A program made the position numbers and the translations under genes. The notes under the pieces were generated by a model. The model was not told the origin of the DNA. It was given only the letters and a program-made list of their open reading frames with translations, and did no database searches. This document shows positions 1 through 64,000 of a stretch of DNA of 64,000 bases, in pieces (position 1 is the stretch's first letter; the number at the start of each line of letters is the position of its first letter). The stretch is taken from positions 458,911-522,910 of the forward strand of contig NW_018480038.1 of NCBI RefSeq assembly GCF_002113885.1, read 5' to 3'. The stretch comes from Mizuhopecten yessoensis. Lineage: Eukaryota.

Positions 1-519
1 GATAAGGCTGGAATATTGATCACAGGTGTGTGCTGATAGGAACTGATTCTACCAGAAATTGACCCCATAGATCACTGTAGGTTTGGTTTGTTGTATCACT
101 TCTACAAGGTTTGTAGAGTTGTTGTAGAGTTTTACCTGTGAATGGTTTGTTGGTTACATCAGCAGATCTTCCTCCACACATTTAATTACTACATCGTCTC
201 TGTTTTACATATATGGATTAAAATGATGCCTGTGTAGGAGCAGACTATTGATTACCCAGTCTAGGCCTTACCTGTCTGCATCTAAAGCATGGAATGTGGC
301 GTTTTGTTTGCCTGCATGTTATACCTGTTGATTGCTTTAAAGGAGACCGATTGATAGTGTGGAGCTTGGAAAGGCTGTCGAGTATTGATATAATAACTCA
401 CTTGAAGACGGTGCTTTGTAGGAGATTTATAAGTTCACCTGTCTGTTCAATTGAAGTAGAAAGTACATTTAGGTGCTTGCCTGTGTACTTTATGTAACCC
501 TTGTGTTTTTTACCTGTAG

Positions 520-740
520 ACGGGAGCTACAGAGGGTGCGTGATGAACACAAAAAGGCTGAGGAGGAGAGACAACTGCGAGAGGAAGAACTGTGGCGGTT
601 ACACGAGAGCCACAAACAGGAGATTGAACAACAGCGCCATTCATTGACGGAGATCGCTGACGAAAATCTCCTCCAGCACCAGAGGGCTGAGGAGGAACTG
701 GTATACGCCCGGGACTGTCTACAACAGGAGAGAGAAGCTT
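520..740 (+). CDS. STARD9-like internal exon, coiled coil (RELQRVRDEHKKAEEERQLREEE...)
   Basis: Acceptor tttttacctgtag at 518-519, donor GTAAGT at 741; E/Q/R-rich heptad sequence; phase 1 matches the next exon. Confidence 0.85.
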
Positions 741-3700
741 GTAAGTATGATGGGTAGTACAGGTATATATGTGTGGAGAGGGTGCAGGAGTGCAACACTG
801 GTTAATGTTTACAGGTGCGCTGCAATGTCACTATATAAACCTCCACAGAAATAGCGTTTTGAGTCATAATATTCTATGAACCAAAATTGGTGATCGAAAT
901 TAAATAATATGTTTAAAAACCATAATGAATCTTCTCTTTGACTATGCCAAAGGTCAGGCTGTTCACACAGAATCAAGCTTGTACTAGCTCACTGTCCATG
1001 TACATGTGTGTTTCTTGCTTTGTTTGAAACGCTGCTATCATTGCCTTCCACCTCAAATAACATGACTAGAGAAAAATCTGTGTTTCCAACTTTCGCAATG
1101 AAGCTGACCAGCAGTATCATGTCTATTCCTTTACCACATCTCACCCTTCTGAACGTTTCATCTATGCTAGTATTCCCTTACCACATCTCACCCTTCTGAA
1201 CGTTTTATCTATGTTAGTATTCCTTTACCACATCTCTCCCTTCTGAACGTTTCATCTATGTTAGTATTCCCTTACCACATCTCACCCTTCTGAACGTTTC
1301 ATCTGTGTTAGTATCCCTTTACCACATCTCACCCTTCTGAACATTTCATCTATGTTAGTATTCCTTTAACACATCTCACCCTTCTGAACGTTTCATCTGT
1401 GTTAGCATTCCTTTACCACATCTCGCCCTTCTGAACGTTTCATCTATGTTAGTATTCCTTTCCCACATCTCACCCTTCTGAACGTTTTATCTATGTTAGT
1501 ATTCCTTTACCACACCACACCCTTCTGAACGTTTCATCTGTGTTAGTATTCCTTTACCACATCTCGCCCTTCTTAACGTTTCATCTGTGTTAGTATTCCT
1601 TTACCACATCTCACCCTTCTGAACGTTTCATCTATGTTAGTATTCTTTTACCACATCTCACCCTTCTGAATGTTTCATCTATGTTAGTATTCCTTTACCA
1701 CATCACCCTTCTGAACATTTCATCTGTGTTAGCAAATAACTGGATGGCGACCTGCTTTCCGCAATGAACACAATTTCTCAATATCCAAATTTAACAGACA
1801 TACCTCCATGCTGTGACGTCATTAAAACAAATTGTGTTTTAAATATAATTTTTGCAATACAAAATGGGACATGAGAAGAAAACATGATGTTTTGCAGTTG
1901 TTAGCTCTACGACCTATATTAGAAAATTTCAGTCACAGAAGAAAGTACTTGATATGGACTGTCCTATAGTCAAACATTCCACAGATTCTTGATGGGATTA
2001 TTTGATATTTTCAATGTTATAATTAGTTATTAAATTTTTGAAGACAGAAAGACATGGAAAACTGTTTTCAGGTGCGATTCATAAGCATTATATATGAATG
2101 CCCACTACTACCTTACCGAAACTTAAACATGAACCACTAACATGGTTCATTTAATATTCCTGTAATGCAGTTGGCATTCATACTGCCTGTGAACCATGTC
2201 TGAAAGCAGTTTAATGCTTAAATACATTGTCTGATGAATAGTATAGTACATAAAAAGAGCTCAGTGGAGGTCTTCCAGCCAAGATAAATTAGAATGAGCC
2301 CTGAATGATGTATGAAGTTAACCTCATTAGATAGATATAGTGGTAGTAATACTACAGATATTAAAGACATCACCTATTACCATGGTTTCTATCTCAGTGT
2401 GTGTGTGTCAATTTATTGATCAGTCCTAAGTAATTAGGGTATACAAGTTACATAGAGTATCTGGTCAATACTGCTAAGTTTTGTCTGTACAATAAGATCA
2501 GGGGTGAGGGTAACTACTAGTTACAGAGAGTACATGGTCAGTACTGCTAAGTCTTGTCTGTACAATAAGATCAGGGGGTGAGGGCAAGTACTAGTTACAT
2601 AGAGTACCTGGTCAATACTGCTAAGTGTTGTTTGTACAATAAGATCAGGGGTGAGGGTACCTACTAGTTACAGAGAGTACCTGGTCAATACTGCTAAGTG
2701 TTGTCTGTACAATAAGATCAGGGGGTGAGGGTACCTACTAGTTACAGAGAGTACCTGGTCAGTACTGTTAAGTGTTGTCTGTACAATAAGATCAGGGGGT
2801 GAGGGTAAGTACTAGTTACATAGAGTACCTGGTCAATACTGCTAAGTGTTGTTTGTACAATAAGATCAGGGGGTGAGGGTNCCAGTAATGCTAAGTCTTG
2901 TCTGTACAATAAGATCAGGGGTGAGGGTAACTACTAGTTACATAGAGTACATGGTCAGTACTGCTAAGTGTTGTCTGTGCAATAAGATCAGGGGGTGAGG
3001 GTAACTACTAGTTACAGAGAGTACCTGGTCAATACTGCTAAGTGTTGTCTGTACAGTAAGATCAGGGGGTGAGGGTACCTACTAGTTACAGAGAGTACCT
3101 GGTCAATACTGCTAAGTGTTGTTTGTACAATAAGATCAGGGGTGAGGGTACCTACTAGTTACAGAGAGTACATGGCCAGTACTGCTAAGTGTTGTCTGTA
3201 CAGTAAGATCAGGGGGTGAGGGTAACTACTAGTTACATAGAGTACCTGGCCAGTACTGCTAAGTGTTGTCTGTGCAATAAGATCAGGGGGTGAGGGTTAC
3301 TACTAGTTACAAAGAGTACCTGGTCAATACTGTTCAGTGTTGTCTGTACAATAAGATCAGGGGGTGAGGGTAACTACTAGTTACAGAGAGTACCTGGTCA
3401 ATACTGCTAAGTGTTGTCTGTACAATAAGATCAGGGGGGGAGGGTAACTACTAGTTACAGAGAGTACATGGTAAATACTGCTAAGTGTTGTCTGTACAAT
3501 AAGATCAGGTGGTGAGGGTAACTACTAGTTACAGAGAGTACATGGTCAATACTGCTAAGTGTTGTCTGTACAATAAGATCAGGGGGTGAGGTTTACTAGT
3601 ACAATTACCTGTGTGATCCTTCTCTCCTTCAATATCGACTATCAATACAGTAAGTTACTAGAGAGAAAAAAAGTTGCTATACTATATAATGGAAATATAG

Positions 3701-6700
3701 TCATTTAGAACATTAATTAATACCAGTGATGTATGATAGATCATTCTCCTTTGTCTACAGTCCAGCAGTACCTGCAGGAGGAGTTAGCCAAGGTCCAGAA
3801 AGGACAGACTAGGTCAGAATTTGGCTCCCAGACAGAGGTATCTGTGGTGCAGACAGCAGAGGTAGGATGTGACCAGGAGCTACAGGACATTGAGAGGAGG
3901 AAGGAGTCGTTACAGGGCCAGATCAAGGCCCTGGCCCAGGGGGAACTCATCCGTCGCCTGTCTTACCGCGAAACAGAACAAAGGCTTCTAGAGGAGGCGG
4001 AGGAGATCGAGGACCAATACCAGACAACGCAGGAACAGCTCAATGCTGAACTTCAGCAGCTAGAAGAGGTGGAGAAGGGTTACCGTACTGGAGATCGTAG
4101 TGAGCTTCAGGACATAACACGTGTGGTAGGTACCATTGTATATAAGGGGTGGGTGAAGTGGGGGACTACAGTCAACTACAGGACATAACATGTACGGTAC
4201 GTACCATTGTACATAAGGGGTGGGTGAAGTGGGGGACTACAGTCAACTACAGGACATAACATGTATGGTAGGTACCATTGTACATAAGGGGTGGGTGAAG
4301 TGGGGGACTACAGTCAACTACAGGACATAACATGTATGGTAGGTACCATTGTAGGTTTGTAATCAGCTGCATGAAATAACTAGTGTGTTAGGTACTATTG
4401 TATATACCAAAAAGGGTGGGGGGAAAGTGTGTAGTTAGCTAGAGGTGATATATTGTACATAGGAAGGGATGAAAGCAGAGGTATGTGGTCCGTAGTCCAC
4501 TTCACCTGTGGGAAGGGTACATTGTATATATGGAGGGGTGAAGGCAAATCTGTGGTCCGCTACAGGTCATCACCTGTGGGAATGGTACATTGTGTATATG
4601 GAGGGGTGAAGGCAGAGGTCTGTGGTCTGCTACAGGTCATCACCTGTGGGAAGGGTACATTGTTTATATGGAGGGGTGAAGGCAGAGATCTGTGGTCCGC
4701 TACAGGTCATCACCTGTGGGAAGGATACATTGTGTATATGGAGGGGTGAAGGCAGAGGTCTGTGGTCTGCTACAGGTCATCACCTGTGGGAATGGTACAT
4801 TGTATATATGGAGGGGTGAAGGCAGAGGTCTGTGGTCCGCTACAGGTCATCACCTGTGGGAATGGTACATTGTATATATGGAGGGGTGAAGGCAGAGGTC
4901 TGTGGTCCGCTACAGGGCATCATATATATCATGGTTACCATTGTACATAGAACTTATCTATCAAGCAGTGTGTCATCTCTAGGAGGCACGGCAGTCCAGT
5001 GGTAAGACGCCAGGCTCGTGACCAAAGGGTTGCGGGTTCGCGCCACGGCACGGCAATGTGTTGTATCTTTGAGCAAGATACTTTACTCCGCTTGTTCCCG
5101 TCTACTCAGCTGTAAATGAGTATGTGGTTGGGCAGTGCTAGAATTGTTGAATGCTAGCTGGTAGCGCCAAAATGGCAGCTCCGGCTGTATGCTCCCCAGG
5201 GAGTTGAGAAATGTATTGGCTGGTTGCAAAGGCCCTATAACCACGGATAATAATTTGTGAACCGCTTTGAGACGACCTACGAACTAGGTTGTGATAAAGC
5301 GGTATATAAGAACCTCCTATTATTATTAATTATATCTTCATGTGATTGTATAGAGGTACCATCAATATCAGGTGTGGATGTGTTGTGCTTTAGGGATTTA
5401 ATGATACAATGCACTGAGAGATGTATTATGTTCTGAAAGACATTTTTTTCTGTCACATTCTAGCTGTGTTGTGTAATTATTATAGTATGACTGCATAGAC
5501 AGATTATTGAATGTCTGATGATGTAATAACGTTAATATGACATGTAAAGTCAATTAACAATGTGGTTGATAGATTAGTGTTAATCCCTGATCATTATCCC
5601 CTCCAAGCAGGAGTTACCTCCCTTACCTGTCGTTTTTGTTGGAATTAACACAGCAGGTATCAGCTAATTACCAGTTAATAATGAGATGTGAGTGTGAAAG
5701 TGTATTATGTTGTAATAGCTGTCCGACTCTATGAAATATGGTTTTGTGTCAGCTCTACATACAGACCTCTGGTAAAATCAATAGCTGGTTACGACTCTGA
5801 TTGACTAGCCGAGCAGGTGCTTGTCTGGATCTGATCCAGTGTATATAATCATACATACTGATCAGGGTGCTGAACATGGAGGAGCAATAACTCATAAGTA
5901 GTGAGGTTAGGCATAGCTCAGGGTTACGTGGTTTATGTTAACTGTAGATAATTAGGCCCAAGCCATCTAACTGGAATTACAACACCCGCAGTGTTACAGC
6001 TGAAATCAGGTAAATATGGGAGGAGAGTAGCATAGAATAGTCCAGGTGTTTACAGGTAAATTAATGTTATTTTACTGGTACCATGCATGATTACTGAAGG
6101 GACATTCTGTCACAAGTGGGTGGGTTGTCAAATGCATTTTATCTAGCCTTTTATCTTCATCTATTAAGGAAGACGGTTTGAAGCCTGTGAATTACTGTTG
6201 AAGGACTGAATAACAAAGAAGGATATAGCCATTAATTTGTTTGGAAGATTTATATTAAATTATTTAGATCATCTATCATACTCTATGTTTCAATGATGCA
6301 TGAATGTTAAATATGTAATATAGCCATTTTGTTTATAATTTCATTGGTAATCATAATGTATTTGTATTAACCAGCCCTTTTTGTATTTCCTTTAGGATGA
6401 TGACTTGTCTGAGCTTGACCGACAGCAGCAGCAGCTACACTTGTACATAGAGGAGAAACAGGGGTTGATGCAGGTTGGTCTGGATGTGCCCCGCCCCCTA
6501 AGATCTGCCTGCAGTGAGGAAGTCCTAACTGACACCCAGAACTCGAGACTTGGCTTCCCCTACCGGGCGTCCAGCCTGCTTGCTCTAAAGCAGGGTAGTG
6601 AGGGGGACCTGCCAACCTTGTCTTCCAGACTGTCCCTCAACTCCTCATTAAATATCACTTCCCTGGACTCCATACCAGACAGTGTGGAAAGCATGGACAC

Positions 6701-9700
6701 ATCCCCATCACCACAGAACTCTACAAGCAACCGAGGAACGCCTACAGGTACACGGAAAAGGTCAACCAAGAGTCCAGCCTCAGACACATTGACTTCTGGG
6801 GCAAAGGAGGTCACAAGTCGACTATATACAGCTCCTCCTCCAAAATTTAAATATGAACCTAAACAGAAATCCAAGGTGGTGCCAAAAACTGATCCCGTGA
6901 GGAAGCGTGATGGTCAGGTGGGAAAAGGTGCAAGTGCTGGTGCAAGTAAAAACATTTCAAGTTTAGAAAGTAAAAAAGGAGCAGAAGATGGGAAAACAAA
7001 AACCACGTACTTACGAAAGTCAAAATCACCGTCACCAGGTAGAGCAACTGCACCATTACCAGGAGGACAGACTTCACCTTCTTCTGGAAGAGAGATCAGT
7101 CTAGGGAGTCATGCTAAACCATCACAAAAAAGGCAAAAAGCATCGCTACCTGAAAGTACAGGTAAAGGTGAAGATCATAAGGAAAAGAGGGGTGCTTGTG
7201 GGTCACCTGGTCCTCTGTCTGAAGTGACCAAACGTGCGCGACACATAAGTGACGAGTCTGGGGTGATACCACGTCTTAGACAGAGCGTGTCACAACCTAT
7301 ACTAAACAGAGGACTCCCTAGCAACAAGGTACCGCTCATTTTACCCCCAAAGCTACGACCAATAAACAGTGCTACGTCCCTGGCCAGTGTCCCAGAGGCA
7401 GTGGGTGAGGAAACTGAGGCCTTGGACCATGGCCAAGTCTCTGACTCGCCTGTTGTACGCAGGAGGAAAAAACGCCAGTTTGATGAGGATGACACCAGGA
7501 GACATTCTGAGCCTGTTGGAGAATCACTGGCGGATGCTTTTGAAAATTATACAAAGGAAATGGAGGCGAGTATAGAAATACCTTGTATATTATTGCATCA
7601 TGACTCACCTGGTGAGCGAGTGTGGGCTAGGCAGCACAGCAGTAGTGTATCAGACTCAGATGAAGTGCCGTCTAGTGACAATAATGAGGAAACTTCAAAC
7701 AGGCATAAAGGTCAGTCATTCCAAGTCATTCCTAGGACGGCTGACCTTGAGGTCACTTCATACATAGACCCGGATCAGCAGGTAGCAACTGTACAGCAGG
7801 TGGAATGCTATAATAACAATACCATGGCAGGTGATTCTACAGCCAAGGAATGTGTGAGTAACTCCAACACTGTGGGGTCCTCAGTGGATGGGCCATTACC
7901 AGGAAAACCTACCGACAACCAGTGCAATGTGAACTTAACATGTGATGTACCAACAGAAGTAACACACATGTTGGAAATTAAACCGTGTAAAGTGGATGAT
8001 AATGTGTTCAGAAATGACCTTGAATATCAACAGGAAGGAGTGGGAAGGTCAGTTGAATTAGACAGTGACTCTGGATTTTACCCAGAAAGTTCAGATAATT
8101 TTGAGAGTTCAGGAGCACATTCTTTTGCTGGTTCAATTAAAAACGTACTGGGTAGGTCAATTATTGAATCTGAACTGGATCCACAGGGATCAGTTCCACA
8201 GACAGTTCAGACTGGATTGCCTGGAGCTGTGTCTGTAGAATGTGATGCCAATGCTTCTGTGTCATACAATAAGGCTTTACCTATGTACAGTGATAAGCCA
8301 GTGTTGACGGGTACAGCAGAGGGGTCTGATATTATGGAGGGTAGTCTGACCTCCCCAGCTGATGTCAGCCTTCACCTGTCTGAGTCCCAGGACTCGGAGT
8401 CAGACTCTGGGAATTACGGGAGGAAACGAGGACATGACAGTTCCCCAGGGGATTTTCAGGAAGATATTCCAACTAAGTGTAAAAAGCAGGAAAACCGGCA
8501 TTCTGACAATGTGTATCTAGAGTGCGTAGGTGTAGAACATATGGAGGTTGTTGTACCTGAACAAGAAAATTCACAAAACATTCCACAATCTTCCACACAG
8601 AATTTGAATGCTCAATTTACTTTAAACCCAAACTTCCAGGCTAGCTCTGGATTTGTTGTCTGTGATATTTTACAAGATGCTGCACAAACAATATCAGCAG
8701 AACTTTATGGTGCTCATAGGTCATATTCGTCCGATTCTCTGGAGGATGCCGACTCTCTCGATGGATCAAGACCCAGGGCAACCATAGAACAGGAACTGAC
8801 CGATTCTCTGGAGGACTCTGATGTTGACAATAAAGAACAAAGGTCAAAACATAGGAAAAAACACAGTGATACAGGATCTCTACAAGGGGAACAACAAACT
8901 GACACAGGATCTCTACAAGGGGAACAACAAACTGTCACAGGATCCCTACAAGGGGAACAACAAACTGTCACAGGATCTCTACAGGGGGAACAACAAACTG
9001 TCACAGGATCTCTACGGGAGGAACAACAAACTGTCACAGGATCTCTACAGGGGGAACAACAAACTGTCACAGGATCTCTACAAGGGGAACAACAAACTGT
9101 CACAGGATATCAACAAGGGGAACAACAAACTGTCACAGGACCTCTACAAGGGGAACAACAAACTGTCACAGGATCTCTACAAGGGGAACAACAAACTGAT
9201 ACAGGATCTCTACAAGGGGAACAACAAACTGTCACAGGATCTTTACAAGGGGAACAACAAACTGATACAGGATCTTTGCAAGGGGAACAACAAACTGATA
9301 CAGGATCTTTACAAGGGGAACAACAAACTGACACAGGATCTTTCCAAGGGGAACAACAAACTGACACAGGATCTTTACAATGGGAACAACAAAGTGACAT
9401 AGGATCTCTACAAGGGGAACAACAAACTGACACAGGATCTCTACAAGGGGAACAACAAACTGACACAGGATCTCAACAAGGGGAACAACAAACTGACACA
9501 GGATCTCTACAAAGAGCAGATGAATCACAAGGATGCAATCAGTCTAAAGAGAAGCATTCCCAGACTGAAAATAATGAAAACTTTTCAAATGAATCTGATA
9601 CATGTTTGAGTAACACAGCGATTGAAATTCAGAGTAGCACCCAGATGTCTACCAGGAAAGAACATGAGCATTCAGATTTCGAATTGTGTGAATCAGTTAC

Positions 9701-12700
9701 AACTACTGACATAGAAAAAGAGATGTTAAATGTTGATAAAAAACCAAACTTATCCCAAAGCGATGTAGACATTTTTTCAACCCCTGTATCTGATAACTTG
9801 GCAGAGGATAAAGCAGTGACATTAACCCAAAGTGATGTTAACATCTGCTCGACACTTGGTACTGCTAGTACTGGAGACAATACCACAACACCTAGTACTG
9901 TGAGTAATTGAGACGATACCACAACACTTAGTACTTGAGACAATGCCACAACACCTAGTACTGCTAGTACTGGAGACAATGCCACAACACCTAGTACTGC
10001 TAGTACTGGAGGCAATACCACAACACCTAGTACTGGGAGTAATGGAGACGATACCACAACGCCTAGTACTGCTAGTACTGGAGGCAATACCACAACACCT
10101 AGTACGGTGAGTAATGGAGACGATACCACAATACTTAGTACTGCTAGTACTGGTGACAATACCACAACACCTAGTACTGCTAGTACTGGAGGCAATACCA
10201 CAACACCTAGTACTGGGAGTAATGGAGACGATACCACAACGCCTAGTACTGCTAGTACTGGTGACAATACCACAACACCTAGTCCTGTGAGTAATGGAGA
10301 TGATACCACAACACTTAGTACTGCTAGCACTGGAGACAATACCACACTTTGTACCACAAGGAATGGAGACGATACCACAATACTTAGTACTGCTAGTACT
10401 GGTGACAATACCACAACACCTAGTACGGTGAGTAATGGATACGATACCACAACACTTAGTACCGCTAGTACTGGAGACAATACCAAACTTTGTACCACAA
10501 GTAATGGAGACGATACCACAATACTTAGTACTGCTAGTACTGGTGACAATACCACAACACCTAGTCCTGTGAGTAATGGAGATGATACCACAACACTTAG
10601 TACTTGAGACAATGCCACAACACCTAGTACTGCTAGTACTGGAGGCAATACCACAACACCTAGTACTGAGAGTAATGGAGACGATACCACAATACTTAGT
10701 ACTGCTAGTACTGGTGACAATACCACAACACCTAGTCCTGTGAGTAATGGAGATGATACCACAACACTTAGTACTGCTAGTACTGGAGACAATACCACAC
10801 TTTGTACCACAAGTAATGGAGACGATACCACAATACCTAGTACTGCCAGTAATACCGACGATGCTACTCATGTTGAAGCTTCAATAAGTACTGATGATGT
10901 CCACTTTAACAGTAAAGCTGCTGAAGCTGTGGAGATATTAGTTTGTCAGGAGCCCTGTCACACTCTGAACTCTGTTTGCCCAAGTGAGGTTGAATCAGCT
11001 AATACTAAAATCTCTGCTGGCTGCCCTGGTGAGCTGGACTCTCATCTCAATGAAGCCTCTGTGTTGGTCTGCTCTGGTGAGCTGGACTCTCGTCTCAATG
11101 AAGCCACTGTGTTGGTCTGCCCTGGTGAGCTGGACCCTCGTGTCAATGAAGCCTCTGTGTTGGTCTGCCCTTGTGAGCTGGACTCCTCTAGAGTGGACAT
11201 CTCCTCCCCTGTCGTAACCTCATTAAATACTGATACAATTGTGCCTGTACACTCCCAGACAGACACCTCTGTGGGAGATTCTGCTATAATAAAGGACTTG
11301 TGTCAGGTTTCACCTGAAGAGTCCTTTTCTTTGAACAATCTTTCCAAAGCTGAAGCTGTTAAAGAGATCAATGTATCTCCAGATCAGATGGTAAGTGTGT
11401 CTGATAGCTTTGTGTTTAAGCCCAACACAGCTGTAAATCCGTTGGAGGTGAAATCTGACGATATTTCTCAACATGTCAACCATTCTAGAGGAGAGGTTTC
11501 CATCGGCGTCGATGGTCAGCAGATGGAACTAGCCCAGGAATATTTGTCTGCAACCGGTGTGTGTGATACAAACACATCTCGCGGTCAGGTGATCAGTGTG
11601 ACTGAAGCCACACCCACCCAACACTACCCAGACACCAACCAAAGTCAGGAGGATAAACTTGTGGTCAAGGACCCTTTGACCTTCACACCAATTAAATGTA
11701 ACAAGGAGGATTCAAGCAGTCAAACAAATCTATCCTCAGATATGAACTTTAAACCAATCAACAATGCTGTAGAGGAGTTACATGGTCAGGTGCCTGACCA
11801 ACCCTCCACACGAAGTCTTGGCATAGTGACCACGCCCGATCGCCTGACCCAGGGAATGGAGGAAGAGGAGAATGTGGGTGGAGCCAGTGACTGTTCCCAC
11901 GACTCCATCCAGGATCTACAGGAACAGCTCCAGCAGCTTGAAGAATTTCCAGGTCAAAAGTAAGTCTGCTCAATTAAAGATCATTCTCAAATTTACCAAA
12001 AGTAAGTCTGCGGAGTTGAAGTCCATTTTTAAATTTATCAAAAGTAAGTCTGCTCAGTTAAAGTTCATAATCAAAAAAATCAAAAGTAAGACAGCTCAAT
12101 TTAAGTCTATTCTCAATGGATAAAAGTAAATCTTGAAGTTATATTCCTTTCACAAATTAAGTCTTCAAACAACTTTAAAGTTCCAGGGTTACACTCGCTC
12201 TTATTCTCTGCACCCCTAGAGTATGTCATGTTGAAATTGATAGTGCCACCTTGTGGGTGATACAAGTCGACTACTTTGATCTTGTTATGTATATCAAAAG
12301 GATCACACAGCAGCACAATATCAGAAAAATGACCTGCGTTGAAGTTGGGTGTTGCTGTTCTGTAATTTTCAAAGGACAGGTATCAGCCTATGGATTGGTA
12401 ACTTCTTTTCTTACATGAAATCAATCAAATAGTTAACCAAGTGCCTTTGATTTTGTAATGACGATTCTAGGGGTGCAAAGTATGTAAGTGAACATAACCC
12501 CTAGAAGGTCAAGGATGGTCTTCAGGTCATTGGCCATTCTTTAATCCAAAGTAAGTGTGCTCAGTTATAGCCATTTCTTAAATTAACCAGAAGTTAGTCT
12601 TCAAATTACAGTCTGTTTTCAGATTAACTAAATGTAAGTGTGCTCAGTTATAGCCATTTCTCAAATTAATCAGTAGTTATAATCCATGATATCACATTTA

Positions 12701-15700
12701 AAAAGCCTGCTCTGCAGTCACAGTTCATTCTTGAATTGCTCAAATTGGTAACATTTAATTTGAATTTTGAACTTAAATAGCATATATTGTATTGAAATTG
12801 TGTGCAAATCAGGGACTGAACTCTGAAATTGTGCAGCAGACACATTATCTTAAACTGGCTATTTCAGCAGTGCGAGTGGACAATACAATAATGACTCTTG
12901 GCTGACTTTGTACAGAGTTTTTTAAATGACATAAGATAGAGATTAGTACTGCCTTTAGAAAGCTGGTTCAGAGTAGAGGTGTTGAGAAGTTAACACCCTC
13001 TTAATCCGGCTGACTTTAAACTCCAGTAATGTTGTTTACAATCCCACACAGATTTGGGGTACAGTCCTGGGTCAAAGTAATAACTATATAGGTCTGAACA
13101 AAGAATGTATGTGCCTTTTTAATGCTGGTGGGTAGTAATGGTAGACCACTGTGCTATTTATATAAATCTATTATAAGTGTTTCTTATGTAATTGATTGGT
13201 CTGGTCAGTGTTTTGAAACAGTAGAACCTTATCTGACCCGAAAATGAATTCATTCAAAAGTTTGCCTCATCTTTGTAGCATAAACTACTACATGAAGTTT
13301 TTCATACATGTGTCACATTTCACACTGAATCTTCAAACAAGGCCACATTTTATATTCTCAAATTAGATCGCATTTTATATTCTCAAATTAGGTCACATTT
13401 TATTACCTCAAATTAGTTCACATATTTCCATTCTTCAAATATCATAAGTTTTCTTGCAGTGATTTCTTTAGAGTATAATATATGATTTGTTCTTCCTTGT
13501 AAATATTTATACCCTCTGATTTAAAGTTCAATCAGGTGGAATCAGTCTCTGCCTCTCCCTCCGTCTACCAGTAAACTATGTTTGGCCAGGCTGCTGCAGT
13601 CCTGCATAGATCACAATAAAAGAAATGTATATTTTTTGGTATGCAATATAGTTGTTAACTATGGGAATTGGCTGTAATTGACAATGTTATACCCACAACT
13701 TTGATAAGGAGGGGAAGGGTAATACAGTTATCCCTCTGTCAGTTAATCCATCAACAGATAGCTATAGTATAATGCTCACGTACAATATCCCTCCTAAAAT
13801 CTTTATAATTACATCATAGTATGGTAAAGTTCTACACCTGATTAGATTTTAATGGTCAACACTGAAGATCGAAGGGTCAAAGATCACACTTAATTTACTA
13901 GTAATACATTTTTCATTCAATTGATAATTTTTGCAGAGAAATGACCTTTTTCATCAAAAAGGGGGAAAAATGACAATGCATACTAAACTGTTAAGCTGAT
14001 TTCAATCAAACTTTGTATGCTGTCCATATGTTTCGGTCTGAAATGTTATTGTGCAATGGCAGATATTAATTTCAACATTTGTTGGCTGTTCAGGAACATC
14101 TAAGTATGCTATAATATAGGATTCTGAATCCAAGTCTGTATATATGTATGTATGTAAATAAATATGTATATATAACAGAGATGATGGACTGGTATCGCAG
14201 CATTAAATATTTTAGAAAGTCCATCTAATCTGGCTGCTCGTTTCATTGCACTGAAATATCCATTCTGTCACCTTTCACTTCCTTTAGTACCGATTGTTTG
14301 GTCTGTTGGACATAACAGGTATTTGGGTTTTAACAATGGGATGTCCTATAAGTTGACTCATAGGAATACACAGAGCTTGTTCTGTGAGAGCTTATTCTTC
14401 ACATCCACGTGTGAAAAGCTTGTCCCTTGAACCAGAGATTAAATCTGTATCTTTGGGGTGTATACAGGTTTTAGTACAAGAAAGTTGGCAGTCAATTGAT
14501 AAAGTAGTTTTGATGATAAGATAGCAGTTGTTTGTGTGTTCTGACCTTTATTTTTGCTGAGTATTAGGTAGGAAATTTTACACAAAACTCATGCTATAAC
14601 AGTTCTGGAAAGTGTTCAAAATATTGACATAATGAATTGAAATTCAGTAACTAATTAATAATCATCTGCAGGTAATGGACATTTAGCCCTTTAAATACTG
14701 TAATAGGTGTAATAATTAATGACGAATTTTCAAAGTCACTGTTTCCCTGCGAGTCAAATTACGATCACCAGTAGTGTGTGGGATTTGATGTGGTGCCAAT
14801 TCCAACGATACATTGTTAGACAGTAATGGGATTGAGGGGTTTTGTTGACACAGAGATGGGTTTACCAAGGTATGGTCCCAGAGGTGTCCTATACACTTCA
14901 TACATAAATTTATGAAGGAGGCATAATTCAATGTAAGATATCTCATTTAAAGAGTACAAAAAGTTCCATGATTCTGGCTATAACACATTATGTGATAAAT
15001 TAATTGAATATGAGTGAAAAGCTAAATTCTTAGAATTTTGTTGATTTTACAAGTCAGAAGTGAGGGTAAAAAGTCAGGGAAACTAACGTGCAGAATAGGA
15101 CAACTTTATAAGGTAGTCCCTAGTTGATGCCAGGTTTGTAATTTATGGCCGATGTTTATGGTTAGGTATTGTTGATAAGTAGTAAACTGTTGTTTACATA
15201 CATAACAAGGGTGTGACCTAAAGAAAACAGCTGGTAATAAACAAGTAAAGTATCCAACCACTGTCCAGTGTCATTCCTCCTACAGTGATTGGTGGTGAGA
15301 CCGCATTAGATAATCAACAATGAGATATATATGTTTCCTGTTCAAACTGTATAATTTGTTTTTAAATAAATCCCGGCTGATATGATGTTCACATTCTCTA
15401 TAGACCGTTGTTTTATGTTTTAAATGACTTTTGTGGTAGAAGGACTAATTATAACTTCCACTAATAAGGTAAGGGGGTATATTATATATAGTCAATCCAA
15501 ATGCAGATGCTTGCCATTTGCTATTTTGAAATTTTCTGAATAGTCATATTTGGCAAAGTTTTCAAAATGAGCTTATATATACTAAACTTTATGAATATGG
15601 GGAGCAATTTATAGTGACCTTGTCTTCCTGTTCATATCCTAATTTGTACGAGATATTGTAATATAGTATTTACCAGGTAGAGGTCACCTGGCTCCATCAT

Positions 15701-18700
15701 TTCAATCTACCTGTTCCATGATAGATAAAACACACCCTACCTTAACATATACCCTATTTATACCTTACCGATAGATCCACACATGTAAGCTATTATTAAT
15801 AATATATATGTACCTGTAATATAAACTACATGTATGCGCCACACTATACAGTGACAGATCGACCAAAGACATGATAACCACTAAAGCTGCAGCGGTCCAT
15901 TGTACCACACCAATGGATGTTGAATGGGTCTCGCATTAGCCTGGGTAGTTTGAGATCATGTGTTATCGGTGACATTGGATATTGATTTTTGAATTATTCC
16001 CCATGTTTGGCTGTAGTTTTGAAAACACAAGTAGTATTACATAACCCTGATGTTTTCACATGATGTGATTTGAATCGGGAAACAAGATGGAACCATTGGG
16101 GCCTGAACAGGAATACAGTTGGTTGAATATCAGACTTGTGTCGTTAAATGTATTGGATTGCAGTAACACAACCACACAGATCAAACAGATACTGGGCACC
16201 CAATACCTTTACTTGGGTAATGAATCATGAGCTTTCTGTAGCATTATGTTTTCACTATGAAACATGGATGTTTTAAGATTGAATGACATTTAATGTTACT
16301 CTGGGGTCTGCTTCTGTATTTCTGTAAACAAGATATGCTGATACAAATACATGCCAGAACATTGCTGATCCCACACTGTTGAGTAACAGAGCGTTGTGTG
16401 TGACCAATGATGTATAAGTCCATCTCTCATTCCAGGGGTGCTGGACCTAATGCTAACCCTTCATTGTCATCGTCTCGGAGGGCCACACGCCACCGTGCCA
16501 TGATCCGACAGAAACGTCGAGGTGTGGAGGAATCCGATGACTTTAGCCCAGAGTCTGGTGACTCCATCGGTTCTGGTATGTATGACATTTTCATTTTGGG
16601 AAGTAAGGGACTGAACGAAAGTTATTGGCCTCCATCTTGGATGCTTTTGAGAGACATTGATGCATTGGTGTAAATATTTCTGTGGTATCTTTATAGTAAC
16701 TAATCTATATTTTGATACCAGTAAAACATATTATGATTTCGTTGTTGTGCAGAATTGTTTAAATGGGAAGATAAACTTGAGTATTTGTTTACGTAAACAC
16801 CTCTTTGAGATTCCAGCCTATTGATTAGTCAACATATATATATAACCACACAAACAATACCTCCCTTATGGTAACTCTAGGTGCTTTTAGTAAAAAATTC
16901 TGCTGATTTTCTGCAGTGTTATCATGATACTACATTGTGCAATTAATCAGTATTGAGGAATTCCTTTTTTTTCAACAGAACTATATAAAACTTTGTACTA
17001 CTTCAGCTTGGACTGTATAATTGTGATCATTCCTATTGACTCAGTTGAAGAGATTAGATATATATCTCAAACTTACTGATCTTCCCTAGTGTAAAACTGT
17101 AATTGCATGTTTAACCTTTATAACCTGGGTATTAACAGGTACCCTGAAATAAAGGTTCTATCTGTCAATGTCTCTGTGTTTAAAGATCACCATTCAGACT
17201 TTTCTCTGCAATACAGAGTGAATTTGTTCTCCTTAGATTGTACCCTTAGATTTTTTACATTATTGGCAGGGTGCCAAGAATTGATTCGGTGCCGTCTTCA
17301 TGATAGACGGAATTGGTCGTGTTGTGGCTTTGGTCAGTAAATAAAACATTGAAGCTCACATCAGATATATACTACACAGTGATGTCTCTGATGTGTCACG
17401 TAATGGACACAGTGGCCATACAAAACATGTCTGTTATGGTGTTTGTGATGCAGTATTAGCAGAGAATTGATCGCATGGTTGTCTTCAGTATCGGAGGGTT
17501 ATCAGACCTGGTGTGACATTTGTAGGTACTATCTAGTACTTTATGTTGTGTGTCCAGTGTTTGGGGGACATTTCCCAGTGCTTTACAAAGTGCAGTTATG
17601 TTTGACTGGCATGAATATTGTATATTGATACGGTGTCACTTGGTAGGTTTAAAAGACTTGGATTATATTACCTGCGGCTCGGGTTAACAGGCAGTCGGCC
17701 AATTGGAGCTGTACTAGCCACACACTTTGTACATAGTTTTTGATTTCTGTGGATTTAAATTTCTTTCATTCTATATAATTAAGCGTGATTACAGGGCCGG
17801 ATTTGCTTGACTGGACATCCATTATAAGTGATAATAATCACAAATCAAGCGATGACGACCAAGTCTTCACATGCTGTCAACCACATGAATAACATAGTGC
17901 ATAAAATTGGTTCGCAGTGTGTTTGGTGGTGGAGGCATACCTAAACAGTAGTTGTAAGGTTTATCCTGTGTCAATAACTAAACAACAGTGGTTGTGTCCT
18001 CAGTGTATTATCAGCGGGCCAGACCTATAGTTTCTCAAGTGTAATGTCAGGGTTTGGACAAAGTATCTTAAGAGTAATGTCATCGCTGGGACAGAATTCT
18101 TGTGGAGTCCGTGTAACATCAGTATAGGGATGGAATTCTGGTTGCCTCAGTGTAATAATAGTGTCGGGATGGAATTCTAGTATCCTAGTTGTAAACACCA
18201 TGTGTCAGTAAAGAACATGTGTAGTTACTGGGCACTAAACAAGTTTATTAATGGATCTTAATACCAGGAAAACCATGAAGGACCTAAAAATTGTCAACTG
18301 ATCAATGTGAAACATTCAAGACGTCATAAAGGTAAAAGAAATATGATAGTCAAGGTTAGGCTGTCAAAAGTATTACCATTATTTCACAGCTGTATCCAGG
18401 ATATGGTTGAGGTTGTGTTGCAGTTCATTGATTTTAACTTGTGACCATGTTTTCATTGTTGACAATACACTTAATCTCTATAAATTCTTGCGTTTCTTTA
18501 AGATTGGAATTTTGCTAATGTAAATAATAAAGGATTTTGCTGACGAAACCATTCTACCTGTATACAAAGCCTTAATTCCCAGTATAACACTGTTCCCACT
18601 GTCAAATGTGATACACACACAATATCTACTAGGACTGTCTACGTTGTACCCAGATATAGTACTTCGCTCCTGGCCATGCTGTATGTTTCCTGTATACAAA

Positions 18701-21700
18701 CCTGCAGTATAAGAACTAGAGGTGAAACACTATAACATAAGAACATGCCAATGTAAGATCATGTATTTCGAAAAATTGCATAATGAATGAGCAACCAAAT
18801 TAGAATGTTACAGGAAAACTTGCAGGAAAACATGCCATAAATTTTACACAAACTTTTCGCAAACCCTGGCAGTTCATGATGAAATGAATAATAATGGTTT
18901 ACCAGCAAACGATTGAAAATTGATAGGCAATGTTTATGAGTGTGTTTTCACCAGACAGCTGTGCTTCAGAACGGGACATTGCTACAACGCATCCGTAGAG
19001 AATTCCCATGGTGTTTTAGATAAGGCCAAGCTATACGTTATGCATGTGTTGTTTATTTTTATGGTGTAGATACTACTTTGTTCGGTATGATCTTGCAGGT
19101 AAATAATTAATTTACACACGTCTAACTATAGGCTCTCCTTATTGATCCAACTAATAACTCCAGTTTTATTGTGGAGCCAGCTTTGCCGTTTAGCTTAACT
19201 TGACTGGTATTTTATAATAATTTGATGGTTTGTTGTTCATTTTCTCTGAACTACGTGACTATCGGAAGCGACTAAAGTCAGAGACTCAACTGTGCCAGGC
19301 ATACTGTTACACAATTATAATAGACTAAAGTCAGAGACTCAACTGTGCTAGGCATACTGTTACACAACTATAATAGACTAAAGTCAGAGACTCAACTGTG
19401 CTAGGCATACTGTTTCACAACTATAATAGACTAAAGTCAGAGACTCAACTGTGCCAGGCATACTGTTACACAACTATAATAGACTATAAAGTCAGAGACT
19501 CGACTGTGCTAGACATATATGGTTCTGATGGATTTAGACATACAAGGTTCTGATGGATTAAGACATGTATAGTTCTGATAGATTAAGACCCATGTATGGT
19601 CCTGTTGGATTAAGACATGTATGGTTCTGATGGATTAAGACATGTATGGGTCTGATGGATTTAGATATATGGTTCTGATGGATTAAGACATGGTTCTAAT
19701 GGATTTAGACATGTATGGTTCTGATGGATTAAGACATGTATGGGTCTGATGGATTAAGACATGTATGGTTCGATGGATTAAGACATGTATGGTTCTGATG
19801 GATTTAGACTTGTATGGTTCTGATGGATTAAGACATGTATGGTTCTGATGGATTTAGATATATGGTTCTGATGGATTAAGACATGGTTCTAATGGATTTA
19901 GACATGTATGGTTCTGATGGATTAAGACATGTATGGGTCTGATGGATTAAGACATGTATGGTTCTGATGGATTTAGACTTGTATGGTTCTGATGGATTAA
20001 GACATGTATGGTTCTGATGGATTTAGATATATGGTTCTGATGGATTAAGACATATGGTTCTGATAAATTTAGACATGTATGGTTCTGATGGATTAAGACA
20101 TGTATGGTTCTTATGGATTTAAACTTGTATGGTTCTGATGGATTAAGACATCTATGGTTCTGATGGATTTAGATATATGGTTCTGATCGATTAAGACTTG
20201 TATGGTTCTGATGGATTAAGACATCTATGGTTCTGATGGATTTAGATATATGGTTCTGTTGGATTAAGACATGTATGGTTCTGATTGATTTAGATATATG
20301 GTTCTGATGGATTAAGACTTGTATGGTTCTGTTGGATTAAGACATGTATGGTTCTGTTGGATTAAGACTTGTATGGTTCTGATGGATTTAGATATATGGT
20401 TCTGATTGATTAAGACTTGTATGGTTCTGATGGATTAAGACATGTATGGTTCTGGTGGATTAAGACATGTATGGTTCTGATGGATTTAAACTTGTATGGT
20501 TCTGATGGATTAAGACATCTATGGTTCTGATGGATTTAGATATATGGTTCTGTTGGATTAAGACATGGATGGTTCTGATGGATTTAGATATATGGTTCTG
20601 AAGGATTAAGACTTGTATGGTTCTGATGGATTAAGACATGTATGGTTCTTATGGATTTAAACTTGTATGGTTCTGATGGATTAAGACATCTATGGTTCTG
20701 ATGGATTTAGATATATGGTTCTGTTGGATTAAGACATGGATGGTTCTGATGGATTTAGATATATGGTTCTGAAGGATTAAGACTTGTATGGTTCTGATGG
20801 ATTAAGACATGTATGGTTCTTATGGATTTAAACTTGTATGGTTCTGATGGATTAAGACATGTATGGTTCTGTTGGATTAAGACATGTATGGTTCTGATTG
20901 ATTTAGATATATGGTTCTGATGGATTAAGACATGTATGGGTCTGATGGATTAAGACATGTATGGTTCTGATGGATTAAGACATGTATGGTTCTGATGTAT
21001 TTAGATATATGGTTCTGATGGATTAAGACTTGTATGGTTCTGTTGGATTAAGACATGTATGGTTCTGATGTATTTAGATATATGGTTCTGATGGATTAAG
21101 ACATATGGTTCTGATGGATTTAGACATATGGTCCTGTTGGATTAAGACATGTATGGTTCTGATGGATTAAGACATGTATGGTTCTGATGGATTTAGATAT
21201 ATGGTTCTGATGGATTAAGACATGTATGGTTCTGATCGATTAATGGTTCTGATTGATTAAGACATGTATGGTTCTGATTGATTAAGACATATGGTTCTGA
21301 TGGATTTAGACAGATGGTTCTGATGGATTAAGACATGTATGGTTCTGATGGATTTAGATATATGGTTCTGATGGATTAAGACATATGGTTCTGATGGATT
21401 TAGACATGTATGGTTCTGATGGATTTAGACATGTATGGGTCTGATGGATTAAGACATGTATGGGTCTGATGGATTAAGACATGTGTGGTTCTGATGGACT
21501 AAGACATGCATGGTTCTGATGGATTATGACATGTATGGTTCTGATGGATTAAGACATGTATGGGTCTGATGGATTAAGACATGTATGGTTCTGATGGACT
21601 AAGACATGCATGGTTCTGATGGATTATGACATGTATGGTTCTGATGGATTAAGACATGTATGGTTCTGATGGACTAAGACATGTATGGTTCTGATGGATT

Positions 21701-24700
21701 TAGACATGTATGGGTCTGATGGATTAAGACATGTACGGTTCTGATGGACTAAGACATGTATGGTTCTGATGGACTAAGACATGTATGGTTCTGATGGATT
21801 AAGACCCATGTATGGTTCTGATGGATTAAGACATGTATGGTTCTGATGGATTAAGACCTATATGATTCTGATGAAGTTAGACTTGTAAGTGTCTGATGGA
21901 CTTTATGTGAATGTGTCTTATGGTTTTAGTCATGTAAATAGATCTGACATGAACATAAAGATTCTATCTCTAACGGTAAAGGAAATACTGGTAATGGTTC
22001 TCATTCTGTCTATTTGAGTTATAGCTAGTCCATCTATTAAGTTAACTATATGAAGCAAAATTGCTACCAGTTCTTGGGAATTGGTTTTCCAAGGACTGTA
22101 TTTGAAATATGGGTTTAGCTTGTAAACTGAAGAAATCAGTGTTGTATTTTTAGTTCATGAACAGACTTGTCCGGAACTAAATTATGAAAAAAGAAAATGG
22201 GCAAATTGTATTAAAAATAAGATAGCTTCGTTGCGTGCATGTATAGATCAAGTTGATAAGTATAGAAATAAATCAATGCTATCTACGATGAAGTTTAAAT
22301 GTTCATACAATGTCATAGATATTCACAACCAAAAATCACTTTATTTGATAATTGAGTAAGAGTAGGTAGACAATGGTGATTTAGCTGAAGTTTCTCAATG
22401 ATATTGTTCGTATGAATGACATATTATGTGTTCCTTCTGAAGAAAGAAGTGAAATTCTGATTTTGCTTATAGATGTTATTGAGAACTGGTTTGATAAGAA
22501 CCTTGCTGCATACATACCTGGATTATGTTCTATTATTTAATTGAGGATGTTCATTGCTGTGATTATGATGCAAATTAGGGTTCCTGTATTGATGTCAGCT
22601 TAATTCATTTTGCAATGACTTGAGCAAATACAGGTAAAACTGGTTTAGAGTTAGGACATGTAAACACAACATATCCATTGACAACTGTAGTTCTCAATCA
22701 CTGTGGTAGGTTTTTAAACACAAAATACGGTTAATGCTTACAGGTACTTCAAACAGTGTGTTTAAATGCGAGACTTGTGTCTGTGTGTAACCCTGGCTGG
22801 TTATAGTGAACAGGCCAGCATTGACCCGACATACCTGTACAAATAACACAGTGAACAAGATTGGGAGGACCAGGTTTGTCTTCAGATGATCACATATGTT
22901 TTTATAAGAGTTGGTTTAAATAGTTTTGAACTATCGATGAGATCTTACATTCTGATGGTTGGATTACAAGGGCGAGTTTAATCAGTTAAGGTGATACATA
23001 GGGGGTAACATTACAAACAGGATTTAAACATCTGTTCATAGTGTATAAGTCTGTTTTTGTATACAGTCTGGTACTATACAGAGCACATATACGTGACTTG
23101 TGAGAGACAGTCACTACATTGTTAATGACATGATTTATACACAGTGGCGAATACTTGTGTGAGTGTCAATACTTGTGACAGTCAATACACTAAGGCCAAT
23201 ACGTGTGTGAGTGTCAATACTTGTGACAGTCATTATACACAGTGGTGAATACTTGTGTGAGTGTCAATACTTGTGACAGTCATTATACACTAAGGCCAAT
23301 ACGTGTGTAAGTGTACATGTGAATACTTGTGATAGTTCATACACTAAGGTGAATACAAGTTTGTGTTAGTGTCAATACTTGTGACAGTATATACATAGGT
23401 GAATACTTGTGTGAGTGTGAATACTTGTGACAGTTCATACACTAAGGTGAATACTTGGTCAATACACTAAGGGGAATACTTGTGACAGCCAATACACAAA
23501 GGGGAATACTTGTGAGTGTGAATACTTGTGACAGTTCATACACTAAAATGAATACTTGTGACAGACAGTTCATACACTAAGGCAAATACTTGTGACAGTC
23601 AACACATTAAGGTGAATACTTGTGACAGTTCACACACTAAGGTGAATACTTGGTCAATACACTTAGGTGAATACTTAGTCAATACACTAAGGTGAACAAT
23701 TGGTCAATACACTAAGGTGAATACTTGAGATGGTCAATACACTAAGGTGAATACTTGTGACAGTCAATACATTAAGTGGAATACTTGTGACAGTCAGTAC
23801 ATTAAGTGGAATACTTGTGACAGTCAATACTTTAAGGTGAACACTTGGTCAATACACTTAGGTGAATACTTGGTCAATACACTAAGGTGAATAATTGGTC
23901 AATACACTAAGGTTAATCCACTAAGGGGAATACTTGTGATAGATTGTCAACACACAAAATATAAATGGGATTTCAGTACATGAACTTGATAATGGTAGTT
24001 TCAATGATGATGAACAAAATGATTGTGATGTATCAAATAGCTTGATCTGATCCAGTATGTTACATAAATAAACATATCTATAATGACTCGCACTAATTAA
24101 ATATATAGTAAGAGATTATTTTGATATTAAGTCTATTTGAGGATCATAGCATATATTTTTTTGTCAGGCTTACAAGACATAACACAACAAATTAAAGCCC
24201 TAGTTTCTGATCAGATAAACTATGGTAAAGACATACTATACAGCATTAGTGTTTTACGTTATAACAGGTTGACACTCTGCCAGTATTAAGTCATTAGAAG
24301 CAATTGTAATTTGATTCATGCAATTGTACTTCACACTACCATGTGATATATTCTATGATACACTGTCATAGTCAAAATAAAGTCTTTATTTACATTTCAG
24401 ACTTTGAATGATAGTTTTGAAGGCTAATATATGGTTTTGACAATGAGCAGACATTTGGCCACCCTGATAGTCTAGAAAGGATACATGTGTTCATACACAC
24501 TTGTCCAGGGCTGTTCTGTTGTATTGAACTAGAATATTACAGATGCAAAACTAATAGTTTTTGACACATTTCTATGTAATACAATCTGTTACTACATATG
24601 CCAGACAAACTTGGGTGTTACAAACTCAATCCTACACTGATAGCCAAATTGAATATGCAGGCAGTGGAGTGTTTAAATATACAGAACTTGTGCGGGTCTG

Positions 24701-27700
24701 TGTGAATCATAAGTCTCAAGGTAATAGCTATGGATTAATTGACTTTAGGACACATACCTGGTGAGCTATTTGGTTGTATACATGTAAACCTCCTTATTGA
24801 GTACGCATATCTTGGATATTGGTTAGGACAGACATATTTGATAGTTGTTGAAACTGTGACAAACTATTTTGTGTGATAGTTAAGAAATTAATATTGTTTC
24901 CTTTCAGTTATATAAGATACCTTTGTAGTTTTCAATGACATGTTAAGTTTTAGTTTCAAGTGACTTAAGATGTCAGGTTAGTTTTTACAGTGATCTTCTA
25001 AGTGAATGAATGACCAACTAGGTTTCTTTTTACTTTCAGGGAATGTGTCTAAGCCATCGTCCAGACCGGACTCGGCATCTAAACGCCGACGTCGGATAGT
25101 CAAATCAAAGTCAGACCGTCGCTCTAATTTGAAAGCTCCTAGTTCTGAGGATTATGTTAACTCTGAGAGTGACGATGTTTGCTCTGATGATTCTCACTTA
25201 GCCAACGAGTCTGGAGATTTGAAGGATGTGCAGCCAGACATCTCTGATGAAAGTGAACCTTCTGTGACATACAGTGACTTTGCCCAACAGTTGTCGACTG
25301 CTCTTGATGAGCAGAAGGAGAGTATAGCTGAACATGACAGTGTTAGTCAAAGAACTCAGACATGTGATTGTGCAGAAAACAGTGAAGAATTATCAGAAAA
25401 TAGGATTGTAACTAATTTAAAACCTGAACAACCTGACAGTGAAGAAGAATTCAAAATGGATGGTCATCATATGAATGGAGTTTCAAATCATGGGGATGAC
25501 ATGAACAAGGGTGCTATCCCCAAGAAAAGTAAGCGATTCAAACAAAGGAACAGCAATGGGTCTAGCACCAGTGATTTAGATACTGATATGCGACGCTCAT
25601 CAAGAACGCCATCAGAAACGCGTGACATGGAACAGCAGACAGATGTGAGTTGGTTGGAATTTCCAGACATTTCTCCATCTCAAACTCGACGAAAATCGCC
25701 TGTATTGCATATCTCTCCTCTGAGTGTGTGGAACTCTGGGGATAGAGGAGTAAGGACTTCTAAAGGCCCGCACGGGTCTGGTGGTGTTAACGTCAGTATG
25801 GACAGTAGGCACATCAAAAAGACAAAGAGAACAAAACCAGTTAGTTTACAGTTCACTACACCTGATGTTTGGTCAGCAGATACCTGGGTAGAGAATTACG
25901 CGTCCAGTGGAAAACTTGATGCAGATATTTCATCTGATTCGGATGATGATCATGCATATGTTATGGAAACTGAAGTGTTCTCACCACAATCACCAACAGC
26001 TTGTGATAAGTTTTTTGATGATGGAGATACATCTGATACTAAAGAAGATTCCAATTCTGTGAAATATTATGTGACAATTAATGAGGAAAATACCAACATT
26101 AGCTACAATGTTGACAGAACTGAATACAAAACTTATTCCCTGAGAAGTCAGATTCAACCAAATGAACAAACAATGAGCATTCCAGAAAGTATTAATATAA
26201 ACTTGACAGCAACAGATACACATACTTCAGAGAGCCGCCACACGTCCTCTAACTCGCAGCGAGTTTATCTCAACAACTCTGATCAAACATCCTCATCTCC
26301 AGAGCAAAATATTGTTGTTTCGGAGAGAAGTTTTCGAACAGTACATGAAGCATCAAGAGATGAAGACGATTTCGTAGAGAGACATTTTGAAGAAGAAGCA
26401 TCAGCATCTTACTTAGAGCTTTGTCCTGGGACGAGTACACCTCATCCGCCTAACATTTTCACAGAAACAGGAGACATAAATAAAAACGACATTCTTTCTC
26501 CTCGTGAGTCTGAAACCACCTCCGATTATGGGACAATGATAATGGACAACAGGCGTGACTTTACATCCTTTACCCTTGACTCAGGAGATGAGGAGGGTTC
26601 TCTGGCTAGTGGTTACAAATCTTACACTGACAACCAGGATAGCAGTCCTCTGGACGATAAAGTGTTTGCTCTCCCTAGTGATCAGTCAGATTTACTGCTG
26701 GCAGAAATGGGAAGTGTTCCTGAAGTGAACAGCGAGGACGTGGATTCAATATCACAAAATGGCCAACGTTTGTGTTCTTCTGAGCATATCTCCAGGCGGA
26801 ATGTTGTAGCAGGATCACAGCATCTCCCTTGTGAACCAGAAATGGTTTCAAATGTACTCACTAGTGAACAGATTGACGCAAATTCTGTTTCCGACGACAG
26901 TTCAGATATAGAAAATAGCCAGTTTGTTGAAGCTGAAAATGTTCCACATTCCACAAATATTGCTCAACAAGTTATAGGTGCTCTTGCACGGATGTCAGCC
27001 CTGGCTGGGGTTAATAAGGAGGACAGTGAGGACCTATCAGTGTCATTAGACCGACTTCAGGGACCAGAGAGTGTAAGTTCAGACTCGTCAATCTACAAAA
27101 CTCCTCAGCAATCACCAAGAGATGAAGAGGAAGGAGATACCGCTGCAATTGAGAACGTGGAAATTCCTGATCAGCCTCAGTCACCTCAACTCTCTAAATG
27201 TATGAAAAATAAGGAAGCATTAAATCCACCCCTCCAATCCCAATCAAAAGCTGTTGCAGAAGATAAGACGGTATCAGTCACAACTGACCCTCAATCTATT
27301 CCCTGTGCAAGGAGAAAGACGGTTGATGACAGTAGTGTTAGGGAAGATCTCAAACGGGAACTACAGCAGAAATTAGCTCGACTTCAAAAGCATGTACGGA
27401 GTCTAAGTGACTCCGCCATTAGTTCTGACTATACTGATGGTGACTCAACCTCTGTATCTCCACGAGGGAGCAGATTGTATGAGTCTGACAAGACCTTGAG
27501 AGGAGGTCTTTTCGTAGACCAAACCGATTCCAGGTATCCAGAGGACATCCGTGTCATGGCGACTCAGACAAGGACCCAGTTTGATCCTGCAGCTTCTGGA
27601 CAGCCCTTCTCATCAACCGTCCACAGACTCTTAGAGATTGATAACAAAACACCCAAAAAATCCCCTCTTAAAGACTCTGGAAATGTTTTTGACGATTCTG

Positions 27701-30700
27701 ACCTAGGTGAACAAGTAGAAGATACAATCGTTCCTGAAAGAGTTGTAAAAGAGGAGTTGTGTAAGTTTGTTCCAATAGTTAAAGACGATGGGGATAGCAA
27801 ATGCGATGATCTTATGAACGCAAGTGCCATTGCCGACTCTAGGTCACTTTCGCCTGGTGAGCTTATGTTAAGTGCATCATGTTCATCAGGAGACATTTTT
27901 GAAAGTGTAGGATCTGGCTCTTCAGACCTAGAGGAAGTGTATAGAATTAATACTAGTGGGACTATGCATGATCAGTGGAATGATCGAGACGATGGAATTG
28001 TCCCCAGGTCGTTACCTGGCACGCAACGGTCGGTCAAGAAGGAGAAATCTCCCTCCATGTCGGACATTGCGTCTCCTCGGTTTGACAGAGACTTAAAAAG
28101 GTCAATGTCAGAGGCTAACGTTGACGATTTCGAGGAAATAACAACGTCTTCAGAGAGCTCTAATGACAGTATTGTGTTTGTATTCATGGGCCAGTCGCAC
28201 ACTACGGAAAGCATGGAAAAACTTCAAAACGAGTACAATCCATTACCGTTCGGAAACGATTCAGAACCTGTATATCATCCCTCAAATTGGACTTCTGAAG
28301 AATCAACTTCCAGTCAACCGCAGCTCAATTCGGAGGGCACGATTTCTAAGATTGAGGAACAGACATCAGATTATGACCTTGTGAAATCCGGAGAAAATTG
28401 CTCTATAAGTGAAAATCAAATTACATTGGAATCTAAGAAGGAGCTGAAGCCCTCCATACATATAAGTGAAAATCAAATTACATTGGAATCTAAGGAGGAG
28501 CTGAGGCCCGCTGTAAAGTCAAGTCCAGACCATACCGGCGAGTGTGGTTATAAGAACTACGACGACGATGACAACGAGCCACTGAGGCACAGGTTTGGTA
28601 TCGACGAGGCCGTTCTCCCAATTCCTGAGAGATCTGTGTCCTCCGATAACATTCCAAAACAGACCATGTCTAATCTGACTGTTCACCGCTCACGATCTAC
28701 AGATCTTCTGGAGGTAAATCCTGTGGAGAACCCCAATGATCCCAGTAACAACGAGGGCATATTTCCTCCAAATGTTGACTACGACTTTTGGGATGATTCT
28801 CATGGCTACCACGGCGACGTAGTCGTCATCGAGGAATACTACTCTGATGATAGCGACACGAAAAAGAGCTCTGAACATGCTCTGGACAAATCACAAGATC
28901 GATTTATTGACGAGGAACATATTGCAACAGAGGAGATACCTTATTCTGAACTGTCTCCAACACATCAAGACGGAAATCGAAGGGTCTCCTCAGAAGCTAT
29001 TGACTACAATGGTAACATGCATGGTACTGGAATGCTAGATCAGGAAGAGCAGTATGTGGGCGAGCTTTACACCTTACCCACCACAGGACCCGCTGACACA
29101 TCTAGAGGCCAAGAGTCTGGTCGAATCCTCGATCCTGCTGGACAACTCGCATCAGATAATAGTTTACAGACACAATTAACAGACACTGGCACTCAAACAG
29201 AGGTTGTAGAGTGTTCAGCCAAAAGTCAAGAGGAATCACACGTGTTACCAGCTCTTGCCTCCCCGTACCGAGCACAAAGCATGGGTGATATTAACCCAGC
29301 GGACAGTTCCATTACTCTCACACTTCCAGAAGGCACAGAGAACTGGGAAAACTTGTCCCATATGGTGATTGAATCGACGACTTTGATTAATAACATCAAC
29401 CAAAAAATTGCTGGAGTCAATACAACTCCTTGTTCTTCTAAGGAAATGCTTAATTCACACTCCATCACAACCGGATCCCGTCCCGCCCGATTGCAGGCTA
29501 ACGTTAACATGGAGTCGCAGGACGATACCACTCAGACAACAAGGCCATTGACTGATCTACATGACCTTGCAATACAGACTGATGACGAATGGATGCTATA
29601 TGATAGGGAAGATTCTCCAGACAATAGTAACGATTCTACCCAGACAGACACCGACATCACTAGACCAAGGGAGCTGTCGGAAACCGAAACAAATGATATA
29701 ATTTCACTTCCGGTGGAGCTTCCTGTTGACTATGACAGAGTTTTCCCTCCAGAACCCTCGAAAGAGATGTCTAGTCAAACGTCACCAGACACCACTGTAG
29801 ATACAATTGATACTTCTATGCAAACTGATGAATTTGAGAAAGTACTTACAAGACTTAGTCATGCTCTGAAGAACGATGATAGCCAACCGGAAGAGATTGA
29901 AGAGGAGATCAAATCATCTTACGTTGATGGAGTGAATGCACAGAAAACACTGAAATTATCGTCTGGGCATGTAACATCTCGTGTCCAAGACCAAGCTGTT
30001 ACCGAATACAACAAACAGGAGCATCATCTGCGAAAACACAACTCAAAACAGGATCAGACTCAAACTGTCATCATTGAGAGACAGAGTGTCATAGAAACAG
30101 AGGCAAATGTTCCTGACATGGATGTGACTAATGCTGAAATGGAAGCTCTTAAAGCTGAGCATGTTAAGATGATGGAATCTCTCAAGAAAGCAGCTGAAGG
30201 CAGAAAGATAAGAACACATGATTTAAAAGCTAGATTGGAGAAACAAACACAACTGGAGAAGGGGCCTGTTAGTGATCGTTATACTGACGAGTCCAATTCA
30301 GATACTAGGCATGAAAACCGGAATATGACGTCGTGGCATGAAACACACCTATCCTCCGATATCAGCTTAAACTACGACAGTAGTAGTAGAGGTGTCCAGA
30401 AGGATGTTACATTGGAACAAATCAAAACATCAGTTCATACCGAGAAGGAAACAGAACATGTTTGTGACGAATCTGGTGACTTGGACTCCATCTTCAAAGA
30501 TAGCCATCAATATTTGGGTAGCAATGACAGTTTGGAGAATATTGATGACCTCCTGGTTGCTAATAGTTGGGTAAAAGGTAAATCTAGATCATCTTCTGAA
30601 CCTGTATCAACAAAATCTGTAAAAGGAAGAAAACACGAAGAAACTTCAGTTGTGTGTGAATCTCCGACTGAGATTATTGAGGACCTGGTTTCACCTGTTT

Positions 30701-33700
30701 GTAAATCAAATCAGCAAGCAACGTCGCCATCAGTCGGAGCTGAAGGAGTCCCACACAATACCACCGAGGTGACCAGACTCGACTCTTTGAGCAATTTAAC
30801 CTCTGAAGGAACACTGCTTGGGGAAGAGGTTTCTCGTTTTCTTAATGATGATAACGATGGTAGATCGCCAATTTTCAAAGATGACTCCCGGTTCGGAGCA
30901 GAAAACAGAGCACTTCTTACTCGGAATAGGGCGACCAGTGAACCTGTTGATGATGAAATAGGTGACCGAGAAGGATCGCCACAACTACAGACTCCTCCAA
31001 ACTCGCCCGTTGCATTGAGCAACGGTGAATCAAGAAAACCGCAATACAAGAAACCACAACCGTACCGAAGATCTCCCGAAATTCAGCCTAACTATTTGGC
31101 CACACTGCGAAAGCAACCCCCTATTACAAAACAAACAGAGACGAGTGGACAAATCAGTACAGGGGTGGAGGTGTCTGTCGACAGTTCTGATGACTTCACT
31201 CAGACTGATCTGCAGTCACTTAAACTCGATCTGAGTGAGTTTAAATTCGATAGTAGCACACATTCCGAGACACGGACGGTCCGTAGTCAAAATAATCCGT
31301 CGATAAAATCCAAGCTATCAATACTACAAAAGGAAAGGGTAGAGATCATAGAACTGCTATCGATGAACTATCTGCCTGCCAGCTTAACAGTGGAACTGTT
31401 AGAGGCCAAACTTAACTACTGCATCGGGCAGACGGACACACTGCTGAAAACGCTGGAGGAAACTTGGGATAGAGCAGACTTCAATGTTAAAGAGATACAC
31501 GATCATCACCACACTAACATTACCAGAGAGTATGTGACTAATTATCGCTTTGACCTGCAGAAATCAAAAAGGGATATTCAGATATGCAAGGAGAAAATAA
31601 ATTGCGCAGTACAACCGGGAGTCGGCCGTGGTAGAACTTTGACAAGGAATAAAGACATTGCAAAGTGGAAACGCTTAGAGGAAATTGAGGCATTTAAGAC
31701 TGAGAGATTTATGGAACAACACAACTATGAACGAGCAAGAAGCATTAGTCCTCTGAAGAAAATGTCGTCTTTTGAGAATGAGAGATATTCACGCAGTGTA
31801 AGTCCGTCTTCAACGGAAACCTCTCCTCGACTGATGACAGCGAAGCAACACAGAACACACCTCGTAGATTTGAGGCGCTCCCTGGTGGAAGTGACAGAAC
31901 GAGATGAACATGCATACAGAGCAAGCAGATCGTGTTCGCCACAGCTTAGTCATTATGATGACACGGACAGAATACATAGTCCCCGGAGTTCCTCCTATAA
32001 CTGCTCACCACAAACGTCGCCTGTACACAACCGGTACTCGCCACATATCAGCCCAGAACATCATTACATGCAACCAACATCAATATCACCACGGGCATCA
32101 CCAGAGCGTCATAATTCTCCTTGTATATCTCCAGAGCACCAGCTTTACAGAACGGACTATGGCAGTACCAACAGTCTATCCGTACCAGACCAGCACACAC
32201 TGAACGTGTCCCCGAGAAGCTATTCACATAGTCCCGCTAGGACGTACACACAGAGCAGGCCCGACGTGTACAATGGATCCTACCTGACCCCTCGTGTCAC
32301 TAGTGCTTCGCCACAGCCAACTGCTGCGTCCACGCCCCATCGACCCCGTTCTTCTCTGGAGGGTTCAAGAGATCGAGAGTTGCGAGGACATGATCAGCTG
32401 TATGCCCTTCAGGAGACAAAGGACCTATTTAGGGACATGCAGGAAGCAAGGATGCGGAACCAACAGGAGATTACTCGGGCACAGAACACACTGCTACAAA
32501 GTACCAGGAACTACAGGTATGTAGCACATGTATTATCGCACGACGTACATGGTATATCCAAAAGTAAGTAGCTACATTTGTTTATCATTAGTTTTATATG
32601 TAAATCCCACTAGTTAATTAATAGTATCAACCTTAGGTCCCTAGGTTTTCTCAAACGCAACCTAAAAATAAACTCACCACATATAAAAGAACATGCATAC
32701 AAAGCACTAGTTAGGCCCAAACTTGAATACTGCTCTCCCATTTGGGATCCACACAACACAAACCAAATTAAACAAATAGAAAAAACACAACGAAGAGCAG
32801 CACGCTACGTACAAAACAGATACCACAACACTAGTTCCGTAACAGACATGATCCACACACTTCAATGGCCAACACTACAAACACGACGCTTATACACTAG
32901 AATTATCCTTTTTTACAAAATTATACACAGAATCGTAGCTTTAAACCCAACACATATACTCACACCTGTAGACCCCCGCACCAGACAGGTACACCCGTAC
33001 GCATACAAATACATATCTGCTACAAAGGACACCTACAAATACTCATTCTTCCCACACACAGTAACACAATGGAATCTCCTCCCCTTAGCAGCAGTCCAAT
33101 GCACAACACTAGAGGACTTCAAGGCACACTTACCCTACACANNNNNNNNNNNNNNNNNNNNNNNNNNNNNNNNNNNNNNNNNNNNNNNNNNNNNNNNNNN
33201 NNNNNNNNNNNNNNNNNNNNNNNNNNNNNNCCCCCCCCCCCCCCCCCCCAAATGATCTTTTTTACAAGTTATTTTATATAGTAGGATGAACATGAGTGAC
33301 ATATTTTAAGTTAAATCATACCCTTATTTAATCGGTGGCAGCAGGAATTCGCTTTTGATTGATGCTATAATAACAACATCTTAAATTGTTTGTTTTTTAG
33401 TAACATGAGATCGAGGACGAGCTCCAATGCCAGTTCTCGCCGGTCGTACAGTTCCTACCGAGACTACGCCCGTGACCTGATAGAGGGCAGCCAGCGATCC
33501 ATACACGGTATGGTTAGTGGTAGTTATGAACTGTATGACACCACAAACCATGGTAGGGGAACTGGAGTGATCTCCCCTCCATCATCCGTTGTGTCCGACC
33601 TGGAATCGTTACCAGATTCTATTCTTAGTGAACAATACGCCAGCAATGCTACAACCTCTCATCTGAACACGGATCCTTCCTTCATTAGAACCAGACCAAT

Positions 33701-33761
33701 CAACTCCGCCGACATTAAGTCCCGGATAAGGAAACAGCGTAAGATACCGTTAACGTCATAG
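520..33761 (+). CDS. STARD9: Giant STARD9/KIF16A-like (kinesin-3 family) protein, 3' part only. Exons 520-740, 3761-4125, 6396-11959, 16436-16575, 25040-32516, 33401-33761; about 4,700 codons in window
   Basis: All five introns are GT-AG with matching phases (1,0,2,1,2). Coiled-coil exons are followed by huge low-complexity exons. The C-terminal blocks QKERVEIIELL..LTVELLEAKLNYCIGQTDTLL, HLVDLRRSLVEVT and DLFRDMQEARMRNQQEITRAQNTL resemble, from memory, conserved blocks of vertebrate STARD9. Motor and FHA domains are not in the window and no START domain is seen. Confidence 0.62.
1123..1731. repeat. Intronic minisatellite, 47-bp unit, about 13 copies
   Basis: Unit tattcctttaccacatctcacccttctgaacgtttcatctatgttag. 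Confidence 0.95.
2440..3595. repeat. Intronic minisatellite, 73-74-bp unit, about 16 copies (N at 2881)
   Basis: Unit ...ctggtcaatactgctaagtgttgtctgtacaataagatcagggggtgagggtaactactagttacagagagtac. Confidence 0.95.
3761..4125 (+). CDS. STARD9-like internal exon, coiled coil (QQYLQEELAK...ELQDITRV)
   Basis: Acceptor tctcctttgtctacag, donor GTAGGT at 4126; phase 0 matches the exon at 6396. Confidence 0.85.
4108..4352. repeat. 71-bp tandem repeat (about 3.5 copies) starting inside the exon and including its splice donor
   Basis: caggacataac recurs at 4108, 4179, 4250 and 4321. Confidence 0.9.
4495..4925. repeat. 70-bp tandem repeat, about 6 copies, related to the 71-bp unit upstream
   Basis: Unit ctacaggtcatcacctgtgggaatggtacattgtatatatggaggggtgaaggcagaggtctgtggtccg; explains the ORFs offset by 70 nt. 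Confidence 0.92.
4982..5328 (+). mobile_element. tRNA-derived SINE, apparently full length, with a CORE-like central domain
   Basis: A-box-like ggcagtccagtgg, B-box ggttcgcgcc (5035-5044), central tatctttgagcaagatactttact...ctgtaaatgag, LINE-like tail ending in (TAT)n. Confidence 0.8.
6396..11959 (+). CDS. STARD9-like giant exon (5,564 bp), disordered, with coding minisatellites and three in-frame TGA (9909, 9936, 10605)
   Basis: Acceptor tttcctttag at 6394-6395. ORFs 6405-9911, 10107-10607 and 10740-11963 share one frame. Donor GTAAGT at 11960 is phase 2, matching the exon at 16436. Confidence 0.7.
8868..9510 (+). repeat. Coding minisatellite, 33 bp (TGSLQGEQQT[D/V]), about 19-20 copies
   Basis: Repeat visible in DNA and in the 1168-aa ORF. 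Confidence 0.95.
9855..10850 (+). repeat. Coding-frame minisatellite, 36 bp (TTTPSTASTGDN / TTTPSTVSNGDD), about 28 copies, containing three TGA
   Basis: Two alternating 12-codon variants plus two 27-bp shortened units; Thr/Ser-rich and mucin-like. Confidence 0.93.
11022..11186 (+). repeat. Coding repeat, 48 bp (CPGELDSxLNEASVLV), about 3.5 copies
   Basis: Seen in ORF 10740-11963. Confidence 0.9.
11955..12130. repeat. 42-bp degenerate tandem repeat seeded on the exon donor (caaaagtaagtctg...)
   Basis: GTAAGT at 11960, 12002 and 12044; GTAAGA at 12086; further decayed copies at about 12546-12670. Confidence 0.8.
16436..16575 (+). CDS. STARD9-like small exon (GAGPNANPSLSSSRRATRHRAMIRQKRRGVEESDDFSPESGDSIGS)
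   Basis: Acceptor catctctcattccag, donor GTATGT at 16576; phase 2 in and phase 1 out fit both neighbours. Confidence 0.8.
19270..19510. repeat. 53-bp tandem repeat, about 4.5 copies
   Basis: Unit gactaaagtcagagactcaactgtgctaggcatactgttacacaactataata. Confidence 0.9.
19511..21900. repeat. Intronic minisatellite, 25-bp unit with 23-bp variants, nearly 100 copies
   Basis: Unit gacatgtatggttctgatggattaa. Confidence 0.96.
23130..23940. repeat. Degenerate variable-length minisatellite (caatacactaaggtgaatacttgtgacagt core)
   Basis: Recurring aatacttgtgacag and tacactaaggtg motifs. Confidence 0.85.
25040..32516 (+). CDS. STARD9-like giant exon (7,477 bp), Ser/Asp/Glu-rich disordered region with C-terminal helical conserved blocks
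   Basis: Lies within the 2521-aa ORF; acceptor tttctttttactttcag, donor GTATGT at 32517; phase 2 matches the terminal exon. Confidence 0.9.
32635..33141 (+). mobile_element. 5'-truncated CR1/Zenon-type LINE, 3' end of ORF2, in the last intron
   Basis: Stop-free frame RSLGFLKRNL...AYKALVRPKLEYCSPIWDPH...IEKTQRRAARYV...SSVTDM...YSFFPHTVTQWNLLP; runs into the N gap. Confidence 0.88.
33401..33761 (+). CDS. STARD9-like terminal coding exon (...IKSRIRKQRKIPLTS*)
   Basis: Acceptor tgtttgttttttag, phase 2; open frame to TAG; followed by an AT-rich 3'UTR-like region. Confidence 0.8.
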
Positions 33762-35814
33762 TTTCCACTCAGACGTTGTATCTATAGTGTGCATAGTCAA
33801 ATATATAAGGAAGGGAATGGATAATAATGCTGATTTATTCCAAGTAAGACTTGGAAATCGTTTGATACATTTGTGATGCTCTACAAACATGTTTTAATTT
33901 TATCGAATGTTTTATCTCAGGAAATGACTCTTTCCTTGTCGGATATCTGATAACGAATGTTAAATACGTTAGTGATGTTTTTGTGAATAGCGATGCATTT
34001 CATTCGTAAATGTCTGTGATATTATTGGTGCCAAAGTTGAATGTCAGAGGTATGAGAATGAGATCGCATGGAAACCTGTAGGAACTATGATTTATCAAGA
34101 AGGTTTCTTTTTATTAAATTATTAAAGTTTTAAGTGGTAAGTAATTAACCGAATTAATTTATGCTTGCATGGTGTTGTGCTGGGGATAAAGGTGTCGTTT
34201 ACCTTTGGCGTTAAGAGTATTTGGTAGAAGTACCTTGCCCTTGGAATACGATTTTACGAAATGTTCTTTGCAGCATATCAAATGAAACGTAATGATAGAT
34301 GATGGTTACGAAAATGTTTGCGTTTTCGAGTGATTTAAAGAAAAGAGAATATTTTTTAAAGACTTGATATATTTTATTATGCAGAATGTGTAGCTACTGT
34401 ATGTCGATATGCTCGTGTGAGTAGAAATGTTGAAACTGCGTTGGTGCATGTGTATGGGCTGTTGAATATTGAACAGATTTCCTGCGACCCCTTTAGACGT
34501 CCCATTGGCGATCAACACATTTTGGAGGATGCGATCGTCTACATTTAGGACCATTATAATGTTTTGTTAAATCTATTTATTTACATTGTGTCATTTTACA
34601 TAATTGTTTGAGTTTTTCTGATTTATTAACGGCGATGATATTCATATTGAATAATCTACTTAATAAATGGCCGTTTGTAACATTTTGTTGGGATTCCGTC
34701 CAAGTTTAGTGAAATTATAAATTAAGTCGAATGCCTTTCTCGTCTTTCCGAGTTCTCTGCACTTACTGAGGACAACACATATGTATCAGGTTCCGTGCAC
34801 ATAATTTACCTTAAAGCTGCTTTAATGACTAGTCAGAGCAAAGATTGTGATAAGTGTCTGTGATTAGGGCACTCAAGGGAGTCAACTCTTGTTAAAATAA
34901 TTAAACAATTTTACCAGATATCATTATATTTAAATATCTGTGTAAAGATAGACAAGAGATGTCCATTGGTATCGCTGACTTATAGAAAGATGTGCTTTTA
35001 TACAACCGCCTGTTGTTTGTGCCTGTGATGTAGCTGTTTAGACTGACGACCATAACCAGACAGTCCCTCGGGTCGACAGCAGGGCTGCATGGTTGGAAAG
35101 AGGTAGTTTAGGACTGGCTTGTTAGAGTCAACATCAAAGTTTGTTAGAGACACTTACTTTTCTGTTCTTTTGTTTGGCTCTTTAAATTCAAAAGAGTAAA
35201 AACATATATTTAAAACAGTATAATTTGATTAGCATAAAGGTACAACATTGTTAATTTGCAGGTGTATTTGTGTCTTTATATCTCATTTATTTCAATGTTT
35301 TTCGCAAAATTTATTTCGAAAATATTGATCGATGGTTAATGAAGGAAATAAGTTTTTCTCATTTCGTTGTTTTCATGCGAAGATGCCTATATAGAGAATG
35401 TGTTTGAATATGGAATATTATAGCAACAGTAATTTTATACAATATCGGTTCTACATCCATCCATGATAAAATACGATGCTAGGCAGCATTGTTTGGTGCC
35501 TTAATTTTTGCATCATCATTATTTATATTCCCGGTATTATTTTTTGCATGCGTTTGTTTAGATCATTGTTTCAGTATTTAGTGTTTTTAACGATGATCAG
35601 TATTTTGGAATATATCTTATACACAAAGCATCATGATCAATACTAACAAAATGAATGGGAATATATATATATAAGGCATTTAAATAAGTTCTCGATGTAT
35701 ATATAAAAGATATGATATTTATACGATATTTTTGTACCAATATGCTACATTGTTCAGTGTATCACTCACATATCATCCAACCATTGACACACAATCATCA
35801 ATGTATTTGACATC

Positions 35815-35820
35815 AATAAA
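35815..35820 (+). promoter_or_regulatory. Candidate polyadenylation signal of the STARD9-like gene
   Basis: AATAAA about 2 kb after the stop, followed by a T-rich stretch; another AATAAA at 34662. Confidence 0.35.
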
Positions 35821-36119
35821 AAATAATATAAACAATAACAGATTGAAGCAGTTTTACCTTGTTTGTCTCCTACTCTTATCCTGTATAATACCGTTTACTC
35901 ACCGTAGGAGCTAAAGAGCGACATCCTTTGGCAATCAGTTCCTGTAGGTTTTGGGGCAATACCGGTAAATTTTATTGCAATACCGGTAGTTTTAGATAGA
36001 TTGGTGAGGCAGTTAATCTGAAAGGTTACCAATCTGCAAAAAATAAAAGCACACATAAACGAACAAAGAGCACAAAACAGTATTCAAACTCGGTAAAAAA
36101 ATCTATGAAAAAAAGGACT

Positions 36120-36390
36120 TAATATGAACAAAGAAAAAACCCATGCATACCCTTGGAAAGATTCCAGGAGAAGAAGACCAGTTACGAAGAGTAAGTGATT
36201 CTTATTGTACAGCTTAGCAGTAAAATATGTTTTAAAAAATATTAGGGTAGACAAATAATTAGAGAGTGACTTGTCCTTCATTCCAAGTGCATAAAGATGT
36301 TCTGGTTATTGAAAGACAATACATCATCTATATATCTGAAAGTAAAATTAAAACAATTGACAACGTGTCGTCAGAGCTGATAAGCTCTTA
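36120..36390 (-). mobile_element. Decayed Penelope-like retroelement reverse transcriptase fragment
   Basis: Minus-strand NCFNFTFRYIDDVLSFNN (RT motif C, about 36305-36360) with downstream FTAKLYNK; frameshifts and stops present. Confidence 0.65.
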
Positions 36391-36404
36391 CATCAATTCA
36401 ACCT

Positions 36405-36545
36405 CTTATCAAAACAAGGCTGCATATCCCAGGTTTGGGCGGACAAGCATGGTGTATGTACGGACTTCGACATCGTTAGGCATAGAGGTTCCTCGTGAGA
36501 AAGCCAATGTATATTGATGCTCTGGCTGGTATGTTGTGATGTGTT
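36405..36545 (-). mobile_element. Decayed CR1/Zenon-type LINE fragment
   Basis: Minus-strand IGFLTRNL then, frameshifted, TYTMLVRPNLGYA; same ORF2 region as the 32635 element. Confidence 0.55.
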
Positions 36546-37127
36546 TTCGCCGTGATAGGGCCGAGGCGCTCGCGACTCCCAAATACTTACTGCATTAATT
36601 GGTAAATAGACGTTTGTGGATTTCATTTTCGGCTTATATTGAAATCATAAAAAGTAATGCGATTTAGATTTAAGCATGTTTATCTTGCCTACATTTTTAA
36701 AATGAAGAAATCGGTAGAATATAGGAAAAAACGCTACCAAGCACATGCGACAAAAAATCAAATACATGTCTACGGTTAGATACTAGAAAGAAAAATAAAT
36801 TAAAAGTTCAACAGGGTTGTCTTGCACGTTTTGAGACTGGAATACCAGACGTTCAGTGTTGCCTAGATATTTATAGGTGATGCTTTAACGACAGTGTGAT
36901 AAAGGACAGTCAATTTGTTCCTTCAGCAGTATCTACTTGGGTATTGTAATCCCTCTAGTGTGTATCTACTTCAGGCTTGGAATCCGTCCATGGTAAGATT
37001 TCTTATGATGTTTAGATAGTGGAGTTCACAGTAGCAAGGAATGAATGATGTTTAAGCAAAGAGGTTGAAAGTAGATCAGACAGTAAGCGGTCGGTCAAGA
37101 GCAGGGTTCTTATTTCACATAGGACCT

Positions 37128-38389
37128 TCATGGAAATATGTCTGCCACTGTTGCCCTGAAAGAGACGGCGAGTAAGTTGTGGTATTGTTACATCATGTAG
37201 AAAACCCCAATGGTGGACAGACCTAAACATGGCCCAGGTCAAAAGTTTAGTAAAGGGTAAAGTGATGTGACAAAGAAAACAGAACGGTTGACATGCAGGC
37301 AAATAACAGCGTAGGCATATAACACGATTTCAGTCATTACCAGGTCTTTTTCATTTCATGTCCTTGAGTAAAAAGATATAATGTACAGGACACAAATATT
37401 GAGTTTTCTCATACTAATTCTGGTGTGCGTGCCATTAGTAGGGTTTACATACAAATGATGATCTGGACTAGGTGTAGTACGGGCTGTAGAGGACGCTACA
37501 GGTGAAACCTATACCAGTGTTGGGTGTATTACATATCACACCTGACTGACAGATTGTAATGATCTAGACTATGTGTAGTACGTATACGGGCTGTAGAAGA
37601 CGCTACAGGTGAAGAGCCTATACCAGTGTTGGTAATGACGGGAGTATATTGATCATGTTCCAGCCTACTCGTGTATATTGCGGTATCACGGCATTCACCC
37701 GGCACGGATAGGAACTTATTCTTAATTATCACGGATTTATTTTCTTTCAAAATCACTGACGCATCTTCAGTAAACGATTTTACATGCGAAATGTACCCAT
37801 GTATGGCAAATAGGTTTTTAATAGATTTTGCACATACTTGTCTTTCAGACAGTTTATATATTCAGATGGAAGATCCTTCGACAGGTACTATGGTTTAGCA
37901 ATCAATACAAACATACACAGGAAATTGTACATTTATACGTAGAAATTTGGTTAATTTAAAAACAAGACTCGATTAGTCATGGTATTGATTAAACATTATA
38001 ATGTGTCCAAATAAACACGGCCAGTGTTCTGTTAAAAGGAGAAGTGACCATAGTAGCAGGTGTCTATAATATCAGAGACATATAATATATACGTCTCTAA
38101 TAATATCATAGAAATCCAGACACTATACTCCTCTGCCGCCCTCGGTGTGCTAAGCGGATTACGTCTGTCCGTGATGACTTCTGTGTCGTCCTTTGTGTTT
38201 ACTGCCGGGGACGTGTTAACCAGTGTGTTTCTGTAGGAACATCCTTACATGACGAATCCTCTATCAATGCATGTCTAACGTCGACTACAACCGAGGGATG
38301 GAGTTCTATTTCAAACAAATAAAGTGAACTATCTCTCCGTGTTATAAACGCTATTTTTGGTGATCCTTTACACCAGGTCTCGTTATTTA
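37128..38389 (-). pseudogene. Possible decayed multi-exon gene of unknown family
   Basis: Phase-compatible GT-AG exon candidates 37887-37669, 37495-37453 and 37155-37128, plus 38389 to about 38200; in-frame TGA at 37864-37862. Confidence 0.3.
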
Positions 38390-38759
38390 CTGTCAAAAAA
38401 CATGATCAAAGAATGCATATATTTTTGATCACAAGTATGTAGAATTTCTGGCCTAATCCACTCTGAGATTGCTCTTTAGAGACCTTCACCAGATCGGCAA
38501 ATAAATCACTTGAGTTTTGAGCAAACATGACATTTTTGTAAATATGTTTTGAAAAAGCCTATTTTAAGACATACGAGGGCTTTATTATCAGCACTGTACT
38601 CTCCGATAAAAGTGTTACCGTGAGAGTGCATGGCGCTGCACCTTATTATAGACTCATGTTGACACACGTCTGCCAAACTGTATTGACGATGTCAACAGAA
38701 CCAATTTGTCTCTCATTGTTAACGACTTGACGTTTAAAAAAACCTGCAGGTGAATTAGT

Positions 38760-40480
38760 ATTCACTCCAGTTTAATCCACTCCTGTTAATACCACATCAG
38801 AATGGCTAGCCACATTCACCCCTGCTAAATAACACGCCATAATGTGTCGTCACATCTACTCCTGTTAAGAACGCATCGGAACATGGAGTCACATCAACTC
38901 CTGTAAATAACACATCACAATGTGTTGTATTAATAACACATCAGAACGTATAGTCACATTCATTCCCGTAAACAACACATTAGAATGTGAAGTCACATTC
39001 ACTCCTGTTAATAACACATCAGAATGTGTAGTTACATTCACTCCTGTTAATAACACATCAGAATGTGTAGTTACATTCACTCCTGTTAATAACACATCAG
39101 AATATGTAGTCACATTCACTCCTGTTAATAACACATCAGAATGTGTAGTTACATTCCCTCCTGTTAATAACACATCAGAATATGTAGGCACATTCACTCC
39201 TGTTAATAACACATCAGAATGTGTAGTTACATTCACTCCTGTTAATAACACATCAGAATGTGAAGTCACATTAACCCCTGTCAATAACACATCAGAATGT
39301 GTCGTTACATTCACCCCTGTGAATAACACATCAGAATGTGTAGTTACATTCAGTCCTGTTTATAACACAACATGATGTGTAGTTACATTCACTCCTGTTA
39401 ATAACACATCATAATGTGTAGTTACATTCACTCCTGTTAATAACACATCAGAATGTGTAGTTAAATTCACTCCTGTTAATAACACATCAGAATGTGTAGT
39501 CACATTCACTCCTGTTATTAACACAGAATGTGTTGTCACATTCACTCCTGTTATTAACACATCAAATGCGTAGTCACATTCACTCCTGTTAATAACACAG
39601 AATGTGTAGTCACATTCACTCCTGTTATTAACACATCAAATGCGTAGTCACATTCACTCCTGTTAATAACACAGAATGTGTACTCACATTCACTCCTGTT
39701 ATTAACACATCAAATGCGTAGTCACATTCACTCCTGTTAATAACACAGAATGTGTACTCACATTCACTCCTGTTATTAACACATCAAATGCGTAGTCACA
39801 TTCACTCCTGTTAATAACACAGAATGTGTACTCACATTCACTCCTGTTATTAACACATCAAATGTGTAGTCACATTCACTCCTATTAATAACACAGAATG
39901 TGTAGTCACATTCACTCCTGTTAATAACACAGAATGTGTAGTCACATTCACTCCTGTTATTAGCACAGAATGTGTAGTCACATTCACTCCTGTTATTAGC
40001 ACAGAATGTGTAGTCACATTCACTCCTGTTATTAACACAGAATGTGTTGTCACATTCACTCCTGTTATTAACACATCAAATGCGTAGTCACATTCACTCC
40101 TGTTAATAACACAGAATGTGTACTCACATTCACTCCTGTTATTAACACATCAAATGTGTAGTCACATTCACTCCTGTTAATAACACAGAATGTGTAGTCA
40201 CATTCACTCCTGTTATTAACACAGAATGTGTTGTCACATTCACTCCTGTTATTAACACATCAAATGTGTAGTCACATTCACTCCTATTAATAACACAGAA
40301 TGTGTAGTCACATTCACTCCTGTTAATAACACAGAATGTGTACTCACATTCACTCCTGTTATTAACACATCAAATGTGTAGTCACATTCACTCCTATTAA
40401 TAACACAGAATGTGTAGTCACATTCACTCCTGTTAATAACACAGAATGTGTAGTCACATTCACTCCTGTTAATAACACAT
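38760..40480. repeat. Minisatellite, 39-bp unit switching to 36/38-bp variants, about 45 copies
   Basis: Unit aataacacatcagaatgtgtagttacattcactcctgtt; explains the repetitive ORFs here. Confidence 0.95.
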
Positions 40481-40834
40481 CGGAACGCGTTGTTTTCGGT
40501 TACTAACAGCATGTATATCATGTGTTAATCTGTAGGTATCCAGATTTCGAGAACTGTTAAATATGTTATTTCGTTGCTTTTTATTGAAATGACATGTCGC
40601 TTCATTGAGTTTTCTCGATTATTTTTAATTTTACACGTTATCAGAGATCGGGACATTTGCAATTTAAAAGGCCAGTGAATAATGTATCACTGATGTCTTA
40701 TCAACTAACACAATCCATTAAAATGTTGATGCACTGTTATACAACGTTATGTGCGTTTAATTCTAATTAAGTTAATGGAGCACGATTAATGGAGCACGAA
40801 CTCCAGAAGTATTCCTCTAGAGCAAATCTTGATA

Positions 40835-42383
40835 CTACACACGCCTCACTTAACGGCAATCATTGTAATACCACCTCCAGCTACACACGCCTCACTTAAC
40901 GGCAATCATTGTAATACCACCTCCAGCTACACACGCCTCACTTAACGGCAATCATTGTAATACCACCTCCAGCTACACACGCCTCACTTAACGGCAATCA
41001 TTGTAATACCACCTCCAGCTACACACGCCTCACTTAACGGCAATCATTGTAATACCACCTCCAGCTACACACGCCTCACTTAACGGCAATCATTGTAATA
41101 CCACCTCCAGCTACACACGCCTCACTTAACGGCAATCATTGTAATACCACCTCCAGCTACACACGCCTCACTTAACGGCAATCATTGTAATACCACCTCC
41201 AGCTACACACGCCTCACTTAACGGCAATCATTGTAATACCACCTCCAGCTACACACGCCTCACTTAACGGCAATCATTGTAATACCACCTCCAGCTACAC
41301 ACGCCTCACTTAACGGCAATCATTGTAATACCACCTCCAGCTACACACGCCTCACTTAACGGCAATCATTGTAATACCACCTCCAGCTACACACGCCTCA
41401 CTTAACGGCAATCATTGTAATACCACCTCCAGCTACACACGCCTCACTTAACGGCAATCATTGTAATACCACCTCCAGCTACACACGCCTCACTTAACGG
41501 CAATCATTGTAATACCACCTCCAGCTACACACGCCTCACTTAACGGCAATCATTGTAATACCACCTCCAGCTACACACGCCTCACTTAACGGCAATCATT
41601 GTAATACCACCTCCAGCTACACACGCCTCACTTAACGGCAATCATTGTAATACCACCTCCAGCTACACACGCCTCACTTAACGGCAATCATTGTAATACC
41701 ACCTCCAGCTACACACGCCTCACTTAACGGCAATCATTGTAATACCACCTCCAGCTACACACGCCTCACTTAACGGCAATCATTGTAATACCACCTCCAG
41801 CTACACACGCCTCACTTAACGGCAATCATTGTAATACCACCTCCAGCTACACACGCCTCACTTAACGGCAATCATTGTAATACCACCTCCAGCTACACAC
41901 GCCTCACTTAACGGCAATCATTGTAATACCACCTCCAGCTACACACGCCTCACTTAACGGCAATCATTGTAATACCACCTCCAGCTACACACGCCTCACT
42001 TAACGGCAATCATTGTAATACCACCTCCAGCTACACACGCCTCACTTAACGGCAATCATTGTAATACCACCTCCAGCTACACACGCCTCACTTAACGGCA
42101 ATCATTGTAATACCACCTCCAGCTACACACGCCTCACTTAACGGCAATCATTGTAATACCACCTCCAGCTACACACGCCTCACTTAACGGCAATCATTGT
42201 AATACCACCTCCAGCTACACACGCCTCACTTAACGGCAATCATTGTAATACCACCTCCAGCTACACACGCCTCACTTAACGGCAATCATTGTAATACCAC
42301 CTCCAGCTACACACGCCTCACTTAACGGCAATCATTGTAATACCACCTCCAGCTACACACGCCTCACTTAACGGCAATCATTG
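40835..42383. repeat. Perfect 46-bp tandem array, about 34 apparently identical copies, ending at an N
   Basis: Unit ctacacacgcctcacttaacggcaatcattgtaataccacctccag. Confidence 0.97.
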
Positions 42384-42384
42384 N

Positions 42385-43075
42385 TTCATTGTAATATAAT
42401 CTCCAGCTACAACGACACAACACGGAGATCATTGTAATACAACCTCCAGATACAACGACACAACACGGAGATCATTGTGATACAACCTCCAGCTACAACG
42501 ACACTACATGGAGATCATTGTAATATCACCTCCAGGTACAACGACACAACACGGATATCATTGTAATACAACCTCCAGCTACAGCGATACAACACGGAGA
42601 TAATTGTAATACAACCTCCAGCTACACCGACACAACATGGAGTTCATTGTAATATAATCTCCAGCTACAACGACACAACTCGGAGATCATTGTAATACAA
42701 CCTCCAGATACAACGACACAACACGGAGATCATTTTAATACAACCTCCAACTACAACGACACAACACGGAGATTATTGTAATACAACCTCCAGCTACGAC
42801 GACACAACATGGAGTTCATTGAAATATAATCTCCAGCTACAACGACACAACACGAAGATCATTGTAATACAACCTCCAACTACAACGACACACCACGGAG
42901 ATCATTGTAATACAACCTCCAGCTTCAACGACACAACACGGAGATCATTGTGATACAACCTCCAGCTACAACGACACAACATGGCGTTCATTGTAATATA
43001 ATCTCCAGCTACAACGACACAACACGGAGATCATTGTAATATCACCTCCAGCTACAACGACACAACACGGATATC
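42385..43075. repeat. 43-bp degenerate tandem array, about 16 copies, sharing a core with the 46-bp array
   Basis: Unit tcattgtaatacaacctccagctacaacgacacaacacggaga. Confidence 0.93.
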
Positions 43076-43182
43076 TAATGGAATGATCCGCCAAACAACG
43101 TTTCGCTGTAAAATTCATTATGACGTATCAATAAAGATACGCTCTTTGACTCAATTTTATATGTAAATTTTGAACAGTTCAT

Positions 43183-43400
43183 GGCCCGTATTAATGAAAG
43201 TGTTCTCATGCTCAAGCACGGATTATGTGCTAAAACCAATTTTCTGTCAACTAAAAATATTCTGCCTTAAGTTTTTTCAATTTGTTTCCAAATCATTGAC
43301 AAAATAGAAAAAAAAATGATTAATTTATAATCGGAACAAGAAATTAGGCTTGAGCACAAATCCATCCTTGAGCATGATAACTGTTTCATAAATACGGTCC
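43183..43400. mobile_element. MITE (PIF/Harbinger-like termini), about 220 bp, copy 1
   Basis: Imperfect TIRs of about 50 bp: ggcccgtattaatgaaa...ctcatgctcaag and cttgagcatgataa...ttcataaatacggtcc; second copy at 60170. Confidence 0.75.
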
Positions 43401-44914
43401 ATAATTGATTGGAAGCCCTCTGTACATATAATTAGTGTGATTTGGAAAAAGTAACAACGTCCGGTATTGGTTTATTTACATTGTATAAGAAACAATTTTG
43501 GTCGTGACAGAGCACATCATTCAAGTAAAAAGTCCACCATTGCATAATACTCACCGCATATTACCTTACCAAATGTAGAAAAAACATTTACTTCAGCTAT
43601 ATGGATCAATCATTGACGTCATCATTACTATGAAGTCCTGATAATAGTAACATTTGTGTATAATTTTATGACAAAATACCTAGCAATAATCCACCAAAAC
43701 ATAGTGTGATCAGTTAATTAGAGAAACTTAAATAATAAACCGTTTTAATCTAGATAAAGCAACCCATGGCACAAAGCTTAGGATGGAACCAAGCACTTAG
43801 TCAAAACTCGATCCGGGACGGAAGCAGTTATCGGAATGTAGAATTAATTAAAGTGGGGTTACCCTAATGTAAATAAGTATACATTAAGAAGTTAAGGACA
43901 GAATGGGCTGTCAATCGGGTATATAGACGTACAGTAAACACAGGTATGATTACAGGTGTGACAATACCAATCTATGCCTGTCTGATTAATATGGAGTTCT
44001 GCCTCGACGATTCCCGTTACATCTAAATGGCTGTTACTTCACGTCCCTGTAGCACCAGTATAAAGAACCCAGACTTCGTAAGAAAGGCGGACTTGTCGTG
44101 TTTACTCGGAGAGTGAATGCCATATTAATTGATTGTGAATGGAGGTACGATGTGGGATTGATAAATATATGGTCCCTTTAATATCGTATATGACACACGC
44201 CCCGTGAGTTGAGAAGGCCGGGTGAGTCTCCCTCAGTCCCACATTGACCGGGTCGTGTCCCGCTCCTCGGACCAACGCTGCAGAATACACACGACAGTGG
44301 GAGGGTTAACCGATATCACGGTTTAACTTAAACACACAAACCTGACAAATACTTAACGTTTACTTTGTATATTATTATAAATACACGAGGTGAAAGCCTG
44401 GGATTTAACGGACGTGTATTACCTCGGTCGTGTAGAGATCACCTGTTTTGATTGATGTGTGAAATATTGAAGACTGTTTTTATTGAAACTTATCGTTAGT
44501 TCTCTTACACAGTGAACGAGAACAGCATGTTTGGGGATCGAACCGCAATCTTCATCTGGGTCTAAGTCGGACCAATTCAGACAAAAATATGTTTTTGGAA
44601 AATATTTTATTATACGTTTTCTGGGATACTTTTCATTACAACTGTGACAAGTGTTTGTTAGTGTGAGTACAGCTCTCCAGAATGGCTGATGAGGATGGAG
44701 GCGCCTGGTACTTCATCACCGACAGTAACATCATCAAGAACTTGTAAGTTGAGGCCTGCTCCAATGTATATATCTGTCCCCATCATCCGAATAAGTGTGT
44801 GCTTCATATACTCATCTTTTATTTCTCATCAAAACATTCACGTTCATGATTCATATTCAAATTATTTTTGATAAAAACATTTTGCTTCAGTCTGTTGCCT
44901 GAAGGCAAAATAAA

Positions 44915-47440
44915 CACCATTAAACACCTCAGATTACTCACATCAATAAACACATCACACTACTGACAACATTAAACACCTCGGACTACTCACATCATTA
45001 AACACATCAGACTACTCACATCATTAAACACCTCAAACTACTCACATCATTAAACACTTCAGACTACTCCCATCATTAAACACATCGGACTACTCACATC
45101 ATTAAACACCTCAGACTACTCACATCATTAAACACCTCAGACTACTCACATCATTAAACACCTCAGACTACTCACATCATTAAACACCTCAGACTACTCA
45201 CATCATTAAACACCTCAGACTACTCACATCATTAAACACCTCAGACTACTCACATCATTAAACACCTCAGACTACTCACATCATTAAACACCTCAGACTA
45301 CTCACATCATTAAACACCTCAGACTACTCACATCATTAAACACCTCAGACTACTCACATCATTAAACACCTCAGACTACTCACATCATTAAACACCTCAG
45401 ACTACTCACATCATTAAACACCTCAGACTACTCACATCATTAAACACCTCAGACTACTCACATCATTAAACACCTCAGACTACTCACATCATTAAACACC
45501 TCAGACTACTCACATCATTAAACACCTCAGACTACTCACATCATTAAACACCTCAGACTACTCACATCATTAAACACCTCAGACTACTCACATCATTAAA
45601 CACCTCAGACTACTCACATCATTAAACACCTCAGACTACTCACATCATTAAACACCTCAGACTACTCACATCATTAAACACCTCAGACTACTCACATCAT
45701 TAAACACCTCAGACTACTCACATCATTAAACACCTCAGACTACTCACATCATTAAACACCTCAGACTACTCACATCATTAAACACCTCAGACTACTCACA
45801 TCATTAAACACCTCAGACTACTCACATCATTAAACACCTCAGACTACTCACATCATTAAACACCTCAGACTACTCACATCATTAAACACCTCAGACTACT
45901 CACATCATTAAACACCTCAGACTACTCACATCATTAAACACCTCAGACTACTCACATCATTAAACACCTCAGACTACTCACATCATTAAACACCTCAGAC
46001 TACTCACATCATTAAACACCTCAGACTACTCACATCATTAAACACCTCAGACTACTCACATCATTAAACACCTCAGACTACTCACATCATTAAACACCTC
46101 AGACTACTCACATCATTAAACACCTCAGACTACTCACATCATTAAACACCTCAGACTACTCACATCATTAAACACCTCAGACTACTCACATCATTAAACA
46201 CCTCAGACTACTCACATCATTAAACACCTCAGACTACTCACATCATTAAACACCTCAGACTACTCACATCATTAAACACCTCAGACTACTCACATCATTA
46301 AACACCTCAGACTACTCACATCATTAAACACCTCAGACTACTCACATCATTAAACACCTCAGACTACTCACATCATTAAACACCTCAGACTACTCACATC
46401 ATTAAACACCTCAGACTACTCACATCATTAAACACCTCAGACTACTCACATCATTAAACACCTCAGACTACTCACATCATTAAACACCTCAGACTACTCA
46501 CATCATTAAACACCTCAGACTACTCACATCATTAAACACCTCAGACTACTCACATCATTAAACACCTCAGACTACTCACATCATTAAACACCTCAGACTA
46601 CTCACATCATTAAACACCTCAGACTACTCACATCATTAAACACCTCAGACTACTCACATCATTAAACACCTCAGACTACTCACATCATTAAACACCTCAG
46701 ACTACTCACATCATTAAACACCTCAGACTACTCACATCATTAAACACCTCAGACTACTCACATCATTAAACACCTCAGACTACTCACATCATTAAACACC
46801 TCAGACTACTCACATCATTAAACATCTCAGACTACTCACATCATTAAACACCTCAGATTAAGTACACCATGAAATACCTTAGACTACGTATACCACAAAA
46901 CACCTCAGACTACTTACACCATTAAACAACTCAGACTACTTACATCATTAAACACCTCAGACTACCTACACCATTACATACCTTAGACTACTTACATCAT
47001 TAAACACCTCAGACTACCTACACCATTAAATACCTTAGACTACTTACATCATTGAACAACTCAGACTTCTTACATCATTAAACGCCTCAGACTACTCACA
47101 TCATTAAACACCTCAGACTACTCACATCATTAAACACCTCGGACTACTCACATCATTAAACACCTCAGATTAAGTACACCATGAAATACCTTAGACTACG
47201 TATACCACAAAACACCTCAGACTACTTACACCATTAAACAACTCAGACTACTTACATCATTAAACGCCTCAGACTACCTACACCATTAAATACCTTAGAT
47301 TACGTAAACCACAAAACACCTCAGACTTCTACACCATTAAACACTTCAGACGATTTATATCATTAAATGCCTCAGACTACTTACATAATTAAACGCCTCA
47401 GACTACCTACACCATTAAATACCTTAGATTACTTACATCA
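44915..47440. repeat. 26-bp minisatellite, about 95 copies, with a perfect core (about 45095-46820) and degenerate flanks
   Basis: Unit catcattaaacacctcagactactca. Confidence 0.97.
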
Positions 47441-48551
47441 TTTGTTTTATGAAAAACTGAATGAATATGATATAATTTGTTGACGGTAGAATAAATGATT
47501 TAAAATATATTTCTGTTATGACACATTTAAAACTTGAATTATTAAACGAACATTTATATTGATATATATTGTTTATTTTGATAAAATCGGCTAGTTTAAC
47601 TGATGATGTGTTTACTTTGGGAAAACATGTGTTCATGCATGTGTTTGGTCTCGACATTTTGCACTGTCGACTAACTAATGCCTAAATCGAATCGAATTGT
47701 CAAATTATAGACCGGTAATCTTCTTTATTTTCTGTCTCCGTTCATGTTTAAATGGCAGTTACCTTAGAATCTAGTGGTTTGATTTAATACACTATGATTG
47801 CCTTTTATCGACATGAACGCCTTTTAGGACGATCAAGGTGAGGCTTTTGACGGCCTACAGGACGTAATCTTTGACTTATATACTTCGCTGAATCTTGTCA
47901 CTCAACAATGCATGTACGTACTGTTCCTCTGTCATCGTTTGGAATTAAATTGCATCAAGTGTCGTTTTAGGACAGAAGGATGTGCGTCATCTTTTTACGC
48001 AAATGTTGCCATTGTGTGAGATTTATTATGTTGTACAAATGATGAAGCCGCTCTTTTGAAGTTTTAGTTATTTCATATCAACTTCAGAAATTCAACACGA
48101 CAGGAAATTAGCTGTATTTTTTCCCAATATTGGTTCTGAAGCTCCTTTGTAGTATATGGAAAGAGCCCCCGATAAAACCTCTAGCAGGTGTATGGGATTA
48201 TGTACGTTGGGTGCTTCCAACACGTAGCGCAACACATGCCTCTTTAGACGCTTCCAGGACGTGTCGTACACGAGGTTTATTAGTGACGCTTCACGACGTG
48301 GTGTACTGGAATCCGATTTGGACGCTTTCATGACGTCATGTAACATAGTCTTGTCCTTTTAGATGTCCTCGTGACGTGGCGTAACAAAAACGTTTTCGCG
48401 GTTTCAGGACGTCGCGTACCTGAAGACCCTTTATACGATTCCGGAACATTTCGTATTTTCAGATCCTTGGTGCAATTCATTGCATATTGCTGTGATAGAA
48501 AATCTTATTTAGCAAATTATATTTGGCTTTTTATATGGTTTGCTCACTTTT

Positions 48552-48603
48552 GAAACCGATGGGTCGAAGACTCAAGGTAATAAAGAACTTGAACTTGAAC
48601 TTG
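48552..48603 (+). mobile_element. Possible 3' tail of a non-LTR retroelement
   Basis: AATAAA directly followed by (GAACTT)3. Confidence 0.35.
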
Positions 48604-49054
48604 CATGAACTCTTTAGTGTTCCTTAAGAATATTTAATGTTGTGCTTTCGAAATCTAGCGTGTTTGTCTCGCCGCTACCTCTGGCAGGAAGTTAGGTTAT
48701 CTCAAACCTAGGTATGTTACGTGTATTGTGCTTTATTGTTTATCTCCCGGTCCCCGTGTGTCTGATCATGACACGGAAGTTTGGACCCGGCATAGGCACA
48801 CGTGACGTTAAGTTGATGACGACTGTATGAGGCGGTACGTCAAACTTGAGCTGGTTTATGCTGATTGATCAGCCGTTTGTGATTCGTCTATCAAGTCAAT
48901 AAAGTGAACAAAACTTGGAAATCAAATAAAACGGCGAAATACATACAATTTAAAACCCACACAAATATTAATTACATGCATTGCCTTCGTCGATATCCAT
49001 TGAATACGTTAATGGAAACAATTTCAAAGATATTTGTATTTTATGTGTTGGTGA

Positions 49055-50030
49055 CTGGATATACCGAGGTGTCTATATCTGTGTATACTGTTGTATATCA
49101 TATGGCACGTGTCACAAGGTATTTATAACTACACTGGGTAGTGACGAAATATACTGGGGTGTAAATATGTGTATATAACGACACTGGAGAGTGACGGGAT
49201 ATACCGGGGTCTATATCTGTGTACTATAACTACCCTGGATAGTGACGGGATAAACCGGTGTCTATATCTGTGTACTTATACCGGGGTCTATATATGTACC
49301 AGAACTACACAGAATAGTGACGGGATATATCGGGGCCTTTATCTGTACTATAACTACACTGGATAATGACGGGATATACCGGGGCCTTTATCTGTACCAG
49401 AACTACACAGGATAGTGACGGGATATACCGGGCCTTTATCTGTACTATAACTACACAGAATAGTGACGGGATATATCGGGGCCTTTATCTGGAGTATGAC
49501 GACACTGGATAATGACGGGATATACCGGGGCCTTTATCTCTACCAGAACTACACAGGATAGTGACGGCATATACCGGGCCTTTATCTGTACTATAACTAC
49601 ACTGGATAGTGACGTAATATACAGGGGTCTATATCTGTACTATAACTTCGCTGGATAGAGACGGGATATATCGGGGTCCTTATCTGTACTATAACTACAC
49701 TGGATAATGACGGGATATACCGGGGTCTATATATGTACCAGAACTACACAGAATAGTGACGGGATATACCGGGGCCTTTATCTGTACCAGAACTACACAG
49801 GATAATGACGGGATATACCGGGGTCTATATCTGTACTATAACTACACTGGATAGTGACGGAATATACAGGGGTCTATATCTGTACTATAACTACACTGGA
49901 TAGAGACGGGATATATCGGGGTCCTTATCTGTACTATAACTACACTGGATAGAGACGGGATATACTGGGGTCTATATCTGTACTATAACTACACTGGATA
50001 GAGACGGGATATATCGGGGTCTATATCTGT
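49055..50030. repeat. 49-bp minisatellite, about 19 copies
   Basis: Unit gatagtgacgggatataccggggtctatatctgtactataactacactg. Confidence 0.93.
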
Positions 50031-50620
50031 GTATACGTTCTAAATGCGGCTTTGTTGAGATCGATGATAATTACGATTATATTTGCGTCAGGAATCACGT
50101 TTTGCATCTTTTACAAATTGTTTAACAATAGAGCCTAACTGATGATATAACGCATGGTTGCCATCTCAATGTTAAAACCCGTGTCTGGTCAATCAGAACC
50201 CAATGTCAGGCCGTGCTAACACTAGATAATCACCAGTTAGGAAAGATAATACTTGTTTTTTGTTTTGTTTTGAATTTGGATAAATATATATTGGCACGTG
50301 TTCCAGATTTTCTGAAAGATGCCAGTAGATATACATACAAATAATCGAAGTACATGTATGGACTTCGGAAAGTCAGGTAGTCACATGTTTTCCAAAGGAC
50401 TACATCTGGGTAGATTGGGCTCATACAGTCTACCCACATCGATACGGGGGCTACATAATGAATCGGGGCGAGGCTATATCGGCGGTAATATCATCCAGAA
50501 TGTATTATAGACAATAAACCCGTGTGTACCATTAGTATAGTCGAGTTTTTATAAGTATCAGTCCTTCGCGTACACGTATTGAATAACGTTACTTGTTGGT
50601 ATACCTTGTAAACACAGGGA

Positions 50621-51359
50621 CCTGAGAATTTGTTACAGCTTTATTTGGACCTAAAAAAGGGTGTTCAGAGTAATTTTACATTTTTATACGAGAAGGGCGG
50701 AGAGCCCTCGATGTCGAAAAGTCGACCCCACCTAACTTTCTTGCATCAAAAACAACATTTTTAGTTAGTTGATCTACGGGAAAATGCTTAGTACCGTTAG
50801 AAAGATGGATATTTTTACTTTTAAAAACCTCCTATTTGCACGTAAAATGTATTCTCCTTCTGTGGACATGATCTCTGTTTCCTGCAAAAGCAATCGCCAT
50901 TTCAGAGTTTCGAAGTTTTTCTCAGTCATCGTGCCACTTTATTGAATATTAATCAGGTTGAGGTCAGCACGTGCCGAAACATGCAGTGTTGGTTGGTTTA
51001 GCGAAAAAATGGATCCACTTCCAGCCAATCACATCACGGTCTCGGCAAGCGCAAACCGCAATCTCATTAATATAAAAAAAAAGTGGCACGACGACTGCGA
51101 AAGGAGAATACATTTCCGTGTATATAGGAGGTTTTTTAAATGAAAAGTAGCCATCTTTCCAACGGTACTAAGCATTTTCCCGTAGATCAACTAGAAATGT
51201 TGTTTTTGATGCAAGAAGGCTAGGTGGGGTCGACTTTTCGACATCTATGATCATTGGGGTGTCATTTTTTCCGAAAGTCGATCTAAACCCATAAAACATG
51301 TAAAATTACTCGGAACACCTTAGCTTAGGTCCAAATATAGCTGTAACAATTTCTCAGGG
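50621..51359. mobile_element. Foldback-type MITE of about 740 bp with very long imperfect inverted arms
   Basis: cctgagaatttgttacagct pairs with agctgtaacaatttctcagg; gatgtcgaaaagtcgaccccaccta with taggtggggtcgacttttcgacatc; agttgatctacgggaaaatgcttagtaccgtt with aacggtactaagcattttcccgtagatcaact. Confidence 0.85.
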
Positions 51360-54119
51360 TAGACACTTGTAAACGTATTCTATACTCGTTATCGTGATTC
51401 TTGTAGATTTATCATCACTCAACTCAAAGTTTAAACACTTCATTTGTTTATTCTATAAACACTAGCTAAATATGTTTTGCATGAATCAGTTCTCGATACG
51501 AATCAATAGAGGTTTTGACGATATCAAATTGGGACTATTGAAATGGAATTATATACTTGCTTGCTTGTCCTTTATAAATCACGTGGCAAGGCTATTAAAA
51601 GTACTTAAACCACCCTGGATACAAATTTACCCCTTTGAAATTCACCAGCCCAGATCAATTTCACACAATCGTGTCCACGTTTTAATTAGCGCCGATATAC
51701 CACAGTAGGTGTTAATACTACTGTTTACAGTAGTAACATGAATAGATGTCTACAGAGCTGGGAACATACTAGTGGACGTTTCTCTATTGTTGCTGCAAGT
51801 CCTTCTTTGCATAGAACTCCTACACGTGTTTGTGAACGTTGTTCTCAGTAATATTGTGGGTATAACTCTCCTTGATAGGGAGACGGTTTGCTGTTATAGA
51901 ACTGTTTATTTTTTATAGATCGTCCAAGTCCCACAAAGAGAGGCGAAGTAAGGCGTGTACGGAAATCACTGACGGTCTGACACCTACCACATCGATATGT
52001 AATCTGTGTGGAAACAATGATATAGATTTATACCGGGATACATAGTCATGTACGAGACAGCGAGCACTCGAGATAGCGGGTACTCGAGATAACGAATGGA
52101 CAGCAATTCTTCAGCAATCCAAAACAAACACATATAAATATATATCATAAAGGGGTTAAGTCATAAGGGAAAGTTTGTCGTTAAAACTATATTAATTGCA
52201 TATTTAAAGCCAATTTACATTTTGACGCCTATGGCTGACGAGTGAACTAAAATAAGTCGTGTGCCGTCTATATTGCTTTCGGAACAGAAGATGAAAAAGA
52301 TTTTCCTAAATCAATAAGGAATATGATCCAATTCATGACGTCTATAACCTTGCAGCCTACATTATTCAGTCCCAGTCGGAGTCAAAGAGAAGGTCAAATA
52401 CATTTAAAGGGATCATTGCAGCTGCCTCACATTTCATACGTATAAGAATGAACTGTACTTAAATGCAATCCATGTGACCGTCATTAACATAGGCGGTTGC
52501 TCTCTGATTGTTTACCAAAGTGGGTATATCTGGGGACCATTCGGTTGAGCAAACTTTTGTTACTTCTTCCCTGTGATGTCATACTTTAATTAATAAGCAT
52601 AGGCTAAAACACATGCACGAGTGGACGTTGTTCCCAATTGCATACCTGTATATGTACGTTGCAGGGTTTGGTTGTACAGGTAACGTGATCAGCATATTTC
52701 AGTTGATCTTTACACTGGTTATATTTCCTTGTTCAAACACATACAGATATTATCCAGCCCCTCGTCCCTGCCCACTCCACCGATACTGGAGACACAGCTA
52801 TGTTAATCCGTGTCCACTCGTTTGGAGATCTCTGGGTGTCACTGAGCTAACCTTACTGGAGTGCTTAATCATTGGAAACGATAACAGAATACTCGGTTAT
52901 AAATGGGTCGTGATAGGAAATGGTTGTAATTAGGTAAGATATCCAACATAAGGAATTCAGGCTGTTTGTTCAGACCGTACGTACATTGACAGGCGGCCCA
53001 AAGAATGACGGCAGCATGCTTTAACAACCCGGGTTCAATGCTGCTGACCTGAATTCATAGCTCTGTCCGTGATTTGTGTAAGCATTGCTGAGTGTGTGGT
53101 AGTAAGTTTCGTATACAGTGTTTGACAATAAAAATAAATAAATAGTTTACATAATGTATTCAACAAGTCATCTGTAGTTGTCTTAATAGCAAGGAAAGTT
53201 AAAACCCGGATGAGCACTTCGAAGTATGATACATGTCCGTCAAATTACAAATCTTGTAAAGACCACTTCCTTTTATACCAAAATATGTTGCCTTGTGTTC
53301 CAAGGAACTCAAAAAATCTGTGTCATAAAAAAAACATCCATCATCAGAAATATGGATATTGAACATGGATTTTGTATAGCAACAAATTGCATTATATATT
53401 TTGAAGTAAATTAGTTATCCTTAACGTGAGTAGAATTTTGAAATAAGAATACATACGCCGTGGTTAAACGAACTGTGCTTCCTTCACGCGTCATGTGTTA
53501 ACCTCGCGTGGTCTGTAACTGTCACGATGACCTAACACGTCTTTGACGATACAACATAATACAATGTACAAGTCCATAGAACGCATTGGCTTGACAGGGA
53601 AATCAAAGACTACTTGGGGCGTGTTCGAGTCAGACGGAGACACGGAGAAGTACACAATGTACACAAAAAGAGAGCATTCTGCAGATTTTGACAATTTCAA
53701 TATTTCATATTGTACCTAGTGGATTTATAATTTCTACATTTTGCCAATATAACAGAATAGCGTTCCTTTCTCCCACAGTCAGTGTTTACCTCACAGAACC
53801 ATGTCCTGTATAATCCGCTGGGAAAAGTTCGATACTTGTATTTACTGACGAGCTCACCATTATTCCCATCGTCAAGTTCTGGAGAAGTCACGTGTGGACA
53901 GCGATACTGTTTACACAGAATCGACAAGATAAATAACGGGACCAGTCAACCGATCGACGTTGTTTGTCACGTGACGTTGCGACATCCTTACGTGTTTGGT
54001 AGCAACGATTGATGTGAGCATGAGGGCTTCAATGGAATTGTGTTCTCATTATCAACAATGTACATAGGGTTACTGACCGCCTATGGAACAGGTGGCTGCT
54101 AACCCTCCAATGTTCTATA

Positions 54120-54716
54120 AGGCCCGGTCACACAGCCCTCCACGGGCGTATCGCGGCCGAATCACGGCTAAAAATTTCTGCCCGTGAAGCAGACGCTGTT
54201 GGACGCTTTGAGGTCGCGATAAAGACGCGATACAGCCGTACTTTACCCGTCGTTACACGCGGTAAGAAATTCACACGCGTCCCAAATACGATTGTCCACG
54301 GCCTAATCGCGTCCGTACAACGTCTGATTTTAGGTATATAAAAAGCGCGATTTGCCGAGCATTCGTCAGTTGTTCTCCAGACGTCAAGGGGTGAACATGG
54401 ATCCCCGTCACCGTAATGACCTCGTCTTGCTGCTCCGGTGCCATAGCTTGATCTTCACGGGACTGTGTCTTGAGCGGTTATGATTTCTACAGCCCGGTTC
54501 GGCTGCTTTATTATACCCGTGGTAGGCCGCGGTACCGCCGCGCTTCACCCGCGATAAGGACGCGGAACAGTCGCCGGCGTCTGTTCCGCGGGCATACCAC
54601 GGGTAAACCGCGGGTAAGCCAATTTTGCACATTTTCCACCACGGGCAACCGCGGGCAAAAAAAAATCGCGAAATTTTACCCGCGATACAGACGCGAAAGG
54701 CTGTGTGACCGGGCCT
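54120..54716. mobile_element. PIF/Harbinger-like non-autonomous DNA transposon, 597 bp, 18-bp perfect TIR, 3-bp TSD (ATA)
   Basis: aggcccggtcacacagcc at 54120-54137 and ggctgtgtgaccgggcct at 54699-54716; ATA at 54117-54119 and 54717-54719; GC- and CpG-rich interior. Confidence 0.85.
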
Positions 54717-54770
54717 ATAGAGGGTCATTAGCTATATAAAGGTATCCATATTTAACCGGAGACGGGGTAA

Positions 54771-54848
54771 AGGCAACGGAACCTGACCGGTATTCGAACC
54801 AGGAACCTCGGAACTGTAGACGCTTGCTCTAACCAATTCAGCTATCGC
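54771..54848 (-). mobile_element. tRNA-like SINE head or tRNA pseudogene
   Basis: Minus-strand A box tagctgaattgg and B box ggttcgaatacc; acceptor stem does not pair cleanly. Confidence 0.55.
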
Positions 54849-56016
54849 TGTTTTTGTCTGACAACAGAGGTTTGGAGCTACCATGAGATGACCTTCATAC
54901 TTACTCCACATATATATTTCGTTCATTAACGTTTGCTTTTTTTACTTACTATAAGTAATGTTTCAAACATTTAATAGCAGTTTTATTTGCCTTTTGAGGC
55001 GGCTTTTACTGGCTACTTAGCCTTTTTGTGTCCAGCACCAGTCCGCTGTTGCCATCTTCCCAAACAGCTTCGTAGTTGAGAAAATGAGAAAACGGCCTGC
55101 TAAGTATCCTCTATTTTGTTTCAACTGGCACTGGGGCGGCAACTCGTATTACCTTACCTTAATGGCCACGGTGGTACACCTGCCTGCGGTCGGACATGAT
55201 CCTTAATAAATTGTTTAGAATCGTTTAAAACTAATATATCATTACTGATAATATTTTTCAGCATACCTGAAAAGAGAGGCTTTATTTTTTGTTTTGTCTT
55301 AAATGACTTGTATGAAACTGAATTCAATTTGACAATTACATTTAAATATTTGACCATAACGAACAAGCTACTGGTAAATGGTACCGGTAGAGAGTATGTA
55401 GTTCTGTATTCGGCAAGTTCGTGATATGCAGGGTCTGATTGACGTATGGATAAAACTAGACGGCGCTGACACCAATTACTGTATTAGTCTAGATAATCTG
55501 TCAAACTGGAGCATAGACTTCCTCTGACGAGGAGTGATAAACTTCAATTGAAGTCACGCTCGTTAATACAAAAGTCATGTAAACTGGCACTAAACCCAAA
55601 CACCCTGGAGAGCAATTTGCAAGCTGCAATTTAAAAAAAGGTCGATCATTTGTATGATAAAAGAGATTAGGACACGCTAACAAAGTGCAATGTGAAGCCC
55701 TGCTACCCAGCGTTTAAGTGTATGGGTACTGTGTAGTCCCCTATCTTTGACGGGTCTTATCGTTTGTTTGTATTGCTAATAAAAAAACACCTCGCTTACA
55801 GGTCGGCTGGCGTGTGTCGTGAACAAGCCGATTAGGATACGAGCACCAATTGTTTTGATCGTATTCTAAGCCATAATGGAGCTAGCCGTTTTCTGCTGAT
55901 GGCTTAAATAGGATCTGAATGTATTGTACGTATAAACCATTCCGTGTCTCACGTCCCGGGCAGCACCGTCCCAGGTCTTCTCGTTATCAGCTTGTATACA
56001 CTTGTAAACAGACAAC

Positions 56017-59000
56017 ATGTTTTCCAGGGACCGGATGCCAATCCACCACAAAATCAACCCTTCAGACCGGAAGCGGATAGTGCGGACATCATCCCGACAT
56101 TCTACGGCAAAGGCGCGTGTTTCCGTTTCCAAGGATTTGGAGGACAGCTTCTACATCACCAATTCTGTGGTGCCCCCGGGCTCCGAGGGATATTATGACG
56201 TCACACTTGAGAGTCCATTCGGCTCGGACAGCGAGAAGGAAGGTAAGAAAGTGACACGTCATAGCTAGCGTTTATATAGAGAAAATTACGGAAAACAATA
56301 GACATCTGGCATGTAAGATGTCACTCTTCATTTTAACGTGGTAGTGGTTAGCAATCGTCAAATTGAGGATATGCACGTTTCTCCTTTTTCATATTTAGAT
56401 AAGCCGGAGGATGGTAAGCGGTCAGAATGTGAGCGAGTTTATCTTGCTGCTTGTAAGCAGTGCCGAGTGGCCCCGGGAAAGGGCGTACTACAGGGGCTAG
56501 GGTCACAGCGCTTGTCCGTCAAAGGTCTCCAGCTGACGTCACGGGAAATTGAACCAATCACGTATGCTCTTACAGTAAGTGACGGAAGCTGGTACTTGAT
56601 GTTCTTGTCGTTATATCCTATAACGTTATTTTCGTGAAGCGGGTGTCACGCTTGTTCATGGCGCGGGTCGTTTTAACAATAGACCTATTTTGGGTTCCGA
56701 ACAAAAAACTGGATTTAACCAAACGTAGTAATATAATTATGTACTGCTACACTATTCTGTATAATCTTTTCAGCCATGTACTTACAGGAAATACAAATAG
56801 TCAGTAGTGTTCTTAAAACATTTTTTTTCCGCTGACTTCCAAACATAACCGATATTTTCGTACAATTCAATGATATTTAACCTTACAATGGGCATAACCG
56901 GGTGTATGCCAGGTGTATTATGAATGTCTATTCATTCTAATTTGTTTAGCTTGTGATGTATTTATATTTTGCTGTAGATCTAGCAGGGGCAGGGTTTCTT
57001 GTGAACAATGCTCTCTACTTTTAGTAAATCTTTTTGGTACGTCCTCAATGTCTTTAACAGAGAAACCACCACGTGACCACATTGGACGTCTCAAGCAATG
57101 ATATCGGCAAAGATGGCCTCAACAACATACTGCGCATGCTTGACGAGAACATGTCTTTAACAAGCCTGGTGAGTGGCCATCACTATATGGGGAATACAAG
57201 GATGAACACGAATACTAACCTAGACATGAATCAAGGGCAATTAACCGATTTAAATGTAACTTGTTAAATGAACGGGGACAATATGTAAGAATGATTATTG
57301 TTCAGTTAGCATTGACGCCATCTCAGATTTGTTTGTAATTTATTTTCTGTAGAATATTTCGCACAACAACGTTGGGTCAGCTGGTGCGCGGTTATTGAGT
57401 GAACTGATTGCTAATAGTAAATTGCTGAAAACTATATCCGCTTCCGGTAAGTAAAATATCCACTTCCGGTAAGTAAAATACAAGATAAAGACCTGTTCTC
57501 CTTAATTTATATCTAAAAACGGAGGTTTTAAGATTTGATTCGTCCTTTTTAAAGATCTGAGATTCTTTTTGGAAATCTTAAATGATAGCATGTACATATA
57601 GATGTTTCGTTGACAATTGCAAGTGATCTAGTTTAATAAATGGTTGTGAAAGGTCAATCACCGTCTCGAAGTCATTTAAGTTAGATATGTATCTACATAA
57701 AAGACCAGTCATAGCATACACATTACCCAGTAATGTCTCGGCATCGGGTTACTGACAAATCATCACCACGTACGTGTACCATCACTAGGGCATTCGATTT
57801 CAAGATACACAATTTATTTAAGGAAATGACGACACGAAAAATCATCCAGAAAAACGAGTATTATAAAGAATGGGAATTCTTTAACTTACCAGGGTTGAAT
57901 AGGGGACATCCGCCCGGTCATATTATCATTTTATAGGCTTATAACACTTGATAAGGACACATCCGAAATGTAATAGTAGATCAGAAAGAGAGAGAGAGAG
58001 AAGAAAAATAGGGGGACACTTATAGTCTCAAGTTCTGCATGAGAGATAGAAGATTCTGTTCTTCTTTTTTCCTCACAAATAAGTAAGACACAAAAGGATT
58101 CTCACGAGTTGTCAGTACAGGAATAAATTAGACCATTGTGATCCGAAGGATTCTCACGAGTTGTCAGTACAGGGATAAATTAGACCATTGTGATCAGAAG
58201 GATTCTCACGAGTTGTCAGTACAGGAATATATTAGACCATTGTGTCTTTATTTCAGGTAACAAGTTTGCCGATGAGGATGCTTCATGTATAGCCGAGTCG
58301 TTGAAGGTAAGTCAATAGTCCCAACTAAAGGTAAGTCAACAGTCCCAACTAAAGGTAAGTCAATAGTCCCAACTAAAGGTAAGTCAATAGTCCCAACTAA
58401 AGGTAAGTCAATAGTCCCAACTAAAGGTAAGAAAGTTGTCCCACCGGAAGTAAGCTAGTAGACCCATGTAAAGTCATCTGCTAGATAAAGCAACAATGGG
58501 CACTATCAGAACATCAAACTGTATAATGTCGAAGTCCATATATCAATACTGGGTTATATGTGTTATGGATCGAGGTCTACAATTGTCGGTAGATCTAAAC
58601 ACGATTGTTCTTATGTTAACAGGTATCCCGTGTGTTACAGACTCTGAATCTAAGTCATAATAACTTCCACGAGCGAGGAGGGGAGACACTGGCAGAGGGG
58701 ATAGGTAAGCTGCTTTGTTCTGTCACTTCTGTTGTTTATCTTTTATCTTTTCAATATGGCGACCCTGCTTAAAGTTGCTGGTAACGGACCTGGTATCGTT
58801 TCATATTATAGTGACATGGAAATAGTAACATCAAAACCATCAGACTAAATGAAGGAAAGAAGGATTTTCCGATTGTTTGGCCTTAACGTTTGCTTTATAT
58901 ACAGAAACATTACCATGTGTTTCAGAGGAGAACACGTCCTTGACCGACCTTGACCTGAGTTGGAATCACCTTCGACTTGGTGGGGCCATAGCCATAGCGG

Positions 59001-60718
59001 AGGCCCTCAAGGTATACAGACGGTGCTGTAACTATTCTAATCACTGGGAAAAATAGGTTATATCAACAAAACAATATACATACAAGTGTACACGAGTATT
59101 CTCAGAAATACGCCCTGTACAGATAGACATCATGCCACCCATACTATGGATGAAAGCTCTGGCTTGTTTCTGGTTTGTCATGTTGTCACGAGATTTGTTT
59201 TATTAGAAAAACTATTGCTATAGCTAATCGGGTATACATTTATTTGACGTTTCAATTTTGTTTAGAAAAAAAAGACAAACGATTTTTTCCGTAAGGGGTG
59301 GGGGCTTAAAGGAGGAAAAGGAGTACCGATCCCTGGCCTAAGTAACGCCTTTATTTTGCCTACTTTTACCAGGAGAACAAGATGCTGGAGAACCTCAATA
59401 TCGCCTGGAATGGTTTCTCTAACGCAGGCTGCAAGGTGATAAGCGCCAGTCTCGAAGTCAACACCAAACTTCACACTCTAAATCTCAGCAACAACCGAAT
59501 AGGATACGAAGGAGCCAGATCGCTCGCTAGGGCGCTTATGACCAACCAGAATCTCACCCATCTACAGGTAGGTAAACTGCAACCTCAGTAACAATAGGAA
59601 AATCGGTGCCAACAATAGAGCGTCCACGATCATTAACAATCCTGACGTAAGGAGCGAGTTTCTTTTTTAATCAAAATATCGCTTTCATTGAATTGTGTCT
59701 TTTTTTTATATTTATATTTGACTTTTTGTATGCTATCCTTAGCTCAATCTGAACTCCCTGTCAACACTGGGCGCATTTGAGCTACTGGTGGCCATTAGGG
59801 ACAATCCTGGGAGTGCAATAGAAAAACTGGAGCTGGAGGTAAGACTAATGGAATCTTTCCCTACCTTGAGGGTGTGACAGAGAAATCTCCTACCCGAGGG
59901 GTGATGCTTTTTGGTTGTCTTACCCGAGGCTCTGCCGAGGGTTAGACAATCTAAAAAATCACCCTGAGATTTGGAGATTTCTCTGATACACCCTCCAGAT
60001 ATGGGATGGTTATTTTTCTCCCATCCTATTATTTTAGTCACAACTCCACCGACAGTAGTCTGCCATGAACAAAAACACATGTGAGGTATAAATATCGTCA
60101 TTCACTTTTGATGACGTCACAATTATTCGGCACGAGGCTATCTTCCCCTAAACTATGGGTTGACAAGATGGGCCCGTAGTCATGAAACCGTTCTCATGCT
60201 CAAGCATGGATTCTGTGCTCAAATCTACTTTCTTATAACTCGCTTAAATCATGTCAAACGATCAAAAAGAAAACAGTTTTCGGCTTTAAGTCTCTTCAAT
60301 GTTTTTCCAAATCATTGAAAAAAGAACATTTTTATGAATTTATAACGGGAACAAGAAATTCGACTGGAGCACAAATTCCATACTCGAGCGTGAGAACGGA
60401 TTCATGAACACGGACACTGGTGTTGGAACACCATTACAAACAATAGAATGGGTTATATTAGAAAACAAAAACAAAAGAAGAAAACAATACAATAATTACT
60501 AGGAAAAAGTAGTTGATTATGAAACGAATTGTAATAAACGATACCAATGTGCATTTTGTCTTCAGGAGGTACCAGTGTTGGCCTCAGCCCAGGCCATAGA
60601 ACAGGAAATAAAGTCTGTCCGACCATCCTTCATCCTTATACATGACGTCGTAGTCCTTTCGGATGACCATCTCGCCCTCGCCAGCGTGGTCAACAAACGG
60701 AAGGTCGTCAAGAGTTGA
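56017..60718 (+). CDS. LRRC74A: Leucine-rich repeat-containing protein 74-like (RI-like LRRs), 421 aa. Exons 56017-56242, 56399-56574, 57061-57168, 57353-57446, 58257-58306, 58623-58704, 58926-59011, 59373-59567, 59743-59838, 60566-60718
   Basis: Nine GT-AG introns, all phase-consistent; total 1266 nt = 422 codons. Motifs YLAACKQCRVAP, VTTLDVSSNDIG, LNLSHNNF, LDLSWNHL, LNIAWNGF, LNLSNNRIG and AIRDNPGSAIEKLELE match the LRRC74A/B pattern. The A versus B paralog cannot be resolved. Confidence 0.85.
58094..58243. repeat. 52-bp tandem repeat, 3 copies, abutting an LRRC74 splice acceptor
   Basis: aaggattctcacgagttgtcagtacagg at 58094, 58146 and 58198. Confidence 0.92.
58304..58431. repeat. 24-bp tandem repeat of the exon 5 splice donor (six AAG/GTAAG)
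   Basis: Unit aaggtaagtcaatagtcccaacta; GT at 58307, 58331, 58355, 58379, 58403 and 58427. Confidence 0.93.
60170..60417. mobile_element. MITE (PIF/Harbinger-like), copy 2, in the last LRRC74 intron
   Basis: Homologous to 43183-43400 (ggcccgta.tcatgaaa..gttctcatgctcaagca, ccaaatcattga, ggaacaagaaatt); imperfect TIRs. Confidence 0.75.
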
Positions 60719-61214
60719 TGACGTTAGGAACACATTCTAAGATCTCAACGATAGGGGTCACGTGACATTGCCAATAGTGGTCGTGTGATTACACCTATTA
60801 GGTTTATGTAATACATCAGGGTCACATGATCATATCACCATCGGGGTCATATTACTACACTGGTAAGTGTGGTCGGAATCAAAACCAACGGAACAAACAA
60901 TGGTCACCAAACAAAAGGGGTCCGCTGGATTTGTTTGGAGCTGTCTATACAGGTAACACACGTACCAGTATAGTGGTTACACTTCGTGGACATGTCCAAA
61001 CGGATGTTTTATATGATAACTGGAGGTTTATTGGCAAGGCATGGATGATGGTACGGATGGATGACAGAACAACACGCAAGGGACATTGTTAAATTGTAAT
61101 TTTTGATATGGTGACGCAGTGCTGTCTACAGAACGAATTGGCCATATCTTGGTGCTAATGGGCAGTGTTTTCTGAGATTAAAAAAAAATACGTCATAATC
61201 TGTGTATCTTTAAT

Positions 61215-61430
61215 AACGTGTGATGTCATGTATGTTATTACGTGTGACGTCATATATATGTTATTTACCTGTGACGTCATATATATGTTATTACCAGTGA
61301 CGTCACATCTGAATTTACATGTGAAGTGATATCTGTTATTCCTGTGATGTCATATAAATATTATTACCTGTGATGTAATGTGGTATCACTCACTTGTGAT
61401 GTCATATATGTTATTACCTGTGACGCCAGT
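61215..61430. repeat. Degenerate repeat of about 25 bp in the LRRC74 3'UTR, containing TGACGTCA
   Basis: tgtgacgtcatatatatgttatt recurs several times. Confidence 0.7.
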
Positions 61431-61455
61431 TCAATTGCTGTTGATGTAATGTCGA

Positions 61456-61461
61456 AATAAA
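61456..61461 (+). promoter_or_regulatory. Candidate polyadenylation signal of the LRRC74-like gene
   Basis: AATAAA about 740 bp after the stop, followed by a T/GT-rich tract. Confidence 0.45.
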
Positions 61462-61714
61462 TTAAATGCGGCAATTATTATTTTTTGTGTACTTTTTATA
61501 CGGTTAAACCTTAGGCGAAAGGTTATCAGTAAACATGTAACATGATGTGGATATATAGGATGTTATAGTGCCTGCAACACAATTACGGATGGAATGTTGC
61601 TTTGATCAATTCCATGGTGGGATCAATTGAACTGGTCTTGAGGAGCAGATCATGACCTCACCCATAGCAATATTTAATTCTTAAGCTTAAATTACATGTG
61701 TAAACCGTTGGACG

Positions 61715-62300
61715 AATATATACCACAACACCAAAACGTGGATAAAATATACGACAGCGTTCACACAGGGACAACATATACCGTATCGTCAATATACCGA
61801 CAAAATATAGCACAACGTCAACACAAAACGACAAAATATAGCACAGCGTTAATACACGCATACAATGAACCACAACGTCAATATACACACGAAATATACC
61901 ACAGCGTCAATATACCGACAAAATATAGCACAGCGTCAAAACACACATGCAATATACCACAGCGTCAATATNNNNNNNNNNNNNNNNNNNNNNNNNNNNN
62001 NNNNNNNNNNNNNNNNNNNNNNNNNNNNNNNNNNNNNNNNNNNNNNNNNNNNNNNNNNNNNNNNNNNNNNNNNNNNNNNNNNNNNNNNNNNNNNNNNNNN
62101 NNNNNNNNNNTACCACAGCGTCAATACACACATACAATATACCACAGCGTCAATGTACAGACAAAATACAGTACAGCGTCAATACACACATACAATATAC
62201 CACAGCGTCAATACACACATACAATATACCACAGCGTCAATATACTGACAAAATGTACCACAGCGTCAATATGCAGACAAAATATAGCTTAGCGTCAATA
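61715..62300. repeat. Minisatellite of about 30 bp spanning an N gap
   Basis: Unit aatataccacagcgtcaatacacacatac; gap at about 61972-62110; short related copy at about 63023-63068. Confidence 0.9.
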
Positions 62301-64000
62301 CACTCATGATTTAACATTCAAATTTGTAGGTCTGTACAACTGTTCATTTTTAGCTCCAAGCGATTTAACATGTAATACCCAACAGTAATATTGAATAACC
62401 AGGATTCCTACTTCGACTATTCCCATCTGTCTCTCCCCTCCACCTCCTCTCTTATTCCAGCCCCTCTCCCCTTTTTCCAACACCAACAATCTCTGTGTAC
62501 TAACTTCAATCTTAGCGTCCATCAATATCATAACCGTTTCCATATGACAAAGAGTGCGTGTTCGGTTTTCCTAATCTAGTCGGCTAAGTATGTAAGGCAG
62601 GAATTCACAGAAGGACTCGGAGTGACACAGGAGAAAGGCAAATGCGGCACGGAATGTGATAGAACTTTAGAAAAGCAGAAGGATATGTGTGTATAGATTA
62701 GGTATACTACTTACACCGACACGATTGGGAAAATCACACACGCGATCTCAAGTAAACTCTCCGAATACATTTGTAAAAACTATACGTTGGTGTCCCTAAT
62801 CCTATCATTACCTCTTTTGCTCGGCTGTAACCCATCTTTAACATCTTATATATATATATATATATACATATATAAATTTGTATTAGGTTATTACGTGACA
62901 CATTAGTTTGTATATATATTTTCTGTTACGGAAAGGACGTAAGAAGTTGCAATAACTTTTGTCCAATCCATTTATCTTTTGTTGCAATAAAATTGATTTA
63001 AACTAAACACTCATGATTATGATATACCACAGCGTCAATATACCACAGCGTCAATACACCACAGCGTAACCACGAGGGAAAAGTCCGATCCCCAGCGTGC
63101 AATGTATTTTTACTTCTTCATTGTCATCACATATATATACTACAAGTAACTGTTTACGATTTCAAACAAAATGGAATTCCTATACATATAGCTTACAAAA
63201 GGGGGGATAACTCTTGTAGTCTTATACAAACAATACTTGCATGGTGTAGCTTACAATCAGTTTTAGTTAATGGTTAGCTGGGGATTCGTAGCAAGGCCAG
63301 ATGATTAAACAATTAACCATAAATTAGAAAACAATAATCGATCGGATAACGGAGCTAGTTACTGGTCAGAAGTAGTTGGAGTTTCATCTTCCGCACAAGT
63401 AATACAAGGGCCATCATCAATACAAGAAACTCTAGAAAAAATGTCCTTCCTTTAAAAAGTATAAATCCTAAATATAATGAAATTGCTTTCTTTTTAAATA
63501 ATACTCCATTGGGATAAATGCGAAAGCCGGTAAGTATCATTAACAAAGAGGTATCATTAACTCGTAATTATGTGCTAATTATTTATTTTATTATAAGTCA
63601 ATTATCTCACAAATACAACATACATGTACGTATCTCGTACGTATGAGAAATTGTCTCAACTCGTTATTACGAGATAGAATGTAACTTACTCATTCGTACA
63701 AGATAAAAAGTACGTATACATGTGAATTGACTTCTGACAATTGCTATGCGGTTCCGTGTGTTTAATAGATGACTATCTGGCAATATTTATGTTGAATGTA
63801 TATATCATAACGGTAATTGTAAAAGAAAAAAGGTTACAGTTGATGAACTAACAATGTAGTTACTACTGCAGCTAACTTACAACATCACATATGTTATACT
63901 TTGTTTTTCGGAGTGAAATACATGTAGAGAAAATGCCGGTACATAGCTTTGTCAAGGGAAATAACTCTTCCGGTCTTGTACAGTCTCCTTATTATAGAGA

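Follow-up and report, generated by a model that had tools for sequence, protein, structure and literature searches.

Three in-frame stop codons in a coding minisatellite of a giant scallop exon: a candidate nonsense haplotype of a kinesin-3-type gene

How can a gene that otherwise looks alive carry three in-frame stop codons in the middle of a giant internal exon? The question is raised by a window of 64,000 nucleotides of the Yesso scallop Mizuhopecten yessoensis (the whole stretch of DNA analysed here, contig NW_018480038.1, positions 458,911 to 522,910), in which all the features described below lie on the forward (+) strand and are numbered from the first letter of the window. The exon (6396-11959, 5,564 nt) belongs to a disordered tail, is collinear with one protein stretch in three orthologs, starts in phase 0 and ends 2 nt into a codon. 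Its frame (codon starts divisible by 3) is open from end to end save for TGA at 9909-9911 (TGA1), 9936-9938 (TGA2) and 10605-10607 (TGA3), and every one of these frame and stop coordinates, already given in an earlier note made from the sequence alone, holds. That note had proposed that the segment 9900-10949 is spliced out as an exitron. We tentatively prefer another of its suggestions, namely that the reference haplotype is a nonsense allele, which would have been created and spread by the dynamics of a repeat array, and we assign to this reading a probability of about 0.45.

The gene, which is conserved across scallops, is predicted, from its domains and its orthologs, to encode a kinesin-3-type motor protein of roughly 5,400 residues. 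About 4,000 of these would form a disordered tail, and the C-terminal part is well conserved. The exons for the kinesin motor and for an FHA domain lie further upstream on this contig (contig positions 418911-448910), the N-terminal motor being followed by FHA as in the kinesin-3 family; the orthologs carry PF00225, PF16796, PF16183 and PF00498, and among motors of solved structure KIF13B, KIF1A and KIF14 come closest. In the window, two coiled-coil exons precede the giant exon, one at 520-740 (an exact match to the deposited protein OWF35730.1, with junctions placed against the Pecten maximus ortholog) and one at 3761-4125, which was placed by OWF35730.1 and the P. maximus ortholog and ends on a codon boundary. 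The giant exon is followed by a small exon (16436-16575) whose first base is the third of the codon interrupted at 11959, by a second giant exon of about 2,490 open codons (25040-32516, 78% identity to P. maximus) and by the last coding exon with the stop codon (33401-33761). Downstream of the three TGAs, about 450 codons are thus open in the giant exon and about 2,650 in the later exons (16436-16575, 25040-32516 and 33401-33758), the latter figure agreeing with the one first read from the sequence; together they make some 3,100 codons.

The deposited model of this gene is wrong. OWF35730.1 ([quoted passage not shown], 3,954 aa) matches the window residue for residue and is the only M. yessoensis model found to cover the giant exon; it misses the motor and dodges the stops by a 2,334-nt intron (9033-11366, 778 codons), which we rejected as a prediction artefact, its sites being non-consensus with scores of -3.8 and -9.4 bits. 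That an intron had to be invented in order to avoid the stops counts in favour of a nonsense allele, and the junction 9900-10949 is used by no annotated model, which counts against its being spliced. A full-length M. yessoensis model with a clean junction was not returned by the search that found three full-length orthologs, which speaks weakly against a well-supported junction. A word search with 10851-11957 gave no match, so no transcript-derived M. yessoensis protein fragment was recovered for that part. The same search with 6396-9908 also gave no matches, being swamped by low-complexity words, and an exhaustive search found fragments in that length range. The searches took the exons one at a time, joins between them serving only to count stops.

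The three orthologs are intact and each is one single protein of 4,893 to 5,060 aa: that of Ylistrum balloti (XP_060080344.1, 4,893 aa) was found by an exhaustive protein search, and those of Pecten maximus (XP_033735090.1, 5,060 aa) and Argopecten irradians (XP_069119081.1, 4,940 aa) by a word search with the Y. balloti protein. Lineage-unique amino-acid changes were counted per species at the alignment columns where the other species agree. A. irradians was left out of the main count because its upstream model has an aberrant stretch; the unique share of the Yesso scallop is then 47 versus 98 upstream of the stops (32%) and 122 versus 230 downstream (35%; Fisher p 0.68), and the same upstream/downstream test with all three other scallops gives p 0.054. 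We therefore rejected an old or processed pseudogene, since no stop lies outside the array and lineage-unique changes are not in excess downstream. As the part behind the stops evolves no faster than the part in front of them in the M. yessoensis lineage, the impression of a living gene conveyed by the earlier note is borne out, and the stops must be recent, not real, or bypassed. The same observation, with every other found exon open, favours a nonsense allele over old decay in so far as recent or bypassed stops are what it calls for.

All three stops stand inside a 36-bp array. Tandem Repeats Finder places this array at 9852-10851 (28.5 copies, 76% matches), with a period-27 array at 9865-9963 within it, and detects two further arrays in the same giant exon, one of 33 bp at 8860-9512 (19.8 copies, 93% matches) and one of 48 bp at 11021-11185 (3.4 copies). 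The 36-bp array is a coding minisatellite (VNTR) made of head-to-tail in-frame units that encode TPSTASTGDNTT-like peptides, and its copy number differs between relatives. Cut into units over 9852-10850, it yields 28 Thr/Ser-rich units of three types, A (TPSTASTGDNTT), B (TPSTVSNGDDTT) and C (TLCTTSNGDDTT). Five of the 28 are off-length (27, 27, 33, 33 and 33 nt), all of them multiples of 3, so that the frame is kept; no frameshifting indel occurs among the 28 units, a point that weighs against intronisation of the array. Each TGA takes the place of the GGA (Gly) codon of its unit, as the unit-by-unit cut confirms for a pattern that had been noticed beforehand. This shared position holds no extra information: a single substitution can produce a stop from GGA but from no other codon of the unit. 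Among the variants of the array, 6 are synonymous and 11 non-synonymous (expected shares 27% and 72%), which gives no clear signal of constraint.

Comparison with the other scallops indicates that the array is an expansion, in agreement with the earlier reading of the repeat. The roughly 330 Thr/Ser-rich residues that it encodes are absent from all three orthologs, in which the sequence "...S(D/E)V(N/S)(I/F)CS..." leads directly to the sequence ahead of the CPGELDS repeats. The segment 10848-11030 is homologous to residues 1988-2041 of the P. maximus protein (31% identity, E 3e-6 for the pair), so the ancestral coding sequence restarts at about 10850, that is, 100 nt before the acceptor at 10949 on which the exitron proposal depends. 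No 36-bp units were found elsewhere in the 988-Mb assembly of 82,659 contigs, nor was a second haplotype contig or a further copy of the array, the region being single-copy. The lineage-specific 36-bp array is not the only variable one: the 33-bp array is common to the other scallops with different copy numbers, the 48-bp array has 3.4 copies here versus roughly 20-30 in the orthologs, and thus all three arrays of the exon differ among the four scallops.

TGA1 is a GGA-to-TGA change in a type B unit, and the 31-mers across it are all unique in the window. TGA2 lies in a short unit of 27 nt (type A minus 9 nt) that is present twice, at 9924 and at 10593, inside an identical block of 61 nt (9915-9975 and 10584-10644), the surrounding blocks of 171 nt being 90% alike; TGA3 is TGA2 copied together with its unit, and the 31-mers across TGA2 and TGA3 occur twice in the window. 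The proposal that one stop was duplicated by repeat copying is thereby backed; the block looks as if a short segment had recently been copied, or as if the assembler had passed twice through one graph node. The short unit and its neighbour have a GCC variant in common, and for this reason the short unit belongs to the genealogy of the array. TGA1 and TGA2 are spaced by exactly 27 nt, in a 27-nt register in which 24 of 27 bases are identical, and the two may share one common origin.

So many stops in the array are not expected from its codon usage. Of the possible changes from the unit consensus, 0.8% make a stop (weighted by ts:tv), and in the actual array the share is 0.9% (unweighted) versus 4.5% in the other analysed coding sequence. 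Of all single changes that would create a stop in the analysed exons, only 1.6% fall in the array. With three stops in the array, none elsewhere and 1.6% of the chances, a process specific to the array is indicated. The array contains 19 distinct variants, two of which are distinct GGA-to-TGA changes, against 0.15 expected under neutrality (P about 0.01 if they are independent); with a single origin of the stop variant, the probability is about 0.14. Two stop variants are therefore unexpected even neutrally unless they have one origin, a difficulty for the nonsense allele that we prefer.

The segment 9900-10949 does have the outline of an exitron. It lies inside a coding exon, begins with GT at 9900 in phase 0, ends with AG at 10948-10949 and measures 1050 nt, a multiple of 3, and its excision would leave 1504 codons without a stop; these elements, which apart from the codon count are described in the earlier note, were recovered exactly, and the phase-0 length that clears all stops speaks for intronisation. 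The retained form is not stop-free, since it contains the three in-frame TGAs. The donor-like GTGAGT (9900-9905) is one of six copies in the array, the others being at 10107, 10287, 10428, 10569 and 10740, all in phase 0, and the motif simply consists of the Val-Ser codons of type B units. We mapped 21 real introns of the gene (18 via the ortholog and 3 via the M. yessoensis protein) and built small weight matrices from them, and with 21 sites the scores that follow are rough. The donor at 9900 (ACT|GTGAGT) reaches 1.5 bits, versus 1.8-12.4 bits (leave-one-out) for the 21 real donors, and is thus below all of them; G at +3 is found in none of the 21, and a score as good is reached by 82 of the 320 GTs of the exon.

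The acceptor-like site (10930-10949, 6.1 bits) fares better in score, being above 5 of the 21 real acceptors and fourth among the 433 AGs of the exon, which favours intronisation. Its pyrimidine fraction is 0.43, versus 0.50-1.0 in the 21 real acceptors, there are five AGs in the 40 nt upstream, versus 0-3, and the closest upstream AG is at 8 nt, versus at least 16 nt; use of this nearer AG would shift the frame. The site moreover falls within the stretch whose P. maximus homologue is coding. No fewer than 6,219 in-frame, stop-free GT-AG pairs span the three stops, and in a sliding control, 58 of 311 targets of the same size (about 19%) obtained an equal or better in-frame pair within 400 nt on each side, so the pair 9900/10949 is no better than chance. 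As a constitutive intron comparable to the 21 introns of the gene, the segment differs in donor, pyrimidine fraction and AG spacing. Overall, the exitron at 9900-10949 is disfavoured on these sequence grounds: the donor falls below all 21 real ones, the acceptor has a poor tract and no AG-exclusion zone, and it lies in ancestral coding sequence. What stands of the interpretation given in the earlier note is the expansion, the copying of a stop and the living gene; what is not supported is the exitron, and the null allele, which had been listed there as an alternative, becomes the preferred reading.

Splicing might nevertheless bypass the stops in another way, with the array or 9900-10949 removed from most transcripts and the retained form serving as a truncated or decay-targeted isoform; the stops would then do no harm and could build up. 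We hold any such bypass to be unlikely, and its exact placement at 9900-10949 to be less likely than that. The reading stays alive for one reason, which is that the stops concentrate in the array while about 3,100 downstream codons are open and constrained, as expected from relaxed selection specific to the array, and it is the only feature that does so; the same concentration counts against the nonsense allele, since relaxed selection on a spliced-out array would fit it equally well. Exitrons tend to have weak splice sites and to code for disordered sequence, which also suits the candidate. In the published intronisation model, coding segments of 3n length are expected to gain premature stops (PMC9612004). 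On the other side, intronisation makes up about 2% of within-exon deletions in eight vertebrate species (PMC12457776), and the donor, the acceptor and the control described above all weigh against it. In its most specific form, a young minisatellite would be turning into an intron, with GTGAGT codons recruited as donors, a cryptic ancestral AG as acceptor and the array absent from productive mRNA; this form we consider rather improbable, a little more so than splicing bypass at large.

An error of assembly or consensus, in which the true codon is GGA at some or all of the sites or the 61-nt block is single in the genome and was threaded twice, appears to us less probable again. The stops are indeed confined to the 1 kb of the gene that is hardest to assemble, the repeated 31-mers across TGA2 and TGA3 would allow a graph assembler to reuse a node, the M. 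yessoensis reference assembly was presumably made from short reads, and the three changes are all G to T directly following a T. Against this, a random substitution in the array gives a stop in only about 0.9% of cases, so that the errors would have to be very many, and the other variants of the array are orderly and common to several copies. No ordinary unit has T at the stop position, so that a mixing of units cannot yield TGA, and the short unit has a variant in common with its neighbour. There is, finally, no assembly gap (N) in or near the array, the closest ones being at 2881 and 33142.

The stops could also be fixed and be decoded or tolerated in another way, by selenocysteine, by readthrough, by A-to-I editing of UGA to UGG, or by a truncated motor accompanied by a separately started C-terminal protein, which we regard as very improbable. 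The intact downstream frame fits such a reading, and UGA is the leakiest stop codon. Three successive stops would multiply low readthrough rates, however, and the replaced residue is an ordinary linker Gly; nothing points to an internal start, and the orthologs are single proteins. No Rfam family, SECIS included, attains its gathering score in any part of the window, the 3' UTR being covered; this answers the SECIS search that the earlier note had suggested, and selenocysteine decoding was rejected for want of that element. No inverted repeat pairing with the array was found within 5000-17000, which leaves no obvious editing substrate and makes A-to-I editing unlikely on present sequence. Skipping of the whole exon, another alternative of the note, is excluded by phase, because an exon that starts in phase 0 and ends 2 nt into a codon shifts the frame when skipped.

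The nonsense haplotype would have arisen as follows. The 36-bp array would have expanded in place, between the ancestral residues "...NICST" and "NT..." of the disordered tail, where it would ordinarily be translated as a Thr/Ser/Gly-rich linker. On the reference haplotype, the GGA of one unit would have become TGA, and slippage, short-tract conversion or unequal exchange would have carried this TGA to two more places. Translation of such an allele would stop at 9909, after about 2,050 of roughly 5,400 residues and with at least 3 exon junctions still to follow, so that its mRNA would probably be lost to nonsense-mediated decay and the animal would live on its other allele. Three points are our inference: the stops exist in the DNA and are no assembly error, they are rare or heterozygous, and the mRNA undergoes decay. 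Several observations point to this reading: the events look recent and driven by the array (the 61-nt block, the 27-nt register and the shared GCC variant), three stops fall in an array that holds 1.6% of the stop-creating changes, and no credible bypass was found, given the weak splice sites, the frame-shifting skip and the lack of a SECIS and of an inverted repeat. Bivalves, moreover, are highly heterozygous and bear heavy loads of recessive loss-of-function alleles. The reading has its cost, as at least 3 mutational steps on one null haplotype need time or a very unstable array.

Whatever the fate of the stops, the locus shows how fast coding minisatellites, here three separate ones within a single disordered tail, grow and shrink between relatives. 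If they belong to a segregating null allele or to an assembly flaw, the finding is an ordinary one that is useful for annotation. Were the array spliced out, it would be a metazoan, repeat-born case of intronisation with gain of premature stops, and a rare view of the birth of an intron in a giant exon.

Among known systems, the array is closest in form to coding VNTRs in the long exons of disordered regions, with which it shares units that are multiples of 3, a giant exon and a copy number that varies widely between relatives. In internal exons, tandem repeats account for about half of the indels that became fixed, chiefly where exons are long and regions disordered, and the differences between the scallop arrays fit the exons so described (PMC12457776). 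The present case differs from coding VNTRs in that the reference copy holds three in-frame stops, one of which was copied with its unit. Exitrons, reportedly described by Marquez and colleagues in 2015 as introns inside protein-coding exons whose retained form has no stop codon, resemble the candidate 9900-10949 in their position within a coding exon, their GT-AG ends, their length in multiples of 3, their weak sites and their disordered sequence; the candidate has three stops and sites no better than chance, and it is known here from sequence alone. The Catania-Lynch intronisation model describes, as here, a coding segment with a length in multiples of 3 and with premature stops, the removal of which restores the frame, and in that model the spliced form would gain an advantage from decay of the retained one (PMC9612004). 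It was developed, however, for Paramecium genes, with segments that are short and close to the 5' end (PMC9612004), whereas the segment considered here is 1 kb long and lies mid-exon in a metazoan giant exon, and its candidate sites are without the features of the real introns of the gene. The remaining likeness is with introns born from tandem arrays in human, which Zhuo and colleagues are said to have reported in 2007: in both cases tandem repetition yields several in-phase copies of a donor-like motif, but there the unit copies a real exon-intron junction, while here GTGAGT is two codons of an exonic unit.

The deposited M. yessoensis protein model of the kinesin-3-like gene, OWF35730.1 (KP79_PYT10774), has a length of 3,954 aa and leaves out 778 codons through an intron placed at window positions 9033-11366, the sites of which are non-consensus. 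This intron is invented and the first exon of the model is spurious. The exons encoding the kinesin motor and the FHA domain, which lie upstream on the same contig, are also missing from OWF35730.1, and the true product of the gene should comprise approximately 5,400 residues. In this upstream part, no exon corresponding to ortholog residues about 357-391 was found in L004 (positions 428,911-438,910 of the contig), between the exons located at 3620-3799 and 5748-5825 of this locus. L004 has an N content of 988, so that an exon may be hidden by an assembly gap.

The top-scoring donor-like site of the giant exon (ATG/GTAAGT, about 11 bits, phase 0) is located at window position 11391, within sequence that OWF35730.1 counts as coding, and appears to be an unused decoy. 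The same exon encloses two further coding minisatellites that are also carried by other scallops, with very unlike copy numbers between species. The 33-bp array (window 8860-9512) is present in about 20 copies in M. yessoensis, whereas P. maximus has about 17 copies and Y. balloti about 8. The 48-bp CPGELDS array (window 11021-11185) numbers 3.4 copies in M. yessoensis against roughly 20-30 in the three orthologs. In the A. irradians ortholog (XP_069119081.1), roughly residues 1500-1600 form a stretch rich in both 'GLDPGTQSG' and 'RDTVWSWW', without counterpart in the other scallops, which may be a repeat translated in a shifted frame in the A. irradians model; this stretch raised the count of changes unique to A. 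irradians in the upstream comparison.

The last intron of the kinesin-3-like gene contains, at window 32614-33252, an open frame that is similar to the C-terminal portion of LINE-type reverse transcriptases and is broken by an N run (assembly gap, 33142-33230). Exons of a second gene, with RNI-type leucine-rich repeats, are located at about 56000-59600 on the plus strand (for example 58620-58769 and 59346-59588).

Finally, in many intronic or intergenic minisatellites, more than one reading frame stays open over a long distance, as in those at 4453-5005, 38911-40084, 49145-50122 and 61678-62306 in the window, at 3657-5426 and 7349-8824 in locus L005, and at 4769-5707 and 6878-7765 in locus L002. 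Because arrays of this kind are very abundant in the M. yessoensis genome, an open frame within a repeat is no evidence of coding.
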